Virus record (IMG/VR): IMGVR_UViG_3300032893_000002
Coordinates: 46,668-110,667 of that record
DNA: 64,000 bases
Strand: one strand, 5' to 3'
Source: a virus
The translations under genes were made by a program, and so were the position numbers. The notes beneath the pieces are model-generated. The model ran no database searches. It was not told the origin of the DNA and saw nothing but the letters and a program-made list of their open reading frames with translations. Positions within the stretch are counted from its first letter, which is position 1. Every line of letters begins with the position of its first letter. This document shows, one piece after another, positions 1 through 64,000 of the stretch.

Positions 1-212
1 CAAAGCAAATAGCTGCAGCCAGATTTTTGTTATTGGGTTATGATAATAAAAGTATTGCACTGGAATTGGGCATTGCGGTGCGAACTGTGAAAGCATATAT
101 GGCTGCTTTAATGCGCATATTCCATGTTAAAAATCGTATTGCATTAGCTATAGCATTAATGCGAAATCAAGAGTGGAGTGAATTACTTGTCGACTCATCT
201 TCCAGTATATAA
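1..212 (+). CDS. LuxR/GerE-type HTH transcription regulator, 5'-truncated by window edge
   Basis: Reading frame is open from nt 3 with no upstream stop inside the window. C-terminal LuxR-type HTH signature: SIALELGIAVRTVKAYMAALMRIFHVKNRIALA. Confidence 0.55.
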   Translation, partial: KQIAAARFLLLGYDNKSIALELGIAVRTVKAYMAALMRIFHVKNRIALAIALMRNQEWSELLVDSSSSI

Positions 213-498
213 ATTTAAATATGAAGACGCAAGAAGTTTAACGAAGACTGAGCATAACATACTTGCCTTACTTTGTGAAGGAAAGGTTAATCGCGAAATC
301 GCATGCGAACTAAAATGCACTATAGACGCTATTAAGTGTCGCTTACACAAGATATACGATAAAATAGGAATGTCTTCGAGGCTAGAAGCTGCGATATGGT
401 ATGAAACAAATCGCAACAACTTTCGCCCATTTGAAGAGGAAAATAATACAGATGATATCAATTCTTCTGCCGACGAGAAAGCGGCCTGCAAATCTTAG
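178..498 (+). CDS. LuxR-type HTH domain protein
   Basis: HTH block LTKTEHNILALLCEGKVNREIACELKCTIDAIKCRLHKIYDKIGMSSRLEAAIW is typical of the GerE/LuxR family. Start would be GTG; overlaps the preceding gene end. Confidence 0.5.
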   Translation: MNYLSTHLPVYKFKYEDARSLTKTEHNILALLCEGKVNREIACELKCTIDAIKCRLHKIYDKIGMSSRLEAAIWYETNRNNFRPFEEENNTDDINSSADEKAACKS

Positions 499-1165
499 AC
501 GATTAGTTACTTCTATCCGGGAAACATCCGTAACTAATCCCGAGATCGTTGTTTACATCGACGACGATGATAAAGAGTCAATTCCAACAGCTGAAGAACT
601 TAAACTAGTAATTCTCGTTGGCCCAAGAATTATCATGACCGACTATTGGAATAAATGTTATGATGTTTGTTCGGGCGATATTGTCATGCAAATGGGCGAC
701 GATGTGGTATTTAGAACTCCCGGTTGGGATAAAATGGTCGAAGAAGAGTTTGAAAAATGGCCAGATAAACTTATTGTAGTTCATGGTGATGATCTTGATC
801 CAAATTTTAGAAGTAGATTTGGAACACATTCCTGTGTGCATCGAAAATGGGTGGAGACTTTAGGTTATTTTATTCCTCCATTCTTTTCTTCTGATAATGG
901 AGATAGATGGCTGATGGCTGTTGCGGATTTTCTTGATCGTAGAATATTTTTGCCGTTTGTTACTGAGCATATGCATTTTAGGACACAGAAAGCAAAAATG
1001 GATTCTACATATATAGAAAGATTAGAAAGGCACGAAAAAGATAATCCAAATCAGCTCTATATTGATCTGATTGATCGCAGACTTGAAGATGCTGCAAAAA
1101 TTCAGCAAGCAATAGACGAATATGAATCCTGTCAAAAACAAGAAGAAAGTAATATACACGCTTAA
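452..1165 (+). CDS. GT-A fold glycosyltransferase-like protein (paralog 1 of 3)
   Basis: Start at MISILLPTRKRPANLRRL with GAGGAAAA RBS. Motifs LPTRKRP...VVYIDDDD...MGDDVVF (DxD). Paralogous to 17636..18487 and 19309..19977. Confidence 0.5.
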   Translation: MISILLPTRKRPANLRRLVTSIRETSVTNPEIVVYIDDDDKESIPTAEELKLVILVGPRIIMTDYWNKCYDVCSGDIVMQMGDDVVFRTPGWDKMVEEEFEKWPDKLIVVHGDDLDPNFRSRFGTHSCVHRKWVETLGYFIPPFFSSDNGDRWLMAVADFLDRRIFLPFVTEHMHFRTQKAKMDSTYIERLERHEKDNPNQLYIDLIDRRLEDAAKIQQAIDEYESCQKQEESNIHA

Positions 1166-1814
1166 TATCAACTATTCAAAAGATGTCACGAATCTAACTT
1201 ATCCCCTTCTGAGACGATATGCCAAGAAGATAGATGCTGATTTTGAAGTTATTACTTCAAGAAAATTTCCCGATTGGCCTATCGTATACGAAAAACTTCA
1301 AATCTATAACTTAGCCAGAGAACAGAATAGAGAATGGATCTACTATATCGATTCTGATGCTCTAATACATCCTGATTTTTTTGATCTAACAGATCTTGTC
1401 CAAAAAGATACAGTTATTCATACAGGAGCAGATTTTGCTCCTATTCGCTGGAAAATGGACGATTATTTCCGTCGCAACAGACGATATATTGGATCATGCA
1501 ATTGGTTTACAGTTGCTAGTAATTGGTGTTTAGATTTATGGCGTCCTCTAGACGATTTAACCCCAGAGCAAGCACTGGCTAATATTTTTCCAACAATACA
1601 AGAGGCCAAGACAATAATTACTAAAGAACATCTGATAGATGATTATACTCTAAGTAGAAATATTGCTAAGTATGGTCTCTACTTCACATCTGTTGCAGAA
1701 ATCTTAAAGAGAACAGATCCGGGAGGTAATTATTTCTGGCATCAGTATACAATTCCTATAGCTGAGAAAGTTAAAGAGTTAAAACAAATGCTCCAAATAT
1801 GGAATTTGATTTAG
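1122..1814 (+). CDS. Nucleotide-sugar transferase, GMA12/MNN10-like (GT34-like)
   Basis: REWIYYIDSDALIHPDFFDL resembles the EWIWWLDxDALI motif of galactosyl/mannosyl transferases. Confidence 0.4.
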   Translation: MNPVKNKKKVIYTLNINYSKDVTNLTYPLLRRYAKKIDADFEVITSRKFPDWPIVYEKLQIYNLAREQNREWIYYIDSDALIHPDFFDLTDLVQKDTVIHTGADFAPIRWKMDDYFRRNRRYIGSCNWFTVASNWCLDLWRPLDDLTPEQALANIFPTIQEAKTIITKEHLIDDYTLSRNIAKYGLYFTSVAEILKRTDPGGNYFWHQYTIPIAEKVKELKQMLQIWNLI

Positions 1815-2600
1815 ATGGCGAATAATAATAAATTTAATAACTCGACAGGAAATCCTCAGACCTGGACCTGCCCGGATGGTGTTGTTACTGTTATAGTTGA
1901 AGCCTGGGGGGCAGGAGGCGGAGGAGGAGGATCCAATAACAACGCAACTACTGGGTCAGCTAGCGGAGGAGGCGGAGGAAGTTATTCGAGATCTGTTTTA
2001 AATGTAGTTCCAGGAACGAGTTATACGTTTAATATCGGTGCGGGAGGTAACGGAGGTACAGGAGGAAATACTAACGGGAGTAACGGAGGAACAACAGATT
2101 TTAACAATAGTCAGATCACGTGTAATGGAGGTGTAGGGGGACGAAATGGAGCAGTTACAACAGCTGGAAATGCTTTAGGAGGCGCTGTAGGAACAGGAAC
2201 ATTTACATTTAAAGGCGGAAATAGTGGTAACGGTCATACTACGACAGGTAGCGGAGGCGGAGGGGCAGGAGGAGGAAATGCTAACGGAAGCTCAGGCACA
2301 AATCCCGGTGCAGGAGCAGGAGGAACAGCTAATGCTAGTTTTACTCCTGGAGGAAATGGCGGAGGTGGCCGACCTGTAAATAATAACGCCGCTAACGCTG
2401 CTGCAAACGGAGTAATTCCAGGAGGAGGAGGCGGAGGAGCCGGAAGAACAAATAACTCTAACACAAATGCTCCCGGCGGCAATGGCGCAAATGGACAGAT
2501 TATTCTTTGGTGGGTTCAACCTGAATTTTTAGGTACTACATCTAATCCTAAGAATCAAAATGAAATGGGTTACTTACCGATTTCGATAATCGGATATTAA
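1815..2600 (+). CDS. Glycine-rich repeat protein (structural or fiber-like)
   Basis: About 45% Gly with GGxGG, GNGGTGG and PGG repeats. Tight coupling to the next gene (TAAtATG). Confidence 0.45.
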   Translation: MANNNKFNNSTGNPQTWTCPDGVVTVIVEAWGAGGGGGGSNNNATTGSASGGGGGSYSRSVLNVVPGTSYTFNIGAGGNGGTGGNTNGSNGGTTDFNNSQITCNGGVGGRNGAVTTAGNALGGAVGTGTFTFKGGNSGNGHTTTGSGGGGAGGGNANGSSGTNPGAGAGGTANASFTPGGNGGGGRPVNNNAANAAANGVIPGGGGGGAGRTNNSNTNAPGGNGANGQIILWWVQPEFLGTTSNPKNQNEMGYLPISIIGY

Positions 2601-2601
2601 T

Positions 2602-3942
2602 ATGGCAATTGCTCAAGACCATACTACACCTGTTCAGAATATTGTATCAGGAACACCTTTTTCGGTTCCATCAAGTACTGGTAATCTTAGTGTAGTTGCC
2701 TTTATCGGAGGAGCAACTGCCACTATAACTAGTGTTACAGATAACCAGTCTAATGCTTATTATCCAGCTATCACGTTTAATGAAAGCGCTGGAGCGTTCA
2801 TTAACATGGCAATCTGGTATGCTCCCGGAGCAGCGACAGGAATAACGTCAATTACAATTAATTATATAAATGGCGGAGGAGGCAATTACGAAGATGCTGT
2901 TATTTATGATTTTTCTGGAGCGCATCCAACAAACCCTCTTGTAAATGGAGATTATACTGACGATATAGGAACAGGCTCGACTGCTACAACAAATCCTGTT
3001 GGTCCGGCTCTTAGTTATCCTTATGGCGGAGGAGCAGCGCTTTCAATTCTCCACGGCGGAAATGTAAGCTCAGTTGCTTCACCTTATACATTAGATTTTA
3101 AAGGTTCATCAGGATCTGAGGCAGAAGTTGGATTTGCTAGTATGGTATTTGGATCTCCGGGAACATTTGCTCCAAGTTGGACTACAACATCAGGTGCATG
3201 GTTTAGTGTTGTAGTTTTATTTGCTTCTAATACAGGTCCAAATAATCTTAGATTCGCTAAAGGGAAAACAGCTATATTTGGTAATTCGGTTACAACTGCC
3301 AATTCTCTTACTGTTACTAACGGAGATCTTGTAGTAATAGTAGCATCAGCTGATCCAGGTAAATCTTCAATTCCGCCCGCTTTTACAGATAATGTTTCAA
3401 ATTCATATACAACGATTTCTGCTATTAATCCGTATGTGGGAGAAACAAATGATGGAATACTTTTTGCGGGATATGGAATAATTGGTAGTTCAGCAGGAGC
3501 ATGTTTTTGGAATTTTAATCACGATGCAAATGAGGGAAATGTAATATACGTAATAGTAATAACGCCATCAGTAACACCAACGTTTAATGCTATAGGAACA
3601 GGATTTGAAGCCAGTTCTGTAACACACTTTACTGCTGCTTCTTGTTCTCCTACAGCAGGCGATTATCTGTTTGCGGCACTAGCTTCTTATGGAGCAGTTG
3701 CGCCACAAAGTTTTTCTGCAAATGGCAGTTGGATTTTAGGTCCAAATGAAGGCGATGGAACTTACTATATCGACGTAGCAGTTGAATTCCAGCTTAGTGC
3801 TGTAGGCGGTTCTACAACTGATGATTTTACAGCATTATCAGGAACAGGAAATGAAGTAATTTTTTCGTTTAGTTTACCGGCAGGAAGTATTTCGCTTTAT
3901 CCAAATGATATGACACCAGGAACTCTAGTAACTTGGCGATAA
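2602..3942 (+). CDS. Member 1 (two-domain) of tandem paralog family with conserved C-terminal YPNDMTPGTLVTW motif
   Basis: S/T/N/G-rich. Contains the GNLxVV...ITSVxDxxxN core twice. C-terminus LYPNDMTPGTLVTWR is shared with the next four genes. Confidence 0.6.
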   Translation: MAIAQDHTTPVQNIVSGTPFSVPSSTGNLSVVAFIGGATATITSVTDNQSNAYYPAITFNESAGAFINMAIWYAPGAATGITSITINYINGGGGNYEDAVIYDFSGAHPTNPLVNGDYTDDIGTGSTATTNPVGPALSYPYGGGAALSILHGGNVSSVASPYTLDFKGSSGSEAEVGFASMVFGSPGTFAPSWTTTSGAWFSVVVLFASNTGPNNLRFAKGKTAIFGNSVTTANSLTVTNGDLVVIVASADPGKSSIPPAFTDNVSNSYTTISAINPYVGETNDGILFAGYGIIGSSAGACFWNFNHDANEGNVIYVIVITPSVTPTFNAIGTGFEASSVTHFTAASCSPTAGDYLFAALASYGAVAPQSFSANGSWILGPNEGDGTYYIDVAVEFQLSAVGGSTTDDFTALSGTGNEVIFSFSLPAGSISLYPNDMTPGTLVTWR

Positions 3943-3967
3943 AATAATATGGAAAGAGTGTAAGTAG

Positions 3968-4726
3968 ATGGCTTTTATTCATATTCAAGGCGGCACAGCA
4001 AATACAGGAGGAGTTGTTGGAACATCATTCACAATAGTACTATCGAACACTCCGATTGTCGGAAATTTAGTATGCGTAGGGATAGTGTTCATCAATGCAA
4101 CTAATACAAGTCCTGCATCTATATCTATATTAGACGGCAATAATAACAGATATGTTATTACGCCAAATTCACCAGCAGCAGGAACATTTCCAAATGCGGG
4201 TTCAGGCGGCACATCACCTGAGTATGGATGGTTATATCTATGCTATTTCCTCGTAACTGATTTACCTTCTTCGCAAATTATTGTTACATGGGCAAATAGC
4301 ATGTATGCTCAGGGTTGGGCAGAAGAATTTTCTGTTAGTGCAGGCGTTATTAGCTTCGATAAAGATGTTGCTGGAACAGTACAAACTGCATCGGGAACTG
4401 TAGCAAATATTCCTTCAATAACGCCTCTTGCAGCCAATTCACTATTGTACAGTGTTGGATGCGATGATTATAATGGTTTCGTTGCTCCGACAGCAGGAGG
4501 AACACTAGGTGCTTGGATAGGCGGCGCTGGCGGACCCGACTTAGCTATAACGGGAGGCAATACAGAATACGATTTAGCTGCAACAGGATCGACTAGTGTT
4601 AATTACACTTGTGGAGTAAGTGGAGATATTTACATTGCATCTGCAATGTCTTTCTACACTATGCCTACAGAGATTTTTCCTCCAGATATGACACCCGGAA
4701 CTTCCGTAGCTTGGAGGTTCAAATAA
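3968..4726 (+). CDS. Member 2 of tandem paralog family (MAFIHIQGG N-terminus, PPDMTPGTSVAWRFK C-terminus)
   Basis: N-terminus matches member 4. Conserved C-terminal motif. Confidence 0.6.
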   Translation: MAFIHIQGGTANTGGVVGTSFTIVLSNTPIVGNLVCVGIVFINATNTSPASISILDGNNNRYVITPNSPAAGTFPNAGSGGTSPEYGWLYLCYFLVTDLPSSQIIVTWANSMYAQGWAEEFSVSAGVISFDKDVAGTVQTASGTVANIPSITPLAANSLLYSVGCDDYNGFVAPTAGGTLGAWIGGAGGPDLAITGGNTEYDLAATGSTSVNYTCGVSGDIYIASAMSFYTMPTEIFPPDMTPGTSVAWRFK

Positions 4727-4728
4727 AG

Positions 4729-5436
4729 ATGATTACAATAGATGCGATTTCTATTCCGGCTCAATTTGATGCTATCAACCCATCTTTTAATATCACTCCG
4801 ACGAAGGCAAACTGTTTTCTTGTTGTTACATTCGGAATGGCGGGGCCAAACGTAAACATAACTATTTCCTCAGTTATTGATAATGCTTCAGGCGGAACAA
4901 ATTTATATCAACAAGTTCCGGGAGCTTACTCATTTGTTAACGGCGGCGACGGTGAAATTTTCAGTTTTGATATATGGTACTGTTCTAATTCTAAAGCAAA
5001 TGCAAATCAGCTTTCGGCAAATCTTTCTGCAGAAGCTAATACGCAGATTGTTGTGTATCAACTGTATGGTCTGAATTTAGGCGAATCTCCTGAAGCAGCA
5101 GTTGGAATATCTAATGGATCATTTACAGGTTTATCGTCATTTTCAACTCCGCCAATTACGACATCAGCTTTCTCTTCTTTTATTGTTGTAGTAGGCGATG
5201 CTACATGGGGTTTTGCTAAAGTAGCATTACCTTGGTCAGGATTACCTGATGCAAATGGAAACTACCTCGCAACTACTACAGCATACTTAATTACAGATGG
5301 TCCAGGAACTTATATCCCAACTTGGCAAACACAAAATACAAATAACTATGCGATGAGTGGCGCATCGTTTCAAGGTGATCAGATTCTAGCTTTCGATACA
5401 ACACCTGGAACAAATATTGGATGGAGTGTTGAGTAA
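4729..5436 (+). CDS. Member 3 of tandem paralog family (C-terminus DTTPGTNIGWSVE)
   Basis: ATG at 4729 preceded by GGAGG. Core FLVVTFG...ITISSVIDNASGG. Degenerate C-terminal motif. Confidence 0.55.
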   Translation: MITIDAISIPAQFDAINPSFNITPTKANCFLVVTFGMAGPNVNITISSVIDNASGGTNLYQQVPGAYSFVNGGDGEIFSFDIWYCSNSKANANQLSANLSAEANTQIVVYQLYGLNLGESPEAAVGISNGSFTGLSSFSTPPITTSAFSSFIVVVGDATWGFAKVALPWSGLPDANGNYLATTTAYLITDGPGTYIPTWQTQNTNNYAMSGASFQGDQILAFDTTPGTNIGWSVE

Positions 5437-6107
5437 TGGCTTTCGTTCATATACAAGGTGGAATAAGTGGAACAGGATCAGCTATATTGACATTAACAAA
5501 CAATCCCGGACAAGGGAATCTTGTTTGTTTTGGCTATTTGTTTGATACTACTGCTGGTGTCATTACATCAATTGTAGATAGTAATGGGAATCCCTATTCT
5601 ATTGTCACTACGACAGATAGTGAAGTAGTAGGACTTGCATTCTTGCTTAATGCTCCTGCTAATGCCAGCAAAACAATTTTTCTTAACTTTACTGGCAGTC
5701 CTAGTTTTTATGAGGTGTGGGGCGATGAATTTTCGTGCGGAACATCAACAGTATTCGATAATGTTGTGGCTGCTTCAGGAAACGCAGTAGCTGGTATTAT
5801 TAATACACCAGTAATTACTCCAAAACTTTCCGGCGGTGAGTTATTATATAGTTTATGCTCGCCCAATGTTGTTTTAACGGCTCCAGGATTAGGTGTTGTA
5901 TATAACGGATGGACGGGAACTGCGATTGATGCAATATACGGAACAGGAGGAGAATACATACTTAGTGCAAATTCGCCTCAAGCTGTGGCTTATGTTAATA
6001 ACGATCCTACAGGAGCTTATACTGCAATTGCAATGGCTTTTTCAGAAGGACAGATTGCTCCTTCTGATATGACGCCTGGATGTAACTTAGTAATGGAGAT
6101 TGGATAA
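5436..6107 (+). CDS. Member 4 of tandem paralog family (MAFVHIQGG N-terminus, PSDMTPGCNLVMEIG C-terminus)
   Basis: TAATG overlap with upstream gene. Motifs GNLVCFG...ITSIVDSNGN. Confidence 0.6.
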   Translation: MAFVHIQGGISGTGSAILTLTNNPGQGNLVCFGYLFDTTAGVITSIVDSNGNPYSIVTTTDSEVVGLAFLLNAPANASKTIFLNFTGSPSFYEVWGDEFSCGTSTVFDNVVAASGNAVAGIINTPVITPKLSGGELLYSLCSPNVVLTAPGLGVVYNGWTGTAIDAIYGTGGEYILSANSPQAVAYVNNDPTGAYTAIAMAFSEGQIAPSDMTPGCNLVMEIG

Positions 6108-6832
6108 TGGCTGTCGAATTTGACGCAGTTGGACCTAATTCGTCAGGTACAGGCGGAACAGGAGTAAATATAGCTGCAACTCCTATTAATTGGAATCATA
6201 CTTGTTCCGGAACAAATGGATTATTAGTTGTATGTGTTACATATGGAGGAGGAGATAATCCAACATTCTCAGACTTTAGTGTAACATACAATAGTATTCC
6301 TATGCTTCAAGGAGCATTTCAATACAACGCAAATGATGGTACAGATTGTGCGATGCTGTTCTATCTTATTGCGCCCGCATCAGGAACGAATCAAGTTTCT
6401 CTATTTTCTAATTCGGGCTTCCTTTATGGGGATTTTCAGTGTGGATCTGTGAGTTACACAGGTGTAGATCAAATTACAGGGATAAGAAATGCTGTTAGTA
6501 ATGCAAGTTCAGGCGCATCTTCTCCAGCAACATTAACAGTATCAAGTGCTGTAGGGAACATGGTAGCATTTGGTTTAGGGTCAGGTGCATATAGCGGAAC
6601 TTCAAACCAAACGGACAGATGGCAGTTTAATCAAAATGGTGATACGGGCGGAAGCAATGGACTTCAATCTGATGCTCCAGGCGCGGCTTCTGTTTCGTTT
6701 AGCGATTCAATTAATGGCGGTGCAGGTGATTATTGGGGTATTGTAGGATTTGATATAATTGCAGCATCATCGTTATCAATTTATCCTGAAGATATGACGC
6801 CCGGATCAGAAGTAACGTTTAGAATTATTTAA
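6107..6832 (+). CDS. Member 5 of tandem paralog family (C-terminus YPEDMTPGSEVTFRII)
   Basis: TAATG overlap with upstream gene. Same core pattern and C-terminal motif. Confidence 0.6.
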   Translation: MAVEFDAVGPNSSGTGGTGVNIAATPINWNHTCSGTNGLLVVCVTYGGGDNPTFSDFSVTYNSIPMLQGAFQYNANDGTDCAMLFYLIAPASGTNQVSLFSNSGFLYGDFQCGSVSYTGVDQITGIRNAVSNASSGASSPATLTVSSAVGNMVAFGLGSGAYSGTSNQTDRWQFNQNGDTGGSNGLQSDAPGAASVSFSDSINGGAGDYWGIVGFDIIAASSLSIYPEDMTPGSEVTFRII

Positions 6833-9800
6833 TGTACCGTCAATATCAATACGACGTATTTACTGAAGGACTGCCTCCAGCCCCTGAAGTTGTAGAAGCT
6901 AGTAGCTGGGTGCAACCTCAAAGCCAGCCTATCCCGAATAACTTTGTATCGAAGTTGAAGGCTGGTGTAGTAGCTGCTCTCGTCGCTTCAGGAATATTCT
7001 ACACTGCTCTTGCTCCGCAAGTAGTAACAGCTAGCGGAATATCAGCAGACTGTAGCTTCTTTGTAATTAATAGAAGCTATGCTGCGCAAATAGCTTCAGG
7101 TGTATATTCAGTTCCATTCGTTCCGGCGGCAGCGGCAGCAGCAGGCGGATCAGGCGCATCTCAACAACTTCTAAGCTTAAAAGCTAGAGGTACGCAAGCT
7201 CATCTTCAGACAAGTACGTTTTGGAGTGCCTTCACTCCATCTGCACCTTCACAAGGCGGCGGCTTTTCTGCAGAAACAATAAGATTGCGATTCCAGCGAC
7301 GCTTCGCTTCGCAATCTCCAAGCGTTTTCTGGAATACCTTTACTCCAGCAACTGCAATTACTCCTGTAATTGCTCCATGCGCAGAATATCCAGATTCATT
7401 CTATAAGAAACGCTATTTAACAGAAGCACTAGATTCTTCTGATGGACAAGCTGTAATTGGTACTCTTCCTCCTTCGATTCAAACAGCAGTAGGAGGAGCG
7501 CAAGGAAAATCTACAGTAATCCGTATTAATCGCAGTTATGCAGCTCAAATAGCCTCAGGCGAAGTATTTGTTCCTGTTGTTGCAGCTCCGACACCAACTG
7601 GATGGTTAGGAGATCAGAATCAGCTTCCGCGAGGTAAACAATCTCTTGCTGTAGCTGAGCAGCAAGCTGTATTCTTCACTGCTCTTGCTCCGCAAGTAGT
7701 AACAGCTAGCGGAATATCAGCAGACTGTAGCTTCTTTGTAATTAATAGAAGCTATGCGTATACATCACCGTCTGTATTTTGGAATCCTAATACTCCTGTT
7801 TTACCTCCAACTGGATGGTTAGGAGATCAGAATCAGCCTCTTCCAATTAGAAAAGGATTAGCTGCAGGAGCGCAGCAGTATTCTCCTGGTGTTGTTCAAG
7901 CAGGTTCTACTCCAAGTACATTTGGATTAGTATGCGCTGAGAAGCAGCAGGTATCTCAACGATATCTAGCCGCTAATCAACAGGCTGTATTTTATACTTC
8001 TTTTGTTCAAGTATCTGTACTTAACTGGCTGCCTTCATATCCGGATTTCTTTAAACCGAAATTTTCAGCTGGCTTATATATTTATTCAACTCAAGCTAAT
8101 GTTCCGGTAGAACAATTAGCGTCTGCTGATTATCCGGATTGGATTGCTGGGAAGAAGTATTTAACAAGTAATCAACAAGCAGCATTTGGTCCGCTATCTA
8201 CATCTCCTGAAACTGTATTTGTATCAAGTTGGGCGCAACCACAATCCCAACCATATCCATATAGAAGAAGTCTACAAACAGCTCAGCAGATAGCTGTATT
8301 TTGGAATACTTCTACTCAACCTGAAGTCGTAGAAAGTGCTAGCTGGTATCCAACTTATCCGCAGCCTTTCCCGACAAAACCTTATCTCAGTACCGCTTCA
8401 CAGCAATATTATTTCTTCGGTAAACAGGTTGCGCAGGAATATCTTGTAGGAAATACTCCTGTATCGCAGCCAAGCTTTAAGCAAAGAGCAGTTGCTGTTT
8501 ACGAACCAGCTTCTAACTTCATATTTACTCCTGCTCAGACGTTTAATGCATGGCTGCCTGCTTATCCTGATAAAGTTTATAGTAGACCTTATCTCCTTGC
8601 TGCACAACAGCAAGCTGTATTTGGACCTTTATCTACAGATCAAGAAACTGTATTTGTAAGTAGTTACGTACAACCCCAATCACAGCCTTATCCATATAAG
8701 CGCAGTCTACTGACAGCGCAGCAGCAAGCAACATTCTGGAATACAAGTACTGCGACTGAAACAGTATTAGTCAGTTCTTGGGTACAGCCACAATCTCAAC
8801 CATATCCGTATAGAAAAGCTCAACTAACTGCTAATCAGCAGGCTTTGTTCTGGAATACAAGTACTCAGCCTGAAACAGTATTTGAGAGTAGTTGGCAGGG
8901 TGTTCAAAGTCCAGCTCTTCTCAATAGAAAAGTACAGCAGCCCGATTCACTGAGTTTTGTTTCAGATATCAATCTGGCTACAGTAGTTCTTCCAGATAGA
9001 AGAGTTACTGTTCCTGCAATAGCAGTCTATCTACCTTGCTCTACTTGGTTAGCTCAGCCAACAACGCAAGTATTCCTTGATTGGCAACAGCCGCAATCGC
9101 AACCGTTATCTACACGGCGTATACAGCCAGTTGATGTAGTAACAGTCGTTCCTCAGCATATCGGACTAGATTGGCAACCTGTATATCCAGATGCTGTAAT
9201 AGGAAGACGATTCCTTACAGCAGATCAGCAATGGTTGGCCTGGAATACTTCTACTCAGTCCGAAACTGTATTTGAAAGCAGTTGGCAAGGTATCACGTGG
9301 CAACCGTGGCCAGCTAAATGCTATTTATCCGCTGCTCAGCAACAGGCATTCTTCTGGCAACCTAATACTCCAGGCGACTTTACTTTCCTGTTGCATTGGG
9401 AACCGATTTATCCGCAACCTTTCCCAAAGAAACTGTATCCAGCTGCAGCGCAACAACAAGCGGTCTTCTGGAATACATCAACACAGCCTGAAACTGTATT
9501 AGTAAGTTCATGGGTACAGCCTCAAAGTCAGCCTTACCCATATAAACCCTATCGCCCTGCAGCCTTGTATCCATCTGTATTCTGGAATACAAGTACAGCA
9601 CCTGAAACTGTTTTTGTTAGCAGTTACGTACAGCCGCAGACGCAGCCTTATCCTTATAAAAAAGCTATTCAACCCTGCGAACAACTTACATTCGTTTGGG
9701 AAGAAGCAACTGCTGACGAAGTTTCAATAGATTGGGTCCAGCCTCAATCTCAGCCTTATTCTTACAGAAAAGTACTTACTACTGCAGAGCAGCAAGCAAC

Positions 9801-11484
9801 ATTCTGGAATACATCAACAAGTCCAGAAACTGTACTTGTTAGTAGTTGGGTACAACCTATCAGTCAGCCTTATCCGTATACAAAGGCTTTACAGACTGCA
9901 AACCAACAAGCGGCGATTTGGAATATATCGACGCAACCTGAAACAGTATTAGTTTCTAGTTGGGTACAACCTCAAAGTCAACCGTATCCATATAAACGAG
10001 CAGAGTTAACAGCTAATCAACCAGCCGCTTTCTGGAATACATCAACAAGTCCAGAAACGATTACTGTAGATAAATGGCTGCCTGTTTATCCGCAACCATT
10101 TCCTGTTAAACAGTACATATTAACTGCCAATCAACAAGCATTCTTCTGGCAACCAAATACGCCAGGAGATTTTAGCTATTTATACCATTGGGAGCCTGTA
10201 TACCCACAACCGTTCCCGGTAAAGAGATACTTACAGACAGCTAATGTACCAGCATTCTTCTGGAACACATCGACGCAACCGGAAAGTGTACTCGTTTCAA
10301 GTTGGGTACAATCGCAGAGTCAACCATATTCTTACAAGCCGTATCGTCCGGCTTCGTTATACCAGAGCACGTTCTATGCTCCATTCGTATCAGAAAATGT
10401 TCAAGTAAGTAGTTGGGTTCAAGCACAATCACAACCAAGAATTCAACAAACTACTATTGCTTCTCAGACAAGTTTCTTCTGGGGAGAAACAACTTCTGAT
10501 GCGGGAACATGGTATCCTGTCGTTTCACAGCAGCAAGTTAAGATATTTGCGCGTGCTGTATATGAACCTGCTGTTAGCTGGAATCCAAATACTCCAGTTC
10601 AAGTTACCCTTGACTGGCTGGCGGTTTCGGAACAACAGCTAACGAAACGCAACATACAGCAATATGCTTCTGTATTCTGGAATGCATCTACCGCTCCAGA
10701 AACTGTATTTATTTCTAGCTGGGAACCTGTTATTGCGCAACCAGTATTTACAAAACCTGCGCAATATCAAGCATTATTCTGGAGTGGATTTACACCTTCG
10801 CAACAAGTTGTTATACTAGATTGGGATACTGTATATCCGCAACCTGCTAAGCAGAGATTTGCAGCGAGCGTATATTCATATTCGATTCAAATCCATACTC
10901 CAGTTATTCAAATTGCTACGGCTGATTATCCAGACCAAATTCCTGGAAGACAGTATCTTACAGCAAATCAGCAAGCAACGTTCTGGGATCCGAATACAAC
11001 ATTCGGAGAAACTGTACTTGTTAGTAGTTGGGTGCAGCCTCAATCTCAACCGTATCCTTATACGCCATACAGTCCGGCGAGCGTGTATCCTGTTGTCTTC
11101 TGGAATACATCAATTAATCCAGAGACTGTATTTGTATCTAGTTGGATACAGCCAATTGAGCAGCCTTATCCGTTCGTTAAGGCTTTGCAACCAACAGAAC
11201 AATTAACGGCAGTATGGAGTACATTTACTCCGCCGCCACCAGTTGCTCCTGATTTTGGATGGTATCAGCAAGTTGTTCAGCCTTATCCACATTCGCGCTT
11301 CCTAGAAGCCTTACAGCAAAGCGTTACGGGCAGTAACTTCCCATTGCCTAATGCCGTAACGCAATTTGTTCAAGGAACTGGATTCGTAACGCAAGTTGTA
11401 AATGTACAAGGTTCGATAGAAAATACTGCTGCCGCTACTGGATCAATAACGACTATTAGCGGCACGGGGTCAGTAGACCAATAA
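6832..11484 (+). CDS. Giant 1550-aa P/Q/W-rich tandem-repeat protein
   Basis: More than 25 copies of a ~37-aa unit ETVxVSSWVQPQSQPYPYK...LTANQQAxFWNTSTxP. Coupled to the upstream gene by TAATG. Confidence 0.7.
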   Translation: MYRQYQYDVFTEGLPPAPEVVEASSWVQPQSQPIPNNFVSKLKAGVVAALVASGIFYTALAPQVVTASGISADCSFFVINRSYAAQIASGVYSVPFVPAAAAAAGGSGASQQLLSLKARGTQAHLQTSTFWSAFTPSAPSQGGGFSAETIRLRFQRRFASQSPSVFWNTFTPATAITPVIAPCAEYPDSFYKKRYLTEALDSSDGQAVIGTLPPSIQTAVGGAQGKSTVIRINRSYAAQIASGEVFVPVVAAPTPTGWLGDQNQLPRGKQSLAVAEQQAVFFTALAPQVVTASGISADCSFFVINRSYAYTSPSVFWNPNTPVLPPTGWLGDQNQPLPIRKGLAAGAQQYSPGVVQAGSTPSTFGLVCAEKQQVSQRYLAANQQAVFYTSFVQVSVLNWLPSYPDFFKPKFSAGLYIYSTQANVPVEQLASADYPDWIAGKKYLTSNQQAAFGPLSTSPETVFVSSWAQPQSQPYPYRRSLQTAQQIAVFWNTSTQPEVVESASWYPTYPQPFPTKPYLSTASQQYYFFGKQVAQEYLVGNTPVSQPSFKQRAVAVYEPASNFIFTPAQTFNAWLPAYPDKVYSRPYLLAAQQQAVFGPLSTDQETVFVSSYVQPQSQPYPYKRSLLTAQQQATFWNTSTATETVLVSSWVQPQSQPYPYRKAQLTANQQALFWNTSTQPETVFESSWQGVQSPALLNRKVQQPDSLSFVSDINLATVVLPDRRVTVPAIAVYLPCSTWLAQPTTQVFLDWQQPQSQPLSTRRIQPVDVVTVVPQHIGLDWQPVYPDAVIGRRFLTADQQWLAWNTSTQSETVFESSWQGITWQPWPAKCYLSAAQQQAFFWQPNTPGDFTFLLHWEPIYPQPFPKKLYPAAAQQQAVFWNTSTQPETVLVSSWVQPQSQPYPYKPYRPAALYPSVFWNTSTAPETVFVSSYVQPQTQPYPYKKAIQPCEQLTFVWEEATADEVSIDWVQPQSQPYSYRKVLTTAEQQATFWNTSTSPETVLVSSWVQPISQPYPYTKALQTANQQAAIWNISTQPETVLVSSWVQPQSQPYPYKRAELTANQPAAFWNTSTSPETITVDKWLPVYPQPFPVKQYILTANQQAFFWQPNTPGDFSYLYHWEPVYPQPFPVKRYLQTANVPAFFWNTSTQPESVLVSSWVQSQSQPYSYKPYRPASLYQSTFYAPFVSENVQVSSWVQAQSQPRIQQTTIASQTSFFWGETTSDAGTWYPVVSQQQVKIFARAVYEPAVSWNPNTPVQVTLDWLAVSEQQLTKRNIQQYASVFWNASTAPETVFISSWEPVIAQPVFTKPAQYQALFWSGFTPSQQVVILDWDTVYPQPAKQRFAASVYSYSIQIHTPVIQIATADYPDQIPGRQYLTANQQATFWDPNTTFGETVLVSSWVQPQSQPYPYTPYSPASVYPVVFWNTSINPETVFVSSWIQPIEQPYPFVKALQPTEQLTAVWSTFTPPPPVAPDFGWYQQVVQPYPHSRFLEALQQSVTGSNFPLPNAVTQFVQGTGFVTQVVNVQGSIENTAAATGSITTISGTGSVDQ
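7002..7082 (+). repeat. 81-bp direct repeat, copy 1 (identical copy at 7677..7757)
   Basis: Identical nucleotide strings encoding TALAPQVVTASGISADCSFFVINRSYA, 675 bp apart and in frame within the giant repeat gene. Confidence 0.75.
7677..7757 (+). repeat. 81-bp direct repeat, copy 2
   Basis: Same sequence as 7002..7082. Confidence 0.75.
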
Positions 11485-11485
11485 G

Positions 11486-11680
11486 ATGCCAACCTTCGCC
11501 GCTATTTTAGCTGTTCTGGATGCAATGGCTAGAGGAAAACTTACGCTACATCCTTCATTAGAGGGAGCCGTAAGTTTTGTTTATGCTCCGCCATCGCAAA
11601 TCTATGTTCAACAAAGTTATCCGACACAGCAGATTGTTATAGAAGCATCCAGTACGTGCTGTGTGTCGTTTGGAGGGTAG
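11486..11680 (+). CDS. Small hypothetical protein (64 aa)
   Basis: ORF ends with TAG and is followed, in the same frame, by the next gene. No motif recognised. Confidence 0.3.
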   Translation: MPTFAAILAVLDAMARGKLTLHPSLEGAVSFVYAPPSQIYVQQSYPTQQIVIEASSTCCVSFGG

Positions 11681-12097
11681 ATGAAAAGATTTATCATGTT
11701 TGTAGTAATCGTATTCGCAATTTTTTCGTTAGGGGCAGTTCAGCCTAGCATTCTAGGATTACCAAATTCTGTAACAACGTTACCGATAAACGTAAATACT
11801 AGCGGCGATGTACAGCTTATTGCTGCTGTAGCAAACCAAGCGATTTATGTTACGCATTATCATATTGTTTCCAGCGGGACGACTACATTTCAATTTGATT
11901 ATGGTACTGGATCAAATTGTGGCACTGGAACGACTCCAATTGATGGACCAATGTCTTTCATTGCTACAACAGGAATTTCTGCTGGAATAGGTTTCGGTGC
12001 TGTTATTGTTGTACCTCCAGGTAATGCGTTATGTATAAATCTAGGTACTAGTAGCGTACAAGTTGGCGGATCAATTTCGTATCAGCAAGGAAATTAG
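11681..12097 (+). CDS. Secreted or membrane-anchored beta-rich protein
   Basis: N-terminal hydrophobic signal/anchor MKRFIMFVVIVFAIFSLGAV. GGAGGG just upstream. G/S/T-rich body. Confidence 0.4.
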   Translation: MKRFIMFVVIVFAIFSLGAVQPSILGLPNSVTTLPINVNTSGDVQLIAAVANQAIYVTHYHIVSSGTTTFQFDYGTGSNCGTGTTPIDGPMSFIATTGISAGIGFGAVIVVPPGNALCINLGTSSVQVGGSISYQQGN

Positions 12098-12098
12098 T

Positions 12099-12410
12099 AT
12101 GAAATTTCGATATCTACTATTATTTCTATTGCTTAATCAATATTCATTTGCGAGCCGTCAAATAGTTTTAACTTGGAATACCTCCGATGGTGCTATAACA
12201 TATAATATTTATCGAGGAACAGATTGTTCTTCGCTTTCATTAGTATCGACAGGCGTTGCAATTACAACATGGACAGATACAGATGTATTAAGAGGGCAAC
12301 AGTATTGCTATGCTGTTACAGCAGTCAATTCTAATGGAGAAAGCGCATACAGTAATACGTATTTAATTCGTATCCCAATGTCAAATTTAACGATGATGGG
12401 GAGTGGCTAG
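12099..12410 (+). CDS. Secreted fibronectin type III (FN3) domain protein
   Basis: Signal peptide MKFRYLLLFLLL. FN3 signature LTWNTSDGAITYNIYRG...YCYAVTAVNSNGES. AAGGAAA RBS. Confidence 0.55.
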   Translation: MKFRYLLLFLLLNQYSFASRQIVLTWNTSDGAITYNIYRGTDCSSLSLVSTGVAITTWTDTDVLRGQQYCYAVTAVNSNGESAYSNTYLIRIPMSNLTMMGSG

Positions 12411-13392
12411 AATGTCAGCTATAGTTTCACCACCTGTATCATTTACATTTAGAGCTTTACAGCAAGCCCTTCTTAGCTGGACACTTACTGACCAAAATGG
12501 TAATCCCATCTCCGGAGCTACTGTAAATGCAACACTATATGAAAATTTAAATCTTCAAAATCCTACTGACTATCCAGGTACGCCTGTTGCAGGATTTACA
12601 AATGTTAACTTAGTTGAGACTCCAGCAGCTTCCGGAATTTATGTAGCAACTCTTCCTGCTACGATTAATCCAGATCCGGCAACGATGGGATTTATAACTG
12701 TTATTGTTGCGACTTCGGGCAGTACACCTCTTGGTACATGGAATATTCCGACAGTTATAGTCCCAGCTTCAAATACAATCGACTTAACAACTTTAAGCGA
12801 TGTTAAAGCTTGGCTCGGAATTCCCACTGTTAATACAGATAATGACGAAGTAATTCAAGCGTTGATTACAGGATTTAGTCAATACGTTATCAACCGCACT
12901 GGTGTTGCATCATTTAATTCCATCAATCAATATATAGAGATTTACGATGGTAACGGTTCCCAAAGATTATTCTTAAGGAATTATCCAATTACAGCAATTA
13001 TATCTGTGTTGATAGGTTCTTACTCAGTTCCGCTTTCCTCTGCGGTGAATGCGCCAGGAATATTTATAGAGCAACTGAAACGTTCTATTGCATTTAGAGC
13101 CGGCAGCGTAGGTTGGTTTCCATCAGCAGGGTTATTTCCTTATACTTTTGCTCCTGGTATCGGCAATATTCAAGTTACGTATACAGCGGGATTTGCGCAA
13201 GTTCCCTACGATCTACAAGAAGCTTGTTTCAAGGCTGTTGCTATAAATTATACACGAAAGAGTACAATTGATCAAGGCAGTAAAACATTAAGTGCGTCAG
13301 GTGGAGGGACAGGAACCGTTGCATTTAGAGCATGGGCATTGCCCCCAGAAATTGAGCGCGTCATAATGTATTACTCGCGATACGGTAAGTAA
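12403..13392 (+). CDS. Head-tail connector (gp6/HK97-like) domain protein with N-terminal extension
   Basis: LSDVKAWLGIPTVNTDNDEVIQALITGFSQYVINRTG matches the head-tail connector signature (VK..LRID..D..I..LI.AA..Y.E..TGR). Confidence 0.5.
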   Translation: MARMSAIVSPPVSFTFRALQQALLSWTLTDQNGNPISGATVNATLYENLNLQNPTDYPGTPVAGFTNVNLVETPAASGIYVATLPATINPDPATMGFITVIVATSGSTPLGTWNIPTVIVPASNTIDLTTLSDVKAWLGIPTVNTDNDEVIQALITGFSQYVINRTGVASFNSINQYIEIYDGNGSQRLFLRNYPITAIISVLIGSYSVPLSSAVNAPGIFIEQLKRSIAFRAGSVGWFPSAGLFPYTFAPGIGNIQVTYTAGFAQVPYDLQEACFKAVAINYTRKSTIDQGSKTLSASGGGTGTVAFRAWALPPEIERVIMYYSRYGK

Positions 13393-13493
13393 TGATTTTT
13401 AATAAATCCAAATCCAATGATACTCAGACATTCCCGTCGGCCCAGCAACGCGCAATTGGGTAGGTAAACCGGGCTTACTTAAGGTATAAAACA

Positions 13494-13988
13494 ATGTCCT
13501 TTAGACTTGATTTTAATGGATCAGACGTGAAGTTCCTTAACTTCCTAGCAGGATATTCTTCACGTTTGTCAGCTTCATTAGAAGATCGTATGTCGCAGCT
13601 TATGGATAAGCTAAGACAAAAGATTGTAGGCGAAAAGTTAGCCGGAGAATACTTAAATAGAAGAACAGGCAGATTAGCAGATAGCTTTGGAACGCCAGTT
13701 ATTGATCGTAGTAGCGATTCTGTTATTACAGGAGACATTCAAGGTGCGGGCGGAGATGCCTCTTATGGACAGATATATGAAAGAGGCGGAACGTCTGCTT
13801 ATCTTATTCGTCCTGTAAATAAGAAAGCGTTGCTGTTTATGATCGCAGGGAAAGAGCAGTTTGCTCATTTAATACTTCACCCTCCGGCCAAACAACGAGC
13901 TTTTTTAACATCTGCTATTGATGATATGGAAGAAGAATTTCGAGAAGGAATTCGAGAATGTGTAATGGGAGATTTTACAAATGGGTAG
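13494..13988 (+). CDS. Hypothetical, positionally head-tail joining protein
   Basis: Lies between the connector-like gene and the major tail protein. No motif recognised. Confidence 0.3.
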   Translation: MSFRLDFNGSDVKFLNFLAGYSSRLSASLEDRMSQLMDKLRQKIVGEKLAGEYLNRRTGRLADSFGTPVIDRSSDSVITGDIQGAGGDASYGQIYERGGTSAYLIRPVNKKALLFMIAGKEQFAHLILHPPAKQRAFLTSAIDDMEEEFREGIRECVMGDFTNG

Positions 13989-14478
13989 TGCAGCAAGTTT
14001 AATTGCGCCCGGATTAAGACCTCTACCGCATGCAACGCGGCAGCAAGTTTTTACAGCTCTTTTCAACTTTTTAACAAACCTTCCAGCACCTACGGGAACG
14101 CGCTGGAATACGCAGTCTCAATACTTGACTTTATGGGATGATGTTCCACAAGCAAATCAGCCAGCTTGGTTTTTGTATCGCGGTCCGCAGAACTTTACGC
14201 AGAAGCATGTCTTTGGAGTACAAAAACTACTTTGGCGTGTTTCTATATTTATCTATTTTCGAACAGACGGATATAAATCACAGAATTTTTATCCAGATCA
14301 AATAACAGATCAAATTCTAGATAATCTAGAACAGCTATTTCAGACCGAAGCTCGTGACGGAAGACAAACTCTGGGCGGCACAGTTTGGCATTGCTGGATC
14401 GAAGGGAATATTGTTACAGATCCGGGACTTGTTGATGGGCAAGCCGTAATCGTATGCCCGATAAACATCCTTTTATAA
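13981..14478 (+). CDS. Hypothetical, positionally tail completion/terminator protein
   Basis: Position only; overlaps the upstream gene. Confidence 0.3.
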   Translation: MGSAASLIAPGLRPLPHATRQQVFTALFNFLTNLPAPTGTRWNTQSQYLTLWDDVPQANQPAWFLYRGPQNFTQKHVFGVQKLLWRVSIFIYFRTDGYKSQNFYPDQITDQILDNLEQLFQTEARDGRQTLGGTVWHCWIEGNIVTDPGLVDGQAVIVCPINILL

Positions 14479-14482
14479 GATT

Positions 14483-14511
14483 TTGCTTTGATTCTAGTAG
14501 TAAGTTATTAT
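14483..14511 (+). promoter_or_regulatory. Sigma70-like promoter candidate upstream of major tail gene
   Basis: TTGCTT-N17-TATTAT in an AT-rich 185-bp intergenic region. Strong AAGGAG RBS at ~14651. Confidence 0.35.
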
Positions 14512-14664
14512 AAAATTACTTTGCTACACATGTGAAAAACTAGTTACGGAGTAGCAAAAAGATTAAAAGTTTCTACAGCCTGTCAGTAGATTATTTAACA
14601 AACCATGGTTAGTTTTACAAATCTACAAAGAAATTAGTATAATTTCTAAAGGAGTTACAAGAAA

Positions 14665-15414
14665 ATGGCTGTAATTGAGTTCGGTACAGGTCTCTTGTAC
14701 GGCGTCCCGACATCAGGCAATCTGCCTACCAATCCTACTCCCATAAGACTGCTCTTACAGGAAGTATCGGTTGATTTCAAAGGCGATTTGAAGAAACTTT
14801 ATACTTTATACCAGTTGCCGATCGCAACTGCTAGAGGTAAAATCGACGTAGCTGGAAAGGCGAAGATCGTTAACTATGATCCAGATCCTATCAACCAGCT
14901 CTTTTGGGCACAGTCAATTTCACCAGGTATTGAAGTTCCTGTAGACCAAGAATTATCAACAGCGAATACGACATATACAGTTGTTAATGGTGCGACCTTT
15001 GCGCAAGATCGCGGCGTAACATATGCAACTGGAACAAAAGCAGGGCAAGTATTGCTTGCAAATACAACTGCTGCTGCTGTAGGTTACTACGCAGTTAACA
15101 CAACATCTGGTCAGTATACTTTTAACGCTGCAGATAGCACTACTGCAATGTATATCAGTTATACATATACCAATTCGACACGCGGTAAGACAATTTCTCT
15201 TTCTTCACAGGTTATGGGCTATGCTCCAGTTTGTACAATGGACGTTTGGGGTACGTTCCGTAACAAAGTGCTTGGAATTCGCCTTAACGCTTGCACACTT
15301 GGTCAATGGACCTATCCGACGAAGCTGGAAGACTTCTGGATGTCAGATATTACATTTGACGCTAATTTAGATGCCAGCAACAATTTGGGAAAAATTTTTG
15401 CTGACACCTTTTAA
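14665..15414 (+). CDS. Putative major tail (tube) protein
   Basis: 249 aa, own promoter and strong RBS, upstream of chaperone and tape measure genes. S/T-rich Ig-like C-terminal part. Confidence 0.45.
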   Translation: MAVIEFGTGLLYGVPTSGNLPTNPTPIRLLLQEVSVDFKGDLKKLYTLYQLPIATARGKIDVAGKAKIVNYDPDPINQLFWAQSISPGIEVPVDQELSTANTTYTVVNGATFAQDRGVTYATGTKAGQVLLANTTAAAVGYYAVNTTSGQYTFNAADSTTAMYISYTYTNSTRGKTISLSSQVMGYAPVCTMDVWGTFRNKVLGIRLNACTLGQWTYPTKLEDFWMSDITFDANLDASNNLGKIFADTF

Positions 15415-15498
15415 ATCAATAAGTTACGCCTTCTACTTAAAGTTACTTTTTTTGTAGATATTTGCTGACACTTATTAGAAGATATAATAATTTAGCAC

Positions 15499-15528
15499 TT
15501 GACTTCCAAGGATTGGTTTTAATATAAT
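15499..15528 (+). promoter_or_regulatory. Near-consensus sigma70-like promoter
   Basis: TTGACT-N18-TATAAT followed immediately by GGAGG. Confidence 0.45.
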
Positions 15529-15536
15529 GCCAATTC

Positions 15537-16451
15537 TTGGAGGTCATTTTATTGACTACAACACGACTTTCACATAAACAGCTAATCGAAAAAATTCGTA
15601 AAAACTTAACAAATTTCAATCCTGTACAAAAATGCGATCCCAAAAAAGGTAAAACATATGAGGAGTATTATGGACAGGAAGATGCAAAACTTATACGAGA
15701 GAAGATGCGTGATTCGCATCTTGGGCAAGAGCCAGGTAACAAAGGCAAACCTTCTCCATTTAAAAACAAAACTTATGAAGAAATAGGCAGAGGTCCAAGT
15801 CCGTTACTAGGACGCGAGCGACCACAAGAAGATCGAGATAAAATTAGTAAAGGTCATTTACTAAGATTAGGTAAAGATAAACCTTCGGAAGAGCGTGATG
15901 GACCACTCACCAGCAGATGGCGCGAGCAGGTTAAGAAACGAGATAACTATACATGTCAATGCTGTGGAGTTAAGCAAGAAGAATTGCTAAGAATAGTTGG
16001 AGATATTACATCGTGGCTTCATGCGCATCATATAAAATCTTGGGCAGAATTTCCAGAGCTTAGGTTTGAAGTATCAAATGGAATTACGCTTTGTTGGCCT
16101 TGCCACTTAAACGTCGAAGGCAAACAGATTAGCTGTCCAGAGCCGCCTCTGCAACAAGTCAAAGTCAAAAACATCAAGACTAGAGGTAAAACGCTAGAAG
16201 AAGTTTATGGATTAGAACGTGCCGCAGAGATAAAGCAACGGCTAAGGCAAAGTCATTTAGGTAAGCCAACAGGGAGAAAAGGCGTTAAGCGTCCTGGAAT
16301 AGGCGGCCGCAAAAAAGGAAGTATTCCACATAATAAAGGGAAGACGAATATCGAAATTTATGGAGTTGAAAAGGCTAAACAGCTAAGTTTAATTGCTGCA
16401 GAGAATGCGCGAGTAAATAGGAATAGATTAGGTACAGGCATTTTTCAATGA
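15537..16451 (+). CDS. Free-standing HNH homing endonuclease (likely starts at TTG 15552)
   Basis: HNH motif CQCCGVK...HAHHIKSWAEF...NGITLCWPCH. Repeated basic K/R-G modules. Confidence 0.7.
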   Translation: MEVILLTTTRLSHKQLIEKIRKNLTNFNPVQKCDPKKGKTYEEYYGQEDAKLIREKMRDSHLGQEPGNKGKPSPFKNKTYEEIGRGPSPLLGRERPQEDRDKISKGHLLRLGKDKPSEERDGPLTSRWREQVKKRDNYTCQCCGVKQEELLRIVGDITSWLHAHHIKSWAEFPELRFEVSNGITLCWPCHLNVEGKQISCPEPPLQQVKVKNIKTRGKTLEEVYGLERAAEIKQRLRQSHLGKPTGRKGVKRPGIGGRKKGSIPHNKGKTNIEIYGVEKAKQLSLIAAENARVNRNRLGTGIFQ

Positions 16452-17116
16452 ACTGGCAAGATATTCCAATATTCATTAATAATTGTAATCATCTCGATAT
16501 CGGCTTTCGGCATCTCGTCGATTGGTTAGTTAAGTCAGGAAGTAAACGAATAGAGGTGATTGATAATGCATCTACATATCCAGCTCTTTTATATTACTAC
16601 CAGAAAGAATGTCCTGTAAGAGTTACGCGAATGATGCGTAATTTGGGTCCTCAAGCATTTTGGCATGGACATTTTAATTCCGAATTTAAAGATGGCGATT
16701 ATTACGTAGTTACAGATTCAGATGTTGTTCCTGCGCAAGAATGTCCTTTTGATTTAGTTGACAAACTTGTCAATGTATTTGAAAAATACGATATTAAGCA
16801 TTGTACAAAAGTTGGTCCGGGAATTCGAATTGATAATCTGCCTGATCATTATGCTCGCAAAGCTGATGTAATTAGACACGAATCACAATTTTGGAAAACA
16901 CTAGTAGATGAGAATTTATATGACGGAGCTGTAGATACGACATTTGGTTTGTATAGAACAAAAGCATTTGTCGAACCCGGTCCTCCACAATTCCGCTTAG
17001 GTTTTCCATATGTTATTGAGCATAGACCTTGGTATATAGATAGCAACAACAGGCATATAGAAGACGAATACTATGCTGCGCATATTAATCGAAGTTGGAG
17101 TTGTTGGAGTAGATAA
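16448..17116 (+). CDS. Hypothetical, possible DxD glycosyltransferase-like protein
   Basis: YYVVTDSDVVP DxD-like motif. Sits in the glycosyltransferase block. Confidence 0.3.
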   Translation: MNWQDIPIFINNCNHLDIGFRHLVDWLVKSGSKRIEVIDNASTYPALLYYYQKECPVRVTRMMRNLGPQAFWHGHFNSEFKDGDYYVVTDSDVVPAQECPFDLVDKLVNVFEKYDIKHCTKVGPGIRIDNLPDHYARKADVIRHESQFWKTLVDENLYDGAVDTTFGLYRTKAFVEPGPPQFRLGFPYVIEHRPWYIDSNNRHIEDEYYAAHINRSWSCWSR

Positions 17117-17131
17117 ATCTTTATAAAAAAC

Positions 17132-17159
17132 TTGACATTAGCAAGTAAGTCAATATAAA
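17132..17159 (+). promoter_or_regulatory. Sigma70-like promoter candidate
   Basis: TTGACA-N16-TATAAA, ~130 nt upstream of 17292. The leader contains inverted repeats. Confidence 0.35.
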
Positions 17160-17291
17160 ATCAACTCTTAGTCGACTTGCGGCGAGAACACGCTGGCCAG
17201 TAAAAGAGCTCTAAGTCTGGAGCTGAGCTACGCAGGTTGCAAATTTCTGTGGTAAATTCAATTATAAAATTCAAACAGATAGGAGTCGTAT

Positions 17292-17630
17292 ATGGATGCA
17301 TACGAATTTGGTAAAGTTTTAAAAGATAGTAATTTTGTTTTTGGTGCAGGTGCAGCAGAAGCTGCATGCGCGCTGCGTGAACTCGCTGATAAGCTTGAAC
17401 AAGAAACTGTGGTGATTCAAAGTTGTCGTGTTACGTCGGAAGTTAGCGACAACGAATTTGCCACAACCAAACTTGAATTATGTTTGTCAGAAAAACGAAA
17501 AAGACAAGTTGCTATTACGCCAGATAAATTGCATGAAATACAAACAATTACGAGTATGCCAATAGAACCGCCTTCGCAAGACTTTTTACAAAGTATCGAA
17601 ATTGCAGAGTCGTTAAAGTATAATCACTAA
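17292..17630 (+). CDS. Hypothetical acidic protein
   Basis: ORF with AGGAG RBS. No motif recognised. Confidence 0.35.
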   Translation: MDAYEFGKVLKDSNFVFGAGAAEAACALRELADKLEQETVVIQSCRVTSEVSDNEFATTKLELCLSEKRKRQVAITPDKLHEIQTITSMPIEPPSQDFLQSIEIAESLKYNH

Positions 17631-17635
17631 TTACA

Positions 17636-18487
17636 ATGTCGAAACTATTTCATAAAGAAGTAGCTTTTACAGATCGGCTGTCTATAGTATTTCCAACAAG
17701 GAATAGACCGAATAATATTCGGAGACTTTATCAATCCCTAGTAGATACTTGTACAGTGTTGCCTGAAGTAGTACTTTACATCGATGACGATGATAAAGTC
17801 AGTATGCCGGTAGCTAAGGAGTTAGGCATTGCTGCTATTCAGGGACCGCGACGAATGCTTGCCGAATGTTACAATGAAATAGCTTATACTACATCATCAG
17901 ATTTAATTATGTATGCAGCAGATGATTTAGTATTTAGAACCAAAGATTGGGATTCAGCAGTACGACAGGTATTTAATAGGCAAGAAGATAAAATTCTTGT
18001 TGTACATGGAGACGATAAAAGTCATGGCCATACAGAACATGCTACTCACGGAATTTTACATAGAAGATGGGCAGAAACAGTTGGTTACTTTCTGCCGCCC
18101 TACTTCGGTGCTTGGGTAGACAACTGGATTACTGCTGTAGCAAATGCGCTTGGTCGTCGAGTATATGTTCCGTTTGTTAACGAGCATATGCACTATACCG
18201 TACAGAAAGCGCCGTTAGATGCTACATACGAAGAATCGCGGCCAAGACAGAACGCGGATATAGAAAAGTATAAGAATTTGAAAAATAAACGTCTTGAAGA
18301 TATTCAAAAGCTTTGGGATGTGATGTCTGATAAAACAACATTAACTCCGGTACAGGATATAGTTCATGTTGTTCAAGAACGTAAATCTACAGCGTTAGCT
18401 TGTTGCCCTTCCTGTCAGGCTGTGTGCGTTGTAGTAACAAATGGCAGGAATCAATGTAATCAGTGTGGTAGACAATTTAATCCATAG
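17636..18487 (+). CDS. GT-A fold glycosyltransferase-like protein (paralog 2) with C-terminal zinc ribbon
   Basis: Motifs FPTRNRPNNIRRL...VVLYIDDDD...AADDLVF. C-terminal CCPSC...CNQCG. Confidence 0.5.
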   Translation: MSKLFHKEVAFTDRLSIVFPTRNRPNNIRRLYQSLVDTCTVLPEVVLYIDDDDKVSMPVAKELGIAAIQGPRRMLAECYNEIAYTTSSDLIMYAADDLVFRTKDWDSAVRQVFNRQEDKILVVHGDDKSHGHTEHATHGILHRRWAETVGYFLPPYFGAWVDNWITAVANALGRRVYVPFVNEHMHYTVQKAPLDATYEESRPRQNADIEKYKNLKNKRLEDIQKLWDVMSDKTTLTPVQDIVHVVQERKSTALACCPSCQAVCVVVTNGRNQCNQCGRQFNP

Positions 18488-18490
18488 AAA

Positions 18491-19312
18491 ATGTTTCAGC
18501 ACAAACTTACCTGTCAAAAGTGCGGCTCTACATGCATCGCTCCGCATAGTAATGGAACTAGATGCAATCAATGTGGTTTTCAGATGAAGGGCATTGTTCC
18601 CGGATTTGAACCCCCTAAATACCTGCCCCGAGAACTTCCCAGAAAACAGAACATTCGCAGAAGTTTATCAGATCAAGATAAAGCTGCTTACAAGCAAACA
18701 TGGGAAACACTTAAACACAGTCGAGTAACGATTCGCGAAGATACTTTAAAGGCAAGCATCGTAATTCCGACATATAAACGGCAGCATTCATTATTTTATA
18801 CGTTGGCCTCGATATTAAGTCAAACATATACGAATTTAGAAATTGTAATTATTGATAACGAAAAGAACAGCAATTACAAATTCAGTAATAAAAGAATCAA
18901 GTATTTTCAACATACTGAAGAGCAAGGCGCTTCATATGCCAGGAATAAAGGATTAGAATATGCAACGGGCGATCTAGTCTGTTTTATGGATGACGATGAT
19001 ATAATGTTGCCAGAATATTTAGAAAAGATGGTTGTTCCATTTAGAAATGTAGAAGTTAAATGTGTAAGCTGTAATATTTTATTGGTAGAAAACGAAATTC
19101 CGCCGCATAAGCACTTCTGCACGCCAACGATTCTCATGCGGCGCGAATATGCTACGCCTACATGGGGAAAAGATGGAGCACATGATAGACATTATTTTAA
19201 TTCAATAATCGAGAAGCTGCCGAAAGAATATTACGTAGAAATTGACGATGTACTTGTTCATGCCTACACAGAGAGTGTTGGAGGATTAAGAGGCGCAGGA
19301 GCGGATTTATGA
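18491..19312 (+). CDS. Family 2 glycosyltransferase with N-terminal zinc ribbon
   Basis: GT2 signature ASIVIPTYKR...EIVIIDNE...CFMDDDD. N-terminal CQKCG...CNQCG. Confidence 0.65.
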   Translation: MFQHKLTCQKCGSTCIAPHSNGTRCNQCGFQMKGIVPGFEPPKYLPRELPRKQNIRRSLSDQDKAAYKQTWETLKHSRVTIREDTLKASIVIPTYKRQHSLFYTLASILSQTYTNLEIVIIDNEKNSNYKFSNKRIKYFQHTEEQGASYARNKGLEYATGDLVCFMDDDDIMLPEYLEKMVVPFRNVEVKCVSCNILLVENEIPPHKHFCTPTILMRREYATPTWGKDGAHDRHYFNSIIEKLPKEYYVEIDDVLVHAYTESVGGLRGAGADL

Positions 19313-19977
19313 TTTCAATAGTTTTCCCAACTAGAAAACGTCCAGATAATTTACGCCGCCTGTACGCTTCGCTACTTGAAACTTCTGTTACTATGCCAGA
19401 ATTAGTTTTATATATCGATTCTGATGACGAAGAAAGCGTTTATGTCGCAAGGGAGTTAGGACTTAATTATGCGCAAGGACCTAGACAAATCCTAGCAAAA
19501 AGTTATAATGATGCAGCTCTTCTTGCCCAAGGTGAAGTTTTGATGTTTGGCGCAGATGATATTGTATTTAGAGAGAAGCAATGGGATGTAAAAGTTTTAG
19601 CAGAATTTGCTAAATTCAAAGATCGAATTGCATTTGTATATAGTAATGATGGCGGGCGAACAGATGAACTTGGAACTCATGGATTTGTGCATAGAAATTG
19701 GGTGAGCACGGTTGGTTATTTACTTCCGCCATATTTTGAAACATGGTATGTAGATAATTGGATAACTGATGTTGCGACTGCTCTTGGAAGACGAATATAT
19801 CTTCCATATATTATTGCCGAGCATATGCACTGGGGATTCGGTAAAGCGCAGAAAGATGAAACATATAATACAGCAGAAGCAAAGCAAGCAGCTGATACGT
19901 CAAGATGGAATGCATTAAAACATAAGAAGTTAGAAGATGTAGAAAAACTTAAAGCTTTTATCGAGGCATATAGATGA
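19309..19977 (+). CDS. GT-A fold glycosyltransferase-like protein (paralog 3)
   Basis: Motifs MISIVFPTRKRPDNLRRL...LVLYIDSDD...GADDIVF...HMH, shared with 452..1165 and 17636..18487. Confidence 0.5.
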   Translation: MISIVFPTRKRPDNLRRLYASLLETSVTMPELVLYIDSDDEESVYVARELGLNYAQGPRQILAKSYNDAALLAQGEVLMFGADDIVFREKQWDVKVLAEFAKFKDRIAFVYSNDGGRTDELGTHGFVHRNWVSTVGYLLPPYFETWYVDNWITDVATALGRRIYLPYIIAEHMHWGFGKAQKDETYNTAEAKQAADTSRWNALKHKKLEDVEKLKAFIEAYR

Positions 19978-20116
19978 ATAAGGAACAAAGAATAGGTCCC
20001 CCAAAGCTTACAGGAAAACGTTTAGAGAGAAATGTTGAACAGTGCTCTCAAAAGCATTTAACTGCACTACCTAAGTACATGAATAAGGAATTTAAAATTA
20101 CATTCGGAGTACCACA

Positions 20117-20455
20117 ATGACTATAGATGTTATTATTGGCGGAGTTCAATACAAAGCCTCGCCGCTCAAACTGAAACATTTAAGACAAATTAGCGAAATG
20201 TTAACTAAAGGCATCACGCCTCCAAAGACTGTATTTGAAGATATTAGTCCTTGGATGCCTTATGTCTTTGAATGTATTCAAGCTAATCATCCTGAATTTG
20301 ATATTAAACTGTTAGAAGAATTAACCGCACAAGATTTTTTCGATATGTGGATAGCAATTGCAAATAATTCGGGTGTAAAACTATCGGGGGAACAGATGCC
20401 GATCCAACAGACTGGGCAGCAATCTACAGTCACCTCTGCTGTTGCGTCGGCTTAA
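20117..20455 (+). CDS. Tail assembly chaperone (lambda G-like), by position
   Basis: 112 aa immediately upstream of the tape measure gene. A -1 frame ORF is open from 20308 through 20748. Confidence 0.45.
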   Translation: MTIDVIIGGVQYKASPLKLKHLRQISEMLTKGITPPKTVFEDISPWMPYVFECIQANHPEFDIKLLEELTAQDFFDMWIAIANNSGVKLSGEQMPIQQTGQQSTVTSAVASA

Positions 20456-20541
20456 GCTATAGAGAGATTGACGAGCATACATTATTTGAAGCTGAAGAAA
20501 TTTGTGAATATTTAGCACAGAATCCCACGCCCGCTCAAATC

Positions 20542-20748
20542 TTGAAAACAGTTCACGGTATTACAACATCGTATACGTCGAAGCGTAAGAGACAGAAAAT
20601 GTCTGAAGAGTTAATGGAGCAAAGACTAAGTGAAGTATCCGGCTCACAAATGGGCGAAGGAGCTTCACCGCTGGATTCGCAGTTTAAAGATAGTATAGCA
20701 TTAGCAGAAGAATTAATGAAGAAAATGAAGATGCAAATCGAGAACTAA
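20542..20748 (+). CDS. Candidate -1 frameshift extension of tail chaperone (GT-like)
   Basis: The frame is -1 relative to 20117..20455 and is open back to 20308, overlapping the G-like ORF by 148 nt. A GGGGGAA run at 20386-20392 lies in the overlap. Confidence 0.35.
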   Translation: MKTVHGITTSYTSKRKRQKMSEELMEQRLSEVSGSQMGEGASPLDSQFKDSIALAEELMKKMKMQIEN

Positions 20749-20752
20749 CGTT

Positions 20753-23700
20753 ATGGAAAATTTAGAGTTCCGAGCTATATTCGATGGATCACAGCCAGTT
20801 GAGGAGATGTCTAAACTTCAGCAGGCATTCAAGGATATGGTGTCTAGCTGGATTGCGGATACAGCGAAAGCTAAAGAAGGCGTAGATTCTCTTAGTACTG
20901 TAGAAGACGGACTGATTCAAGCAATTCGTTCTGCATCTGGATCAGAAGCTGAATTCAAAGAGAACATCGTTGCTGTATTTAATTCGCTCGGCGAGGGCAC
21001 TGCAAAAGTAGCAAGCCTTGGCGCTAACTTTGAAAATCTTGGAACGTATCTAACTTCCGCAGCAAGTTCTGTTGTAGATATAGGCGCTACTCTCTCCGCA
21101 ACAAATGCGAAATTTGGCCAAGGCGCTTTATCAGCAAGCGAGATGGCACTTGCTGTAGGACGATTAAAAGGAGCTGGCGCTGAGTTAGCCGGAGTTCTAA
21201 ATGCAACTAAAGGTGTTACAGCGGAGCAATCTGCCACATTTGATAGAGAAGCGCAATTAGCAAATATTAGTAGTGAAGCACTTGCCAGATTAGCGACTGC
21301 AAATAAAGAAGTAGCTTCAGCCCAAGCAAATAGAAAAGCTAGACAGACAGTTGCTGATGCTGCTGAAAAAACACCGCCAGAAAATCAAATTGTTGCCCAT
21401 CGTGCACTTGCTGCTGCATACAAACAAGAAGAAGAAGCAATACGAGAACGTAATAAGGCAAAAGCAGTAATTAGTCAGCAAGCAGGAACACAAGATAATG
21501 AACTAATCGTTGCGCAAGCCAAAGCAGATGCCTTAGAAGCGACATATGCGAATAAATCTGCTGCATTAGAGAGTGCTAAAGTAACGCAATTAAAGGCGAA
21601 TCAAGCTCTAGCTGAAGGTACAATTTCAGAACAGTATTATGCAGATAAAGTATTGGCTGTTAATAATGCTGTTGAGAGTCGAACTAAAACTCTTAATAAA
21701 TTAATCGAGGCGCAGAGTAGACTTAAAGAGGTAGCTAAAACTACAGCTGCTCCTGCATCATTACCTGTTGTAGAAAATCTTACGGCTCCTACTGTTGCAT
21801 CAGGACTTGGAGCAAAGATTGCAGAAGCAATCCCTCCAGCGCAAACACTAGATCAGTATTTAAATAAAGTCAAAAGAACATTATTCGAGTTACAAACCCA
21901 AGCAAAGCCGATTAATGTAGACGAATATTTCAGTGCGCTACAAAAGCCTGGAGCTTCTGAATTTAAACTTGCAGAAATGTTGCAAGTTCCACGAGAGCAA
22001 CTTGTATCCCAAGTCTCTGCGCTCGGCCGGGAAGCAGGAACTTTCGGCGACGAAAATAAAGCTGTAATTCTTAGCCAAATCAATCAAGCCATTAAAAGCG
22101 TTGGCCTATCTGCAGAAGATACGCAAGTAACGCTGAAAACATTTTTTCAGGGAGTGCGCGAAGGAGCAGCAGATGCTGCATCAGCTGTCAAAACTTTAAA
22201 ACAGACAGTTGAACAGTTTAAAGAAGTTCCGCCGCCAAGCGCAGTCCTACCGCCTCCTCCGAGACCTCCTGCTCCGCCTGCTCCCCCAGCAGGAGGAGGC
22301 GGCGGCGGTGACGATGACGAAGCTAAAAAAGCTGCTGCACTGAAGAAATTAGAGCAGGCGCAGATCGCAGTAGCAGAAGCGACTGCACGTAGACAACAAG
22401 CAGAAAAAGAATGGCAGGGAGTTCCTGAAAATCAACTCGACAAACAAGTAGAGAAAGTTTCAGAATTACAATCTTCTTACCAACAAGAAATTACCGCTCT
22501 GCGTCGTTTGCAAGTTGCGCAATCTGAAGTTCGCGTAACTGAAGCACAACAAGTAACTGCGCTTACAAATGAAGAAGAAGCCCTCGCTAGATTAGAAGGT
22601 ATGTATGCAGCTTTTGGCGAAAAACGCATGGCTGCAGAAAAGAAATATTTACAAGCAAAGATTGACGATGCGCCCAGAACTGAGATTAATCGGGCTGATG
22701 AAGCTGCAACTGCTGCAATCGAACGGCAAGAAGAAGTTCTTGAGCGGATTAAAGCGACTCGCGAAAATATTGCATCACTTAAGACGACTGGAGAATATCC
22801 GCAACGAACTATTACTGCGGAAGATGTTCCTACACCACAAGGAGTATCTAGACCTGAAGGATTTGCACAACAAATTAGAAGTGCCGCTGCTGCCGTAGAA
22901 GAAGCACGTTTGGTTGTAGAACGAGCTCAGCAGCAACAGATAGAATTAGAGAAGAAACTTTCCGCGGCTATTCAGGAACGTATAGAACTTGTTCGTTCTG
23001 CAAATGAAAGATATGGAGATGTAACAGCTGCCAGTTTAACAACGCAGAGTAAAATCTTAGCTGCAACTGATGCGCAGACGAATGCAGAAAAAGCACTTAC
23101 AAATCAAAAGGCAGAAGTTGCTCTAGCACAGAAAAGATTAAATGATCTTGTTATTGGGCAGCGTAATCTTGCAGGTACAACTTTAGGTGAAACAGCTCAA
23201 GTAAAAACAGAACCTACACAAGAAGATGTAGCTGCAAAAGAGCAAAAAGTTTTACAACTTAAGCAGCAGCAGGATATTGCAAGTAGAGCCTCAAAAGCCG
23301 CACTGGAAGAAGCCTCGTTTTTTAAAGGCGGACCAGTAAATTGGACATCAGTTGAATCATACTTAAAATTAGGCGAGGCAAGGGAGCAGCTTGCAGAAAT
23401 CTCAGGTAAGCTTGCTACTGCAGAAACAGAATTAGCTAATGTTCAACAAGCTGTAACAGCTTCCCAGCAGCGACAGGCACAAGTTTCAGATGAAGCTCGC
23501 GCAACAGCAACTCAAGAAGTAACAGCGCTACGAAATAAGATTGCAGCATATACTGATTTAGATAAAGCACAACTAAAAGTATTAGAATCGGCGCGCGAAG
23601 CTGAGCAAGCAAATACAGCTATGCTTCGCTCAGCACAAGGCGCTAGAATTCCCTCAACGAAGGGCGGTGAAATTAGTCCTCGAGTTAGTGGCAGAGAAGG

Positions 23701-26700
23701 ACCTGATTTTAGCAAGCAAGAAGACGTTATAGATGCGTATACAAAACAGAAAGCTGCTTTACAAGAATTAATTGCTGTTAAGGAAAAAGACGGTAATCAA
23801 TACAAAATAACGGCGGAGCAGGTAGAAGCATTAAAGGCAACAGTCACTGATTTGGATGCTGCCTTTGCTAAATCCGCTGCAAATACTGCTAAAGCTGCTT
23901 CAAATGTAGCATACCTAGAACGCGCATATAAAGACGGCGCAATTGGTGTAGAACAATTAGCAAAAGTTGAGAATGCTCAACAATCTGCTGCAGAAAATAC
24001 AATAGCTGTAGTTAAAAGACAGATCAAAATTTTAGAGCAATTGCGAACAGCAATGGCTCAAGAACTAGCGCCAAAAGATGTTACTTCTACGCTTGAAGGA
24101 ACAGATGCCGCAATTGAAAAGATTGTTGCAGATACACAACGAGCTGTTGACGTTACAGAATCATTAAGATCAAAGATTACAGAAGTTCAAGGTAAGTTTG
24201 TAAACGTAGCTCAAGCTGCACAAGTATTTAAAGTTACTTTAGGTGAAGGAACTGGCGAAGTTATTAGCTCAAAATTAACTTCGCAAATTAACGATCTAAA
24301 CAATGCTACGTTAACAACAAAACTGCGTCAAGATGAGCTTAATGATAGATTTAGAGCGTTAGAAAAAGAGGCAGAAAAACTTGGCTTAACAGTTAAACGT
24401 ACAGGACAAGTTTTTGAAATTTTAAAGCAAGCCGAAAAAGACGAAGAACAAGAAGTAGAAAGACAAGCGCAGCAATACGGCTATCTTGGCGGCAGAATGG
24501 GCGCCATGATTGTCGGCATGAACAATTTAGGTTTTGTGTTTGGTATTTTGGGAAGACAGGTTCAGTGGTTAAATAATTTACTTTCCGAACTTTTTCCTCT
24601 TTTATCTATCGGTTTTGCAGTTGATATTATTCAAAATTTAGTTGATAAGTTTACTAAAGCACAAGACGAAATTAGAAAAGTTCAGATCGAGCTTACAGAT
24701 CTTGCAGCTGCGGCTGTTGAATCTGCCCAAGCAATCGAAATTCATAACTTAAAGCTCGAAGATCAACTTCTAAAACTTAGCGGAGGACTTCCTAAAAATC
24801 AGCTTGCAGAAGATCTTTTAGCAGCTAGAAAGGAAGCTGAGCAGTTAACAAAAGCATTAGGTGATAGTTTAGAAAAGTCACTAGAACTCATAGAAAAACA
24901 AGATATTAGCGTTTTTGGATCTGCTCTAAAGGGCGCGCTCTCTTCTATTGGTTTAGGACAAGATCAAGCTCCAACAAGCATTGCTTTTGGGCTTGGTAGT
25001 AAATTTGAAGATGTACAGAATAAAGTTAGATTGGCTTCTAGTGCTGTGAATGAATGGCGAGCAGCAGAGGCACAATTAGATTTAGCTATTGTACAAAAGA
25101 ATGAATCAGCAATAGCTTCTGCCCAGAGTGCTGTAAATGCTTCAAAGGCAGCAATGGAAGAGGCTGTAATTGCAGCAAGAGATGTAGCGGCTAAGGCAAC
25201 AGCAACTGTTGAAGGACAAGTTAGAACTAAGGCTCATGAATTAATGCAGCCGCAAGCAGTTCAGACAGGTGCAGGCCAAGTTACTGTTATGCCGGGGCTG
25301 GCCGAAAAAGAAGCGATGGCGCAAGCTAAAGAATATTATGCCTCACAGCTTGCAGGAGTTCATGCATTAAATGCAGCAGCACAAGGTTATGTTGTAACGC
25401 TTGGCAAAATTCCGGAAGAATTAAAAAGACAAACTCTTGTAGATCAGCAAACATATCGAGTACAGCAATTTAAAGAAGAAGAAAAAGATATTGAACCGCA
25501 GGTAAAAAGCGATGAAAAAGCTGCTGCAGCGCGGCAAGCTGCACAGAAAGAATTCGCTAACTTAGATAAGCAAACGAATGAAGATTTAATTAAACAAAGA
25601 GTTCAAGCTGCAACTGAAGGAGGAGTTCAAGCAGCTAAAGCCGAAGAAGCAGGTGATCGTGCTCGCATTGCAGTTGAAGAAGAATTCTTTCGGCAGATCT
25701 ATGCTATTGAAGATGAAGCTTATACAAGACAGCGTTCTATTCTTGAGTTTAAGAAGGCGCAAGCCGGCAAAAATCCAGATGCAGCAGAGGCTATAAGACA
25801 ACAGAAAGCTATTCAAGATGAAATAAATGCGCTTGATATAAAGCATAATAACGATGTAATTAATCTAGCACAAACTTCCGGTAATCGTGTCATAACACTT
25901 GAATCAGATATTAACAAGCGAATAGCTGAAGAGAAGAAGAAAGCATTAGATAAACAACTAGAGAGTTTTCGTGAATATGTTAAGCGCGAAGAAGAACTAC
26001 TAAAGATTACACAAGATGAAGAAATTCAGGCAGCTACAGCATATGCAGATGATAAGAAACGCGCAGTAGACGATGAAGAACGATTTAATATTGTAACACA
26101 TAAGCAAGCATTAGCAGCACGTTTAGCAATTCTAAACGAAGAACAAAGTGCAATTGCTTCAGCTCTGTCTGCAAGAAAAGCAGGATTGGAATCTCTTGCG
26201 GCAGAAATGCAAAAACGCATTGCGTTAACAAAAGAACAACAAGGTGCAGATGCAGCCGAATTAAAACAGCTTCAAATACAATTGGAAGGAGTATATAGAC
26301 AATATCAAGAAGTAAATAAGCAGTTAGATGAAACTGCCGTTAAGTTCAATAAGTTGAAGTTTGATGAACAGTTAAAAGAATGGCAGAGAATGGAAACTAT
26401 CACATCCGGATTTACGAATTCAACAACGGCCGGATTTGAACAGATGGCTGAGAGTATTTTCTCAGCAAATAAAAGTATTGGCCAAGATTTTGCACAGATG
26501 ATTCATGGCGTAGAACGTAACTTCATTCGCATGGTATTCTCTGTGCTGGAGCAAACGAAACTATTTAGAGGCATCTCTGGATTTTTAACGCATGAATTAG
26601 ATAAGGTATTTCATGTTAAGCAGCCAACACCGCCTGCTCCTGAATTACCTCATGAGACGCCGCGACAAGCAGCAGAGCGCGTTCCTCAATTGCCTCAGCC

Positions 26701-29056
26701 TACTATTGAGAAGCCAGCGGGATATGTAGAACAAGTAGATTTAACAGCAGCAACTAAAGATGCGACTACGGCAGTTAAAGAATTAACAGATGCAATAAAG
26801 AATTTTAAACCTTCGTTTGGGCCTACGCCAACCGGATCTGCATTTAATGCTCCAACTAGTGGAGCTGGCGCAGCGACTTTAGGAGCTTACTCTCCTGCTT
26901 TTCCTGCTCCGCAACTGCCAGGTTCAGTTTGGGAGCTGTTTGGTTCAAATGATAAGCTAGCAGATGCGATTTCTCAGTTTGAAGCTGGTAAAAATCCTAC
27001 CGCAGCTACACGAGCTATTAGAAATAACAATCCTGGCAATCTTAAATATGCGGGCCAGCCTGGTGCTGTACCTGAAACAGAAGAACCAGATGCTTTTGCA
27101 AAATTCCCGACTCCAGAAGCCGGACGAGAAGCATTACTCAGACAACTTAATTCTTTACAAAGACGTTTCCCAGATATTACTCCTGAAGAATTAATTGGAG
27201 GCAATGCTTCGTATTCGGGATATTCGCCAGATAAAGCTAAAGGAAATGCTTCAGGACAAGCCGAAAGTTATGCTGCGTTTTTACGGCGTGAAGCAGGCGG
27301 AGGAGCGGTATCGCCTGTCGCATCGCCTTTAGTTCTTCCGGCTGGTCCATCGTTGCCGATTCCAGGAGAGTTACAATCGCAACCTGCCGTTACACAAGAA
27401 TTACAAAAGTATCTAGATATACTGAGACAAGGTGCTCAAGCTAGACAGCCGCAACAAGGTACTACAGTAACAACAACTACAACAATTTCAGCAAGTCCTA
27501 CTGCGGCTACGACTGGAGCAGCTCCTGCAGGACCAGCGCAAGGCGAAAACTTACCTGTATATGATGAAGGCGGCTATGTTCCCGCTACAGGCGAAGCTAT
27601 TGTTCATGCAGGAGAATGGGTATTAACAGCAGATCAAACAAAGCAAGCATTATCAGGAACTGGCGCAGCGGCACAGCAAACACTTGTTAATGTTCGAATG
27701 GAGTATCAACCTGAAGGATCTCGCGGAGGCGGCGGCGAACCCTCGGCTCCGTCATCCGTAATTATTCAAAATGGATCTGTTCCTGTAACTGTGCAAACAG
27801 TATCACCATTGCAAGTTGCGCTTGCGCCTTCTACTCCAATTCCTGTTTCTGTAGCAGGCGGACAACAGATTCCATTAACTGTATCAGGTGGAACGCCCCC
27901 ATTTGTTGAGGGTCCTGCAACTTCTGTTCCAGCAGGAGCTGCACCAGCAGCTCAGGGACCTTCGGTATTAGGAGCGTATGGCGCGGCAGCTCCTATTGGC
28001 GCTGATTTTGATCCTAAGTTACGGCCTTTGTTTGGCTTTATCGGCCAGCTAGCTAACTTAGGTAATGTATTAGATAAGAATTTACTTAAGCCGCTAACAA
28101 CACCTATTACAGGTGTTGCAACTAGAGCTGCTACATCCACTGTAACGCAAGCCGCTACAGGAGCAGCAACACCAGCAACTTCTGCTGCACAACAAGCAGC
28201 TGAAGTATCGAAGCTGCAATCTATGCAGGCAACAAAGCTTGCATTATATCAGAAAGATGCAGCAGCACATGGTTTAGCTGAGACCCAGAAAACTCTGCAA
28301 ACAACTGCTGGACAGACACAGCAGACTACTGCTACGACTATTGGTTCAACGCAACGAGTAGTAAAGGGGCAAGTAGAAACAACTGCGCATGCAGGACAAC
28401 AAGTACAGCAGACGGCAGCAACAGCCACATCACAAGCAACACAAACTGCTGTAACAAGTCAGAACATTTTTGTACGAATTGCGCGAGGATTGATGGAATT
28501 AATTGCTCATATCTTCCATCAACATGGAAAAGCTGCGGCAACAGTTTCATCACAAACAGAACAGACAGCCGCTACAGCAGGAGGCGAAGCTTCAAGAAAA
28601 GCAACGGAAAGTATCGCAGATATTAGTACGATTGCTGGCGAAGCTGGTGTAGCTGGCGCGGCTGGATTTGCTAGCGTAATGGCTGCATTACCGTTCCCTG
28701 AAAATATTGCAGTTGCTCCTGGTGTTGCTGCAGGAGCATCAGCAGCTACAATGGGATATGCTGGATTAGTTGCCGCTAAGGGCGGATGGGACGTTCCCGG
28801 AGGCCAAGCTGAATATCCGGCTGTTCTGCACGCTCGCGAAATGGTATTGCCTGCGCATATTGCTAACAATATTCGTTCGATGACGAATATTTCATCCGCT
28901 GCTGCAGCAGGTACAGGAAAACCATCAACTGTATTTGGAGGAAATGTGCATTTCAATTTCAATCCGCATATATCATCAAATATGGATCCAGCAAAGATGA
29001 GCGATATGATGTTTAAACAGTTTAAGAGCAGATTGAAGAGTATGGGAGCCTTATAA
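20753..29056 (+). CDS. Tape measure protein (2767 aa)
   Basis: Very large A/E/K/Q-rich coiled-coil protein. Hydrophobic segment GGRMGAMIVGMNNLGFVFGIL. Pro-rich linker. C-terminal NNPGNLKY region. Lies between the chaperones and the tail-tip genes. Confidence 0.85.
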   Translation: MENLEFRAIFDGSQPVEEMSKLQQAFKDMVSSWIADTAKAKEGVDSLSTVEDGLIQAIRSASGSEAEFKENIVAVFNSLGEGTAKVASLGANFENLGTYLTSAASSVVDIGATLSATNAKFGQGALSASEMALAVGRLKGAGAELAGVLNATKGVTAEQSATFDREAQLANISSEALARLATANKEVASAQANRKARQTVADAAEKTPPENQIVAHRALAAAYKQEEEAIRERNKAKAVISQQAGTQDNELIVAQAKADALEATYANKSAALESAKVTQLKANQALAEGTISEQYYADKVLAVNNAVESRTKTLNKLIEAQSRLKEVAKTTAAPASLPVVENLTAPTVASGLGAKIAEAIPPAQTLDQYLNKVKRTLFELQTQAKPINVDEYFSALQKPGASEFKLAEMLQVPREQLVSQVSALGREAGTFGDENKAVILSQINQAIKSVGLSAEDTQVTLKTFFQGVREGAADAASAVKTLKQTVEQFKEVPPPSAVLPPPPRPPAPPAPPAGGGGGGDDDEAKKAAALKKLEQAQIAVAEATARRQQAEKEWQGVPENQLDKQVEKVSELQSSYQQEITALRRLQVAQSEVRVTEAQQVTALTNEEEALARLEGMYAAFGEKRMAAEKKYLQAKIDDAPRTEINRADEAATAAIERQEEVLERIKATRENIASLKTTGEYPQRTITAEDVPTPQGVSRPEGFAQQIRSAAAAVEEARLVVERAQQQQIELEKKLSAAIQERIELVRSANERYGDVTAASLTTQSKILAATDAQTNAEKALTNQKAEVALAQKRLNDLVIGQRNLAGTTLGETAQVKTEPTQEDVAAKEQKVLQLKQQQDIASRASKAALEEASFFKGGPVNWTSVESYLKLGEAREQLAEISGKLATAETELANVQQAVTASQQRQAQVSDEARATATQEVTALRNKIAAYTDLDKAQLKVLESAREAEQANTAMLRSAQGARIPSTKGGEISPRVSGREGPDFSKQEDVIDAYTKQKAALQELIAVKEKDGNQYKITAEQVEALKATVTDLDAAFAKSAANTAKAASNVAYLERAYKDGAIGVEQLAKVENAQQSAAENTIAVVKRQIKILEQLRTAMAQELAPKDVTSTLEGTDAAIEKIVADTQRAVDVTESLRSKITEVQGKFVNVAQAAQVFKVTLGEGTGEVISSKLTSQINDLNNATLTTKLRQDELNDRFRALEKEAEKLGLTVKRTGQVFEILKQAEKDEEQEVERQAQQYGYLGGRMGAMIVGMNNLGFVFGILGRQVQWLNNLLSELFPLLSIGFAVDIIQNLVDKFTKAQDEIRKVQIELTDLAAAAVESAQAIEIHNLKLEDQLLKLSGGLPKNQLAEDLLAARKEAEQLTKALGDSLEKSLELIEKQDISVFGSALKGALSSIGLGQDQAPTSIAFGLGSKFEDVQNKVRLASSAVNEWRAAEAQLDLAIVQKNESAIASAQSAVNASKAAMEEAVIAARDVAAKATATVEGQVRTKAHELMQPQAVQTGAGQVTVMPGLAEKEAMAQAKEYYASQLAGVHALNAAAQGYVVTLGKIPEELKRQTLVDQQTYRVQQFKEEEKDIEPQVKSDEKAAAARQAAQKEFANLDKQTNEDLIKQRVQAATEGGVQAAKAEEAGDRARIAVEEEFFRQIYAIEDEAYTRQRSILEFKKAQAGKNPDAAEAIRQQKAIQDEINALDIKHNNDVINLAQTSGNRVITLESDINKRIAEEKKKALDKQLESFREYVKREEELLKITQDEEIQAATAYADDKKRAVDDEERFNIVTHKQALAARLAILNEEQSAIASALSARKAGLESLAAEMQKRIALTKEQQGADAAELKQLQIQLEGVYRQYQEVNKQLDETAVKFNKLKFDEQLKEWQRMETITSGFTNSTTAGFEQMAESIFSANKSIGQDFAQMIHGVERNFIRMVFSVLEQTKLFRGISGFLTHELDKVFHVKQPTPPAPELPHETPRQAAERVPQLPQPTIEKPAGYVEQVDLTAATKDATTAVKELTDAIKNFKPSFGPTPTGSAFNAPTSGAGAATLGAYSPAFPAPQLPGSVWELFGSNDKLADAISQFEAGKNPTAATRAIRNNNPGNLKYAGQPGAVPETEEPDAFAKFPTPEAGREALLRQLNSLQRRFPDITPEELIGGNASYSGYSPDKAKGNASGQAESYAAFLRREAGGGAVSPVASPLVLPAGPSLPIPGELQSQPAVTQELQKYLDILRQGAQARQPQQGTTVTTTTTISASPTAATTGAAPAGPAQGENLPVYDEGGYVPATGEAIVHAGEWVLTADQTKQALSGTGAAAQQTLVNVRMEYQPEGSRGGGGEPSAPSSVIIQNGSVPVTVQTVSPLQVALAPSTPIPVSVAGGQQIPLTVSGGTPPFVEGPATSVPAGAAPAAQGPSVLGAYGAAAPIGADFDPKLRPLFGFIGQLANLGNVLDKNLLKPLTTPITGVATRAATSTVTQAATGAATPATSAAQQAAEVSKLQSMQATKLALYQKDAAAHGLAETQKTLQTTAGQTQQTTATTIGSTQRVVKGQVETTAHAGQQVQQTAATATSQATQTAVTSQNIFVRIARGLMELIAHIFHQHGKAAATVSSQTEQTAATAGGEASRKATESIADISTIAGEAGVAGAAGFASVMAALPFPENIAVAPGVAAGASAATMGYAGLVAAKGGWDVPGGQAEYPAVLHAREMVLPAHIANNIRSMTNISSAAAAGTGKPSTVFGGNVHFNFNPHISSNMDPAKMSDMMFKQFKSRLKSMGAL

Positions 29057-29628
29057 TGTTCGCATTCTATACTTATATGTGGTTGCGTGAGAATGGCATA
29101 CCATATTATGTTGGCAAAGGAAAAAGTAATCGCGCATTTGAAGGGCATATCGTAGGTAACCATATTCTTCAAGCTCCCCCAAAAGAGCAAATTATTATAC
29201 AAGAATTTGATTCAGAATATGATGCATTCGTAGCTGAGAAATTTCTTATTCAATATTTTGGACGTAAAGATAAAAAGACTGGATGCTTAAGAAATTTAAC
29301 TGACGGCGGGCAAGGTCAGAGTAATCCATCAGATGAAGTACGTTATAAAATAGGATGTGGAAATAGAGGAAAAAGTTTAACACAAGACAGAATAGCCAAA
29401 CTTATAGCGCCCAGAATAGGGAAAACATTATCCATCGAACATCGCGCACTTCTAAAGCTAAGATGGGCGCAAAGAAAAGCGTGCGCAAGTTATATTCCAA
29501 ATCGTTTAGGGAAAACAATTTCTGCCGAGAGTAAAAGAAAAATCGGAGATGGGCAAAGAAAAGTTGAAAACAAAGGTAGATTTAAGAAAGGTCATATTCC
29601 GCACAATAAAAGAAGGAGTGTTTCGTAA
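29056..29628 (+). CDS. GIY-YIG homing endonuclease
   Basis: YTYMWLRENGIPYYVGKGKSNRAFEGH matches the GIY-YIG motif. C-terminal basic repeats (NUMOD-like). Confidence 0.7.
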   Translation: MFAFYTYMWLRENGIPYYVGKGKSNRAFEGHIVGNHILQAPPKEQIIIQEFDSEYDAFVAEKFLIQYFGRKDKKTGCLRNLTDGGQGQSNPSDEVRYKIGCGNRGKSLTQDRIAKLIAPRIGKTLSIEHRALLKLRWAQRKACASYIPNRLGKTISAESKRKIGDGQRKVENKGRFKKGHIPHNKRRSVS

Positions 29629-30266
29629 TGTCACTATTAGTAATGCCGACATTTGCTCAAATTGGAGTAACATGGCCCATCAAAAAAACGCCCATATTCT
29701 CGACTGTTGTGCAAACGCCCGCAAGCGGTAGAGGCGAATTGCGTATTCCATTAATGTTATTTCCAAGATGGGATTTTGTTTTAAAAACAGAATATATCAA
29801 AGGAGATGCTCAAAGTCCAATCGCTTCTCCCAGCAATTGGCAAATACTTGTAAATTTCTATATGCAGCAACAGGGAGCTGCTTCAGACTGGTTGTTCTTG
29901 GATCCATATGATAATACTGTTTCGAATACTACTCCACAAGTAATTGGAACAGGTGATGGAACTACAACACAGTTTGCGATTTACAGACAGTTGGCCACAG
30001 GGGGAGCATTGGATCTAATTCAGAACTATGTGTCAGCTCCTACGATCTATGTAAATGGCAGCGCAGTTTCTTCTTCTACTTACACGATCAATCAGTTTGG
30101 AGTTATTACGTTCAATTCTGCTCCACCAAATACGCAACCTGTTGCATGGAGCGGACAGTTTTATTATAGATGTAGATTTTTAGAAGATTCTTGGTCGGAT
30201 CTGCAAGAAGATTTTTATCAAATCTGGAGTTTGGACGGCTTGAAATTTAGAAGCGTTTTGTTATAA
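29628..30266 (+). CDS. Minor tail protein (lambda gpM-like)
   Basis: Position after the tape measure protein. Pattern LFPRWDF...WLFLDPYD resembles gpM. Confidence 0.45.
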   Translation: MSLLVMPTFAQIGVTWPIKKTPIFSTVVQTPASGRGELRIPLMLFPRWDFVLKTEYIKGDAQSPIASPSNWQILVNFYMQQQGAASDWLFLDPYDNTVSNTTPQVIGTGDGTTTQFAIYRQLATGGALDLIQNYVSAPTIYVNGSAVSSSTYTINQFGVITFNSAPPNTQPVAWSGQFYYRCRFLEDSWSDLQEDFYQIWSLDGLKFRSVLL

Positions 30267-30275
30267 GGATTACGC

Positions 30276-31349
30276 GTGAAAAATATTTCTTCACAATTAA
30301 TAGATTTTTTCCTGTCTACGGCCTCTTTTCAGATGGCAGATTTAATTACGATCACTTTGATTAATGGCCAAAGTATTTATGCTGTTTACGGCACAAATAT
30401 AGACATTACATACAATAGTACAACGTACTATTCTTCGCAATACGGTGCTTGGGAGCGCGGGGAAATAACAAGTGAATCATCATTTAGACCCGATTCACAG
30501 AAGATGAAGTTAACTGTGCTTGCCGATGGAACCGTATTATATCCCGGGACCAGCACGCCTTTAATGGCTACACTTAATGCCGGACTATTTGATGGCGCAA
30601 CGGTTAGTATTACAACTGTTTACTGGCCGATGCAGACTCTGCCTACTGCTGCAAATATAGTAGGTTCGTTAGTGAATTGGGCAGGACAGATTGGGAATAT
30701 GACACAGACAGGCGGATCAAAAGTTGAGTTTGAATGCTATGATATGCTATTCTTACTAAATCGTACAACGCCTCCAAACTTAATTCAAACTCAATGCCGG
30801 CATACATTATTTAATCCTAACTGCACATTAAACCAGAATAACTTTAAAGCAAATACGACATTGAAAAATACGAGCACAACATTAGAATTTGATTTAAACA
30901 TTTCAAACTGGATTGCTAATCATACATATGGTGCAAACAGTATGGTTATTGATTCGAATGGTAATATTCAGTGGACATTAGCTGGAGGAACTTCTGCTTC
31001 ATCTCATCCAACATGGGCTACAACTCCGCCTGGAGCAACTACAGTAGATAATAGTTCAATTCTATGGGTTTTAGGAGAACCAGATTATTTTACGTTAGGT
31101 AAAGTTCTTGTTACGTCTGGACAAAATACAGGGCTGGAATTTACAATCAAAAACCAGTTTGTATCTGGCGGGACACAAGCACTGACTTTAATGACTCCTG
31201 CGCCGTTTCCTATTGTAGGCGGCGAATCTGTATCAATTTTTGCAGGCTGTAATAAAACAATTGCGCAATGCGGAAGTGTGAAGTTTAACAATTTAATCCA
31301 TTTCGGTGGCATGCCTTTCGTCCCAGATCCCGGAGTTGCGGCTGGATAA
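30276..31349 (+). CDS. Minor tail protein (lambda gpL-like)
   Basis: C-terminal Cys cluster CNKTIAQCGSVKFNNLIHFGG resembles the gpL Fe-S motif CSKCLSGCKFRNNVGNFGG. Confidence 0.55.
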   Translation: MKNISSQLIDFFLSTASFQMADLITITLINGQSIYAVYGTNIDITYNSTTYYSSQYGAWERGEITSESSFRPDSQKMKLTVLADGTVLYPGTSTPLMATLNAGLFDGATVSITTVYWPMQTLPTAANIVGSLVNWAGQIGNMTQTGGSKVEFECYDMLFLLNRTTPPNLIQTQCRHTLFNPNCTLNQNNFKANTTLKNTSTTLEFDLNISNWIANHTYGANSMVIDSNGNIQWTLAGGTSASSHPTWATTPPGATTVDNSSILWVLGEPDYFTLGKVLVTSGQNTGLEFTIKNQFVSGGTQALTLMTPAPFPIVGGESVSIFAGCNKTIAQCGSVKFNNLIHFGGMPFVPDPGVAAG

Positions 31350-31827
31350 AAATATGACTGAAGAAGAGTATCGCAAAGCATTAGTTGAAGAAGCTCTTTC
31401 GTGGGCGAAAACTCCATATCATGATCATTCTGGTATTAAGGGGGTTGGTGTGGATTGTGCTTATATACTCCTACGAATTTTCCAGAATGTAGGACTAGCC
31501 CCAAAGGATTTCAAAGTTCCTCATTACTCGCCACAACAATGGCTTAACTCTCCATGTCAAACAGATAGAAAGAAGTTGAAATTTGAAGATACAACTTTTA
31601 TTGACATTGTGATTGAACTTACAAAGCGTGAGATTCAAGAACCTGAAGTTAAGCCAGGCGATATAGTTATTTATAAAGTTGCAGCATCTTGGACTCACGG
31701 TGGTTTTATTGTTGAATGGCCAAGATATGTGATTCATCCATTAAAGGGGTTAGGCGTAATAGGTTCACACGGAACAAATGAAGGATTTTTAGTAAATCGA
31801 CCACACAGGTTTTTTACTGTCTTTTAA
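31306..31827 (+). CDS. NlpC/P60 (C40) peptidase-domain tail tip protein (lambda gpK-like)
   Basis: Cys and His motifs VGVDCAYIL and ASWTHGGFIV. Position matches gpK. Confidence 0.55.
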   Translation: MACLSSQIPELRLDKNMTEEEYRKALVEEALSWAKTPYHDHSGIKGVGVDCAYILLRIFQNVGLAPKDFKVPHYSPQQWLNSPCQTDRKKLKFEDTTFIDIVIELTKREIQEPEVKPGDIVIYKVAASWTHGGFIVEWPRYVIHPLKGLGVIGSHGTNEGFLVNRPHRFFTVF

Positions 31828-31830
31828 TAT

Positions 31831-34800
31831 ATGTCTTTCGGCGACGGCAATCAATATCCTCCAACTAGGTATAACGGGATTCGTACCAACGAATCTGTCC
31901 GCAACACACCTATTACAATCATGTTTGGCCAGAATCGCCTTTCGTGGAAGATGGTATGGTGCGGTAAAGTAGTAAGCAAACAAGCACAATCCCCCGGCGG
32001 CTCTGGTTTAGGGAAAGGAGGAACTCAGTGGGTATATACAACATCTATCATTGGTGTTGTATGTATGGGCGCAGCAAACGGATTGCTATCTGTTTGGGAT
32101 ACAATTGGCAGATTTGCTACGACATCACAAACGGAGCAATATGTCGTACCTACAGGCGGAGGAACATACTATACCCAAAATAGTGAAACATTCATTTTAG
32201 ATTCGGGCGTTTCATACGCCTCTCCTTATTCCATAACAGTAGATGATTACGGATCTCCAGGCAGTACAACAATTACAGGCGTTGCGCAAGTACCGATGCA
32301 AGCTGTTAATGCTTCTCCAGGTGCAGGACAGTATATTGCTAATGCTGCAGCAGGCTCGTATTTCTTTAGCAGTGACATGGCAGGATCAGCTATTGAGATC
32401 ACATATTATTACTGGCGCTATACGATCATTACTAATGAGCTTGATGTGATTCCGTTAATTAATCCATACCAAATTACAGTTAATAATCAGCCTGAATTTA
32501 TATCGGATGAAGGAGTAACTTATTATCCTTCCGGTGTTGCGCTGTCTCCCGTAAGTGGAACTCCAATCGTAACGGGAACTTATAATCCAAATGGTGGTAA
32601 TTATTTGTTTGCTGCTGCCGATGCAGGACAGGGCGTAAATATTTCCTATACGTTTAAAGATCCGAATTCAGATAATAATGCTCCTTCGCAATTAAATTTG
32701 ACATTCTTTAATGGAGCATTGGGCCAACCTGTTTGGAGTTTTTTACAGAGTGATTATCCAGGAGATGCAATTGGATATAGCCAAGTGTGCTATATCGGAT
32801 CTTCGGCGTTATACTTAGGCTTTACTCCAGCTATTCCACAATATAGCTTTGAAATTGCAGGTCCATACCAATTTGGGGGCGGTATTGTAGATGCTTCTCC
32901 TTCCGATTGCATAGAAGCAATTCTTACAGATCCAGGATATGGGATTGGTTTTCCATCGTCTTATCTACAAGTTGGTTCATACTCAAATGTCTCCCTGCCC
33001 GTAACAAATGGCGATTTTGAATCCGGTAGTGGAAGTTCTACTCCTCCAGGATGGATAAACCAAGGAAGTCCAACAATTGCATATGATACTACTACACAGT
33101 TTGCAGGAACACAATCTGTAGTATTAACGGCGACAAATCATAATATAGGTATTATTGATAACACGACCAGTGGAGCTATTGTTAATGGAGTCTATCCATG
33201 TCAGCCATTAGATCAATTCATTCTAACAGGTGCGCTCAAGCAGAACAGTGGTGGAATGACTCCGATCGTATATGTACAATTTTATGATACTGGAAATTCG
33301 CCATTAGCGCTAACAAATTATATTACGCCGCCAGACTCAGTTGTTTGGACTTTTACTGAAGCATTTTCGTCGCCTTCTGTAATGGCTTACTCAAATGCTG
33401 CAGCGCAAGCAGCAAGCTTTCAAGTATTTACATATTCCGCGACTCAATCAACTAGTGCTAATAATGCGTTCGCAGGTCAGGTATTCTCCTTTACGGGAGG
33501 AGCAGTTCAGAATCAAGGCTCTTTCCTTTGTGCAGCTAGTAATACAACAACAATGACTGTAGTTAACTCTTCGGGTGTAGCATCCGGGCTAGCAGGTAAT
33601 GTTTCACCCTTAACAACAGTTTATACAGGAGCTGTAACTACAGGAGCATATTCAAACTTTTCCAATGTCAAGTTTATTGTTACAGGATTTTCCAATTCAG
33701 GGAATGATGGAACTTTTACATGTTACACATCAAATACTTCCGCATTAACTCTCTATAATGGCAACGGAGTAACAGAAACGCATGCAGGAACTGGAACTGC
33801 TACACAATGGTGGAAAAATTATCCAGGCTATAAATTCCAAGCTCCTCTTGATGCTACAACGTTCAAAATTGGAACGAATTGTATGTATACAAATGGAGGA
33901 GGCGCGTCTACAACGCAGTGGGAAGTAGATAATATCACCTTAACACAGATTGTAACAGTGGATGGTTTACAATCTACAATTAGAGCATACTGGGCGGCAA
34001 ATAATTTCTTTATCAGTCCTATAATCGATAATTCTGTTGCTGTTGGTTCAGTTTTAAATGATTGGCTTGAAGCAGGACAGGTAATGGCGTTTTGGAGTGA
34101 AGCTCAGTTAAAATTTGTTCCGTTGGGGGATACGACTTCTATTGCAAATGGCTACACATTCCAACCGCCAACAAATCCAATCGTATCACTTGACTTCGAT
34201 TGCTTTGTTGTTGATATTGGTTCTCCGGAAGATCCGATTAAAATTACTAGAACTCCTTGGCAGAATAGATATAATCGTACACAATTAGGATGGACTGTTA
34301 GAAGTGATAATTATAATTCTGATGTAATGATAGCGCAAGATGAAGCATCGATTGATAGATATGGATTGACCATTGAGCCATCTCGAACCTGCGCTTTTAT
34401 TACAACAGAAGAAGCCGCGCAGTGGGCAGCGAATCTTCGTGTGCAGCGGAGCGTAGCTGTTGTAAATACTTATACATTTCGACTGCAACACAACTATGAC
34501 TTCCTAGAACCAGGCGATATTGTAGAAGTTACTGATGGTTATGCTTCAGACGGAGAGGGAGGTCCATTAGGTTTATATCTTACACCTGTTAGAATTACGA
34601 AGATTGTTAATGACTTTGAGAAAGGGCTATCAATTGAAGCAGAGAACTTTCCGTGGTCAATTGGAACAGCAGTATTATATGATAAGCAAGGGCAATTACC
34701 GCCAAATACACAAGATGCCTATCATGCTGATCCAGGAAATACTGTACCTGTAATTTTTGAAGCTCCAGGAAGATTAGGATTGTATAATGGCAACAACTTA

Positions 34801-37290
34801 TACATGTTCTGCAATGGGACAAACTCTAACTGGGGTGGCTGTCAGGTTTGGGTATCTTACGACGGTATTAATTACAATCAATTTGGAACAGTTCAAACTC
34901 CTGGAAGACTTGGAGTAACAACTGTAGATTTCCCAGCTCCAAATCCGCCAATTCCGCCGGATGAATTACCGTATTATGATAATACAGATACACTTATTGT
35001 TAACATGCAGCAAAGTGGTGCTATCCTACAACCTGTTTCTAACGTGCAGCAGGCTGCATACATCTCGCTCAGCGGGTTAGTTAGTCCAGGTCAAGAATAT
35101 GCAACTCAAAATGTAGCCGGAGTAGGAATTAATATTGGTTCTGGATACGGAGGAGGTCCCGGGCAAACAGGATTAGTTCAGGTGACTAGTGGTACAAATG
35201 GATCGCCATTTCCAGGCCGACCTTCTGTTCAATGGACCAGCCCAGGCGATGTAACTGGTACTGCAGGATATGCAACTGCAACAGTTAATGTGCCTACTAC
35301 GTCTGGAACCTACTCCTTACTCGCAACATTTGCAGGTAGTTCTTTAAATGTGCCTACGTCTGGAATTCCTGCTATCACAGGTGTTCAGGTACAGCTAACA
35401 TTATATTTGTCGTCAACTAACCCTCCCAATACAGAATTTAGTTTTTATATAACAAGAGGCGGGCAGTTATACGGCATAGCAAAAACATATACTGCCGGGT
35501 TGCCTACCTCACCCACAACAATTTCGTTGGGAGGTCCGAATGATTTATGGGGATTTAGTTCTTTGTCGGCTGACCAAGTAAATGATCCGACATTTGGTAT
35601 AGCGATTTTTGGATTTGATGGTTCGGGACCTTCTACAGCAACGTTTAACGTCCAAAATGTTCAAATAGAAGTAATTTGGGGAGGCGGGGGATCAACAAAT
35701 TCTGCTCCTCAAGCAATTTCATGGAGTAATGCAACAGCAATTACTTCAAACGCCACATTTGCTACGGCAACCCTTACTTCGAGTATCAATACTACAACGT
35801 GGCTTTTAGCATCCGACTTTAATTTCAATTTTCCATTTGGATTTGTTCCATCAGGTATTCAAGTTGATGTATGGGCAAATACAACAGATTCCAGCGGAAC
35901 ACAACAATTAACAGCGCAACTCTGGTTGGAGAATTCCCCAATTGGAGGATTAAAAGCAGTAGCTCCAGTTACTAATTCGGCTGCTGATTATACGTTTGGA
36001 TCTGATGGTGATGTATGGGGAACAGCATTAGATATGCAAAACTTGAATGATCCGTCTTTCGGCGTTGCTTTTCAAATGAACACATCTTTAGGCGGCGCTG
36101 TAACAGAATCAATTAAAGACGCGCAGATAACGATCTACGGCGAATCTGCTGCAAACTTAGAATTAATTGCTTATCAGGATGCTGAATTAACAGGTAATGA
36201 TACGTATACATTACCGCCGCCAATCTTACGGGGGATTTATGGAACCACGCCAATCGATAGTCCAGCAGGAACAACGTTTGCAAGATTAGATCAAGCTTCT
36301 GTAATATACACATATGATCCAACATATAGCGGATCGATTATCTTTGTAAAATTCCTTAGTTTTAATTTATATGGTAATAACTTACAGTCGCTTGCAAGCG
36401 TTTCAGCATATGAAATTGAGTTAACTGGAGTTGGAGCTGGAGCTATTGATACAGAAACAGGTGCCTTACAGACAGGAACAGTACAAAATACAGTTGCAAG
36501 AATGGATGATGCTGTTAATGCGGTACATGGAAGTTACGGCATCACAAATATTCCAGCCGGATACGGTTTAATTGGCCAACTTAATGTTCCGTCAGGTCTG
36601 CCACAGTGGCAACCAGTCTTAACAGGCAGCGTAGGAGCTTCTGTTTGTAATCTTTATGTAATTCCCATTAGCGGTCCTGCAACTGCAAACGTTAATGCAT
36701 GGGATTTATTAGAGTGTACTACAACTAGCGGCGCAATAACAGTTAACTTCCCTTCAGCTTCTGGGAATAAAAGTACTGTTATCGGGATTAAAAAGGCTTC
36801 GTCAGATACAAATACAATCACACTTGTAGGCAATGGTGCTGATACTATTGAAACAACATCTATATCACGTTACCTAGATTGCTTATACTTTGCGTCGGAT
36901 GGAGTTTCGAATTGGTTTATCTTTGGTGGTTATACAGGCGCGCCGAATGATATGTATATTTATATTCCGCCTGCTGCAGGAACGTATTCAGCAAACCAGG
37001 AGTTATATTATTCACAACCCGTTCGAAATATCACATTGCCCCAAAATCTAACTGGGTCGAATACAGGATGCAGAAGTAATCCAACAAGTACAGCTGTTAT
37101 TACGCTAAATAAAAATGGGGCTTCAATTGGGACGATTAGCTTTAATACTTCGGGCGTTCCGACAATTACATTCTCTTCCGCAGTAACATTTAATGGAACA
37201 TCTGATACATTTAGTATCACTGCTCCATCAAGTCCTGATCTGACATTTAAAGGGTTCTGGGTGAATATTTTAGTGGGCCGCGTGATTTAA
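31831..37290 (+). CDS. Central tail fiber / host specificity protein (lambda gpJ-like), 1819 aa
   Basis: Central block KITRTPWQNRYNRTQLGWTV...DEASIDRYGL...FLEPGDIVEVTDGYASDG parallels the gpJ conserved core. S/T/G-rich C-terminal half. Confidence 0.75.
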   Translation: MSFGDGNQYPPTRYNGIRTNESVRNTPITIMFGQNRLSWKMVWCGKVVSKQAQSPGGSGLGKGGTQWVYTTSIIGVVCMGAANGLLSVWDTIGRFATTSQTEQYVVPTGGGTYYTQNSETFILDSGVSYASPYSITVDDYGSPGSTTITGVAQVPMQAVNASPGAGQYIANAAAGSYFFSSDMAGSAIEITYYYWRYTIITNELDVIPLINPYQITVNNQPEFISDEGVTYYPSGVALSPVSGTPIVTGTYNPNGGNYLFAAADAGQGVNISYTFKDPNSDNNAPSQLNLTFFNGALGQPVWSFLQSDYPGDAIGYSQVCYIGSSALYLGFTPAIPQYSFEIAGPYQFGGGIVDASPSDCIEAILTDPGYGIGFPSSYLQVGSYSNVSLPVTNGDFESGSGSSTPPGWINQGSPTIAYDTTTQFAGTQSVVLTATNHNIGIIDNTTSGAIVNGVYPCQPLDQFILTGALKQNSGGMTPIVYVQFYDTGNSPLALTNYITPPDSVVWTFTEAFSSPSVMAYSNAAAQAASFQVFTYSATQSTSANNAFAGQVFSFTGGAVQNQGSFLCAASNTTTMTVVNSSGVASGLAGNVSPLTTVYTGAVTTGAYSNFSNVKFIVTGFSNSGNDGTFTCYTSNTSALTLYNGNGVTETHAGTGTATQWWKNYPGYKFQAPLDATTFKIGTNCMYTNGGGASTTQWEVDNITLTQIVTVDGLQSTIRAYWAANNFFISPIIDNSVAVGSVLNDWLEAGQVMAFWSEAQLKFVPLGDTTSIANGYTFQPPTNPIVSLDFDCFVVDIGSPEDPIKITRTPWQNRYNRTQLGWTVRSDNYNSDVMIAQDEASIDRYGLTIEPSRTCAFITTEEAAQWAANLRVQRSVAVVNTYTFRLQHNYDFLEPGDIVEVTDGYASDGEGGPLGLYLTPVRITKIVNDFEKGLSIEAENFPWSIGTAVLYDKQGQLPPNTQDAYHADPGNTVPVIFEAPGRLGLYNGNNLYMFCNGTNSNWGGCQVWVSYDGINYNQFGTVQTPGRLGVTTVDFPAPNPPIPPDELPYYDNTDTLIVNMQQSGAILQPVSNVQQAAYISLSGLVSPGQEYATQNVAGVGINIGSGYGGGPGQTGLVQVTSGTNGSPFPGRPSVQWTSPGDVTGTAGYATATVNVPTTSGTYSLLATFAGSSLNVPTSGIPAITGVQVQLTLYLSSTNPPNTEFSFYITRGGQLYGIAKTYTAGLPTSPTTISLGGPNDLWGFSSLSADQVNDPTFGIAIFGFDGSGPSTATFNVQNVQIEVIWGGGGSTNSAPQAISWSNATAITSNATFATATLTSSINTTTWLLASDFNFNFPFGFVPSGIQVDVWANTTDSSGTQQLTAQLWLENSPIGGLKAVAPVTNSAADYTFGSDGDVWGTALDMQNLNDPSFGVAFQMNTSLGGAVTESIKDAQITIYGESAANLELIAYQDAELTGNDTYTLPPPILRGIYGTTPIDSPAGTTFARLDQASVIYTYDPTYSGSIIFVKFLSFNLYGNNLQSLASVSAYEIELTGVGAGAIDTETGALQTGTVQNTVARMDDAVNAVHGSYGITNIPAGYGLIGQLNVPSGLPQWQPVLTGSVGASVCNLYVIPISGPATANVNAWDLLECTTTSGAITVNFPSASGNKSTVIGIKKASSDTNTITLVGNGADTIETTSISRYLDCLYFASDGVSNWFIFGGYTGAPNDMYIYIPPAAGTYSANQELYYSQPVRNITLPQNLTGSNTGCRSNPTSTAVITLNKNGASIGTISFNTSGVPTITFSSAVTFNGTSDTFSITAPSSPDLTFKGFWVNILVGRVI

Positions 37291-37291
37291 T

Positions 37292-37648
37292 ATGCGTTTT
37301 CAAGATGAACAATTCTATCCGTCTGCCCTGAAGAAACTGCAATTGCAGATTGCTCGAGATGACCAAGAAGTCATCTTATCGATTAATTCTCCTACATCAA
37401 CCAAAGCTAGAGTTGATCAGGACGTTATTTTAACAATTACTGGCCCGACAACTTCTACAAGCAGAGTTGATCAGGACGTTATTTTAACAATTACTGGCCC
37501 GACAACTTCTACAAGCAGAGTTGATCAGGAAGTTATTCTTTTTATAATGGGCAATACGCCAAAAGTACAAGTTACGCAATCAGCGTATTTAGGCTATAGA
37601 ACAAAGTGGCGAAGTACAATATCAACAGGATGGAGGAAGACATTCTAA
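37292..37648 (+). CDS. Small repeat protein A (KKLQLQ...VDQDVIL repeats)
   Basis: Coupled between the J-like gene and fiber 1. Paralog of 40266..40631. Confidence 0.45.
   Translation: MRFQDEQFYPSALKKLQLQIARDDQEVILSINSPTSTKARVDQDVILTITGPTTSTSRVDQDVILTITGPTTSTSRVDQEVILFIMGNTPKVQVTQSAYLGYRTKWRSTISTGWRKTF
37408..37520 (+). repeat. 54-bp in-frame tandem repeat (~2.6 copies)
   Basis: agagttgatcaggacgttattttaacaattactggcccgacaacttctacaagc repeated, encoding RVDQDVILTITGPTTSTS. Confidence 0.7.
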
Positions 37649-38949
37649 TGGCTGTAAGATTTGCAATGTCTGGCGGGAACTTTATTATAAGTCAGGGAGC
37701 AAGTGTAGCCGGTATATGGGGAACAGTTGGAAGCGGGAATGCTATCAATTCTGCAGCGCCTACAGGCAGAGCTACATCGTATGCTTTCTATAATACAAAT
37801 CCTGGAGCTTTTTCAATTTCTTTACAAACTCCAGTCCTTGGTTCCGGGTACACTACTTTAATTGCAGGCGTTGCATTTTATACAACATCTTTTAGTTCTA
37901 ACACAGCACTTATCCAATTTAAAGATAGCAGTGGTAATATTCAATGCCAACTCCGCATGAATATAACTGGAACGCTATATTTTGCCGATAAAAATGGAAC
38001 ACAGATCGGATCGGGAAGTACTCAAGCTATATTGCTGAATGCTTGGCAATATATCGAGTTTAAAGCGACGTTTAGTAATTCGGGTAGCGGAACATGCGAA
38101 GTTCGTGTTAATGCTGTTACTTGGGTGACGAGTACTGGATTAACGAATGCGCAAAATACAAATGGCGGCGCGATTGTATTATACACATCAGATTTTCATA
38201 CACAATCGTATATGTGTGATTTTTATGCTCTGGATACAGCATCAGGTAGAAACACAAATTATTTAGGTGATGTTACTGTAGGCGAACTTTTTCCAAACGG
38301 AGCAGGCGTTAATTCTCAATGGACTGCAAATGTTGGACCATTCTCATTAACATCTGTTAATAATGCTTCGGGTAGTACTACAGTATATAACGGAACTATT
38401 ACTGGGGGAACATCAAATGCTTATCAGGGATACTACATAGTTATAACAGGTTTCGGGCATAGTGCAGATAATGGAACATTCCTCTGTACAGCATCAAATA
38501 CGACGGCATTAACATTAGCCAATGGTTCTGGTGTATCAGAAACAAATACGGCATCTGCAGCATTCCAAGCAATTGTTCAGCCCGGTATTCATGGCGGCTT
38601 GATAGATAATTCAACAACAAATGTTGGCACGCGACCGAACCAAGATGTAACATATATTTCAGATTCTACATCAGGCGATATATCTGATTATGCGCATCAG
38701 TCACTTTCATTAACAGGAACATTATATGGTATTGTTCATCAAACGTATGCACGTAAAGATGATGCAGGTACGAGGATGATTGCGCAGGTTTGTATTTCCA
38801 CAGGTACGACGGAAGTAAGTTCTAATATATCGCTGAATAACACATATACATATTACCAAGATATATTAGAAAATGATCCTCATACTGGATCAGCATGGAC
38901 TGTTTCAAATTTCAATTCAGCAACGTTTGGCGTTAAGGAGTTGACATAA
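37648..38949 (+). CDS. Tail fiber-like protein, paralog 1
   Basis: Start ATG 37648 with GGAGGAAGA RBS; TAATG coupling. Shares a YQGYYIVITGF...GTFLCTASNTTALTL module with the J-like protein and with 38950..40266. Confidence 0.5.
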   Translation: MAVRFAMSGGNFIISQGASVAGIWGTVGSGNAINSAAPTGRATSYAFYNTNPGAFSISLQTPVLGSGYTTLIAGVAFYTTSFSSNTALIQFKDSSGNIQCQLRMNITGTLYFADKNGTQIGSGSTQAILLNAWQYIEFKATFSNSGSGTCEVRVNAVTWVTSTGLTNAQNTNGGAIVLYTSDFHTQSYMCDFYALDTASGRNTNYLGDVTVGELFPNGAGVNSQWTANVGPFSLTSVNNASGSTTVYNGTITGGTSNAYQGYYIVITGFGHSADNGTFLCTASNTTALTLANGSGVSETNTASAAFQAIVQPGIHGGLIDNSTTNVGTRPNQDVTYISDSTSGDISDYAHQSLSLTGTLYGIVHQTYARKDDAGTRMIAQVCISTGTTEVSSNISLNNTYTYYQDILENDPHTGSAWTVSNFNSATFGVKELT

Positions 38950-40266
38950 ATGAGTATACATTTTATTGAATCTGGAGGGCAGTATCAGTTTAACAGAACA
39001 GCGGCACAAGGTCCCGGTATTTGGAATTCTTCCAGCGGCAGTTTAATTTCAAATGCTTCTGCACGGAATGGGAGCACGTATGCTTATGGCCAGAGTATGA
39101 ACGTCGCCACATTTAACTATGGCGGCGGTACTGGGTATAATGGCATGATCGCAGGGCTTGCATACTTTATCAATTCTTATAGCAATAACCAGAAGATTAT
39201 GGCATTTTTGAATAGCTCTGCCGGAGATCAATGCGATTTAAGAATGAATTCTGTTGGGCAACTCTTTTTTACGCAGAACGGCACAAACTTAGGAGCAGGT
39301 AATCCAACTCTAAGTACAAATCAACTAACGATCGGATCATGGCAGTATATTGAATTCAAAGCTGCATTTAGTACGTCTGGGACAGGAACATGCGAAGTTC
39401 GCGTTAATGGAGTTGTATGGCTAACCCTTACTAGCGTGACAAATGCGGCAACAACAGCTAAAGGCTTTGCAGTAAACTATCTTAATGCTAACGTTAGCGG
39501 AAATGCTGCCATGGATTTCTATCTACTAGATACAGATAATTCACCAAACAATACGTATTTAGGAGATATCACAGTAGCAGAGATTTATCCGAATGGAGCG
39601 GGCGTCCATTCACAATGGTCTGAAGGCACGAACAATGGCGGAACTGCTTCGCCTCCTCCATTTGCTATTTCATCAGCAGCAAACGCGTCGGGCGGAACTC
39701 AAGTTTTAACTAGAACCACAACGGCAACAGGTGAATCCGCTAATGCATATCAAGGATACTATCTTACAACAAGTTCTTTCTCACATGGCGTAAACAATGG
39801 AACGTTTTTATGTACAGCATCGTCAACTACTACAATTACAGTTGCTAATGCAGCAGGTATTTCTGATACAACTGGATCAGTAGATTTTCAAGCAATTGTT
39901 CAGCCCGGTATTCATGGAGGCATAGTTGATAGCTACGCTACAACAAACGTTGGCACTCGTCCTAATGGAACTGCCGCATATATAACGGATTCAACATCGG
40001 GGCATCAGCAAGATTATGCCCACCAAACGTTATCCTCTGTTTCACAGATTTTTGCTGTGGTACATCAGACTTATGCGTCTGGAACAGGCGGTGTGCAAAT
40101 TAATCAGCAATGTTTATCTGGCGGAACGACAGAAACCAGTTCTGCTATTTCACCCGGAGCATCGTTTCAGTATTATCAAGATGTATTAGAAACGGATCCA
40201 AATACATCTGCTCAGTGGACTCTGTCTAACTTCAATAATGCAACATTCGGAGTTAAAACAGTTTAA
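38950..40266 (+). CDS. Tail fiber-like protein, paralog 2
   Basis: Collinear similarity to 37648..38949 at both ends, with a divergent centre. Confidence 0.5.
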   Translation: MSIHFIESGGQYQFNRTAAQGPGIWNSSSGSLISNASARNGSTYAYGQSMNVATFNYGGGTGYNGMIAGLAYFINSYSNNQKIMAFLNSSAGDQCDLRMNSVGQLFFTQNGTNLGAGNPTLSTNQLTIGSWQYIEFKAAFSTSGTGTCEVRVNGVVWLTLTSVTNAATTAKGFAVNYLNANVSGNAAMDFYLLDTDNSPNNTYLGDITVAEIYPNGAGVHSQWSEGTNNGGTASPPPFAISSAANASGGTQVLTRTTTATGESANAYQGYYLTTSSFSHGVNNGTFLCTASSTTTITVANAAGISDTTGSVDFQAIVQPGIHGGIVDSYATTNVGTRPNGTAAYITDSTSGHQQDYAHQTLSSVSQIFAVVHQTYASGTGGVQINQQCLSGGTTETSSAISPGASFQYYQDVLETDPNTSAQWTLSNFNNATFGVKTV

Positions 40267-40631
40267 TGAAACTTGATCGTGAGCTGAAGTTTGTTCCTGC
40301 AGTACTGAAGAAATTACAACTTCAAGCTACTGCGCAAGATGACCAAGATTTTGTCTTAGTCATTTTTCAAGCGAATCCTTCAGCAAAAGTAGACCAAGAC
40401 ATAACATTAGTTGCTGCGCAGCGAACTGCAACAGCAAAAGTAGACCAAGATGTCATATTAGTTGCTTACTCGCGTCCTGTCGGTAATGCGACTCAATTAA
40501 TGACTTGGGATGAACCCGATCTTCAATATATTATAAAGAAAAGGAGGAATGAAGGACTTTATATTCAAGCCAGTGTTCCTGTCTTTCAGACAACAACAGC
40601 ATTTTTTCCGGTTGTATTTGTCGTAACTTAA
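40266..40631 (+). CDS. Small repeat protein B (paralog of 37292..37648)
   Basis: LKKLQLQATAQDDQDFVL...VDQDITL...VDQDVIL. TAATG coupling to fiber 2. Confidence 0.45.
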   Translation: MKLDRELKFVPAVLKKLQLQATAQDDQDFVLVIFQANPSAKVDQDITLVAAQRTATAKVDQDVILVAYSRPVGNATQLMTWDEPDLQYIIKKRRNEGLYIQASVPVFQTTTAFFPVVFVVT

Positions 40632-40640
40632 GGAGCGATT

Positions 40641-41042
40641 ATGCCGGCATTACTAGGTTTTGAATCAGTAACAAAGCTTGATGTATATGTATTTCTTATT
40701 ATAAGCTTCTTTGTGTTTGTTACACTGATAGCATTTAAGCGATCAGTTGTACCTTCACTCCAATCTCTTATGTCTTTTATTGCTCTGCTTAATAGTAAAG
40801 GGGGGCTGATCTTTGTTCTATTAATTTTGTGGATTATATCATTTGCTGCAAGCATCACCCTAGGACTTTGGGCATTGATTAAAGGAGTAAGTCCACAAAA
40901 TGCAATATTAATGATGTTGTTATCTTGGGTTACAGGACAGGCATGGGGGAATATTAATGGCGCGTTACTCAAGACGATGACGGGGGAACAGCCGCCGATT
41001 ACAGCACCAGCCTCACCTAAACCCGAAGAGCCCAAAGCGTAG
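40641..41042 (+). CDS. Multi-pass membrane protein (holin-like candidate)
   Basis: Three or four hydrophobic helices. Chosen over the overlapping minus-strand ORF because of operon context. Confidence 0.4.
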   Translation: MPALLGFESVTKLDVYVFLIISFFVFVTLIAFKRSVVPSLQSLMSFIALLNSKGGLIFVLLILWIISFAASITLGLWALIKGVSPQNAILMMLLSWVTGQAWGNINGALLKTMTGEQPPITAPASPKPEEPKA

Positions 41043-41053
41043 GATGGATAACT

Positions 41054-41308
41054 ATGCATATGCGGAGACTATTTCAGTTAATTATTCCAAGAGGTGTAAA
41101 TGCGATCCAAGCTCTGGCATTCGGAGTATTTTTTGGTATATTCATAATATGTGTTGAATACCTGCTTAGATTTTATATCAGATTAGATTTCTTTTACATA
41201 GCTGCTATAATTTCTGTGATTGGAGCTGCTGCATTTACTTTACTTTTTTACTTAATTCTAAATATTCAGGATGAGGTAGATGAAATTCACTCGGATCCAA
41301 AAACTTAA
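41054..41308 (+). CDS. Two-TM small membrane protein (holin-like)
   Basis: 84 aa with two hydrophobic helices and a charged C-terminus. Confidence 0.4.
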   Translation: MHMRRLFQLIIPRGVNAIQALAFGVFFGIFIICVEYLLRFYIRLDFFYIAAIISVIGAAAFTLLFYLILNIQDEVDEIHSDPKT

Positions 41309-41633
41309 ACTCTTTACACGATTAGCCGTAATATGGGGCGGCGTATTTGTGATTGTTTGGACTCCTTTCCTAATTTTTGCTCAAGGAAATTTATCTACCC
41401 TGTCTACACATTCCGCAGTTCAAGATGAACGAATAACAGATATATACAAAAAAGTAGAAGATCAATCTACACAAATAGTTAAAATGCAAGGAGAGTTGAC
41501 AGAACTTCAACGCGATGTTTACATGTGGAAAGGTGCTGTTGTTGGATTTGGAGCATTTGTAAGCTTTTTAGAAGTTCTTCAAGCTCTCGGTGCTCTTGGT
41601 AGAGAAAAGTATAAAAAGCAAAGTTTATCTTGA
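41280..41633 (+). CDS. N-terminal TM plus coiled-coil protein (spanin/antiholin-like)
   Basis: One N-terminal TM segment, then a predicted coiled coil. Confidence 0.3.
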   Translation: MKFTRIQKLKLFTRLAVIWGGVFVIVWTPFLIFAQGNLSTLSTHSAVQDERITDIYKKVEDQSTQIVKMQGELTELQRDVYMWKGAVVGFGAFVSFLEVLQALGALGREKYKKQSLS

Positions 41634-41674
41634 CAGTAGGTTGTTTTTACAATATCATACTATTAATTATTGAT

Positions 41675-42079
41675 ATGTGGACGTTTGAACAGAGTACTGG
41701 CCGATTTAAAAACGACTCTGGTGATATTATAAGTATTGGATATGCAGGCAAAGGAGCTGGAAAAAATAATCCTGCTATGCAATGCGTAAAAGATACAGGG
41801 CCACTTCCAGTAGGTAACTATACAATTTCAGCCCCAACAGATGATAAAGTTGTAGGGCTATTCGCATTAAGACTTATTCCGGATCCGAAAAACGATATGT
41901 GTGGTAGAAGTGATTTTTTTATTCATGGAGAAAATCCAGCACATATCGGGCAGTCGTCAGATGGCTGCATAATTCTGCCAATTTATATTAGAAAGCTAAT
42001 ATGGCGCAGCGGAGACAAGTTGTTAGCAGTTGTAACCGGGCTTTCACCCTTACAGACATATCCAGATACACAAGTTTAA
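41675..42079 (+). CDS. YkuD-like L,D-transpeptidase-fold protein (endolysin candidate)
   Basis: FFIHGENPAHIGQSSDGCIIL matches the LD-transpeptidase catalytic H...S.GC(I/V) motif. Likely start at MWTFEQ. Confidence 0.5.
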   Translation: MWTFEQSTGRFKNDSGDIISIGYAGKGAGKNNPAMQCVKDTGPLPVGNYTISAPTDDKVVGLFALRLIPDPKNDMCGRSDFFIHGENPAHIGQSSDGCIILPIYIRKLIWRSGDKLLAVVTGLSPLQTYPDTQV

Positions 42080-42091
42080 CAAGAGGAGAAT

Positions 42092-42721
42092 ATGAAAAGT
42101 TTTGCCGATAAGTTCTTAGCTTCTATGCTTGCATTAGTTTTCGTGATTTCAACTACTGCATGCAATTCCAATCTCGCATTAACAGAAGTTGAACGCTTTC
42201 AGCCAATCGTAACAAACGTATTAGTGCTTGCATGCACCTTTACAAGTAATCCTCTGTGCCAATCAGCAGGCGCAAAAATTAATCAAGATGTCGCCAGTGT
42301 GATCCAGCTTTGGACTGCATATAATGCAGCTGTGCAGAGTGGAACAGCAACACAAGCAATTTGGAATGATTTAAATGCCGCGTTTACAACATTTGAACAA
42401 GACTCTGCGCAAATCTTCGCACTCGTAAATGTTGTGGACCCTGCACATCAACAGGAAATTGCCGCAATTGTTGCAGCAGCGCAGGTGCTACTTGCTTCTA
42501 TTGAAGTAGCGTTTCCGGCTTCGCCGTCAGCGTCAGCTAAACGTGCAAGTGTATTTAAAACATCTGCGCCATTAAAAGATAAAGCCGCATTCGAAGCTTG
42601 GGAGAAAGATTATAATAACAAAGTTAATATTCTAAAGAAAGCGCATCCTAAAGCCGGCTTAAAGAACGTTCATTTTCACGGTTCGTTTGCTAGAGTAACA
42701 ACGTTTGGAATAGCAAAGTAA
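42092..42721 (+). CDS. Putative lipoprotein
   Basis: Signal peptide with ISTTAC lipobox-like Cys. GGAG RBS. Confidence 0.4.
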   Translation: MKSFADKFLASMLALVFVISTTACNSNLALTEVERFQPIVTNVLVLACTFTSNPLCQSAGAKINQDVASVIQLWTAYNAAVQSGTATQAIWNDLNAAFTTFEQDSAQIFALVNVVDPAHQQEIAAIVAAAQVLLASIEVAFPASPSASAKRASVFKTSAPLKDKAAFEAWEKDYNNKVNILKKAHPKAGLKNVHFHGSFARVTTFGIAK

Positions 42722-42722
42722 T

Positions 42723-42932
42723 ATGAAAAAATACATAGTGTTGCTACTGTTGTGCGGTACAAGTTTTGCTTCAACATTGGATAGCAAATCACTAATGGTT
42801 GGTATCTCAATTGGAGCAGGCAGTTTCGTAACAAGAAATTATGTGGTTTTGCCTGTAGCAAAAACTACAGCTAAAGCTGCAAAGAAAACTGCGCGTGCTA
42901 CAAAACATGTAGCAACACTAGGCAGGAGATAA
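42723..42932 (+). CDS. Small secreted protein
   Basis: Signal peptide MKKYIVLLLLCGTSFAS. Confidence 0.3.
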   Translation: MKKYIVLLLLCGTSFASTLDSKSLMVGISIGAGSFVTRNYVVLPVAKTTAKAAKKTARATKHVATLGRR

Positions 42933-42933
42933 A

Positions 42934-43701
42934 ATGCAGAGAAAATATGGAAGAAAGATTCCTGCTCCTATGCCGGCGCATCGAATGCTTTCACGTTCAG
43001 ATGCAGTAAAAGATGTTGTAGATTTAAGAAGCTGGTGCGGTCCAATTAAAGATCAAGGACAACTTGGATCTTGCACAGGTCATGCATTTTCTTCTGGAAT
43101 GGAATGGATCTGGAGACGATATTATAAGAAAGAGCCAATTTTATCACCACTCTATATCTATTCAAGAGAATTACTGGCAGATGGTAATTTTCCAAATGAT
43201 GACGGATCTACCGGCGAAACAGGTTGCAATGTAGCTATAGTATATGGCTGCTGCGAGGATTCGCTATATCCTGATTCTACGCGTAATATCCAGCAACCTA
43301 CGAGCATAATGGATACAAATGCTCAACAATATAGACTTGGAGCTTATCACGGGTTAAATGGTTCTAGCTCGGCTATATCCGTTATTGCTGACCCAACACC
43401 ATGGCCTGTAGAAATTGGCTTTACTGTTTATGATTCTTTTGAAAGTGAAGAAGTAGCCAAGACAGGAATTTATAATCCAAAATCAGGAGAGACAGTACTA
43501 GGAGGGCACGAAGTATTAATGATAGGAGTAGATACTGGAGTCGCTCCCACACTTCGTCCTGCAAATTGTCCGCCCGCAGCATTAATTCAAAACAGCTGGG
43601 GAACAGATTGGGGAATCGGAGGCTGCTTCTGGATGGCGTTATCTGTTTTGGACGATCCTCAAACAGATCTCAAAATTGCGCACGCCGGGCATCCATGGTA
43701 A
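42934..43701 (+). CDS. Papain-like (C1 family) cysteine peptidase
   Basis: Catalytic triad motifs QGQLGSCTGHAF (Cys), GGHEVLMIGVD (His), NSWGTDWGIGG (Asn). Confidence 0.65.
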   Translation: MQRKYGRKIPAPMPAHRMLSRSDAVKDVVDLRSWCGPIKDQGQLGSCTGHAFSSGMEWIWRRYYKKEPILSPLYIYSRELLADGNFPNDDGSTGETGCNVAIVYGCCEDSLYPDSTRNIQQPTSIMDTNAQQYRLGAYHGLNGSSSAISVIADPTPWPVEIGFTVYDSFESEEVAKTGIYNPKSGETVLGGHEVLMIGVDTGVAPTLRPANCPPAALIQNSWGTDWGIGGCFWMALSVLDDPQTDLKIAHAGHPW

Positions 43702-43728
43702 GATTTTTTAGTAAGGGGTGTAAATAAT

Positions 43729-43929
43729 ATGGGATCTATACTTGGATGGCTTGTGAAGATTTTTAATTTACTTCAACGAATATCTCAACAAACTGAACAG
43801 ATTCTAATTGGTCAGCAACAGTTACAAATTGAAATTGTTGAGATCCAATCCGATCTAGAAATAATTAAAAAAGTAGTCGGAATTGGAGTTCCTGTTTCTG
43901 AAACGATAGAATGGGCTTCACCCAAATAA
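43729..43929 (+). CDS. Small hypothetical protein
   Basis: ORF with GGGG RBS only. Confidence 0.25.
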   Translation: MGSILGWLVKIFNLLQRISQQTEQILIGQQQLQIEIVEIQSDLEIIKKVVGIGVPVSETIEWASPK

Positions 43930-43950
43930 AAATCAAGGAGAAATAAAATA

Positions 43951-44274
43951 ATGCCAGCAACAATCACAGATATTCAAACAGTAGCAGTTTCTGGAATCGC
44001 CGCAGTTGACGCTGCTGGTGAGCCAGTTGCTGTAGATACAACCAAGATCACATGGACCGTAGGCGATCCAACATTACTAACAATTGTGTTAGATCCTACA
44101 TCTGGTCTACCAACATTTGGATTTAACAAAGGTGTATTTACTGGAACTTTACCGGCAACATCACAAGTGTCTGGTTTAGATACAGTTAATAACCTGACCT
44201 CGACCGATAGTATTACTGTTAATACTAGCGCTGCTACAACCGAGACAATTCAGTTTGCTGTGCCAACCCCGTAA
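43951..44274 (+). CDS. Hypothetical protein, possible Ig-like (BIG2-type) domain
   Basis: AAGGAG RBS. T/V-rich beta pattern. Followed by a terminator. Confidence 0.3.
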   Translation: MPATITDIQTVAVSGIAAVDAAGEPVAVDTTKITWTVGDPTLLTIVLDPTSGLPTFGFNKGVFTGTLPATSQVSGLDTVNNLTSTDSITVNTSAATTETIQFAVPTP

Positions 44275-44300
44275 CTAACACTGCTTGAAAAAGCTAATAA

Positions 44301-44335
44301 AGGCCGACTAGTTCAAATCTAGCTCGGCCTTTTTA
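44301..44335 (+). terminator. Rho-independent terminator
   Basis: AGGCCGACTAG...CTAGCTCGGCCT hairpin followed by TTTTT. Confidence 0.6.
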
Positions 44336-44353
44336 CTTAAGTATGGTTAAGTA

Positions 44354-44536
44354 ATGTCGGACTATTCTGGAGTACTTTATCAGTATAGCTGCAATAAATG
44401 CGGCAGTTCGTATCTAATAGAACTGAGAGCAGGCCCGCTCGCCGCGCCTTTTCACTGTCCAACTTGTAGCGCTTCATCCCCAGAATTTCATTGGGATTAC
44501 TTGCGCTTCCAGTATATAAAAGGAAGCACATTTTAG
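44354..44536 (+). CDS. Small zinc-ribbon protein
   Basis: CNKCG...CPTC. Confidence 0.3.
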   Translation: MSDYSGVLYQYSCNKCGSSYLIELRAGPLAAPFHCPTCSASSPEFHWDYLRFQYIKGSTF

Positions 44537-44545
44537 GAGACGTAA

Positions 44546-45436
44546 GTGGCTAATGATACAGCAATGCTGTACCGAGATTTAAATGCTAAGCAAAAAGCAA
44601 CATTTGAGTGGATGGCTAATTTATGGAAAAAGCAGCAGCCACTTGATAAAGGCGTGCGGATGTCCACGCACATGAATTATGCTGAACAAACAAAACACGT
44701 AGTTTGGCACCTACCTGCGACACTTAAACAAATCGAATTAATTCATATTACAGATGTTCAATTTGGACATGTATACTGTAAAGTCGATCGTGTAGTCGAA
44801 TACCGAGATTGGGTATTATCCGAACCTAACAGGTATATGTTATGGGGAGGAGATATGATTGATGCGTATGCGTTAATGAAATCTCCGGGAAGTCCTTGGG
44901 AAGAAGTAGGGGATAGTCAATCACAAGCAAATCTATTTGCAGAGATTTGGGGTCCTGCACGACACAGGATTTTGGGATATGTAGGAGGGAATCACGAACG
45001 TCGTGGCCTTTCCAGTTTCGGAGATTTAGGGGTTTACATAGCCAATATCTTACAAATTCCATATAGTTCAGGACAACAATTTATAGATATTCATTTCGGT
45101 AAGTGGGCACCGTTTAGAGTACATCTTTGGCATGGTCGGGGAGCTGCAAAAACAAAAGGCGCAAAGATAAATCTAATTCACGAAATCATGAAGAAATCAG
45201 ACTGTGACCTAATTCTATTAGGTCATTTACATGATGTCTTGATGACATTCGATTGGAGAGTTGTTCGAGATAACAGTTCTAATATTTGTTTAAAGAAGCA
45301 AGGAGGGGCCATGTCGTCAAGTTTCCTAGAATTCTTCGGAACATATGCAGAAGTAGCTGGATTAAACCCTGCAGACGTTATGATGGCATGTACAACTCTA
45401 TTTCCAAATGGGCATTGGCGGCTTCAGTTCCAATAA
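44546..45436 (+). CDS. Calcineurin-like metallophosphoesterase (possible SbcD/Mre11-like nuclease)
   Basis: Motifs ITDVQFGH, GGDMIDA, GGNHE, GHLHD. Confidence 0.6.
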   Translation: MANDTAMLYRDLNAKQKATFEWMANLWKKQQPLDKGVRMSTHMNYAEQTKHVVWHLPATLKQIELIHITDVQFGHVYCKVDRVVEYRDWVLSEPNRYMLWGGDMIDAYALMKSPGSPWEEVGDSQSQANLFAEIWGPARHRILGYVGGNHERRGLSSFGDLGVYIANILQIPYSSGQQFIDIHFGKWAPFRVHLWHGRGAAKTKGAKINLIHEIMKKSDCDLILLGHLHDVLMTFDWRVVRDNSSNICLKKQGGAMSSSFLEFFGTYAEVAGLNPADVMMACTTLFPNGHWRLQFQ

Positions 45437-45457
45437 TAGTAAGCTGGGAGCTAGGCA

Positions 45458-45835
45458 GTGAGAAGCGATCGTTCACTAAAAATGTGGTATCGCGAAATTA
45501 ATGCGCGGTTCTTTGATAATGAACTGCCCGATAACATTGTTGTGAAGTGGGGAGGACCAGAAGAGGAAGATGATGAGGCTAACTGGGAAGAGAAGTATAA
45601 TGGCTATGCCCAACGTCTAATTGGAGATCCTCTCCACTATGCTGTTATAGTATTAAATAATGATTTAAGACATAATCCAACATTCAAGCTATCGATCCTA
45701 GTTCACGAAATGATTCATGTTGCAACAGATTTTAGAGACAGTCACGGAGATGCCTTTAATAACTGGCTTAAGAAATTGATGGACAAAGGGTTATTTAAGA
45801 AGGGCGCTCTGTTTAGAGGGATAACTTTATTTTGA
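45458..45835 (+). CDS. SprT-like zinc metallopeptidase domain protein
   Basis: EINARFFDNELPD...IVLNNDL...LVHEMIHVATDFRDSHGDAFNNWL (HExxH). Confidence 0.5.
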   Translation: MRSDRSLKMWYREINARFFDNELPDNIVVKWGGPEEEDDEANWEEKYNGYAQRLIGDPLHYAVIVLNNDLRHNPTFKLSILVHEMIHVATDFRDSHGDAFNNWLKKLMDKGLFKKGALFRGITLF

Positions 45836-45839
45836 AATT

Positions 45840-46208
45840 ATGTGTGCTACGGGGTGTCACGTGTGTGGAATAGCTAAATTAACGCCAGAACAGAAAAAGT
45901 ATTATGATGAACGAAAAGCAACACGTCAGCGTTTAGATTTACGTGGGATAGAACTTCATACTATAGAAAAATATCCTGAGCAAATTCAAGAAATTGAAGA
46001 TGGCTTGCGTAAATGGTGGGAAGAGCGGCAAGATCAGCCTGATGAAATTGTAGTAGATAGTGTAGAAGCTCTTATGTGTTTGCTTAAACAGGAACCCAAA
46101 GGATCCTCTTACTACACAAAATGGCACTCATATGTTTACTGGTATAAAACTAAATTTTCAATGAATCCTGAATGCGATTCGAGAATACCCATTTTTGGGA
46201 ATATTTGA
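45840..46208 (+). CDS. Hypothetical protein
   Basis: ORF only. Confidence 0.3.
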   Translation: MCATGCHVCGIAKLTPEQKKYYDERKATRQRLDLRGIELHTIEKYPEQIQEIEDGLRKWWEERQDQPDEIVVDSVEALMCLLKQEPKGSSYYTKWHSYVYWYKTKFSMNPECDSRIPIFGNI

Positions 46209-46218
46209 AGGAGAATTC

Positions 46219-46413
46219 ATGGCGGGAACAAATCAATGGGGTAACTATTACGACAACACAGGAACGGTTCCTATCGAGTATGGTAATCCAGGAGTATCGG
46301 AGAATAATCCTTGGGGATTTCCTGTGCCGGGAGTCGATTCAGAAAGTAATCAAAATGTAAATGAAACGAATCCTAATCCTCCTACAGGAGGGATTAATCC
46401 GTATCCGTTTTAG
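46219..46413 (+). CDS. Small G/N/P-rich hypothetical protein
   Basis: GGAG RBS, start MAGTNQWG. Confidence 0.3.
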   Translation: MAGTNQWGNYYDNTGTVPIEYGNPGVSENNPWGFPVPGVDSESNQNVNETNPNPPTGGINPYPF

Positions 46414-46493
46414 GAGGTACGTGTTTTAAGCTCGCTTGTAACCTGTAAAGTATTTGCGACGAATGCATTTAATTCATGATTGAAGAATTAATT

Positions 46494-46600
46494 TGGCGCC
46501 CCTGGAGGGATTCGAACCCCCGACCAATGAGTTAATACCCACTGCTCTTTTGAGGGCGGATTTAGAGTCCGCAGCTCTGACCAGACTGAGCTACAGGGGC
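46494..46600 (-). tRNA. tRNA gene with anticodon CUA (amber-suppressor-like), class II-like with unusually long variable region, genomically encoded CCA
   Basis: Reverse complement reads GCCCCTG-TA-GCTC-AGTCTGGTCA-GAGC-T-GCGGA-CUCUAAA-TCCGC-(34 nt)-GGGGG-TTCGAAT-CCCTC-CAGGGGC-G-CCA. Acceptor, D, anticodon and T arms are well formed. The variable region holds an 8-bp hairpin. Coordinates +/-1. Confidence 0.6.
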
Positions 46601-46735
46601 GCATTAAAAATTATGTTTACCAATTCTTCTGCTCAATCTATTCTTTATTGTCCAAATTGTGGAAAACAACTTTACGAGCATCGTTGTAAGTTAATCTGCG
46701 AATGTGGTTTCTTTCTAAGCTGCAGCGATTTTTAC

Positions 46736-46764
46736 TAGACATTCATTCCAATGTGCGTTATAAT
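46736..46764 (+). promoter_or_regulatory. Near-consensus sigma70-like promoter
   Basis: TAGACA-N17-TATAAT; GGAGG RBS at ~46785. Confidence 0.45.
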
Positions 46765-46798
46765 ATAAACTACCTGTCACATTAGGAGGTAATTTAGC

Positions 46799-46999
46799 AT
46801 GGCAGTTGGAAATAATGATTTGCAAGGCAACCTAGTTAATCAATATGGACCTTGGCCGACGACAGGCATTGGTACTGGAGGCGCAGTTACAATTTCTTCC
46901 ACTCTACAGTTAACCAATTTTTACGTTCAAGGTAACGGTGGTTCGAAAGCTAATAGCACTACTAACTTCCTCGCACAACTCCTCGCAGATACCCCGTAA
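46799..46999 (+). CDS. Small stand-alone protein (66 aa, G/T/N-rich) with dedicated promoter and terminator
   Basis: MAVGNNDLQGNLVNQYGPWPTTGIGTGGAVTISS... Strong RBS. Terminator 7 nt downstream. Confidence 0.45.
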   Translation: MAVGNNDLQGNLVNQYGPWPTTGIGTGGAVTISSTLQLTNFYVQGNGGSKANSTTNFLAQLLADTP

Positions 47000-47005
47000 G
47001 TTAAA

Positions 47006-47037
47006 AGGGGCAAGTTTAACTAGCTTGCCCCTCTTCT
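47006..47037. terminator. Bidirectional rho-independent terminator between convergent genes
   Basis: GGGGCAAG-tttaacta-CTTGCCCC, with T-runs on both strands (TCTTCTT on plus, TTTTAA on minus). Confidence 0.6.
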
Positions 47038-47045
47038 TAACTCAT

Positions 47046-47462
47046 TCAATGTAAGCTGAAGCTAGAGATTCCCGGAGAAGGATTTGAACCCTCATTGCTC
47101 CGTACTGGAGATCCTCGCATTTGAATGATCCGGGAGTGTTCACAACATTCGTTCGGTTTATAGACACGATATTCTTTTAGTATATCTCTCTGCTGCCCCC
47201 AAATAGGTGCAGTAGCGATTGCTGTTAGCCCATAATTAAAATCTGGTTCAATCCACGCGAAATGCGGAATTTTGTTCTTGCGTAGTTTAAGTTGGACTTT
47301 TTGAAGGGATTTTGTGTGAGGCACACCTATGGCGACGATATTAGGTACGCCTTCTTCACCGCGAAGCGCTGCCATCATCATCGTTGCGTGATTGGATTGG
47401 ACGATTTGCTGAGCTAAGGGAAGATCTGTTCGGAAGAACAGATACACGTAACGTTCGGACAT
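47046..47462 (-). CDS. PTH2-type peptidyl-tRNA hydrolase, divergent copy
   Basis: YVYLFFRTDLPLAQQIVQSNHA and FAWIEPDFNYGLTAIATAPIW match the PTH2 motifs (VRTDL...AAQCSHA; IRDAG.T...TVLAIGP). Confidence 0.55.
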   Translation of the reverse strand: MSERYVYLFFRTDLPLAQQIVQSNHATMMMAALRGEEGVPNIVAIGVPHTKSLQKVQLKLRKNKIPHFAWIEPDFNYGLTAIATAPIWGQQRDILKEYRVYKPNECCEHSRIIQMRGSPVRSNEGSNPSPGISSFSLH

Positions 47463-47508
47463 CTATGTCATATGCTATCTCCTATGTTATATTTGTTTTG
47501 ATTCTTTG

Positions 47509-47706
47509 TCAACCCGCATGGGTCTTCTCTAATTTATTCCAATTCTGATCTCTATTGTGTTTTTCTTTGAGGTGCTTCTCATATAAATCAGATACTTGCT
47601 GCTCTTCATCTGGCGATATTTCTTTATCTGGACTATAATAGCCAAATCTATTTCCACAGAATGGGCAACCAGGAACCAATTCAAAAGTATATCTCTGAGC
47701 ACTCAT
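47509..47706 (-). CDS. Small Cys-pair (zinc-binding-like) protein
   Basis: CPFCGNRF; minus-strand early-gene array. Confidence 0.3.
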   Translation of the reverse strand: MSAQRYTFELVPGCPFCGNRFGYYSPDKEISPDEEQQVSDLYEKHLKEKHNRDQNWNKLEKTHAG

Positions 47707-47708
47707 TT

Positions 47709-47924
47709 TTATTTATTTATTCTAACCTCGATAAGTTTAACTGTACTATAGCATGATTCACTTTCTGTTATACCACCAATTGCCCAGCACTTATGGCAGA
47801 CGCTATCAGCTTCGGTTCCTGTTTCTTCAGACGCTCTAAGTTCATGTCCATTGACGAAGACATGATGAATCTTTGCTCTATCTTCGCTATCTATAATTAG
47901 TTCAAGAGTGATTTTATGCTTCAT
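47709..47924 (-). CDS. Small hypothetical protein
   Basis: ORF packed in the minus-strand array. Confidence 0.3.
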   Translation of the reverse strand: MKHKITLELIIDSEDRAKIHHVFVNGHELRASEETGTEADSVCHKCWAIGGITESESCYSTVKLIEVRINK

Positions 47925-48255
47925 CGCTCTTCCTTTTTAACTTATTTCCTAATTCATATCCCATTCTAAACATATCTTCTGCAGTATATCGTTCTCCGTA
48001 ATCGACGCATCTAAATACAGGATGAACTGCACCAAATAATTCGAATACTTTCTTCGCTACGTCTGGATCATAATACCCAGCCATATATCCAAGATTATCG
48101 CGCAATGTAGAAGAAGCTTCGAAATATGAAAGACTGCACTCCTGTTGCATCTTCGCAACTTCTTTTTCAAACCATATATCTGCTTCTGCTCTTGTTCTAC
48201 AACTTAGAGCTTGTTTAAATTGCTCATCAACACTTCTTACTTCATCCATTTTCAT
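47914..48255 (-). CDS. Hypothetical protein
   Basis: ORF; overlaps the neighbouring gene by a few nucleotides. Confidence 0.3.
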   Translation of the reverse strand: MKMDEVRSVDEQFKQALSCRTRAEADIWFEKEVAKMQQECSLSYFEASSTLRDNLGYMAGYYDPDVAKKVFELFGAVHPVFRCVDYGERYTAEDMFRMGYELGNKLKRKSDEA

Positions 48256-48411
48256 CTTCCTGTTCCCAAAATCTACACCACCTCGCTAGATTAAGTAATT
48301 CTTTTGGATAGCCATCACGGATTAATGTATCATGTAAACTTTCGCCTTCCAAAGGTTTATACTCTTTTGGAAAACCATATTTCCAGCCTTCGGGCGGATC
48401 GTAAATTCTAG

Positions 48412-48615
48412 TCATATTGGTCGTTCATGCAGTACCTTTCCGCATTGATTGCACACGATTTTTATCTTATTGTAAGCGCAGCCCCATCCAGGACTTGATA
48501 TTACTTCGCGAGTCTTTGGGTGATCACACTTTTTCCCTTTAGGCCAATTGCGTCCGAAGTTGGGTTTCAAAAGAAACGTAACAGGAAATGCAGAATCACG
48601 AATTGATATATTCAT
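48412..48615 (-). CDS. Small zinc-ribbon-like protein
   Basis: CDHP...CNQCG. Confidence 0.3.
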   Translation of the reverse strand: MNISIRDSAFPVTFLLKPNFGRNWPKGKKCDHPKTREVISSPGWGCAYNKIKIVCNQCGKVLHERPI

Positions 48616-48998
48616 ATGCTTCCTTTTTCTTTTAGAAAAGCTATCTCTGCAGCAGCTAGTTCATCAATTAAGCGATTTAGCTTTTCGTACTCTTGCCCAG
48701 ACGGAAGAAGTCCGTCGCGCTTAATTTTCATTGCTTCGTAACCTACATCATAAAAGGCTTCATCGAGATTTTTCATAAATATGTCTTTCAAGTCAAGTGC
48801 GTACTGGACGGACTGGCCTTCGCCTGGGCACGCGAACTTCAGGTGTTTATATCCGGATTCGGTCTCTGGCTCTGTTGATCTGCGTGGTTTGCTGACAGAA
48901 CCAGAGAGCGGCGGGAAAGGACGGAACTCTCGCTCATAGCGAGCTATCTCGTCTCGCAAATCAACAAGTTGAAGAGTTAAGCCATTTAGAGATTTCAC
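48612..48998 (-). CDS. Hypothetical protein
   Basis: ORF only. Confidence 0.3.
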   Translation of the reverse strand: MKSLNGLTLQLVDLRDEIARYEREFRPFPPLSGSVSKPRRSTEPETESGYKHLKFACPGEGQSVQYALDLKDIFMKNLDEAFYDVGYEAMKIKRDGLLPSGQEYEKLNRLIDELAAAEIAFLKEKGSI

Positions 48999-49155
48999 AA
49001 ATATACTTTTAGTAAGTTATTTATTTCAGGATTATTAATTCCTTTAAGTAAGCATACTTCGCGAACAAGTTCAGCAATTGTGAAGACGACCCAGAGTTCG
49101 TTTGGTTCCTCTTCGCCAGTTATCACCTCTGCTATTTTGAGTAATTCAGTTTCGG

Positions 49156-51798
49156 TCATGCTTCTTCTTTCAACTCACTTATAGTATTCGATATATTACC
49201 AGACATCATTGTGCTTGAAAGTGCAAACTGTCCAATCGAGTACGCCTGTGCCAATAACACTAAGAATCGATCTCTTGTATTTCTAGATTTTTGAACATAA
49301 AGTCTAGCTAAGCCTAATCGTTGTTCTTCTGGAGTTTGGCTATAAGTTACTACAATATCAGCCGTTCCTATCTTACTCCAATCTTCTGCAACGTTTGTGG
49401 ATGTTACTAACTTGGCAGATTCAGATTCTCTATTACCTTGCGTAGCCGTTACGACTGCCATATTCCGTGCTACAGCTAATCCGCGTAAATCTCTATATAA
49501 TCTTCCAGTATCAATTCTAAGCGAATCAGCATTAAGATACATCAGATCTGCATAATCCAAAACTAAGCAATCAGGAACAAAGTTCTGTTCTTGTTTCAAC
49601 TGTTCTAAATATAAGGTAAGTTGCGGTACGGTAAGAGCTCCAGTAGGGAATTCCTTAATTAATAGCCTTGGATAGCTCTTCATGTCCAGCAATCGTTTAT
49701 GGAGCTCCCTACGCTTAGCAGGGATCGAATTTCGTTGTATATTACGAAACTGGATACTTACTTGTCCATTGACGTCTGTTTCAAAATAGGCTGTATTAAC
49801 TTCTGCTGCTTCGTCTCTTGTTAAACTAAACAAAGATTGAATATATCTCTGTGCAGTCATCTTCTCATCATTCTCAAGCGTGATATGCAGCACGGAATGA
49901 TGATGCATTAGTGAATGCTTACCTACATTTACAAGAAACCAACTATTATGCGTGATGATATTGCCTGCAATAAAGTTGTGATTATCTTTAACTGAGAGAT
50001 CATATGTTTCTATATCTCCGACATACTCGATAGTCTTTACTGAATCAAAAAAGGCATTATCAGATATCTTTATGCAGCCTTTTGGAAACGCAATTTTTGC
50101 AGTATAAGAACATTCGGGCTGACTATATGTTATTAGTTTTTGTTGGGGTTTATATGAAATCAATTTCCCATTTTTATTATAATAGTGTACTTCTGCGTTT
50201 TTTCTAGCGTAACAAACTTTGTCTCTTTTTGGAGATATAACGAGCTTTTGAATTCCGAAACGATCTACAACTATATTAGCTCTTCGAACTTTTTCGGGAA
50301 CAATAAAGCCAATTTTTTTAATGAACTTTAGAACATTTAGTTTGCCCGTAATCACTACATAAGCATATCCTGGAAGTTGTTTTCCTTTCCATTCTGCTGT
50401 AAATGTGTCGAATTTAGCGATAATGCCTAAACGCATAAGAAGATAATTAATATCTTCTACGAGACGTTTACTTGAAAGACTTAATTCTATTACTGGGCAA
50501 TGTGTTTCATGTGCATATATCGACCCATCACAAGAAAAGAATACTTTTAAAAATTCTGCAATCAGTTCATCATTTAGATTGAAAATAAATTCAGGTATGC
50601 ATTTTACATTGGATTTCTTTCCTGCAAGACCTGTTAAGCGAAGCAATTCTTTTACTTTACTATTATGCTTGCCTTTATTTTCCTCATTGCATACAATATA
50701 GCAAAATCCTTCTTCCCAAGATTTATTATCTTTTCCGAAAGAACAACGATCCCCCAGAAATTCCACGCAATGCTGAAAGTCTTTTTGAATTGTTGGATCA
50801 ATATTTGTAAATGTCGGAGTATTTTGTGTTAAGCCTCCCTCGGCAATTAGATACGCAAGTAGACGTACAACTTCTGGTTCTACTTTATTCTTTCCTAAAT
50901 CACTTAATTTAAGTGGAACAGCTATTTTATCTTTTGTAATATCAATATCTTTTATAGCTTTCCATCCAGTTTCAGTTAAAAATGGGTGGTCTTCTGAAAC
51001 CGATATTTCACGCCCTAAGCGTGTAGTAATTTTATAGCATTTCTTTTTACCATTTTTCCACCATCCATTCACATCTGCTACAACGAACTTTTTTTGTTCT
51101 TCCGAGAACGATATAATAGATGTGATCTTTTGTTCTACGGCCTTTTTAATTGTTATCCTTGAACCATCCGGAAGAACTACAAGTTCATTTTCAGCAATGC
51201 ACTTCCCGCGCCCTGCCGCGCCCAAGAAGAGGTACAATGTTTTACGCGATGGACGCACGCCTCTTACGTCTAAAAGATCTACTCCTGATGAAAAGAATTC
51301 TTCCTGTTCTTCCAAATCAAGAAAGCTTAGAGCTTGTTGTGGATCTTTTAGCCATATTCCTGTTGATCCTTCAGGTCCAAGACCTCTATTTTTGAATGCT
51401 GTTTCTTGAGCTTTTTCAAGCTCGCCTTGCCCAAGCAATTCTAAAGCATCTCGTAGTTGCGTCGTCAGTTGTTGAGAAGCTACGAATCGCTCTAACTGTT
51501 CTAAAACGAATGCAGCATCTACTTGTCCTGCCTGTTTCCTGAGAAAATCATATTGCTGCGCTAATAGGGCACCTTGCTGTCCCCGACGCATATCTGCTTC
51601 GAGGAGATATTCAAGTGCTCCCTTTGGTGCATTTCCGAATTTTTTGATGTGGTCTAGAGCTGCTACAGCTATCTGTCTATTTGTAGGATTAGTAAAAATA
51701 TCACTGCTAGGAATTTTAACAGCTAGCGACGCAGCTCTCTCGTCATCCCAACAGAGGAGACTTAGTACTGCCTCCTCTAAGGCTGCTTGCGAGATCAT
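49156..51798 (-). CDS. DnaB-like replicative helicase interrupted by an intein
   Basis: DnaB-like N-terminal domain. Walker A GAAGRGK|S is split by a 419-aa insert that begins with Cys and ends with HN. Walker B LVLDYADLM downstream. Confidence 0.65.
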   Translation of the reverse strand: MISQAALEEAVLSLLCWDDERAASLAVKIPSSDIFTNPTNRQIAVAALDHIKKFGNAPKGALEYLLEADMRRGQQGALLAQQYDFLRKQAGQVDAAFVLEQLERFVASQQLTTQLRDALELLGQGELEKAQETAFKNRGLGPEGSTGIWLKDPQQALSFLDLEEQEEFFSSGVDLLDVRGVRPSRKTLYLFLGAAGRGKCIAENELVVLPDGSRITIKKAVEQKITSIISFSEEQKKFVVADVNGWWKNGKKKCYKITTRLGREISVSEDHPFLTETGWKAIKDIDITKDKIAVPLKLSDLGKNKVEPEVVRLLAYLIAEGGLTQNTPTFTNIDPTIQKDFQHCVEFLGDRCSFGKDNKSWEEGFCYIVCNEENKGKHNSKVKELLRLTGLAGKKSNVKCIPEFIFNLNDELIAEFLKVFFSCDGSIYAHETHCPVIELSLSSKRLVEDINYLLMRLGIIAKFDTFTAEWKGKQLPGYAYVVITGKLNVLKFIKKIGFIVPEKVRRANIVVDRFGIQKLVISPKRDKVCYARKNAEVHYYNKNGKLISYKPQQKLITYSQPECSYTAKIAFPKGCIKISDNAFFDSVKTIEYVGDIETYDLSVKDNHNFIAGNIITHNSWFLVNVGKHSLMHHHSVLHITLENDEKMTAQRYIQSLFSLTRDEAAEVNTAYFETDVNGQVSIQFRNIQRNSIPAKRRELHKRLLDMKSYPRLLIKEFPTGALTVPQLTLYLEQLKQEQNFVPDCLVLDYADLMYLNADSLRIDTGRLYRDLRGLAVARNMAVVTATQGNRESESAKLVTSTNVAEDWSKIGTADIVVTYSQTPEEQRLGLARLYVQKSRNTRDRFLVLLAQAYSIGQFALSSTMMSGNISNTISELKEEA
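49945..51201 (-). mobile_element. Intein with LAGLIDADG homing endonuclease, inserted in helicase P-loop
   Basis: Begins CIAENELVVLPDGS and ends IITHN followed by S. Internal LLAYLIAEGGL (LAGLIDADG motif). Confidence 0.6.
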
Positions 51799-51817
51799 TT
51801 ACTTATAGTATTAGCTC

Positions 51818-52060
51818 CTACTTTTCGTTTGCTTCTTTACATTTCTTAATAATGTCCCTTACTCGTTGATCGTTTGAATCAACGCCGAGAGGAAGTTCTC
51901 CCGTTGCTACGATGCGAGAGAATGCATCTTTATAATTTCCATCGGAATAAGATTCAACAAATTCGTCTGTTATAGATTTCATAGGCATATGAAGCAATCC
52001 TGGTGTAGGTCGTTTTGGTAGGATATTTTGTTTTTGTCTGCCTTTAGGTTTTTTCGTCAT
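51818..52060 (-). CDS. Small basic hypothetical protein
   Basis: ORF only. Confidence 0.3.
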   Translation of the reverse strand: MTKKPKGRQKQNILPKRPTPGLLHMPMKSITDEFVESYSDGNYKDAFSRIVATGELPLGVDSNDQRVRDIIKKCKEANEK

Positions 52061-53668
52061 CTACACAGCTCTCTTATTTCCAAATTCGAGAATATGCAAA
52101 CGTGGACTGAAGTTGTATCCAAATTTTTCAGCTAGTTCTTTAACTTGATTTTGTCTTAGTTCTTGTTCTTCTTTTGTTCGTCCTTCTGGCATCAACCAAA
52201 CTTGCTTTGGAGAAATATTACAAATAAGTATGATAGCTTTCATTTCTTCGATATCAGCTTCTGATTGAATAACGAATTTAAATGTTGCTTTTTCTCCTAA
52301 AGCAGCAATGCCTTCTAGGATATGTGGTTTCAGCCTATCTTTTAGAGGATTGTCAGGACCTGAATTGGAAGTTTTTGGCGAGCAGTTAAATTGATTTACT
52401 GCATCCGAAAATTCTTTAATTGGTAAGACAGTTCCGTTTGTTTCTACTTCAACCCACCAATCCTCTTGAGTTTTTAGTGTTTTAAATAGTTCTAGCAATT
52501 TCACTTGCTGAAGCATTGGTTCGCCACCAGAGACGACTAAACTTCTAACGTCGCCAGCAAGGGCATAAATCGTATCTCGAACCTTCCAAATTTCCATTTT
52601 ATGAACTTCTAATGCAGGGTCATACTTCTCAGGGTGCTTGAAGTTAGTTCCTATCCACGACCATGTAAACGGTGTGTCGCAGTTATGTGCTAGCAGTGTA
52701 TTAGCGAAATAGCTATGGAAGTCTTCTACTTCTAGGTTGTAGACTTTGATTTTTTTACTATCTCCATTAAATCGCGCTGCTTGTCTAACGCTGATTGGAG
52801 TAACTGAAACAACTTTCTTGCCATTATGCAATGCGTATCTTTTTTGTAAAAAGTATTTTTCTATTCTAATAAACCGTTTTTCCTCTTCAAGATGGCAGCG
52901 TTTGCACAACGTAATCAGCAAATGATATTCATGGCTTTGACAAATTCTAAATGGAATTATATGATGCACTTCTAATTTTGAAGTTGCGCCACATTTTTGA
53001 CATGTATGATTATCGCGCTCTAAAATATCTTCTCGTATGCGATCCCAGTTAGTTAAATAAGTCGGATAATACTCCGCGCGGTCTCCAAGGTATCTTGGAT
53101 TTTTAGGCCCAAGCTTTGAGGCACGTAAGCGCACTCTTGTTTCCCACGAAGCTCTTTTCCCTGTAAAAGTTTTCTTTGCTAGTTCAGATAATCGTTGTCT
53201 AGCCGCTGGTCTATAGGAGGGATTAGCATTTTTCATATACCAAGCGATTGTATCAATATAATTAATTTCATCGCCTGCAAGAAGATTTTCCGCGTTTATC
53301 CATCCCCTATTTGTATAAAATTCATGATTTTTTGTAACAAAAACTCTGCTGCTTTCTGTTTCACCTTCAACTTGAACTTTAACAATTTCTTCTCTTGTAA
53401 CTTCCCTTTCAAATACTTTAGTTACTTTCTTTGGAAGGATTTCTTTGCCATCAGAACTTAAAACTAAATCTCCAACTTTGATATCTTTAATCTTCCGATA
53501 TCCTGTAGGCGTATAGATATGAGTATTTCCAACAAAACACCAGATACAGGCAAGATTGCACCCAGATAAGCGAAGAAATACAACCTTTTTTGTTGCTGTT
53601 TTTCCTTCACCTTGATAGGACGAATATATTTCGTTGACTGCAAGAGTTGATAACATATTTAGGCACAT
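52061..53668 (-). CDS. queE: 7-carboxy-7-deazaguanine synthase QueE (radical SAM) interrupted by an intein
   Basis: Exteins give VNEIYSSYQGEG...RLSGCNLACIW|CDTPFTWSW (CxxxCxxC, QueE-like). A 286-aa insert carries an HNH motif. Confidence 0.65.
   Translation of the reverse strand: MCLNMLSTLAVNEIYSSYQGEGKTATKKVVFLRLSGCNLACIWCFVGNTHIYTPTGYRKIKDIKVGDLVLSSDGKEILPKKVTKVFEREVTREEIVKVQVEGETESSRVFVTKNHEFYTNRGWINAENLLAGDEINYIDTIAWYMKNANPSYRPAARQRLSELAKKTFTGKRASWETRVRLRASKLGPKNPRYLGDRAEYYPTYLTNWDRIREDILERDNHTCQKCGATSKLEVHHIIPFRICQSHEYHLLITLCKRCHLEEEKRFIRIEKYFLQKRYALHNGKKVVSVTPISVRQAARFNGDSKKIKVYNLEVEDFHSYFANTLLAHNCDTPFTWSWIGTNFKHPEKYDPALEVHKMEIWKVRDTIYALAGDVRSLVVSGGEPMLQQVKLLELFKTLKTQEDWWVEVETNGTVLPIKEFSDAVNQFNCSPKTSNSGPDNPLKDRLKPHILEGIAALGEKATFKFVIQSEADIEEMKAIILICNISPKQVWLMPEGRTKEEQELRQNQVKELAEKFGYNFSPRLHILEFGNKRAV
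52682..53539 (-). mobile_element. Intein with HNH endonuclease, inserted before the third Cys of the QueE Fe-S motif
   Basis: Begins CFVGNTHIYTP and ends LLAHN followed by C. HNH motif CQKCGATSKLEVHHIIP...CKRCH. Confidence 0.6.
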
Positions 53669-53776
53669 TTCCTTTTAGAATCCATATTACATCATCGTAC
53701 TTGAAACCTTCTGGCATGCGCGCGCCGTCAGGGATTTGTTTGTTAATAGTACCGTTAGTAACCCAATGCCATTCTG

Positions 53777-54265
53777 TCATTTCGAATATGTTGCGCTACA
53801 TTTTGCTGTTTCGTGTACTGTGACGCCTGATAAGACTACGCCACTTCCTTTAAATACTTCTGGGCCAATAGTATCCACTAAGTATTGCGCTATGTTTTCT
53901 GCTGTTGGATTAAAAGGCACTATAACTACCCGCGGATCAATTTGCGTTAGTTGTTTTTGCCACGGATCTTGATCCCAAATTAGCATTCTATGATCCCACT
54001 CAGCGTCGAGCCAGGAACACATTCGACGTTTTATTTCTGAAAAATCAATTATCATTCCAATTTCATCTAATTCATCTGCGTGACAGAATAGTTCAAATTT
54101 ATATTCGTGCCCATGTAACGATTGACATGGCCCGGGCTTGCCCAAATTATCATGCTGGCCTACGACTCTATGTCCAGCACATATTGAATGTTCTCGAGTT
54201 ACTATTCCTGTAAAAGGCATTATAATGAAATATACTATTACTTTATTAATTCGTTGCTGCAACAT
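53777..54265 (-). CDS. queD: 6-carboxy-5,6,7,8-tetrahydropterin synthase QueD
   Basis: C..HGH signature CQSLHGHEYKFEL and ICAGHRVVGQ; size 162 aa. Confidence 0.65.
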   Translation of the reverse strand: MLQQRINKVIVYFIIMPFTGIVTREHSICAGHRVVGQHDNLGKPGPCQSLHGHEYKFELFCHADELDEIGMIIDFSEIKRRMCSWLDAEWDHRMLIWDQDPWQKQLTQIDPRVVIVPFNPTAENIAQYLVDTIGPEVFKGSGVVLSGVTVHETAKCSATYSK

Positions 54266-54533
54266 CTTTAATGAATGATTCGTTTGTTACTTTAAATCCG
54301 AGTTTCTTCGAAACTTCTTCTAATTCCTTTTCTGAAAGACCGAAATCTCCTACTGTACTCTGATCGGAGACGAAGACATTATCTGCCCATTCTTCTGGTG
54401 TTCTTTTCTTTGAAACGTATGGAGCAATAACTATAAGAAATCGTCTTAGTCCGGCTTGATATTTTTCTACCTCAGCATCGTCTGCTGTATAGACATCGTA
54501 ACCGCGCGCTTTTCCTAGATACTGTTTAGTCAT
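54246..54533 (-). CDS. Hypothetical protein
   Basis: ORF only. Confidence 0.3.
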   Translation of the reverse strand: MTKQYLGKARGYDVYTADDAEVEKYQAGLRRFLIVIAPYVSKKRTPEEWADNVFVSDQSTVGDFGLSEKELEEVSKKLGFKVTNESFIKDVAATN

Positions 54534-54756
54534 GTTTCGATCGTCCTTCAGAATCTACCATAGATGCGAAAGATCCTTGCTTACAGACTGCATAGTAATG
54601 ATAATCGCTTCCATCTACAAATCTATAAACACTGCAACCATCATGCGTAAATAACAGATCTACACTTACATCTTTATTGTTTGTTTTTACAGATGAAATA
54701 GGATCTGCTGTGCATCCTATCAAACAAAGTAGCAATAAACCTAAAATGTATTTCAT
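54526..54756 (-). CDS. Small lipoprotein
   Basis: Signal peptide with LIGC lipobox. Confidence 0.35.
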   Translation of the reverse strand: MKYILGLLLLCLIGCTADPISSVKTNNKDVSVDLLFTHDGCSVYRFVDGSDYHYYAVCKQGSFASMVDSEGRSKHD

Positions 54757-54937
54757 TTTTCATCCTGTTCTTCTTTGTTATATAACATACCTGCCTGCAT
54801 GCAGCACTGTTCGGTAAAACAATGAAAGTGGCCTTTGTGAAAGTGACAAATACAATCACATCGTTTTTCTCTAGCAGTTTTAGTTAGCAGTTGTATTACG
54901 TCCGTAATATCTGCTCAGATAAGCATGAGTTCTTGCT

Positions 54938-55330
54938 TCATTTTACACCATACTTCTTTTGTAGTGCAGCCAGTAAAGCTAGCTCTCTATCGACGGCAGT
55001 TTTTGCTGCTTCGGCGCTCCGCTGTGCTTTTTCAAGTTCTTGTTGCTCTATTGCTTTCTTAATATAAGCTTTAACTTCAGTCGGAGACGTAACTGCGAAT
55101 TCTCTACGATTCCAAGGATAATCATTTCTCCATCCTGCTTCTAAGAGAAAAAACCATTCTTCTTCCGTTAGAGAGAATCCTTTGGAATGAACTGCAAGAG
55201 CATAATAATCTTCTGCTTCTATCTGCGTTACTTCTGCAGGACCATTGATTTGTTCTAATGCCTTATTCAGCATATCAACTTCTATGCTTTCGCCCCGGGA
55301 CCACGCTATAATTTGAAATCCTTCAGTCAT
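54938..55330 (-). CDS. Hypothetical protein
   Basis: ORF only. Confidence 0.3.
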   Translation of the reverse strand: MTEGFQIIAWSRGESIEVDMLNKALEQINGPAEVTQIEAEDYYALAVHSKGFSLTEEEWFFLLEAGWRNDYPWNRREFAVTSPTEVKAYIKKAIEQQELEKAQRSAEAAKTAVDRELALLAALQKKYGVK

Positions 55331-55841
55331 TGCTTATCACCCATACATTATCTGGAAGAATTGTTCCTATTACAGCTTTAACTTCTTCCCATTTTAATCC
55401 GCCATTATTACAACCAGGACGCGGAAGAATATAAACCATTCGAGGATTTCTATGCGCTTGAAAAGATAACTGAATCGCAGAATGTTTAATTAATTCGAGA
55501 TCTGATCTGTCCCGCCAATTATGCTTTGTTGGAAAGATAAGTAAGAAATGATATTGCCCATCTTTGCCAACATTTGCATTCCAAACAACATTCCCATGTT
55601 CCTTTGCGCCGAGAAGATGATCTCCAAGTATTTTAGGAAGATGCGGGTATCGTTCTGCAGCCTCTTTTGCGCACCCTCGACCCATTACTGCTAAACCATC
55701 CTTCCTAATTGTTCCATTTGTAGTTATACAGCATGTATATCCAGGCTGTCCATCAAAATCCCAAAGATTACCTGTTATCTCTTTCACAATTACTCCTTTC
55801 CGGAGCTGTAGGCCATGGCCGTGCAGCTGGCAATGCCGCAT
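55323..55841 (-). CDS. Macro domain (ADP-ribose binding/processing) protein
   Basis: ITGNLWDF...CCITTNG...AVMGRGCAKEAAERYP and ...MVYILPRPGCNNGG follow the macro-domain pattern. Confidence 0.45.
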   Translation of the reverse strand: MRHCQLHGHGLQLRKGVIVKEITGNLWDFDGQPGYTCCITTNGTIRKDGLAVMGRGCAKEAAERYPHLPKILGDHLLGAKEHGNVVWNANVGKDGQYHFLLIFPTKHNWRDRSDLELIKHSAIQLSFQAHRNPRMVYILPRPGCNNGGLKWEEVKAVIGTILPDNVWVISND

Positions 55842-56787
55842 GGTCTACTCTATCAGGCTTAGGGTTCCGGTTTTTATTACCGTAGCTAGGTGTATCTTCT
55901 GGCGGGGGATCAGATTGAAAACTATCTTCATGATAACCAACTTTAAAGCCGGCTGTTGCTTTCTTAACTTTAATCTTTACGCTGTAAGATTCTTTTAGTC
56001 TAGCTACCGATTCTTCAACTGGAACGCCCAGACATAGATATGTACTCGCAATTTCTTTTAAATATGCTAAACTTAATCCGTCTGTTTTATCTGTTAAAAA
56101 CTTAATTGCAGGATGGTCTACACCAAGAAGTTTTTGGAAATATGCACAACGTGTCTCTGCTGCAGGCATGCCCATGCCCACTAGAAAATCAAATCTGCCG
56201 GGCCGCTTAATAAACCTATCAGCGAGTAATTCAGGATAATTTGTTGTAGCTATATGTAATATGCTATTTACTTGTGTTTGTCCATCTAACATTGACAGTG
56301 CGTGAGGTTCTTCTTGTTTATAATCGCCACTAAGAAGTGTATCCATATCCTCAATTAATGTCATCAATTTGCGCTGCGGTTCTATTTTGCGCAAACTAAC
56401 CAAGGCGTTTGATGCAATACTAAATCTGCCAATTGCAATGATAACTCCATCCTCTTTAATCATCTCATTGACAAGTTTTGCTACAATCGCACTCTTGCCA
56501 TTTCCGGGAGGTCCATATAATAGAATACCTCTTTTATGAACAAATTTATGCTTTTCGTATAAATCTTTATTAGCCCAAAACTTTGAAACTTGTTCAGATA
56601 TTAGTTCGTTTGGTAATCCGGGTAAATCAAAAATTTCATCCTTGAACTGTTCAACGTTATAAAATTCGTAGCCTTTTTGTGTTTCAAAAACACTATACAG
56701 TCCCGCAGGTAAACGTTTTACGCCAGCTTGTACAGCGTAGTATCCTGATCCGTCATACATCCAGCATGGTTGAAAATTCTGCTTCAT
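55768..56787 (-). CDS. AAA+ ATPase (classic clade)
   Basis: Walker A LLYGPPGNGKS. Walker B LIEDMD. TTNYP...RPGRFD second region of homology. Confidence 0.65.
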   Translation of the reverse strand: MKQNFQPCWMYDGSGYYAVQAGVKRLPAGLYSVFETQKGYEFYNVEQFKDEIFDLPGLPNELISEQVSKFWANKDLYEKHKFVHKRGILLYGPPGNGKSAIVAKLVNEMIKEDGVIIAIGRFSIASNALVSLRKIEPQRKLMTLIEDMDTLLSGDYKQEEPHALSMLDGQTQVNSILHIATTNYPELLADRFIKRPGRFDFLVGMGMPAAETRCAYFQKLLGVDHPAIKFLTDKTDGLSLAYLKEIASTYLCLGVPVEESVARLKESYSVKIKVKKATAGFKVGYHEDSFQSDPPPEDTPSYGNKNRNPKPDRVDHAALPAARPWPTAPERSNCERDNR

Positions 56788-56804
56788 TAAACAGGCTCCC
56801 TTAT

Positions 56805-64000: not shown

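Follow-up and report, generated by a model that had tools for sequence, protein, structure and literature searches.

The locus analysed here raises the question of what two neighbouring glycosyltransferase-like genes, running directly into the gene of a glycine-rich protein, would glycosylate. They lie near the start of a 64,000-nucleotide stretch of viral DNA (hereafter the window) whose source is an uncultured large phage with a GC content of about 40%, a base composition that suggests a non-actinobacterial host. Megablast of positions 1..8000 against 50,697 phage records returned zero matches, and the phage therefore has no cultured close relative. A tRNA gene search found none, and no nucleotide-sugar synthesis genes were seen in the 64-kb window. 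Both ORFs (ORF1 and ORF2, Table 1) were found where the initial annotation had placed them, with the motifs that it had read there: PTRKRP, YIDDDD and GDDVVF in ORF1, EWIYYIDSDAL in ORF2. ORF1 and ORF2 share an overlap of 44 nt, the ORF2 stop codon immediately abuts the Gly-rich start codon, and the three genes form one operon. For ORF1, position 452 is the likelier start, with a GAGGA ribosome-binding site ~11 nt upstream; a longer ORF begins at 401.

Table 1 Features of the window discussed in the text.
Feature	Coordinates	Strand	Details
GerE/LuxR-type helix-turn-helix gene 1	27..212 read, truncated at window start	+	GerE call on source contig (L010)
GerE/LuxR-type helix-turn-helix gene 2	178..498	+	PF00196 GerE 2.8e-10; also GerE call on source contig (L010)
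ORF1, soluble GT2-type (GT-A) glycosyltransferase, 237 aa	452..1165	+	PF00535, phrog_14945
ORF2, soluble GT-A glycosyltransferase, single 230-aa domain	1122..1814	+	Structure model, conserved motifs
Gly-rich protein, TNF-like + polyglycine (Gly_rich_2) tail-fibre tip domain, 261 aa, 8 N-x-S/T motifs	1815..2600	+	
Five divergent paralogues sharing C-terminal ..D-M-T-P-G-x-x-V-x-W tail	2602..6832	+	Continue same operon
Head-tail adaptor	12403..13392	+ arm	
Weak sixth transferase candidate, 222 aa, IDNAS + TDSD motifs	16448..17116	+	GT2 E 0.035, 14.5 bits, below cut-off
ORF1 paralogue (GT2-type), C-terminal zinc ribbon	17636..18487	+	PF00535 24.1 bits; phrog_14945 6.7e-37; 45% identical to ORF1
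Canonical GT2 glycosyltransferase, N-terminal zinc ribbon, no membrane anchor	18491..19312	+	PF00535 98.7 bits
ORF1 paralogue (GT2-type)	19309..19977	+	PF00535 31.2 bits; phrog_14945 1.3e-43; 52% identical to 17636..18487
Tail proteins	30276..37290	+ arm	

The placement of the transferases within a virion-gene region, as first proposed, was borne out: on the plus-strand arm, both transferase clusters are surrounded by genes for adaptor, tail and fibre proteins. The immediate 5' neighbours of the transferase genes, overlapping with them, are the two mutually overlapping GerE genes (27..498); relatives L113 and L114 have the same GerE pair 5' of ORF1-ORF2, and at an unrelated locus (L011) a GerE pair lies 3' of the ORF2/Gly-rich pair. 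Close relatives L113-L115 retain the order ORF1-ORF2-Gly-rich. The initial annotation had also drawn the downstream paralogue cassette into the arrangement. This part did not hold: iterative searches recovered homologues of the paralogues in close relatives only (L006, L115), with no wider association, and we dropped the cassette as a general partner of these enzymes. Paralogues 2602..3942, 3968..4726 and 5436..6107 had no Pfam or PHROG match, and 6107..6832 had none among PHROGs.

ORF1 scores 25.6 bits against Pfam PF00535 Glycos_transf_2 (gathering cut-off 23.3), a small margin that is backed by its match to phrog_14945 'glycosyltransferase' (2.9e-31). Across its family (n = 50 sequences), D37, D39 and D40 of YIDDDD, D83 and D84 of GDD, and E172, H173 and H175 are invariant; as a GT2 enzyme, ORF1 is probably inverting. 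By tblastn against the 50,697 phage records, matches were confined to Streptomyces, Arthrobacter and Pelagibacter phages, with zero Mycobacterium phages at E <= 1e-5. Searched against the sequences of solved structures, the family profiles of both ORF1 and ORF2 returned nothing usable.

For ORF2, an initial guess at a GT34/GMA12-like enzyme agrees with fold comparison and fails as to Pfam membership: PF05637 Glyco_transf_34 scores 16.6 bits, over residues 32-99 only, against a cut-off of 23, and ORF2 was for this reason not classed as a GT34 member. The structure model predicts a clear GT-A fold, one Rossmann-like alpha/beta/alpha domain built around a mixed central sheet, which resembles the solved GT34 enzyme XXT1 (PDB 6bsu) and is modelled closest to A64R domain 1 (PDB 2p6w). 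The model places ORF2 in a GT8/GT34/A64R-like structural group, which makes a retaining mechanism likely; Asn glycosylation by a retaining GT-A enzyme is not known to us. At the level of sequence, identity to GT34 (PF05637 GMA12/MNN10; plant XXT1) and GT8 (LgtC) is <=15%, and the ORF2 family differs from both in its own conserved motifs and its phage-only distribution. D77 and D79, directly after strand 72-76, are invariant among 72 family sequences, and the DxD and His residues are conserved throughout. The earlier worry that the catalytic DxD might be lost on alignment is thereby answered, DxD-type residues being invariant in the ORF1 and ORF2 families alike, and both genes stand as glycosyltransferases, ORF1 by its PF00535 and phrog_14945 matches and ORF2 by its modelled GT-A fold. 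Against phage records, tblastn with ORF2 gave a single distant match, a marine virus; the family is uncurated, undescribed and phage-only. Many homologues are fused to methyltransferases, some of them consisting of two domains only, transferase + Methyltransf_24.

The second cluster (16448..19977) had been counted as bringing the total to six sugar transferases, of which five are firm. The remaining candidate, 16448..17116, falls below the GT2 cut-off, has no PHROG, NCBIfam or cultured-phage (tblastn) match, and was uninformative when its profile was compared with the ORF1 and ORF2 family profiles; without a phage match in tblastn, its status stays weak. ORF1 is 43-45% identical to its paralogues 17636..18487 and 19309..19977. 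The best solved relative of 18491..19312 by sequence is GalT1 (5hea, 2e-10), and its maximum hydropathy of 1.25 indicates no membrane helix. Membrane segments are absent from all six candidates (maximum 19-residue hydropathy <1.4), and likewise from both small neighbouring ORFs.

We then considered the protein that ORF2 abuts. The product of 1815..2600 scores above the cut-off for PF21722 Gly_rich_2 and folds like a fibre tip of solved structure; tblastn against phages gave zero matches, for which the low-complexity filter is probably responsible. The tie between transferases and Gly-rich protein suspected from this one locus proved to be recurrent, as the ORF2 family abuts Gly_rich_2 domains in unrelated phages. 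A Gly_rich_2 gene adjoins the ORF2 homologue in 29 of 86 non-redundant loci (24 downstream, 5 upstream), against a background of 39 Gly-rich genes among the 1566 genes of these loci (P about 7e-17); recounted by independent flanking-gene contexts, the adjacency stands at 20/39 (P 2e-16). For most pairs, the intergenic gap lies between -26 and +30 nt. The Gly-rich domain always occupies the protein end that faces ORF2 (14 of 14 proteins >400 aa), at the N-terminus when the gene lies downstream of ORF2 (261-2702 aa) and at the C-terminus when it lies upstream. Furthermore, the 10 kb covered of relative L006 contain ORF1 and the homologue of 2602..3942 but neither ORF2 nor the Gly-rich gene. Without a direct functional link between ORF2 and the Gly-rich protein, neither this orientation rule nor the joint absence is easily accounted for. 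ORF2 is genetically coupled to a receptor-binding domain of the TNF-like/polyglycine type (Gly_rich_2). This coupling is seen from one side only: among Gly-rich domains sampled by a DNA pattern for W-G-A-G-G-G-G-G, just 1 of 32 abuts ORF2.

The Gly-rich domains linked to ORF2 form a separate subfamily. Comparing 13 linked with 24 unlinked representatives at 50% identity, Asn content is 10.7% versus 4.4%, and N-x-S/T motifs number 3.1 versus 0.9 per 100 aa (Mann-Whitney p 3e-5); only in the linked set do these motifs exceed composition shuffles (z 4.9, versus 0.8 for unlinked). This richness in Asn and N-x-S/T could be inherited within a related subfamily rather than selected. The Pam3 gp24 fibre and the Bxb1 gp33 'tail wing brush' pair TNF-like domains with domains rich in glycine, as 1815..2600 does; an ORF2-type gene is absent from these cultured phages with this fibre domain, and the ORF2-linked domains differ from theirs in belonging to the Asn- and N-x-S/T-rich subfamily and in being usually N-terminal in the protein.

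Taken together, context, fold and composition suggest virion glycosylation. Our preferred reading, to which we give a probability of roughly 0.5, is that these transferases glycosylate virion proteins, with the Gly-rich fibre tip as prime acceptor, an acceptor proposed through guilt by association. ORF1 and ORF2 would be soluble, metal-dependent GT-A enzymes made from a late virion-gene operon together with 1815..2600. In the cytoplasm, before assembly, ORF2 would transfer a sugar from a nucleotide sugar to the Gly_rich_2 domain, probably at the abundant N-x-S/T motifs of its distal loops, via Asn or Ser/Thr. The role left to ORF1 and the 16448..19977 cluster would be to lengthen the glycan or to decorate further virion proteins, the outcome being a glycan-coated fibre tip or virion. 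Acceptor, donor sugar and order of action are all conjectural in this scheme, and the glycan may bear on adsorption, stability or shielding. More tentatively, and at somewhat less than even odds, the ORF2 family may represent new phage-specific protein glycosyltransferases dedicated to the polyglycine fibre tip, a portable two-part cassette decorating N-x-S/T distal loops, with head-module members decorating capsids.

On a different view, the glycan or glycoconjugate is built on something else (a lipid carrier, a small molecule or some further virion protein), and the enzymes lie beside the fibre gene only because late genes are expressed and transferred together. For roughly half of the ORF2 homologues, no Gly-rich gene lies within 10 kb, and the family is therefore not restricted to a Gly-rich acceptor. 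Such homologues are found in head modules, 3-4 genes past the major head protein, where methyltransferases (fused to them or adjacent), radical SAM genes, NDP-sugar dehydratases and GT8 genes accompany them, a setting that itself favours virion glycosylation. The large sugar-pathway clusters of the relatives (SDR dehydratase, C-methyltransferase, cupin, GT2, GT8 and GT_PLOD enzymes) are likewise compatible with another acceptor. However, co-expression and co-transfer account poorly for a domain that faces ORF2 in every informative case and for the joint absence from L006, and we regard this view as rather unlikely.

The main rival to fibre-tip glycosylation holds that the transferases modify a host envelope glycan that is itself the receptor bound by the Gly-rich tip, enzyme and domain moving as a cassette. 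Such modification would equally favour keeping the enzyme gene beside the receptor-binding domain, and 18491..19312 weakly matches GtrB-like O-antigen conversion PHROGs (7e-8). Moreover, the cultured-phage genes of the ORF1 family (Peebs, HTVC008M) sit among nucleotide and sugar-nucleotide genes, away from virion genes. The Gtr serotype-conversion clusters (GtrA/GtrB/GtrC) of temperate phages resemble the present locus in having a GT2 enzyme near tail genes; however, they depend on a membrane-anchored GtrB, a GtrA flippase and the integral-membrane transferase GtrC, and the transferases here come with none of these. With all six proteins free of membrane segments, and no flippase-like partner, GtrA Pfam match or GtrC-like gene present, we rejected a Gtr-like membrane system. 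ORF2 is, in addition, 50-60% identical across contigs with unrelated flanks, binned with very different bacterial phyla in which receptors should differ, which is in keeping with an acceptor that the phage itself brings rather than one tied to a particular host. Receptor modification also leaves unexplained both those head-module ORF2 genes that have no receptor-binding neighbour and the N-x-S/T enrichment of the linked fibre domains. We consider it distinctly unlikely, and give the same low credence to its proposed effect, that superinfection is blocked or progeny are kept from sticking to cell debris.

T-even and other phages carry glycosylated DNA to evade restriction. DNA glycosylation is a frequent role of phage glycosyltransferases (PMC12619734), and these enzymes might act on hypermodified bases in the same way. 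The phage does invest in DNA modification, with QueD and QueE-like genes at 52061..54265. Within the 64 kb covered of the 180-kb source contig, these 7-deazaguanine genes were the only ones of the kind, and no pathway to a hydroxymethylated or other acceptor base was seen. We hold this reading to be very improbable. Fibre chaperone genes normally adjoin their fibre gene. That ORF2 is a non-catalytic assembly chaperone which retains a transferase-like fold, in the manner of the gp25 that Pam3 gp24 needs (PMC9608196), is scarcely credible given its invariant DxD and His across 72 sequences, the many homologues that are methyltransferase-fused or accompanied by sugar enzymes, the many loci with ORF2 and no Gly-rich gene, and a fold unrelated to the beta-sandwich and helical chaperones (PMC9608196).

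Glycosylation of the phage's own virion has precedents that differ from the present locus in instructive ways. A64R/A064R, which also contains a methyltransferase domain, builds the chlorovirus capsid glycan (PMC9614988). Domain 1 of PBCV-1 A064R (2p6w, a rhamnosyltransferase) shares with ORF2 a GT-A fold with DXD, yet the two are 13% identical, with no detectable sequence-level relation. A064R comprises two transferase domains and a methyltransferase, whereas ORF2 is a single domain; its methyltransferase domain is paralleled in many ORF2 homologues. The substrate of A064R is an N-glycan already present on a eukaryotic virus's major capsid protein, which the enzyme lengthens, while the candidate acceptor of ORF2 is a bacteriophage tail-fibre tip. 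Closer in setting are mycobacteriophages Che8, Corndog and Myrna, for which virion glycosylation with capsid and tail-tube subunits as acceptors is reported (Freeman et al. 2023, as cited in PMC12363180 and PMC12619734). There, soluble phage transferases encoded near structural genes decorate the phage's own virion, and in the window too the transferases are soluble and located with virion structural genes. However, the linked partner here is a receptor-binding fibre domain, and tblastn against phage records detected no homology of ORF1 or ORF2 to the virion-glycosylation enzymes of these three phages.

A widespread enzyme family coupled to the fibre's receptor-binding tip would extend virion glycosylation to many uncultured phage lineages. 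To our knowledge, the few bacteriophages shown to glycosylate their own particles are all mycobacteriophages, which carry the sugars on capsid and tail-tube proteins; glycosylation of the fibre tip would reach the surface on which host range depends. An annotation rule would become available for more than 1600 'hypothetical proteins'. Any effect of the glycan on adsorption, or any shielding of the tip by it, would be relevant to host-range prediction and fibre engineering. Should ORF2 enzymes prove dedicated to the polyglycine tip, some phages would show their hosts a glycan-coated adhesin, whose glycosylation tunes or masks receptor recognition.

The initial annotation had proposed that ORF1, ORF2 and four genes further along the virion arm encode six candidate sugar transferases, consistent with a virion glycosylation system, and all the motifs it quoted for ORF1 and ORF2 are present in the sequences. 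Its GT34-like assignment of ORF2 held in part: the hit is real, but its 16.6 bits fall below the 23-bit Pfam cut-off; PHROGs and NCBIfam gave no match to ORF2. The structure model built from 72 homologues (pLDDT 95.5, pTM 0.91) has viral structure neighbours annotated as GT34, GT8 or nucleotide-diphospho-sugar transferases, at identities of at most 15%. Since it fails the GT34 cut-off, ORF2 is most aptly placed in an uncurated family of the GT34/GT8/A64R-D1 structural group; it would putatively act like GT34, GT8 or A64R-D1 enzymes and, judged from the closest folds, is probably a retaining enzyme. D77 and D79 (IDSDAL), directly after strand 72-76, are invariant together with H83, H170 and H207.

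ORF1 is, by sequence, a member of GT2, passing the Pfam cut-off narrowly (25.6 versus 23.3 bits) and strongly matching phrog_14945 'glycosyltransferase' (2.9e-31). An alignment of ORF1, 47 metagenomic homologues and two window paralogues revealed invariant D37, D39 and D40 (YIDDDD), D83 and D84 (GDD), D151, E172, H173, H175 and D184. DxD loss, named in the initial annotation as evidence against the transferases, was thus not observed, the acidic motifs being invariant in both families. As for the four further transferases, three are borne out: the second and fourth genes of that cluster are ORF1 paralogues (45% and 43% identity) and the third is a canonical GT2 enzyme (98.7 bits), while the first is only suggestive (GT2 E 0.035), further searches and profile comparisons having given no firmer support. 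No membrane segments were found in any candidate (ORF1, ORF2 or the second cluster). CxxC...CxxC zinc ribbons at the C-terminus of the second and the N-terminus of the third cluster protein share 36% identity over 25 residues, and may represent a shared docking or targeting module.

Features of the window and of related metagenomic loci (L numbers); strand is given where assigned
Feature	Locus	Position	Strand	Details
GerE/LuxR pair	window	27..498		helix-turn-helix
ORF1	window	452..1165	+	GAGGA precedes start
ORF2	window	1122..1814	+	44-nt overlap with ORF1
Gly-rich gene	window	1815..2600	+	ATG directly after ORF2 stop codon
Five paralogues	window	2602..6832		divergent; common C-terminal D-M-T-P-G-x-x-V-x-W tail
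Very large proteins	window	6832..11484; 20753..29056	+	
Head-tail adaptor	window	12403..13392	+	
HNH endonuclease gene	window	15537..16451		overlaps start of next gene by 4 nt
Second cluster, gene 1	window	16448..17116		weak candidate
Second cluster, gene 2	window	17636..18487		ORF1 paralogue
Second cluster, gene 3	window	18491..19312		GT2
Second cluster, gene 4	window	19309..19977		ORF1 paralogue
Homing-endonuclease-like gene	window	29056..29628		
Tail assembly protein	window	30276..31349	+	
Tail protein	window	31831..37290	+	
Papain-family cysteine peptidase	window	42934..43701	+	
DnaB-like helicase	window	49156..51798	-	intein with LAGLIDADG domain (Intein_splicing 1e-20, LAGLIDADG_3 5e-15)
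QueE-like radical SAM protein	window	52061..53668	-	phrog_2076, residues 329-534; HNH-endonuclease segment inserted or fused, residues ~125-300
QueD/PTPS	window	53777..54265	-	adjoins QueE-like gene
SPFH/Band 7 protein	window	59957..60871	-	
Thg1-like tRNA-His guanylyltransferase	window	62852..63643	-	
SMC-like ATPase	window		-	
GerE/LuxR pair	L113	1159..1795		close relative
GerE/LuxR pair	L114	3543..4146		close relative
GerE/LuxR pair	L011	15065..15492		unrelated 123-kb contig
Signal-peptide protein (~180 aa)	L113	3127..3663		
Signal-peptide protein (~180 aa)	L114	5544..6086		
Paralogue-family member	L115	9313..9975		directly upstream of ORF2
Paralogue-family member	L006	6985..8298		
Glyco-island	L008 (268-kb contig)	656..11194		three tandem ORF2 paralogues, ORF1-like enzyme, GT2, Methyltransf_21, two Methyltransf_24
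Glyco-island	L115	1800..10681		SDR dehydratase, sugar C-methyltransferase, cupin, GT2, GT_PLOD; ends ORF2 then Gly-rich gene

The window comes from an uncultured phage and has a GC content of ~40%; megablast against 50,697 phage records gave no match, no tRNA genes were found, and a protein identical to ORF2 is on record from a 180-kb contig. Virion genes occupy the plus strand from 1 to ~46 kb, and replication and DNA-modification genes the minus-strand arm from ~46 to 64 kb, where the QueE-like and QueD/PTPS genes point to 7-deazaguanine DNA modification and the former possibly contains an intein or homing element. The virion arm starts with two GerE/LuxR genes, ORF1, ORF2, the Gly-rich gene and the five paralogues, every gene overlapping or abutting its neighbour. 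The recurrence of the GerE/LuxR pair beside the ORF2/Gly-rich unit, both in close relatives and in the unrelated L011, suggests a dedicated regulator pair. Homologues of the paralogues were found in close relatives only, and scans of three of the five gave no Pfam or PHROG match.

To place ORF2 among its neighbours, 86 non-redundant loci with an ORF2 homologue were surveyed, mechanically called ORFs being searched with an ORF2-family profile and an iterated profile seeded by the Gly-rich protein; PF21722 (Gly_rich_2) was independently confirmed for the window, L001, L011 and L013. ORF2 has a Gly_rich_2 gene as its immediate neighbour downstream in 24 loci and upstream in 5, when such genes make up only 39 of the 1566 in the surveyed loci (P ~7e-17); once loci with two or more further gene families in common are merged, 20 of 39 independent contexts show the adjacency (P ~2e-16). 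Most pairs are separated by -26 to +30 nt. The domain is N-terminal in genes downstream of ORF2 (residues ~1-240, in proteins 261 to 2702 aa long) and C-terminal in those upstream, so that the ORF2 gene always touches the domain-coding end, a rule obeyed by 14/14 proteins above 400 aa. The close relatives L113-L115 retain GerE-GerE-ORF1-ORF2 and then the Gly-rich gene. In L113 and L114, ORF2 is followed by a small protein with an N-terminal signal peptide that the window lacks; in L114 this protein separates ORF2 from the Gly-rich gene, and L113 ends just beyond it. L006, a 176-kb relative, retains an ORF1 orthologue (70% identity) and one of the first paralogue (2602..3942), with neither ORF2 nor a Gly-rich gene within the 10 kb examined. 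The coupling is one-sided: among Gly-rich domains picked by a DNA pattern for WGAGGGGG and with enough flanking DNA, 1/32 has an abutting ORF2. Because half of the ORF2 loci have no Gly-rich gene, an unrelated acceptor, with adjacency to the fibre gene reflecting mere co-transfer, stays viable as an explanation, albeit an unlikely one.

Glycosylation of the fibre tip draws further support from the distinct composition of the domains linked to ORF2. The model of the Gly-rich protein (pLDDT 85.9) matches four solved structures. In phage Pam3, a TNF-like and glycine-rich module forms the distal fibre part, hypervariable polar tips on conserved glycine stems are proposed to bind the receptor, and fibre assembly needs a separate chaperone, gp25 (PMC9608196). 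The domains linked to ORF2 group as a separate subfamily (mean pairwise score 165 among themselves, 87 to unlinked domains; 97% of top-5 neighbours linked). Comparing 13 linked with 24 unlinked representatives, reduced at 50% identity, Asn content is 10.7% versus 4.4% (p 2e-6) and N-x-S/T frequency 3.1 versus 0.9 per 100 residues (p 3e-5), although the linked domains are mutually related and may owe some of this contrast to common descent. N-x-S/T exceeds composition-preserving shuffles in the linked set only (z 4.9 versus 0.8; reversed motif, z 2.3 and 1.2), and the Gly-rich protein of the window carries eight such motifs. Cellular proteins of surface type from the Bacteroidota Flavobacterium, Epilithonimonas and Ferruginibacter (P0125, P0134, P0144, P0161) also carry Gly_rich_2 domains, alongside DUF11 or PKD-like ones, possibly hinting at the host phylum or at phage-host exchange.

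ORF2 homologues have a second context, nearly exclusive of the first (3 overlaps), in which they are accompanied by Methyltransf_24, present as a fusion in 17 loci and as a separate gene in 12, by a ~310-aa radical SAM gene (23 loci), or by both. In those locus groups that were examined, this module is encoded 3-4 genes downstream from the major head protein. Such loci include L002, L005, L017, L026, L034, L055-L058 and L074, and the N-terminus of the radical SAM protein resembles SPASM-type maturases. ORF2 homologues also neighbour NDP-sugar dehydratase/epimerase genes and GT8 genes; L005 has ORFs that, by their sequence only, look NeuB-like and CMP-sugar-synthetase-like, and L008 and L115 carry extensive clusters with additional transferases and methyltransferases, a cupin and a sugar C-methyltransferase. 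Metagenomes contain >1600 ORF2 homologues; almost all are labelled 'hypothetical' and lack any Pfam domain, and some carry a C-terminal Methyltransf_24 fusion. Reduced at 50% identity, the hits of an exhaustive profile search come to 769 representatives, of which 165 fall below 1e-30. Apart from a 33%-identical match in a marine single-cell virus record, cultured phages lack the family, and in 185,579 species genomes it occurs on 18 contigs only, all from metagenome-assembled bins of very different phyla. Homologues remain 50-60% identical on contigs without any other gene similar to the window; such constancy in phages whose hosts are apparently very different fits a phage-borne rather than host-borne acceptor. 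A transferase-plus-binding-domain cassette would likewise be favoured if the enzymes modified the host glycan that the fibre recognises; however, the candidates include no membrane component, and ORF2 is conserved across hosts and recurs in head modules, making this explanation doubtful, slightly more so than co-transfer.

Glycosylation of virion proteins, with the fibre tip as target of ORF2, is supported by the operon layout and orientation rule, by the loss in L006 of both ORF2 and the Gly-rich gene, by the composition of linked domains and by the occurrence of the ORF2 family in head modules elsewhere. From these observed folds, motifs and gene associations we posit a mechanism in which acceptor, donor sugar, linkage and biological effect are all putative. 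In it, ORF1 and ORF2 are soluble GT-A transferases expressed together with the virion genes, and ORF2 is functionally tied to the polyglycine fibre tip; most plausibly, ORF2 would glycosylate this tip before assembly, at or beside the N-x-S/T motifs, and ORF1 and the second cluster would lengthen the glycan or modify further virion proteins (probability roughly 0.5). Glycosylation of phage DNA, judged from 64 of ~180 kb, is very improbable given gene position and fold neighbours, and a non-catalytic chaperone role for ORF2 is harder still to credit, as catalytic motifs are invariant in its family and homologues are fused to enzymes.

Virion glycosylation by phage- or virus-encoded enzymes has precedents. 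Capsid glycosylation in chloroviruses is well studied, where the viral GT-A enzyme A064R, which has a methyltransferase attached, builds a capsid glycan (PMC9614988); the ORF2 family is likewise GT-A with a methyltransferase fused in part of its homologues, a parallel that would favour the virion reading. Glycosyltransferase groups have been noted without assignment in large aquatic phages (PMC12619734), and the literature searched contained no description of the ORF2 family or of its link to Gly_rich_2. In mycobacteriophages, phage-encoded glycosylation decorates the capsid and tail tube, as cited in passages of PMC12363180 and PMC12619734; the putative virion self-glycosylation described here would instead be aimed at the receptor-binding fibre tip.

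Follow-up and report, generated by a model that had tools for sequence, protein, structure and literature searches.

Modular receptor-binding proteins of phages, such as those with tailspike or tail-fibre anchors, gp38 on gp37 in T4 and S16, and gp24 of Pam3, combine a constant attachment element with variable bodies, are exchanged as cassettes between close strains, and have a glycine-rich adhesin-type protein in their module (PMC9608196). In Pam3 gp24 and S16 gp38 it is the glycine-rich domain that binds receptors (PMC9608196). The anchors of these known proteins are N-terminal folded domains. A conserved short signal on hypervariable proteins of a plastic locus is also seen in the targeting sequence of the T4 internal proteins. 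Phage-encoded cargo with the C-terminal domain (CTD) of the T9SS is another example (PMC7468147). By analogy, the cohesin-dockerin/scaffoldin system of the cellulosome has many subunits with the same short C-terminal module and, encoded alongside, a large protein with many near-identical repeats.

Here we describe an array of five phage genes (g1 to g5) in which the constant element is instead a 16-residue C-terminal peptide, carried by up to five small proteins per genome. The window, that is, the whole stretch analysed, comprises 64,000 nt of the IMG/VR record IMGVR_UViG_3300032893_000002 (positions 46,668-110,667) and is known from metagenome contigs. Its source is best explained as an uncultured soil or peat phage, a large siphophage of the lambda-J type with the array in its late structural operon.

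Results

Layout of the array and its neighbours

The five genes lie in tandem on the plus strand. The first, g1 (2602-3942), encodes 446 aa with two copies of a beta-sandwich core and ends in the tag ...SLYPNDMTPGTLVTWR (at about 3895-3939). Canonical members of the core family are g2 (3968-4726; 252 aa) and g4 (5436-6107; 223 aa), which start with MAFIHIQGG and MAFVHIQGG and end in ...IFPPDMTPGTSVAWRFK (about 4673-4723) and ...IAPSDMTPGCNLVMEIG (about 6054-6104), respectively. Between them, g3 (4729-5436; 235 aa) has a body without demonstrable family membership and the tag ...ILAFDTTPGTNIGWSVE (about 5383-5433), and g5 (6107-6832; 241 aa), probably a divergent member, ends in ...SIYPEDMTPGSEVTFRII (about 6779-6829). 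The original prediction had described coupling through TAATG junctions; we found such overlaps at g3/g4, g4/g5 and between g5 and the next gene, but spacers of 2 nt at g2/g3 and 25 nt at g1/g2. Terminator-like sites were not enriched in positions 1-13500 (12 found, 10.2 expected from shuffles).

The module is headed by two glycosyltransferase genes (401-1814, plus strand; GT2 at 401-1165, the second at 1122-1814; Pfam Glycos_transf_2, E 1.4e-5). They are followed on the same strand by a gene for a Gly_rich_2 adhesin-like protein (1815-2600; Pfam PF21722, E 8.5e-17), which matches phrog_863, 356 and 6202, all of tail-fibre categories, and ends in ...LPISIIGY-COOH. Directly downstream of g5, again on the plus strand, an open reading frame at 6832-11484 encodes a giant repeat protein of 1550 aa that starts with MYRQYQYD. 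It is followed by a head-tail adaptor or connector gene (12403-13392, plus strand; phrog_442, E 4e-20), whose orthologue in three other sampled loci (L017, L018 and L019), also located after the giant gene, matches PF24163 HCP. The adaptor gene marks the start of the neck and tail genes, with a tape-measure-like gene at 20753-29056 and a J-like gene at 31831-37290.

The tag is conserved as a peptide

What all five genes certainly share is the C-terminal tag, I-[YF]-P-x-D-M-T-P-G-[TS]-x-V-x-W-[RE]-x. The pattern D[MT]TPG[STC]x[VIL]x[WFM] was found exactly five times in the six frames of the 64-kb window, against an expectation of 5e-5, and each match precedes the stop codon of one of g1-g5 by 6-8 residues; the claim of five tandem genes with a common C-terminal motif thus holds. 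The tag ends 1-4 residues past its Trp and is joined to the body by a linker of 3-8 residues. Across 22 instances from nine sampled loci the P and G are invariant, and the D and the T are each kept in 20. Since these key residues are retained while the five copies in the window differ at synonymous codon sites, it is the tag peptide that is under selection.

The tag region also has features at the nucleic acid level: at three of the four internal junctions, the GGAG Shine-Dalgarno sequence of the next gene lies within the last tag codons, and the recombination breakpoints described below fall in the tag. Such observations could be taken to mean that the tag is conserved only as a ribosome-binding site, an element of translational coupling or a recombination site. 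However, D-M-T-P-G, where conservation is strongest, precedes the next start by 25-40 nt, there is variation at synonymous sites, and the peptide is kept both in lineages with a giant protein of only 29-39% identity and where no gene start directly follows (g1 and a 437-aa protein of L017). A constraint on the nucleic acid alone therefore seems exceedingly improbable.

Bacterial C-terminal sorting signals (T9SS CTD, PEP-CTERM, LPXTG and GlyGly-CTERM) were also considered for the tag and set aside: no Pfam or NCBIfam model matched any of g1-g5, and no hydrophobic helix follows the tag.

Most bodies belong to one unnamed family

Membership was assessed with a profile of the core family built without the window sequences (leave-out HMM), with scores compared to those of shuffles, and with hhalign of groups. 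The family is unnamed and all-beta, about 215 aa long, and comprises 734 clusters at E<=1e-3. With the leave-out HMM, g2 scored 217 bits and g4 187 bits; the two are 33% identical over their full length (blastp E 4e-20), and their common MAF(I/V)HIQGG start had been noticed correctly. The C-terminal half of g1 scored 26 bits (shuffle maximum 5.5), and its N-terminal half, grouped with the L004 orthologue, matched the family with an hhalign probability of 96.7% (E 4e-10), in agreement with the proposal that this gene has the core twice. Two-domain tagged orthologues of g1 are present in L004, L017 and L018.

The prediction that all five genes are paralogs with a core of about 200 aa was borne out in part. 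The common core is clear for g1, g2 and g4. For g5 it is probable, with an hhalign probability of 81% (E 1e-5) obtained only when g5 was grouped with L011_230, to which it is related by blastp (E 5e-16). For g3, which has an 89% identical orthologue in L013, the comparison with the family was indistinguishable from shuffles (-2.8 bits with the leave-out HMM, shuffle maximum 8.2; hhalign probability 7.8%). The hallmarks of the family in a 114-member alignment are an M[AG]FTH[VI]QG N-terminus, PxxGNLVCV, VxDxNxNxY, an invariant Trp183 and a terminal WxAMAMAF strand; they occur in g2 and g4 and partly in g1, and are largely missing from g3 and g5.

That the family had not been recognised proved justified: g1-g5 gave no match in Pfam or NCBIfam, and the core family also had no sequence relative in PHROG or the PDB. 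An AF2 model of g2 based on the 114-sequence alignment (pLDDT 93.8, pTM 0.90) has an all-beta core at residues 1-232 and a coil tail at 233-252, to which AF2 assigns no structure. The N-terminus of g2 (residues 3-12) forms the first core strand in this model. A classical receptor-binding protein with an N-terminal anchor was rejected as a description of these proteins, as the N-terminus belongs to the core and the separable conserved element is C-terminal.

By fold, the closest described proteins are functionally uncharacterised minor tail proteins of actinobacteriophages, about 200-320 aa long. In a Foldseek search of BFVD, the g2 model matched those of Shauna1, Tonenili, Hawkeye, the Mycobacterium phage Tweety (gp21, A5YJY9) and Stubby with a probability of 1.00 and TM 0.50-0.56, and it was also similar in fold to uncharacterised Caudovirales proteins of about 220-260 aa, such as A0A3G1L3M3 of Synechococcus phage S-CBWM1; these matches were full length (E 6e-8 to 1e-4, TM 0.5-0.67). 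Residues 118-292 of Tweety gp21 align collinearly with 167 columns of the family profile, with 'GTWAAMAV' as the last strand, although weakly (hhalign probability 12.5%, E 2e-3). A tblastn search of 50,697 phage records with one family member gave no match, and among solved lectin, CBM and tail-fibre head structures none was a close match over most of the domain. The array is not in the block after the tape measure, the position expected for proteins like those of the actinobacteriophages, but precedes the head-tail adaptor gene, and none of the actinobacteriophage proteins is known to have a DMTPG tag or a giant repeat partner. Some family relatives are fused to a beta-helix or an NHL propeller, and others follow a collagen-like tail fibre gene. 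Together with the modelled fold, this suggests that the bodies are surface or adhesin-like proteins of the lectin-type sandwich kind.

The tag is portable between bodies

A sister strain, L013, is 79-95% identical to the window at the nucleotide level in the flanks of the array. Its g2 slot is occupied by an unrelated 201-aa body that bears g2's exact tag, and homology with the window restarts at position 4673, the first tag codon of g2. The g4 gene is deleted in L013, and its tag (window 6059-6105) is joined there to the g5 body with 96% nucleotide identity. An inserted, unrelated 400-aa protein of L013 also ends in ...FPSDMTPGTFVDWKIF. The tag is thus portable, and the recombination breakpoints between the two strains lie inside it. 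Elsewhere, a distinct 112-aa body type bears the tag in L017 and L020, so that tagged bodies span 112 to 446 aa.

For none of the eight tagged family members examined do the four nearest cores include a further tagged one. Other recurrent C-terminal tags on family members are PIYMIA, WLGGDEY, QxQLVVG, DPxVSVW and MPxxxQG, and L010 has two tandem genes with a common MPV(F/M)F(Q/L)G tag. Because the nearest cores lack this tag and relatives bear other tags, tag and body are not inherited together. These data bear on the idea that the tag serves the folding or oligomerisation of the protein that bears it, for example as a strand swapped in a trimer, with no common partner. An intrinsic element of this kind would be expected to co-evolve with its own body, but the same tag sits on unrelated bodies of all these lengths and is retained through body swaps, and close core relatives bear quite different tags or none. 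We regard this explanation as distinctly unlikely.

The portability also strongly supports the proposal that variable bodies share the peptide as a signal. Lack of conservation in related genomes, named beforehand as a result that would count against it, is refuted, because the tag occurs on the unrelated L013 bodies and is conserved in eight lineages.

The tag occurs together with the giant protein

The giant protein contains 12 copies of ...STxPETVxVSSWVQPQSQPYPYK... with a period of 38 aa (114 nt), and gave no match in Pfam, PHROG or NCBIfam. Giant proteins of the clade have 5-12 WxQPxSQPYPYK repeats, and WxQPxSQP is their most conserved feature. Homologues were traced down to 29% identity, and in all eight sampled lineages that encode one, tagged genes lie directly upstream. 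The giant motif was found in none of the four lineages bearing other tags. All eight lineages with the giant come from a single phage clade, however, so that common descent confounds this co-occurrence. Six of them have one protein, with a differing body, that bears a second tag, ...P-x-x-I-I-G-Y-COOH or ...I(I/V)(G/P/D)Y-COOH, and in the window this slot is occupied by the glycine-rich domain. A different tag is paired with a different repeat protein in L022.

Every longer locus of the clade contains glycosyltransferase genes (the window, L004, L011, L012, L017 and L018). GT2 or GT_PLOD genes lie upstream of the arrays in L004, L011, L017 and L018, a homologue of the window's second glycosyltransferase comes after the tagged genes in L012, and similar genes are found downstream of family members in L014 and L016. 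Because these genes are always in the module, the tagged proteins could be their substrates, with the tag as a recognition element for a modifying enzyme (a glycosyltransferase acting on the Thr/Ser of D-M-T-P-G-T/S, or a protease). The T-P and the second S/T at conserved tag positions would suit such a role. However, L004 has Ala or Cys in place of the Thr, some copies have Cys or Gly where the second S/T would be, and the invariant P-G and hydrophobic V-x-W look more like a structural turn and strand than like a sequon. The glycosyltransferases could equally modify the giant protein or other parts of the virion, and no protease motif was seen. On balance we consider a modification signal unlikely.

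Discussion

Our results point to the tag as a candidate docking peptide through which exchangeable adhesin-like modules would be attached to one shared component of the virion, most likely the giant protein, and on the sequence evidence we favour this explanation, though with some reserve. The array would then be a hypervariable cassette locus, each cassette providing a compact all-beta, lectin- or adhesin-like body, in most cases from the one large unnamed beta-sandwich family, followed by a linker and the constant tag. The tag would insert into the partner, probably as a short hairpin or strand, and fix any body to one common type of virion site. As partner we favour the giant repeat protein, the product of the next gene downstream. 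Of the roles originally suggested for the peptide, the docking of alternative binding or decoration proteins agrees best with the data, and export or processing has no positive support. Against docking, phage receptor-binding proteins are usually anchored by the opposite end, the N-terminus, and the array precedes the head-tail adaptor gene instead of following the tape-measure and J-like genes, a position that would allow attachment at the neck, the capsid or the tail.

The same logic of variable cargo, constant short signal and hyperplastic locus would apply if the tag were a targeting signal, either for packaging into the capsid and ejection, as in T4, or for export by a host secretion system such as the T9SS. 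The array adjoins head and neck genes, and variable T9SS cargo encoded by phages has already been described (PMC7468147). But the tag has only 16 residues, unlike the 70-100-aa T9SS CTD, and models of T9SS and other sorting domains in Pfam and NCBIfam gave no match. The capsid targeting sequence of the T4 internal proteins is N-terminal and cleaved. In addition, the bodies resemble external minor tail proteins and lectin-type sandwiches, and the tag tracks a phage-encoded giant protein of structural type rather than a host system. A targeting signal is therefore highly improbable.

Returning to docking, the repeats of the giant protein may represent many equivalent sites, and we therefore propose that one fibre-like scaffold displays mixed, exchangeable binding modules, while the protein with the second tag would take up a single site of its own. 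A more specific version resembles a scaffoldin: each giant repeat would bind one DMTPG module, with a single IIGY-tagged adhesin as the cap at its own site, giving an adhesin mix that can be swapped by recombination, while other phages would use other pairs of tag and repeat protein, as in L022. We put this version forward tentatively, as a possible but doubtful arrangement. The likeness to cohesin and dockerin is in organisation, as dockerins are Ca-binding domains of about 70 aa with no sequence or fold relation to the tag, and the link here consists of co-occurrence and joint conservation.

If the tag docks, it would be a minimal 16-residue handle for attaching unrelated proteins to the phage particle, of use in phage display and host-range engineering. 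It would account for the reshuffling of surface modules among near-identical soil phages, through recombination at the tag. It would also open a first way into the function of a large family (hundreds of clusters, absent from Pfam) and of the giant repeat proteins, both of which are annotated as hypothetical. The alternative recurrent tags in the wider family suggest that the principle is general. Tag docking would then give a phage an undescribed means of altering its display, and the scaffoldin-like arrangement, if true, would amount to a general, so far undescribed plug-and-socket system for phage surface proteins.

The array and its common C-terminal peptide

The five tagged genes stand in tandem on the plus strand of the window as the open reading frames g1 (2602-3942, 446 aa), g2 (3968-4726, 252 aa), g3 (4729-5436, 235 aa, with an ATG start at 4729 that agrees with the public gene call), g4 (5436-6107, 223 aa) and g5 (6107-6832, 241 aa). 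TAATG overlaps connect g3 with g4, g4 with g5 and g5 with the following gene, and spacers of 25 and 2 nt separate g1 from g2 and g2 from g3. Minus-strand ORFs in this region were all short, Rfam and tRNA scans of it gave no match, and the count of terminator-like sites in window 1-13500 was not above shuffle expectation. When the six-frame translation of the whole window was searched with the pattern D[MT]TPG[STC]x[VIL]x[WFM], five matches were obtained against 5e-5 expected, all at the C-termini of g1-g5.

The original prediction described these genes as five paralogs, the first carrying the core domain twice. We found that g2 and g4 share 33% identity over their full length (E 4e-20). Against a family profile from which all window sequences had been removed, the scores were 217 bits for g2, 187 for g4 and 26 for the C-terminal half of g1, compared with 5.5 bits for the best of 300 shuffled controls. 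When the N-terminal half of g1 was combined with its orthologue from the related locus L004, it matched the family with an hhalign probability of 96.7%; both halves of g1 therefore match, and the core is present twice, as predicted. Through a relative, L011_230, g5 could also be connected to the family (hhalign 81%, E 1e-5) and is a probable member, whereas g3 was not distinguishable from shuffled sequence with either the leave-out profile or hhalign against the family. Paralogy thus held for three genes and is likely for a fourth, but is unproven for g3, and the tag is the sole feature certainly common to all five.

The core is a widespread phage domain

A word-indexed search of 5.8 billion proteins returned only four non-self relatives of the core and hinted at an orphan, a view overturned when 1.84 billion cluster representatives were searched exhaustively with a HMMER profile (734 matches at E<=1e-3, of which 386 reached 1e-10 and 92 reached 1e-30). 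Family members are mostly stand-alone proteins of 220-250 aa, some with two domains as in g1, and a few longer proteins combine the core with a right-handed beta-helix/NosD/DUF5123 region (P0052) or with NHL/beta-propeller repeats (P0143, from an Acidobacteriaceae MAG). The hallmarks are an N-terminal M[AG]FTH[VI]QG, PxxGNLVCV, VxDxNxNxY, an invariant Trp and a final strand WxAMAMAF. That the family would be unrecognised was borne out: g1-g5 and the giant, a 1550-aa repeat protein encoded directly downstream of g5, had no Pfam, PHROGs or NCBIfam match, 114 family members had no Pfam match, and PDB sequences searched with the family profile held no relative. Among 50,697 phage records neither blastn nor tblastn gave a match, and the named family members are all annotated 'hypothetical protein'.

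In an AlphaFold2 model of g2 made from the 114-member alignment (pLDDT 93.8, pTM 0.90), the first 232 residues fold as an all-beta sandwich, followed by a coil at 233-252 (pLDDT 64-70). Foldseek comparison of this model with BFVD gave 53 matches at E<=1e-3 with a full-length TM of 0.5-0.67, namely similar-sized uncharacterised Caudovirales proteins and 'minor tail proteins' of Mycobacterium phages (Shauna1, Tonenili, Hawkeye, Tweety and others). Tweety gp21 aligned collinearly with the family profile, including the last strand, although with a probability of only 12.5%. The core is a widespread, unnamed phage domain whose fold is in common with annotated minor tail proteins, and the bodies are therefore not a novel kind of protein. 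An enzymatic role of the core was rejected, as the family's conserved D/N/E/H residues are missing from g1, g3 and g5.

The tag is carried by unrelated bodies

A metagenome scan with the tag pattern identified a sister strain, L013, which we mapped to the window by blastn. The end of g1 is homologous in the two (79%) and g3 is retained (91%), but in the slot of g2 sits a 201-aa body that is unrelated (p about 0.05-0.1 with the family HMM and 0.2% probability in hhalign). Homology restarts at window 4673, the first codon of the g2 tag, so that the foreign body ends ...IFPTDMTPGTSVAWRFK. In the same strain g4 is absent, and its final 47 nt, which are the tag, sit after the body of g5 (96%). A 3.3-kb insertion encodes three more proteins: one of 104 aa, a phosphoesterase that looks secreted, and an unrelated one of 400 aa that again ends ...FPSDMTPGTFVDWKIF. 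The giant gene comes directly after it; the phosphoesterase (L013 2992-4533, 513 aa, Phosphoesterase family PF04185, E 1e-45) has a signal peptide and lies within the tag array. Another body type, of 112 aa, bears the tag in loci L017 and L020. The same peptide is thus found on at least four or five bodies that are unrelated or diverged beyond recognition, and recombination breakpoints lie inside the tag.

The five window tags differ at synonymous sites, which rejects recent gene conversion as the sole source of their identity and indicates that the peptide is under purifying selection rather than merely being a recent copy. The tag-end codons of g2, g3 and g4 (TGGAGG, TGGAGT and ATGGAG; window 4712-4728, 5422-5435 and 6093-6106) include the GGAG Shine-Dalgarno of the next gene, which makes the end of the tag dual-coding. 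With this overlap at three junctions, a purely nucleic-acid constraint remains as an explanation of tag conservation, but the DMTPG core lies outside it and the peptide is conserved in distant lineages. A pure ribosome-binding-site or coupling artefact was rejected.

Across the wider family the tag does not track the body: the four cores nearest to each of eight tagged members included no tagged one. An oligomerisation strand intrinsic to each protein remains as an alternative, but it fits poorly with unrelated bodies and with the other tags borne by close cores. The original prediction had singled out the C-terminal peptide as the interesting part, and its presence on unrelated bodies, the breakpoints within it and its conservation across lineages agree with that.

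The tag accompanies a giant repeat protein and a second tag

The giant (window 6832-11484, plus strand) starts with MYRQYQYD and consists of 38-aa/114-nt repeats of the type ...STxPETVxVSSWVQPQSQPYPYK.... Its homologues share 72, 39, 34, 32 and 29% identity, and the WxQPxSQP unit is its best conserved feature across lineages. All eight lineages with a giant homologue (the window/L001, L013, L004, L011, L017, L018, L019 and L020) have one to five DxxPG-tagged genes just upstream; the L019 contig starts with ...FPGDMTPGSEIIWRFI* and the giant follows directly. The giant motif was found in 0 of 4 lineages with other tag classes. IMG/VR scans with the giant N-terminus and with the tag gave nothing, and a scan with the giant alignment only L023, which is the same contig as L017. 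Over 22 instances the tag consensus is I-[YF]-P-x-D-M-T-P-G-[TS]-x-V-x-W-[RE]-x, with P and G invariant.

A second C-terminal tag, ...P(I/V)x(x)I(I/V)(G/P/D)Y-COOH (the IIGY tag), ends one protein in each of six of the eight lineages, on differing bodies: a glycine-rich protein in the window, family sandwiches in L004 and L020, and proteins of 425, 242 and 58 aa in L011, L018 and L017. It was not seen in L013 or L019, both of which are short contigs. Tagged genes are more numerous in loci with more repeats (rho 0.95), which is only a hint of a link, as it comes from five complete, non-independent loci with approximate regex counts.

Most repeats of the giant keep P-Y-P-Y-K/R. GT_PLOD-type glycosyltransferases are encoded in L004, L011, L017 and L018, and a 2OG-Fe(II) oxygenase upstream in L001 (1-651); collagen-style hydroxylation and glycosylation of the giant are conceivable. 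That the tag is an enzyme recognition signal remains an alternative, as glycosyltransferases are always present, but the Thr of the tag is not invariant.

Other phages carry other tag classes

Family members in other phages have other short tails 3' of the last core strand, in recurrent classes: PIYMIA(R/K/N), (W)LGGD(E/D)Y, QxQLVVG, DP(T/I)VSVW, LLGVG, WWQMPPxxQG, NKPHVQMF and ...I(I/V)GY. In locus L010, two tandem genes with barely related bodies have ...MPV(F/M)F(Q/L)G in common. Because of these recurrent classes and the L010 pair, a core with a lineage-specific C-terminal tag looks like a general feature of the family. A Terriglobia MAG contig (JBGQDM010000177.1, L022 801-3901) encodes a Zn-ribbon protein, a two-domain family protein ending ...GNSVSY and a protein with FVTQPLTKVPT..YDWLPNIAP repeats, which is the architecture of the window with another tag and other repeats; together with P0143 it hints at Acidobacteriota hosts. 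Family members elsewhere occupy fibre contexts, 3' of a collagen-like tail fibre gene (L006) or of very large proteins (L010, L014 and L016). In L014 (5961-9477) and L016 (1234-5958) the family member ends ...PIYMIA(N)/PIYMLALG, and neighbouring tail proteins have similar hydrophobic-Gly tails (...VFMLMGA, ...IFQLMGA, ...WTALVGS and ...WMAIIGT), which suggests a shared C-terminal docking style in these phages too.

Genome neighbourhood and proposed role

The window is part of an uncultured phage represented by a 180-kb contig in databases. The array is preceded by a pair of GerE regulators, a pair of glycosyltransferases and a Gly_rich_2 protein of 261 aa, which matches PF21722 (E 8.5e-17) and PHROGs of the tail-fibre category; in Pam3 gp24 and S16 gp38 the receptor-binding tips consist of glycine-rich domains of this general type (PMC9608196). 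Downstream, the giant is followed by the head-tail adaptor (phrog_442) and by genes for tail completion and for a tube-like protein, and further on come three more glycosyltransferases, a 2767-aa tape-measure-like gene, a distal tail protein and a lambda-J-like protein of 1819 aa, the relatives of which carry the annotation 'host specificity' or 'tip attachment'. The three glycosyltransferase genes (17636-19977) lie between the tail-tube-like and tape-measure-like genes. Between the giant gene and the adaptor, 11681-12097 encodes a 138-aa protein that is conserved in L013 and has a hydrophobic N-terminus resembling a signal (MKRFIMFVVIVFAIFSLGAV...). Directly 3' of the J-like protein, tandem paralogs of 447 and 438 aa (37606-40266, both phrog_2448) are a second case of duplication, this one in the tail-tip region. 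One minus-strand ORF (52061-53668) joins an HNH endonuclease region (aa 125-300) to a QueE-like radical SAM protein (aa 329-534), and the structural operon is broken up by several more genes for HNH or homing endonucleases (15537-16451 and 29056-29628). An Rfam tRNA match on the minus strand (46497-46600, 59 bits), 104 nt long against a 71-nt model and with no ARAGORN call, may represent a tRNA gene interrupted by some 33 nt of inserted or intron sequence.

The best supported reading of the tag is a docking peptide that would fix interchangeable lectin- or adhesin-like bodies to a common virion partner. The leading candidate for this partner is the giant, which would offer many equivalent sites, while the IIGY tag would serve a unique one. 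We infer that the tagged proteins are located on the virion, bind there through the tag and act as adhesins. The module adjoins neck genes and is not placed after the tape measure, so that attachment could be at the neck, the capsid or the tail. A packaging or export signal, by analogy with the T4 targeting sequence and T9SS cargo (PMC7468147), remains as an alternative, but it has no model match and the fold is of an external type; T9SS and other sorting domains were rejected, with no Pfam or NCBIfam match.

Modular attachment of phage surface proteins is known already, and in the literature we found no description of a 16-residue portable C-terminal tag, of such a tag being strictly paired both with a giant repeat protein and with another tag, or of alternative tag classes. 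If the tag does dock in the repeats, the novelty would be considerably higher.

Follow-up and report, generated by a model that had tools for sequence, protein, structure and literature searches.

A very large W-module protein encoded beside the head-tail adaptor gene of a metagenomic tailed phage: family, gene context and a tentative reading as a flexible head or neck filament

What does a tailed phage do with a very large repetitive protein encoded among glycosyltransferase (GT) genes, and are its repeats substrates of these enzymes? The question is raised by a 64,000-nucleotide stretch of viral DNA (IMG/VR record IMGVR_UViG_3300032893_000002, positions 46,668 to 110,667), hereafter called the window, whose numbering is used throughout. 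A first-pass annotation made from the letters alone had described a 1550-aa P/Q/W-rich protein at 6832-11484 and had proposed that it may be either a sequon substrate of an HMW1/HMW1C-type system or a fibrous head or tail decoration protein. The features of the gene are the following.

6832..11484, plus strand: repeat-protein gene (P0001, 1550 aa); ORF and translation, with an identical protein and homologues on record
6832..7014, plus strand: N-terminal head common to the whole family; QYQ motif at aa 3-7, first W-x-x-P-x-S-Q-P module at aa 19-35
7002..7082, plus strand: exact 81-nt direct repeat, first copy
7015..8208, plus strand: degenerate N-terminal third, aa 62-459; partial W modules and a second module type, with partial HMM matches
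7677..7757, plus strand: exact 81-nt direct repeat, second copy
8209..11235, plus strand: main array of 38-aa modules, aa 460-1468; consensus ETVxVSSWxQPQSQPYPYKRxLxTAxQQAxFWNTSTxP
9262..10509, plus strand: unbroken run of 11 modules, aa 811-1226, placed by unit starts
11326..11481, plus strand: C-terminal tail, aa 1499-1550, with spaced G-x-G motifs read from the sequences

The ORF is a real gene. It is single and unbroken, its start ATG overlaps the stop codon of the preceding gene (TAATG) at 6832, a duplicate of its product is already on record from a 180,030-nt contig, and five close homologues of 954-1371 aa were found. The composition agrees with the first description (Q 11.5%, P 10.3%, W 3.6%, in addition to S 9.9% and Gly 3.5%), and the charge is low (K+R 4.9%, D+E 5.3%). 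Searches of Pfam, PHROG, NCBIfam and, by sequence, the PDB returned no match of any kind for P0001.

The first-pass annotation had counted more than 25 repeats of about 37 aa, recurring along most of the protein. The number and the extent hold, while the true period is 114 nt, that is 38 aa. Specifically, repeat detection, which had been proposed as a check, gave 36 matches with a unit-built HMM (15 of them full length), spanning residues 19-1498, and 32 copies with an independent 63-unit profile. The second module type, F-x-I-N-R-S-Y-A..., lies in aa 62-459, holds three NRS sequons and, compared by eye with P0006, P0009, P0037 and P0091, is the clade counterpart of an R-x-F-Q-Y-Q module of the family. 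Because the mean pairwise divergence between units is pS 0.72 against pN 0.38, the units are old duplicates kept by protein-level selection. The perfect 81-bp direct repeat noticed near the 5' end is indeed exact; in a homologue 86% identical to P0001 (P0002), the two peptide stretches matching the copies differ from each other, which suggests recent intragenic gene conversion in the P0001 gene.

Searching 1.84 billion metagenome representatives with the 63-unit profile, we recovered 320 proteins at E<=1e-3 and 133 at E<=1e-10, and five diverse family queries against 50,697 deposited phage genomes found no member. The proteins share a ground plan consisting of an N-terminal head, a W-module array that differs widely in length and one of a small set of conserved C-terminal tails. 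The head combines the QYQ motif, a first W-x-x-P-x-S-(E/Q)-P module and a short hydrophobic helix, which in P0001 is the segment AGVVAALVASGIFYTALA at aa 44-61, with a Kyte-Doolittle (KD) hydropathy of 1.73 in a 19-residue window; at the same place the segment exceeds KD 1.6 in 58 of 144 members. P0001 has both the QYQ/W-module head and the W-module array, as indicated by the profile, by the unit statistics and by the alignment of its N-terminal ~60 residues with 23 other N-termini, in which E19, W26 and P33 are invariant. Across 1036 units of the wider family, W, P and E are conserved at 98%, 98% and 99%, with variable linkers between the motifs. The G-x-G tail of P0001 is kept in the five close homologues.

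In addition, repeat copy number was compared among relatives, as the first-pass annotation had recommended, and it varies more than 10-fold. The 63-unit profile finds 3 to 32 module copies among the matches listed, and the array ranges across the family from none or one module, in proteins of about 180 aa, to more than 30; the minimal members keep the head and a 'VSIEEIP..SIxE' tail (for example L010 2826-3371). Even between the 86%-identical P0002 and P0001 there are unit-register indels of 35 and 145 aa. Some relatives carry further domains. P0099 is a fusion of a beta-sandwich of the type encoded in the window, a hydrophobic helix and repeats (blastp 2e-10, HMM 3e-10), and P0017 contains a TIG domain (Pfam). 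P0021 has a Gly-rich region before its repeats that resembles, by eye, the Gly_rich_2 protein of the window, and a Pfam search of P0021 matched no family, Gly_rich_2 included. In P0099, P0045, P0063 and P0021 the hydrophobic segment comes after the beta-sandwich or Gly-rich binding domain. All together, the family is unmatched in the family, structure and phage-genome databases searched, and no member recovered here is larger than P0001; the tailed-phage family as a whole is large and known only from metagenomes.

To the structure of the repeats, AlphaFold2 (AF2) was applied with six units, residues 887-1114, and an in-register repeat alignment of 18 rows. The outcome was a pLDDT of 46.9, a pTM of 0.13 and no secondary structure, so that P0001 is predicted to be non-globular, a string of short conserved modules. 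True disorder is not the only reading of the low confidence: a shallow alignment could also produce it, as could a protein that folds only as an oligomer, for instance a trimeric fibre.

The genes surrounding the repeat gene were then annotated as listed below.

401..1814, plus strand: two upstream GT-like genes, 401-1165 (GT2) and 1122-1814 (weak, sub-threshold GT34-like match only)
1815..2600, plus strand: Gly-rich-domain protein ending in ...SIIGY (Pfam Gly_rich_2, 8.5e-17; PHROG 863)
2602..6832, plus strand: cassette of five paralogous genes for beta-sandwich proteins (blastp and sequences)
11486..12410, plus strand: three small ORFs between the repeat and adaptor genes
12403..13392, plus strand: head-tail adaptor gene with an N-terminal Ig-like domain (Pfam Phage_connect_1 and Big_1; PHROG 442, 4e-20; NCBIfam head-tail connector)
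17636..19977, plus strand: three further GT2 genes, between the tail-tube region and the tape-measure gene (17636-18487, 18491-19312, 19309-19977)
20753..29056: putative tape measure of 2767 aa, upstream of DUF2460 and hub genes

As first described, the repeat gene directly follows a paralogue cassette, made up of one gene with a double domain (2602-3942) and four with a single domain each (3968-4726, 4729-5436, 5436-6107 and 6107-6832). All five products end in a tag of the (Y)P-x-D-(M/T)-T-P-G-x-x-(V/I)-x-W type, to which 4729-5436 and 5436-6107 conform least closely. The AF2 model of the 5436-6104 product is all beta (pTM 0.69), and its fold matches sandwiches of the carbohydrate-binding-module (CBM) type and phage 'minor tail proteins'; among the predicted structures matched are those of a CenC-like carbohydrate-binding protein and of minor tail proteins from Mycobacterium and Gordonia phages. 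The 1815-2600 product has PHROG matches of the 'minor tail / tail fiber assembly' type. Two of the three small ORFs, 11681-12097 and the FN3-like 12099-12410, have signal-peptide-like N-termini, and the blocks of L001, L002 and L005 hold several ORFs with signal-peptide-like or lipoprotein-like N-termini. It should be observed that the hydrophobic segment of P0001 and these signal-peptide-bearing neighbours fit an exported non-virion product equally.

The location among several GT genes was also borne out, with the genes 401-1165 and 17636-19977 lying inside a structural block of adaptor, tail and tape-measure genes. The 401-1165 gene and two of the three at 17636-19977 are paralogues (43-52% identical). 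The GT2 genes have generic GT2/GT-A matches only (Pfam, NCBIfam, PDB), below the curated cut-offs of every specific enzyme family, and their best matches are enzymes building polysaccharides or lipid-linked glycans.

Three structural candidates were tried for P0001, and none fits. A classical trimeric phage fibre is disfavoured by the lack of a Pfam or PHROG match (e.g. Phage_fiber_2, Collar), by the Gly content of 3.5% and by the absence of a beta-helix or other fold in the prediction. A tandem Ig-like/FN3 decoration protein does not fit, as such domains are found only in the neighbours 12403-13392 and 12099-12410. A tape measure is set aside because the separate 2767-aa ORF, itself without a Pfam match, fills that slot, and the repeat gene precedes the adaptor gene.

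By comparing the homologous loci, it appears that the position of the repeat gene is conserved. There is one copy per locus. In the siphovirus clade it lies 0-3 ORFs upstream of the head-tail adaptor gene, which follows immediately in L001 and L006. Its place in five contigs of SU10-like podoviruses is between the SU10_adaptor gene and the genes of the major capsid protein or of the head side, although L007 has about 13 genes between the repeat gene and the adaptor gene. Usually the gene before the repeat gene codes for a small beta-sandwich protein, and in distant loci too the immediate upstream neighbour encodes a small product with the C-terminus ...(I/L)xGY. In the window, the tail-tip module (hub at 30276, a 1819-aa Phage-tail_3 protein and paralogues) lies 19-26 kb downstream. 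Judged from gene order, the head side of the adaptor gene is a conserved slot in two morphotypes, siphovirus-like and SU10-like podovirus, and this position is suggestive of a role in the virion.

Our preferred reading, which we hold tentatively, is that P0001 is a long flexible filament or tether attached to the head or neck and acting with lectin-like modules. Attachment and binding would fall to the two conserved ends of the protein, with the repeat array as an extensible stalk that enlarges the capture radius, the filament making the first contact with the host. Its partners may be the small beta-sandwich proteins, lectin- or minor-tail-protein-like, that are encoded just upstream and fused to repeats in some relatives, and the hydroxyl-rich N-T-S-T-x-P patches of the clade modules are possibly glycosylated by the phage GT2 enzymes. 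For the family as a whole, we infer the virion location, the tether or adhesion role and the glycosylation. The decoration protein proposed at first thus agrees in kind with the conserved adaptor-adjacent position, while the predicted non-globular nature departs from a classical folded fibre.

A more specific and unlikely version of this filament would make the family a new kind of phage 'scaffoldin', an intrinsically extended and possibly glycosylated, mucin-like head or neck filament whose modules would dock small lectin-like proteins bearing a tag. Two conserved C-terminal tags, ...YPxDMTPGxxVxW and ...I-x-G-Y, which are the candidates for docking, are present, one or the other, in six genes of the window. 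If true, the scaffoldin would be a multivalent and easily re-programmed adhesion organelle, and the family would represent the long-missing genes behind the flexible head filaments or 'hairs' seen by electron microscopy on many phages.

The sequons bear on the readings that involve glycosylation. P0001 contains 16 N-x-S/T sequons against 8.1 +/- 2.6 in composition shuffles, about a two-fold enrichment. The first-pass annotation had assigned an N-T-S sequon to each repeat; the enrichment and the shared module position are real, but the sequon is found in only 12 of the 26 units alignable through that position, and the three NRS sequons belong to the different module type. Among the six close homologues, Asn occupies the position in 61 of 130 units, being exchanged elsewhere for H, S, G or Q, and the Thr three residues after it is present in 107 of 119. 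The sequon at the module position occurs in 54 of 140 clade units (39%) vs 6 of 180 in the rest of the family (3%), and sequon density is 1.06 vs 0.33 per 100 aa. GT genes follow the same division: they lie within 10 kb of the repeat gene in all three clade loci whose upstream sequence extends far enough (the window, L001 and L002) and in none of five distant loci (L007, L008, L009, L010 and L013).

Since the sequons or hydroxyl-rich patches and the nearby GT genes are all particular to this clade, the GT2 enzymes of the phage may glycosylate the protein, and the corresponding reading, a mucin- or extensin-like glycoprotein whose N-T-S-T-x-P patches are (probably O-) glycosylated, is compatible with the filament; we regard it as possible, if on the doubtful side. 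The 401-1165 GT2 product is 70% identical to that of a gene in the homologous locus L001, mycobacteriophage GTs are reported to glycosylate capsid and tail-tube subunits (Freeman et al. 2023, summarised in PMC12619734), and at one distant locus two Asp/Asn hydroxylase genes 1 kb upstream hint at other modifications of the family proteins. However, the correlation of three against five loci is confounded by phylogeny, and one siphophage lineage of about 180 kb may carry GTs for the modification of DNA or host glycans. The generic nature of the GT2 matches, with builders of polysaccharides or lipid-linked glycans on top, also counts against it, and the enzymes could just as plausibly act on other S/T-rich proteins of the block, the paralogues among them.

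The hydrophobic segment raises the alternative of an exported, membrane-anchored non-virion protein with periplasmic or surface-exposed repeats, for instance a superinfection barrier or an envelope remodeller, which we consider improbable. The segment follows basic residues, its hydropathy exceeds KD 1.6 in the 58 members counted above, and signal-peptide- or lipoprotein-like ORFs are found just downstream and in the L001, L002 and L005 blocks. Yet its length is only about 13-18 residues, in 60% of members it does not reach the usual threshold, and by eye it matches, position for position, the polar L-x-T-A-x-Q-Q-A-x-F-W half of an ordinary module. A signal anchor would moreover leave the N-terminal binding domain of P0099, P0045, P0063 and P0021 in the cytoplasm, and the adaptor-adjacent gene position in two morphotypes also speaks against export.

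Equally improbable, in our view, is a capsid-bound 'thread', a cement protein or assembly ruler in which each module would bind one repeating site of the capsid lattice or of another polymer, the chain then lying along the particle instead of standing out from it. Arrays of short conserved linear motifs joined by variable linkers, the lack of an autonomous fold in the AF2 prediction and the placement of the gene in the head block all suit such a protein. Nevertheless, module number varies more than 10-fold, with unit-register indels between 86%-identical proteins, and therefore a spacer fits better than a lattice-matched binder; in addition, the fusion to lectin-like domains suggests an outward-facing role, and no candidate binding partner was identified.

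The reading of P0001 as a sequon substrate of a cytoplasmic N-glycosyltransferase of the HMW1/HMW1C (GT41) type is hardly tenable: although the sequon excess, its 12 occurrences at one module position and five GT-like genes within the same structural block favour it, the GTs of the window are GT2/GT-A below specific-family cut-offs or, for 1122-1814, weakly GT34-like, no GT41 or STT3/PglB oligosaccharyltransferase was found in the eight scanned of the window's nine ORFs of at least 400 aa (the ninth being the tape measure without a Pfam match), P0001 has no two-partner-secretion domain, and fewer than half of the units have the Asn, which is replaced in homologues and nearly absent from the position in the wider family.

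The filament reading can finally be set against known systems. HMW1 of Haemophilus is a large repetitive N-x-S/T-rich protein with a nearby GT gene, whose product HMW1C is a GT41 enzyme of about 600 aa, and it is a two-partner-secretion exoprotein, with a TPS domain and a cognate transporter, HMW1B. P0001 is likewise large, repetitive and endowed with many N-x-S/T and nearby GT genes, but differs from it in the missing GT41 match and secretion domain and in a sequon that only part of the units carry.

Closer in kind is gp76 of the large Caulobacter siphophage phiCbK, a low-complexity protein of 2799 aa with tandem duplications and a lectin domain, encoded near the head genes and predicted as coil and beta, Gly/Ala-rich with poly-Gly runs; it is a candidate head-filament protein by inferred role, and virion mass spectrometry did not detect it (PMC3556154). 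Like gp76, P0001 is very large, of low complexity, tandemly expanded, encoded near head genes and associated with lectin-type domains, a resemblance in kind and not homology: a tblastn search of P0001 against the 50,697 phage records, presumed to include phiCbK, found no match and hence none to gp76. Unlike gp76, P0001 is Q/P/S/W-rich and built from a defined 38-aa module, and the lectin-like domains are separate genes in the phage of the window.

Head decoration proteins encoded in the corresponding place offer a second comparison. SU10 gp10 (predicted Ig-like), whose gene would, from gene numbering, lie between the capsid and adaptor genes, the phi29 head fibre and T4 Hoc are head decorations of the same capsid-to-adaptor slot as the P0001 gene, and gp10-type proteins and P0001 both look like dispensable surface appendages; those proteins have folded Ig-like or trimeric fibre domains, whereas P0001 has neither these nor a predicted fold. 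With the minor tail proteins of actinobacteriophages, the cassette paralogue shares a likeness at the fold level only (13-21% identity), and the beta-sandwich and Gly-rich genes of the window have their place on the adaptor's head side, away from the tail tip.

As regards glycosylation, mycobacteriophage GTs are reported to modify C-terminal extensions of capsid and tail-tube subunits (Freeman et al. 2023, cited through PMC12619734); their genes lie inside the structural operon, as in the window, where the candidate acceptor would be the repeat protein. Lastly, long flexible head filaments or capsid fibres have been seen by electron microscopy in phiCbK, Agrobacterium phage 7-7-1 and others, their genes being unassigned or guessed (PMC3556154, PMC12796354). 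In 7-7-1, whose fibre-forming proteins were not identified, the flexible capsid fibres are about 90-115 nm long and protease-sensitive and make the first host contact (PMC12796354); to these the P0001 family would be a functional analogue only.

The repeat-protein gene of the window is intact, and its ATG shares bases with the stop codon of the gene before it (TAATG). The start is called correctly, since the same motif, M-(F/Y)-(R/K)-Q-(Y/W)-Q-Y, opens every homologue of the encoded protein (P0001).

Features of the repeat-protein gene (window coordinates)
6832..11484, + strand: repeat-protein gene, one unbroken ORF of 1550 aa
7002-7082 = 7677-7757: exact 81-nt direct repeat within the repeat gene

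P0001 contains 11.5% Q, 10.3% P, 9.9% S, 8.5% T and 3.6% W (F+Y+W, 14.4%), and charged residues are scarce (K+R 4.9%, D+E 5.3%). DNA repeat finders detected a period of 114 nt with copies 60-78% identical, and an HMM built iteratively from the units matched 36 units within residues 19-1498, including 15 complete ones; an independent 63-unit profile returned 32. These results bear out the 1550-aa P/Q/W-rich repeat ORF described in the first-pass annotation, together with its count of more than 25 units, while the unit length proved to be 38 aa instead of about 37 (consensus ETVxVSSWxQPQSQPYPYKRxLxTAxQQAxFWNTSTxP). Eleven units follow one another without interruption over residues 811-1226, and modules of a second kind, F-x-I-N-R-S-Y-A, occur in the first third of the protein.

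Synonymous sites are close to saturation between units (mean pS 0.72, pN 0.38); the array is therefore old and maintained by selection on the protein, and a recent expansion is excluded. The 81-nt direct repeat near the 5' end, also reported at first pass, is indeed exact. The peptide stretches matching its two copies differ from each other in P0002, an 86%-identical homologue, and the repeat therefore looks like a recent intragenic gene conversion. In addition, two indels, one of 35 aa and one of 145 aa, separate P0002 from P0001; the larger, about four modules long, is in module register, and copy number thus changes by unit-register recombination. A promoter and terminator scan of window positions 1-14000 gave nothing exceeding shuffle expectation.

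A word-indexed search with P0001 retrieved five homologues, all metagenomic, 29-72% identical and 954-1371 aa long; a protein identical to P0001 is recorded from a 180,030-nt contig. When the 38-column profile built from 63 units was run against 1.84 billion cluster representatives, 320 proteins passed E<=1e-3, of which 133 passed E<=1e-10 and 22 passed E<=1e-30. Within the core, E-T-V-T-x-D-(K/R)-W-x-x-P-x-S-(E/Q)-P-V-R-x-(K/R), the residues E (99%), W (98%) and P (98%) hold fixed positions in 1036 units from outside the window's clade. Judged by sequence, the matches form a real family, compositional noise being excluded.

A typical member starts with M-A-R-F-F-Q-Y-Q-x-K-T-E-P-V...P-E-T-V-T-E-D-K-W-H-Q-P-W-S-E-P-V-R-x-K-I-A-P-A-L-A-V-A-L-I-A-S-G, carries 3-20 modules and ends in one of a few tail types, namely ...VSIKEIP...ASIEET, an acidic amphipathic helix or, in the window's clade, G-x-G strands. 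The first 60 residues of P0001 align to this family head with E, W and P invariant, and minimal members of about 180 aa (e.g. 2826-3371 of the distant locus L010) are essentially head plus tail. R-x-F-Q-Y-Q is a second module type, recurring within some members, to which the F-x-I-N-R-S-Y-A modules of P0001 seem, by eye, to correspond.

P0001 found no useful match in Pfam, PHROGs, NCBIfam, PDB sequences or deposited phages (megablast, tblastn), and no relatives in a scan of IMG/VR. Ten family members searched against Pfam yielded one TIG domain (P0017) and otherwise nothing informative, and against PHROGs no match of note; tblastn of five diverse members (P0001, P0009, P0013, P0096, P0142) against 50,697 deposited phage genomes gave no match. 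Every name supplied by the sources for family members is 'hypothetical protein'. When 185,579 species genomes were scanned with the N-terminal motif as a pattern, the sole hits were two short contigs from a single Patescibacteria MAG (JAGWKM010000082.1 and JAGWKM010000055.1, our loci L011 and L012), which may be mis-binned phage DNA or a clue to the host.

For structure prediction, residues 887-1114 (six modules) were given to AlphaFold2 with an 18-row in-register alignment of non-overlapping six-module windows. The model had a mean pLDDT of 46.9, a pTM of 0.13 and no secondary structure; the array as a monomer is thus predicted to be extended or disordered, and the same result would be compatible with an obligate oligomer. 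No solved structure matched when the PDB was searched with the P0001 sequence, the unit profile and the N-terminus profile.

The window (GC content 40%) is a virion-gene block of a large tailed phage, specifically a siphovirus with an RcGTA-like tail tip, whose hub protein is only about 25% identical to those of the closest deposited phages. As stated at first pass, the repeat gene directly follows the paralogue cassette and lies among glycosyltransferase (GT) genes; the cassette holds five genes for paralogues of a beta-sandwich domain.

Gene order around the repeat gene (window coordinates)
Upstream of the repeat gene: two GT-like genes, a Gly_rich_2 protein gene and the paralogue cassette
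Directly downstream, between repeat gene and adaptor gene: three small ORFs
12403-13392: head-tail adaptor with Ig-like N-terminus (Pfam Phage_connect_1 + Big_1, PHROG 442, NCBIfam connector)
Downstream of the adaptor gene: neck and tail genes, then a 2767-aa tape-measure-sized ORF
17.6-20 kb: three further GT2 genes
After the tape-measure-sized ORF: DUF2460 gene, phiJL001-gp84-type hub, 1819-aa Phage-tail_3 protein

The 446-aa product of 2602-3942, which had no match in PDB, Pfam or PHROG, was considered as major capsid protein and rejected: it is a tandem duplication of the beta-sandwich domain present singly in the four other paralogues (~230-250 aa), with the same C-terminal tag.

Elsewhere in the window, an HNH endonuclease gene lies within the tail-gene block (15537-16451) and a homing-endonuclease-like ORF (29056-29628) separates the tape-measure-sized ORF from the DUF2460 distal tail gene. 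The 1819-aa Phage-tail_3 / Rcc01698-like protein (31831-37290) shares segments with two tail paralogues, 37606-38949 and 38950-40266 (mutually 48% identical, PHROG 2448), and small related companion ORFs lie just before the first (37292-37648) and just after the second (40266-40631); the region 31831-40631 looks like a duplicated tail-tip fibre cassette. It is followed by a probable lysis region (40641-43701) with several small membrane proteins, a lipoprotein-like ORF (42092-42721) and a papain-family Peptidase_C1 gene (42934-43701). Further along are a DnaB-like helicase gene split by an intein with LAGLIDADG endonuclease (49156-51798, - strand), a radical-SAM gene with Hint/intein plus HNH domain (52061-53668, - strand) and, among replication-side genes, an SPFH/Band 7 family gene (59957-60871, - strand).

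The loci of the close homologues keep the order GT genes, double-domain paralogue, single paralogues, repeat gene, adaptor gene and tape measure, with the adaptor gene immediately after the repeat gene in L001 and L006. Five distant loci (L007, L008, L009, L010 and L013) are SU10-like podovirus contigs (SU10_portal, Phage_capsid_4, SU10_adaptor); here the repeat gene is single-copy, sits after the capsid gene and 4-13 genes ahead of the adaptor gene, and is followed by genes for Laminin_G_3-type proteins. The repeat gene thus lies on the head side of the adaptor gene in both siphovirus and podovirus backgrounds. In L007, L009 and L013 it is directly preceded by the gene for a small protein (136-242 aa) with (I/L)-x-G-Y at or near its end, and the 235-aa one of L007 aligns to the window paralogues, below HMM significance. 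The window's Gly-rich protein (1815-2600) ends in ...SIIGY, an ending shared by paralogue-like proteins of L002 (as ...IIPY) and by P0158.

All five cassette products end in a second peptide, of (Y)P-x-D-(M/T)-T-P-G-x-x-(V/I)-x-W type, loosest in 4729-5436 and 5436-6107. At least 10 otherwise diverse clade proteins (112 to 448 aa) end in (Y/F)P-x-D-(M/T/L)-T-P-G-x-x-(V/I)-x-(W/F); a few of these peptides are looser, e.g. ...AFDTTPGTNIGW and ...FPENMTPGSDIIV. The P-x-D-(M/T/L)-T-P-G peptide resembles a shared tag for docking, sorting or modification.

Carriers of the two C-terminal peptides
(I/L)-x-G-Y: window 1815-2600; L002 9266-9994; L007 9292-9999; L009 9590-10000; L013 9261-9989; P0158
P-x-D-(M/T/L)-T-P-G: window 2602-6832; L001 6422-7735, 9654-9992; L002 7919-9265; L005 22-360, 2063-2767

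The family member P0099 joins these elements in the layout beta-sandwich domain, hydrophobic helix, modules, VSIxEIP tail, and over its first 200 residues it shows homology to window paralogue 5436-6107 (blastp 2e-10, HMM 3e-10). P0045, P0063, P0053, P0124 and P0142 have a similar layout, with N-terminal domains not significant against the paralogue profile, which P0026 matches weakly (E 0.005). P0021 has a Gly-rich region before its modules that by eye resembles the window 1815-2600 protein; Pfam finds no family in P0021. Genes that are separate and adjacent here are thus one polypeptide elsewhere, a classical sign of shared function.

Proteins with signal-peptide-like or lipoprotein-like N-termini, unusual in the structural modules of tailed phages, are also encoded within the block (window 11681-12097 and 12099-12410; L001 7738-9640 and 3997-4545; L002 4944-7916 and 13249-13704; L005 357-2062). 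One is FN3-like, and another, of 990 aa, has a weak CHB_HEX_C_1 match.

All together, two conserved ends, a middle that varies more than ten-fold in length, the position next to the adaptor gene, the lectin-like partners and the predicted non-globular array are most economically read as a long flexible appendage at the head or neck. Since we infer the virion location, we hold this reading tentatively, at somewhat less than an even chance. The appendage would be fixed to the head or neck, its module array serving as stalk or tether; an extended chain of 1000 residues, at roughly 0.3 nm each, could reach over hundreds of nm. Binding would fall to the beta-sandwich modules. Of the two suggestions made at first pass, that of a fibrous head or tail decoration protein points in the better direction.

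The other suggestion, a glycosyltransferase substrate of HMW1/HMW1C type with an N-T-S sequon in each repeat, fared less well. P0001 contains 16 N-x-S/T sequons against 8.1 +/- 2.6 in shuffles, three of them being NRS in a different module type; of the 26 units whose alignment covers the module position, 12 have a sequon there, so that its presence in each repeat was overstated. Across six close homologues this position is Asn in 61 of 130 units, with H, S, G or Q as replacements, and the Thr three residues later is present in 107 of 119. The four solid GT genes are GT2/GT-A, and 1122-1814 gives a weak, sub-threshold GT34 match. The one strong GT match, 18491-19312, is to a wide range of polysaccharide and lipid-linked-glycan enzymes, in every case far short of the curated cut-off. 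The genes 401-1165, 17636-18487 and 19309-19977 are mutually paralogous GT2 genes (43-52% identical) without specific matches; they occupy two separate sites within the structural block, and one is 70% identical to an L001 gene. No GT41 or oligosaccharyltransferase was found among the scanned window ORFs of 400 aa or more, the tape-measure ORF having no Pfam match. With neither of those enzymes among the scanned ORFs, the HMW1/HMW1C analogy fails on its defining features and is not supported.

Glycosylation of some other kind would be compatible with a flexible appendage, and one association favours it. Both the N-T-S-T-x-P patch and the nearby GT genes are clade-specific: a sequon stands at that position in 54 of 140 clade units versus 6 of 180 elsewhere in the family, sequon density is 1.06 versus 0.33 per 100 aa, and GT genes lie nearby in 3/3 clade loci with upstream sequence versus 0/5 distant loci. 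In another family branch, a pair of Asp/Asn beta-hydroxylase genes (Asp_Arg_Hydrox; L008 8204-9069) situated 1 kb ahead of the repeat gene hints at post-translational modification. However, the association of GT genes with sequons comes from a small sample (3 versus 5 loci) and is confounded by descent, for which reason we consider glycosylation rather unlikely, at about one chance in four. In mycobacteriophages, phage GTs are described as glycosylating virion proteins of the capsid and tail tube (as cited in PMC12619734); if the N-T-S-T/GT link reflected real glycosylation, the repeat protein would be a mucin-like virion glycoprotein, a target unlike these.

An exported, membrane-anchored protein is a further alternative, suggested by the N-terminal hydrophobic segment (KD 1.73) and by the neighbouring genes for signal-peptide proteins. 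However, the segment is short, passes the hydropathy threshold in only 58 of 144 members and, aligned by eye, falls in register with the polar half of a normal module, of which it is a variant; moreover, the binding domains of the fusion proteins lie N-terminal to it. The linear-motif architecture would also fit a capsid-bound thread or ruler, with which the free variation in module number does not agree. That the array is a docking scaffold for the C-terminally tagged paralogues seems improbable to us, and a scaffolding, tape-measure or ejection protein was rejected on composition, position and the separate 2767-aa tape-measure-sized ORF.

Flexible filaments on phage heads and capsid 'hairs' are decades-old observations, and to our knowledge the proteins that form them are mostly unassigned. 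The present family comprises at least 320 clusters, belongs to the head/neck gene block in all loci examined and is often joined to lectin-like domains; unmatched as it is in the databases searched, it provides a concrete, testable candidate for head filaments in uncultured phages. The first-pass observation was largely right on the ORF, its repeats and its context, if not on the sequons and the HMW1-type reading, and the single gene turns out to belong to a whole family of modular proteins. The new finding is that family itself, widespread and unannotated: modular phage proteins, apparently unfolded, with a putative function and with genes that belong to the head/neck block; even on a modest reading, the module profile enables the annotation of hundreds of 'hypothetical' phage proteins.

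Head filaments or fibres mediate the first host contact of phages phiCbK (PMC3556154) and 7-7-1 (PMC12796354), and tblastn of P0001 against deposited phages, presumed to include phiCbK, found no sequence relationship to phiCbK gp76 or 7-7-1. Closest in kind is phiCbK gp76, a head-filament candidate that is likewise huge, of low complexity, tandemly expanded, lectin-associated and encoded near head genes; its role as the head-filament gene is still unproven (PMC3556154). The capsid fibres of 7-7-1 are also similar in kind to the proposed filament (PMC12796354). Finally, gp10 of SU10, a putative head decoration protein with a predicted Ig-like fold (PMC9509320), appears from gene numbering to sit between capsid and adaptor, in the same slot as the repeat gene.

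Follow-up and report, generated by a model that had tools for sequence, protein, structure and literature searches.

A glycosyltransferase cassette and an HNH endonuclease at the tail-tube/chaperone junction of an uncultivated tailed phage

Why would a phage carry a set of glycosyltransferase (GT) genes in the middle of its tail operon? A stretch of 64,000 nucleotides (the window) from the genome of an uncultivated tailed phage of about 180 kb contains, between the tail-tube gene and the tail assembly chaperones, genes for an HNH endonuclease, the DxD protein, a 112-aa protein, GT1, GT2, GT3, and a 48-aa ORF, in this order (Table 1). This junction is occupied by two unrelated elements, the HNH endonuclease and a five-gene GT cassette. 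By analogy with phage Corndog, we tentatively propose, with a probability of about 0.45, that the cassette GTs glycosylate the phage's own virion proteins in the cytoplasm.

Gene content and age of the cassette

All ORFs described in an earlier reading of this DNA from its letters alone (the sequence-only reading) exist and lie on the + strand. The HNH endonuclease, the DxD protein, GT2 with its zinc ribbon, and the two paralogs of the gene at 452–1165 that it named were all recovered in ORF and family searches. It omitted two ORFs, the 112-aa one at 17292–17630 and the 48-aa one at 19974–20120. The names of the flanking genes, a putative major tail gene and putative chaperones, derive from position and synteny and not from named families. 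The tail-tube protein belongs to phrog_8234, which is annotated as of unknown function, and a homolog occupies the tail-tube slot of Acinetobacter phage vB_AbaSI_5. The G-like chaperone ORF spans 20117–20455. The T-like −1 frame contains no stop from at least 20383 up to the one at 20749–20751; it crosses the 3′ end of the G-like ORF and continues into 20542–20748, comparable to lambda G/GT.

Table 1. Features of the tail-tube/chaperone junction and related features, with positions in the window
Feature	Position	Strand	Basis
GT0, third GT-A paralog	452..1165 (ORF maybe from 401)	+	phrog_14945 E=2.9e-31
Possible further GT-A-like gene adjoining GT0 (weak)	1122..1814	+	Pfam Glyco_transf_34 E=0.0071, under curated cut-off; DxD-like motif WIYYIDSDALI
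1550-aa lineage-specific repeat protein	6832..11484	+	12 copies of ~38-aa unit with FWN(T/A/I)ST
Putative major tail (tube) protein, 249 aa	14665..15414	+	phrog_8234 E=3.5e-37; position; synteny in L001, L003, L004, L096, vB_AbaSI_5
20-nt direct repeat	15394..15477	+	Tail-tube gene 3′ end 15394–15413 again at 15458–15477; family D8, 85% identity, spacing 64
Sigma-70-like promoter match, 5′ of HNH	15499..15528	+	TTGACT-18-TATAAT, 11/12; in sequence absent from L096
Putative free-standing HNH homing endonuclease	15552..16451	+	Pfam HNH E=3.6e-6; PHROG HNH families down to 2.3e-14
DxD protein, divergent soluble GT-A-like glycosyltransferase, first cassette gene	16448..17116	+	Pfam GT2 E=0.035 only; family alignment; AF2
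Promoter-like element, 5′ of 112-aa gene	17132..17161	+	TTGACA-18-TAAAAT, 11/12; conserved in L096
112-aa protein, conserved cassette member	17292..17630	+	L096 ortholog, same place, about 54–56% identical
GT1, GT-A paralog with C-terminal zinc ribbon	17636..18487	+	phrog_14945 E=6.7e-37
Zinc ribbon, GT1 C-terminus	18404–18466	+	Motif search
GT2, classical GT2 glycosyltransferase with N-terminal zinc ribbon	18491..19312	+	Pfam GT2 E=4.6e-28
Zinc ribbon, GT2 N-terminus	18512–18574	+	Motif search
GT3, GT-A paralog	19309..19977	+	phrog_14945 E=1.3e-43
48-aa ORF	19974..20120	+	Gene call in L005–L008; absent in L096
Putative tail assembly chaperone pair (G/T-type)	20117..20751	+	Between tail tube and tape measure; homologs in L001, L003, L096
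Putative tape measure protein, 2767 aa	20753..29056	+	Size, position; homologs in L001, L003, L096

The tail-tube proteins of the relatives compared at this junction are 92% (L096), 72% (L001), 63% (L003), and 36% (L004) identical to that of the window. The block was expected to be extra with respect to related phages, and this holds: the tail tube is followed directly by the chaperone in L001 and L004, and only by an HNH gene in L003. L096 carries the five-gene cassette at the same site, where its GT3 is followed directly by the chaperone. Amino-acid identities between the two cassettes are about 54–75% (61–75% for the four GT genes), pN is 0.18–0.30, and synonymous sites are saturated, similar to the flanking connector genes. 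Since the divergence from L096 matches that of the flanking structural genes, the cassette did not enter this site recently. It appears from this comparison to be functional and old, with its genes under purifying selection. Neither flanking repeats, in a repeat search, nor a GC anomaly was found at the cassette. The 112-aa protein has a 35%-identical homolog among the head-tail genes of L001, and matches no Pfam or PHROG family above threshold.

Promoter sites had been reported at 15499 and 17132, and promoter-like matches are present at both. A block of about 55 nt at the second site is conserved in L096, and the remainder of the spacer is not. Over 10 kb, 40 sigma-70-like sites were counted, with 28 ± 6 expected.

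The glycosyltransferases and their zinc ribbons

The cassette enzymes are predicted to be soluble, cytoplasmic GT-A glycosyltransferases, and none of the cassette proteins contains a transmembrane segment. The AF2 model of GT3 (pLDDT 95) has a GT-A fold with clear matches to GT-A glycosyltransferases; its nearest solved structures are SpsA, RmlT, and TarP (TM about 0.6). The best PDB sequence relatives of GT2 are GalT1, the PglI-like AvpGT, and TarP. The DxD protein is also modelled with confidence (pLDDT 93), and its matches to GT-A enzymes are weak. In an alignment of 30 family members, residues D39-N40, D90-x-D92, E145, D163-T-T, and H192 are invariant, and all are kept in the window protein. 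The DxD protein is paired with the GT family in nine viral loci, including L015 (49% identity).

GT0, GT1, and GT3 are paralogs, as previously suggested: GT0 is 42–44% identical to GT1 and GT3, all three match phrog_14945, and a neighbor-joining tree places GT3 as sister to GT1. The three proteins keep 20 invariant family residues, so that neither they nor the DxD protein appear degenerate, which argues against the concern that they might be catalytically dead. The family had been called distinctive; it is large and widespread among viruses, with about 977 clusters at E<=1e-30, mostly in viral sugar-nucleotide or multi-GT islands. Nor is its triplication peculiar to the window, as three copies, placed elsewhere, also occur in the closest 176-kb relative. 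The GT set of the late/virion region comprises five certain genes and a possible sixth at 1122–1814, the product of which has no PDB sequence match.

Zinc ribbons, which may serve in substrate or virion docking, had been noted at the C-terminus of GT1 and the N-terminus of GT2. Both exist and are homologous to each other, and no further motif of this kind occurs in any real ORF of the window. In L096 the GT1 ribbon is identical and that of GT2 conserved. The GT1 ribbon is also homologous to the C-terminus of the TerL of L015 (blastp 1e-7), and a ribbon recurs on the GT of L081.

The family has changed its place within the lineage. In the window and L096, GT0 is located upstream of the genes preceding the head-tail adaptor, and the relative contig 000514 (L039) has a 70% identical GT0 ortholog at the syntenic place. 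Directly upstream of TerS/TerL in the same contig is a DxD–GT pair, with further GT-like genes immediately downstream. The sequence-only reading had considered that related phages might carry these genes elsewhere with known non-virion targets; the first part is borne out, though the pair is not known to have a non-virion target. In L081, genes for a ribbon-bearing GT, a methyltransferase, a UDP-glucose dehydrogenase, and a phrog_1574 protein with a weak Anp1/GT-like match precede those for a 370-aa protein and the head-tail adaptor. In the podovirus-like L043, L046, L053, and L063, the GT family is part of a multi-GT island flanked by the major capsid gene and virion structural genes.

Possible targets of the glycosyltransferases

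Because the cassette encodes three different GT-A types, one of which is duplicated, the GTs may act one after another, assembling a short oligosaccharide with nucleotide sugars of the host. Position and analogy suggest that the acceptor would be one or more virion proteins made simultaneously from the same operon; possible acceptors are the tail tube, a head protein, and, more speculatively, the 1550-aa FWNTST-repeat protein. The resulting sugar coat could alter the particle surface and thereby adsorption, stability, or recognition. The retention of invariant residues by the DxD protein and the three paralogs, the predicted solubility of the proteins, and the siting in virion modules, both within the lineage and in the independent podovirus-like one, are consistent with such a role. 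A further hint may come from a GT family member that carries fused TPR and GT41 parts, GT41 being a family that includes protein glycosyltransferases such as OGT.

Two precedents point in the same direction by analogy. In the accounts of Freeman et al. 2023 given in PMC11600133 and PMC12363180, mycobacteriophage virion glycosylation involves Corndog gp35–38, Che8 gp110, and Myrna. Between its gp34 and capsid genes, Corndog encodes a methyltransferase and three GTs, and thus shares with the window several soluble phage GTs in tandem within a siphovirus structural operon; the arrangement in L081 ahead of head genes is also reminiscent of it. The outcome would be the same as in the mycobacteriophages, glycans on capsid and tail-tube subunits. 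However, Corndog gp36–38 have no BLAST-detectable similarity to the cassette, and the window phage differs in its GT-A families, insertion between tail tube and chaperone, zinc-ribbon appendages, and genome GC content (about 40%, versus the 61% given for a cluster F1 mycobacteriophage in PMC11256854). In chloroviruses, soluble virus-encoded GTs act on the capsid protein (PBCV-1 A064R, A075L, A071R, and others; PMC9614988). The likeness lies in multiple soluble cytoplasmic GT-A enzymes of viral origin and, as proposed here, a glycan placed on a virion protein independently of the host. It extends to giant viruses, since GT3 finds its best structural match among viruses in a mimivirus GT2 (TM 0.95, 35% identity), followed by M1IPF3. 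Nevertheless, chloroviruses infect eukaryotes and carry N-linked glycans on Vp54.

Other observations speak against virion glycosylation. Unlike in the mycobacteriophage system, inspection of the tail-tube sequence revealed no Ser/Thr-rich C-terminal tail, and its sequon excess is not significant (z=0.95). In the 80 other GT loci, no repeat protein similar to the 1550-aa one occurs. The 1550-aa protein contains 16 N-x-S/T sequons where 8.2 are expected (z about 3), and its FWN(T/A/I)ST motif is conserved in the L001 homolog; a search among 5.8 billion proteins yielded only six homologs. Furthermore, the GT family is not generally tied to structural modules: it is found in an island beside primase and exonuclease genes in L017 and L028, and with a nucleotidyltransferase among DNA-metabolism genes in Streptomyces BE/BK phages. 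The block, with its internal sigma-70-like promoters, could also be expressed at times other than the late programme.

The enzymes with the nearest solved structures use teichoic acids or polysaccharides as acceptors, not proteins, which counts against a virion-protein acceptor and raises the unlikely alternative that the GTs modify a host envelope glycan (LPS/O-antigen, teichoic acid, capsule, or S-layer), blocking superinfection or preventing progeny from re-adsorbing to lysing cells. These structures include TarP, TarS, RmlT, SpsA, and heparosan and chondroitin synthases, and TarP is itself prophage-encoded. The promoters within the block, the PHROG class "moron, auxiliary metabolic gene and host takeover", the weak matches of GT2 to GtrB-like families, and the UDP-glucose dehydrogenase and epimerase/dehydratase genes that accompany the GT family in most viral loci, as in polysaccharide loci, fit this alternative. 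Against it, there is no GtrA-like flippase or GtrC-like partner nearby, no integrase or lysogeny gene was seen in the window, and a conserved position in mid-tail operon with structural-gene-like divergence is unusual for a moron. The lack of transmembrane segments only weakens it, because peripheral soluble GTs can act on lipid-linked glycans.

It is quite unlikely that the GTs glycosylate the phage DNA, attaching sugars to a modified base as a protection from nucleases of the host, as in T-even phages and as described by Pyle et al. (bioRxiv 10.1101/2023.12.21.572611). These authors report GT-A-fold phage enzymes with TarP-like/JGT-like structures that hypermodify 5hmC DNA, found in viral metagenomes, sometimes with epimerases and secondary GTs. 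A DNA target would suit the family members among replication and nucleotide-metabolism genes of Streptomyces phages and those of L017 and L028, the match of the GT3 model to the GT-A part of Pas34 (596 aa, Actinoplanes phage phiAsp2), the match of GT3 to phrog_2675, annotated "DNA methyltransferase", and the recurrence of the zinc ribbon on the TerL of the relative, an enzyme that handles DNA. The phage also invests in DNA modification, as QueD and radical-SAM QueE-like genes are located at 52–54 kb of the window. However, the 7-deazaguanine bases described in phages (preQ0, preQ1, G+, and relatives) are not known to have a hydroxyl that would allow O-glycosylation. The GTs of Pyle et al. cluster with 5mYOX/C5-methyltransferase or thymidylate-synthase-like genes, and contigs without such neighbours were considered less likely to encode DNA-acting enzymes; the scanned window proteins, from 64 of about 180 kb, included neither a thymidylate-synthase-like hydroxymethylase nor a 5mYOX/TET or C5-methyltransferase. 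The cassette, moreover, sits in the tail operon and co-evolves with the late structural genes of its lineage, which speaks against a DNA target.

The HNH endonuclease at the junction

The longest HNH ORF begins at 15537, but translation probably starts with the TTG at 15552, which follows a GGAGG by 8 nt. HNH homologs occupy the same site in L002 and L003; the gene is intact in the window and in L003, and L001 retains a decayed remnant, ELRYTVSNGLTLCPSCH. The HNH is independent of the cassette because L096 has the cassette without an HNH, L003 an HNH without the cassette, and L001 only the remnant. It is probably a homing endonuclease at a recurrent hotspot, repeatedly lost and regained in the lineage, and is unrelated to glycosylation, despite having been grouped with the GTs. 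Synteny consequently upholds the earlier view that the block is additional at this site but not that it is a single mobile unit. Free-standing HNHs of phage structural modules, such as Corndog gp56 between the chaperones and tape measure, share with it the HNH motif, a site between conserved late genes, and patchy presence, with absence or decay in close relatives; homing is here putative, from sequence.

The notion that the whole 4.6-kb block is one selfish element, its HNH mobilising GTs as passive cargo with no role for the phage, is very improbable: the hotspot, the different locus of the DxD–GT pair in a 176-kb relative, and the 20-nt duplication of the tail-tube 3′ end flanking the start of the HNH segment would suit it, but the L096 cassette occupies the same site with no HNH, terminal repeats and a GC anomaly are lacking at the cassette, and its conservation, with apparent purifying selection and retained invariant residues, disfavours passive cargo. 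The duplication is a possible scar of HNH insertion, and an HNH may have aided relocation of the cassette in the past. The lineage abounds in other selfish elements: both L096 and L001 carry GIY-YIG genes, and inteins are present within DnaB and the QueE-like gene.

Gene organization and history of the tail tube–chaperone junction

The junction between the tail-tube gene and the tail chaperones contains an HNH endonuclease gene and a cassette of five genes, all located on the plus strand (see the table). The cassette encodes a DxD-motif protein, a 112-residue protein, the paralogous glycosyltransferases (GTs) GT1 and GT3, and GT2zn, a classical family 2 enzyme with a zinc ribbon; a third paralog, GT0, is encoded at positions 452–1165. 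The 249-residue protein occupies the tail-tube slot in all relatives examined, including Acinetobacter phage vB_AbaSI_5. Of the two small ORFs between the tail tube and the tape measure, the second is in the -1 frame and overlaps the first; this frame stays open from position 20383 or earlier, runs past position 20455, where the G-like ORF ends, and closes with a stop codon at 20749–20751. The overlap lacks a canonical XXXYYYZ slippery site, and neither ORF has a Pfam or PHROG match. The gene layout, the frame analysis of the chaperones, and the synteny of the tail tube, together with ORF, Pfam, and PHROG checks, therefore bear out the gene anatomy described in the sequence-only reading, which had overlooked only the 112- and 48-residue ORFs.

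Features of the window discussed in the text
Feature	Position	Strand	Assignment
GT0	452-1165		phrog_14945
Possible further GT-A enzyme	1122-1814		sub-threshold Glyco_transf_34
1550-aa repeat protein	6832-11484
Two small virion-module proteins	11681-12410		second fibronectin-III-like
249-aa protein	14665-15414	+	phrog_8234 (function unknown); tail-tube slot
20-nt direct repeat	15394-15413 and 15458-15477
HNH endonuclease	15537/15552-16451	+	Pfam HNH, HNH_2; PHROG HNH families
222-aa DxD protein	16448-17116	+	GT-A-like model
112-aa ORF	17292-17630	+
GT1, 283 aa	17636-18487	+	phrog_14945
GT2zn, 273 aa	18491-19312	+	Pfam GT2
GT3, 222 aa	19309-19977	+	phrog_14945
48-aa ORF	19974-20120	+
Two small ORFs	20117-20455 and 20542-20748	+	lambda G/GT layout
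Tape measure, 2767 aa	20753-29056	+
Probable lysis region	40641-43701
DnaB-like helicase	49156-51798	-	contains intein
Radical-SAM QueE-like	52061-53668	-	contains Hint/intein
PTPS-family (QueD-type)	53777-54265	-	PTPS, E = 1e-28
PTH2 peptidyl-tRNA hydrolase	61783-62274	-
Thg1-family tRNA-His guanylyltransferase-like	62852-63643	-	E = 1.8e-24

Among 50,697 phage records, blastn found no DNA-level relative of positions 14000–21000. The proteins of the window recur in environmental assemblies from ENA, JGI, and Logan, where the contigs reach 180,030 bp. A related tail tube was found on four viral contigs, L001–L004, and a fifth contig, L096, was identified through a search with the DxD protein. 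The tail tube is followed directly by the chaperone in L001, a locus of a 176-kb relative (tail tube 72% identical), and in L004 (36%), and the sole intervening gene in L002 and L003 (63%) is an HNH homolog. L096 lacks an HNH gene here; its tail tube, 92% identical, is followed by the DxD protein, a 113-residue ORF, ribbon-bearing GT1 and GT2zn, GT3, and the chaperone. The presence of the cassette without the endonuclease shows that the junction contains two separate elements, an intermittently present homing endonuclease and a five-gene GT cassette. The sequence-only reading had described one inserted block, possibly mobile. The synteny comparison confirms that these genes are extra relative to most relatives, and the block proves to be composite, since the HNH gene and the cassette each occur without the other.

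The cassette proteins are 56–75% identical to those of L096 (61–75% for the four GT genes and 56% for the 112-residue ORF), with pN values of 0.18–0.30 and saturated synonymous sites; this divergence equals that of the adjacent connector genes and speaks against a recent acquisition. The cassette predates the split of the two phages and was present in their common ancestor. There is no GC anomaly across it. Transposon-like ends were considered, and a repeat search around the cassette found no flanking terminal repeats. A promoter-like element upstream of the 112-residue protein gene is conserved in the window and L096. The T4-like late-promoter word (ATATAAAAT) is not enriched (54 observed, 52.7 expected), and in the search for structured RNA within the block the sole signal, at the 15499 hairpin, was miRNA-like noise below the threshold.

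The 176-kb relative contains three copies of the paralog family, as does the window. Its ortholog of GT0 is 70% identical and syntenic, and a second copy is GT0-like. Furthermore, a DxD plus GT pair, 49–50% identical to that of the window, directly precedes the genes for the small and large terminase, and directly downstream of these are a weakly GT2-like gene and a phrog_1574 gene (unknown function) with a weak match to a glycosyltransferase PHROG. In a neighbor-joining tree, GT1 and GT3 are sisters, and the terminase-adjacent GT is their outgroup. The likeliest history, as judged from these sequences, would be that a DxD plus GT pair came to the tail junction in the window lineage, followed by duplication and by the gain of GT2zn and the 112-residue protein gene.

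The HNH gene matches Pfam HNH (E = 3.6e-6) and HNH_2 (E = 4.9e-5), and PHROG HNH families down to 2.3e-14. At this junction it is present in the window and in L002/L003, absent from L096 and L004, and reduced to a remnant in L001 (10760–10975, between the tail tube and the chaperone), where the short spacer encodes ELRYTVSNGLTLCPSCH, a decayed copy of the HNH motif of the window. An intact GIY-YIG-type homing endonuclease is encoded at 9294–10010 of L001, directly upstream of the tail-tube gene, and in L096 a GIY-YIG gene separates the head-completion gene from the connector gene that follows it. In the window, the final codons of the tail-tube gene, stop included, recur 64 nt downstream as a 20-nt direct repeat (85% identity) where the HNH-specific segment begins; the repeat may be a scar of insertion or co-conversion. 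The tail-tube gene of L003 is split in frame by 243 nt with a stop codon (10703–10945; the same occurs in L002), and its conserved C-terminal 24 codons resume past the interruption. A small intron, recoding of the stop, or displacement of the gene end beside the HNH gene could each account for this. A group I intron was considered for this site; Rfam found none, and the fold z-score is just -2.3. Additionally, the DnaB-like helicase, whose Pfam DnaB_C match is below the curated cut-off, contains an intein with a LAGLIDADG endonuclease, and the QueE-like gene carries an intein with an embedded HNH. With the HNH gene and the inteins, the genome is rich in selfish elements, and a tail-operon junction can gather selfish nucleases and useful cargo alike.

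Glycosyltransferase families and zinc ribbons

The Pfam GT2 profile (PF00535) matches GT2zn (E = 4.6e-28), GT3 (E = 2.6e-7), and GT1 (E = 3.8e-5) above the curated cut-off. The closest relatives of GT2zn by sequence among solved structures are GalT1, a PglI-like enzyme, and TarP. GT0, GT1, and GT3 share 42–44% pairwise identity and all belong to phrog_14945. The AF2 model of GT3 (pLDDT 95) has a Rossmann-like GT-A fold; in Foldseek searches the closest solved structures are SpsA, RmlT, and TarP, with E values of about 1e-8 and TM scores of 0.57–0.69 (about 0.6). In comparisons with predicted viral structures, the model aligns with a mimivirus GT2 at a TM score of 0.95 and matches Pas34 of Actinoplanes phage phiAsp2 as well. 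The DxD protein forms a separate family with more than 160 homologs. Its match to the Pfam GT2 profile is below the cut-off (E = 0.035), several of its homologs have a precomputed PF00535 match, and its model (pLDDT 93) is GT-A-like, with weaker GT-A matches (TM 0.4–0.56). The product of 1122–1814, a gene overlapping the end of GT0, contains a WIYYIDSD motif, has a sub-threshold Glyco_transf_34 match (E = 0.0071), and may represent another GT-A enzyme.

Across 31 members of the family, GT0, GT1, and GT3 among them, the motifs YID(D/S)DD, ADD, and EHMH vary little or not at all, and all 20 invariant positions of the family are retained in the three paralogs. The DxD protein likewise keeps the invariants of its own family (D39-N40, D90-x-D92, and the E, D-T-T, and H positions). 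Because these residues are kept, none of the four proteins looks catalytically dead, an outcome that, for the paralogs, the sequence-only reading had named as fatal to its proposal.

The paralog family, which had been called distinctive, is in fact common: when 1.84 billion representative proteins were searched with a profile, 977 clusters matched at E ≤ 1e-30, and the number rose to 5,079 when the threshold was E ≤ 1e-10. The commonest neighbors in 80 viral loci with the family are UDP-glucose/GDP-mannose dehydrogenases (39/80) and NAD-dependent epimerases/dehydratases (30/80), followed by other GT-A and GT-B enzymes and radical-SAM enzymes. Family members are fused to methyltransferase, epimerase, radical-SAM, and GT-B domains, and once to TPR and GT41. 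In one member, P0180, a LAGLIDADG-containing intein interrupts the protein. In a podovirus-like group, the GT island has the major capsid gene on one side and virion structural genes on the other; in another viral group it adjoins primase and exonuclease genes, and Streptomyces BE/BK phages have two GTs and a nucleotidyltransferase amid DNA-metabolism genes. Given this mixed genomic context, family membership as such is not diagnostic of the target.

Two zinc ribbons are encoded back to back at the GT1/GT2zn junction, at the C-terminus of GT1 (CCPSCQAVCVVVTNGRNQCNQCG) and the N-terminus of GT2zn (CQKCGSTCIAPHSNGTRCNQCG). Their pattern has five cysteines, C-x2-C-x3-C-x7-8-C-x2-C-G, and does not recur in the other real ORFs of the window. 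Both ribbons are kept in L096, where that of GT1 is identical, and a homologous ribbon closes a GT in the more distant relative L081. In the 176-kb relative, a homologous ribbon closes the large terminase (blastp 1e-7; terminase identity backed by phrog_2), which adjoins a run of GT-like genes. Since the ribbon is again found beside GT-like genes, it may be tied to the GT cluster and not to packaging. Ribbon fusion is rare within the paralog family, because none of the 51 GT3 homologs among the matches listed is long enough for such an extension.

Candidate targets of the cassette

The reading that we favor, with a probability of about 45%, is that the cassette acts on virion proteins of the phage itself. 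It is favored because of the placement in the virion module, the capsid-adjacent islands elsewhere, and the precedents of Corndog and the chloroviruses. GTs are encoded in or beside the virion structural operon in the window, L096, and L081. In L081, whose tail tube is 45% identical to that of the window, a ribbon-bearing GT, a methyltransferase, a UDP-glucose dehydrogenase, and a phrog_1574 protein are encoded just upstream of a 370-residue protein and the head-tail adaptor. With the genes of the window and the 176-kb relative, all locatable GT genes of the lineage are therefore within the packaging/virion region. Three soluble GT-A types, one of them duplicated, would build an oligosaccharide stepwise, which is the simplest reading of a late-operon set that purifying selection has maintained as a unit. 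To our knowledge, virion glycosylation of tailed phages has been shown experimentally in a few mycobacteriophages only, where it alters antibody recognition.

The cassette is best classed with phage-encoded glycosylation cassettes in structural operons. [quoted passage not shown] In chloroviruses, soluble viral GTs act on the capsid protein (PMC9614988). A published summary places the acceptor region in mycobacteriophages at the C-termini of capsid and tail-tube subunits (PMC12619734). The C-terminus of the window tail tube (…NLGKIFADTF) is not Ser/Thr-rich. If the favored reading is true, particle glycosylation extends to a very different, uncultivated siphovirus lineage with genomes of about 180 kb, and is performed by GT-A families that are plentiful in viral metagenomes (E ≤ 1e-30 for about 1,000 clusters) and usually occur with viral genes for UDP-glucose dehydrogenase and epimerase/dehydratase. 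Many unexplained phage glycan islands would then have a working hypothesis, and a small cloneable test system would be at hand, consisting of the cassette and the tail tube or the repeat protein.

That repeat protein, lineage-specific and 1550 residues long, is encoded upstream of the head-tail adaptor, with three small ORFs between them, where a capsid or decoration gene is expected. Pfam and PHROG scans of the proteins of 1122–11484 for head proteins returned only a glycine-rich domain and the weak GT34 match, and no capsid gene was recognized in the window. The protein has an N-terminal hydrophobic segment and consists mostly of repeats of about 38 residues (…ANQQAxFWNTSTxPETVxVSSWVQPQSQPYPYK…) with 12 invariant WN(T/A/I)S motifs, one FWN(T/A/I)ST per repeat, a motif kept in the L001 homolog. 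It has six homologs, none annotated, in 5.8 billion proteins. Enrichment in N-x-S/T sequons was considered as an acceptor signal: it is significant just in this protein (z about 3), where it reflects repeat conservation, and in the product of 30276–31349 (z = 2.5); the tail tube shows no significant excess (z = 0.95). FWNTST-like repeat proteins occur near none of the 80 other GT loci. The role of the 1550-residue protein as an acceptor is speculative, and no other link to the GTs was found. The two small virion-module proteins encoded at 11681–12410 have signal-peptide-like hydrophobic N-termini, MKRFIMFVVIVFAIFSLGA… and MKFRYLLLFLLLNQYSFAS…, which are odd for virion parts assembled in the cytoplasm.

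It is very doubtful that the ribbon is a portable docking module of the lineage that couples the GTs to virion assembly, with the 1550-residue protein as the main acceptor. The ribbons would then tether the GTs to one another or to the assembling particle (procapsid, portal vertex, or tail), physically coupling glycosylation to assembly, and the protein with its 12 FWNTST repeats would serve as the chief acceptor. If this is so, GT families without a characterized member would make up a virion glycosylation machine that is coupled to assembly and occurs outside actinobacteriophages.

Modification of the host envelope is unlikely: the structural neighbors of GT3 are teichoic-acid and polysaccharide GTs, but the cassette is without membrane or flippase partners, and its conserved mid-operon position is atypical of a moron. 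No cassette protein contains a hydrophobic segment, and the set thus differs from a Gtr serotype-conversion cassette in lacking a membrane-anchored GtrB as well as GtrA- or GtrC-like neighbors. The GtrB-like PHROG matches of GT2zn are weak and confined to the nucleotide-binding half.

Phage DNA is a still less likely target. Phage GT-A enzymes are capable of DNA glycosylation (bioRxiv 10.1101/2023.12.21.572611), and some contexts of the paralog family are replicative; however, ThyS-like, 5mYOX/TET, and C5-MT partners were not found among the scanned proteins of the window, which covers 64 kb of a genome of about 180 kb, and the top neighbor clusters in the 80 viral loci include no hydroxymethylating or oxidizing partner. 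The window instead contains candidate 7-deazaguanine (queuosine-precursor) pathway genes, the QueE-like and QueD-type genes at 52061–54265, which suggest that the phage DNA may bear a 7-deazaguanine base; no DpdA-type transglycosylase was detected among the scanned proteins. The weakest alternative, that the HNH gene and the GTs form a single selfish element with cargo, is barely credible given the arrangement in L096.

Elsewhere in the window, the Thg1-like and PTH2 genes occur although the window contains no tRNA genes. The probable lysis region encodes several small membrane proteins along with one Tlde1-domain and one Peptidase_C1 protein, and homologs of two of the lysis-region proteins are encoded upstream of a GT-family gene in the 176-kb relative (L040).
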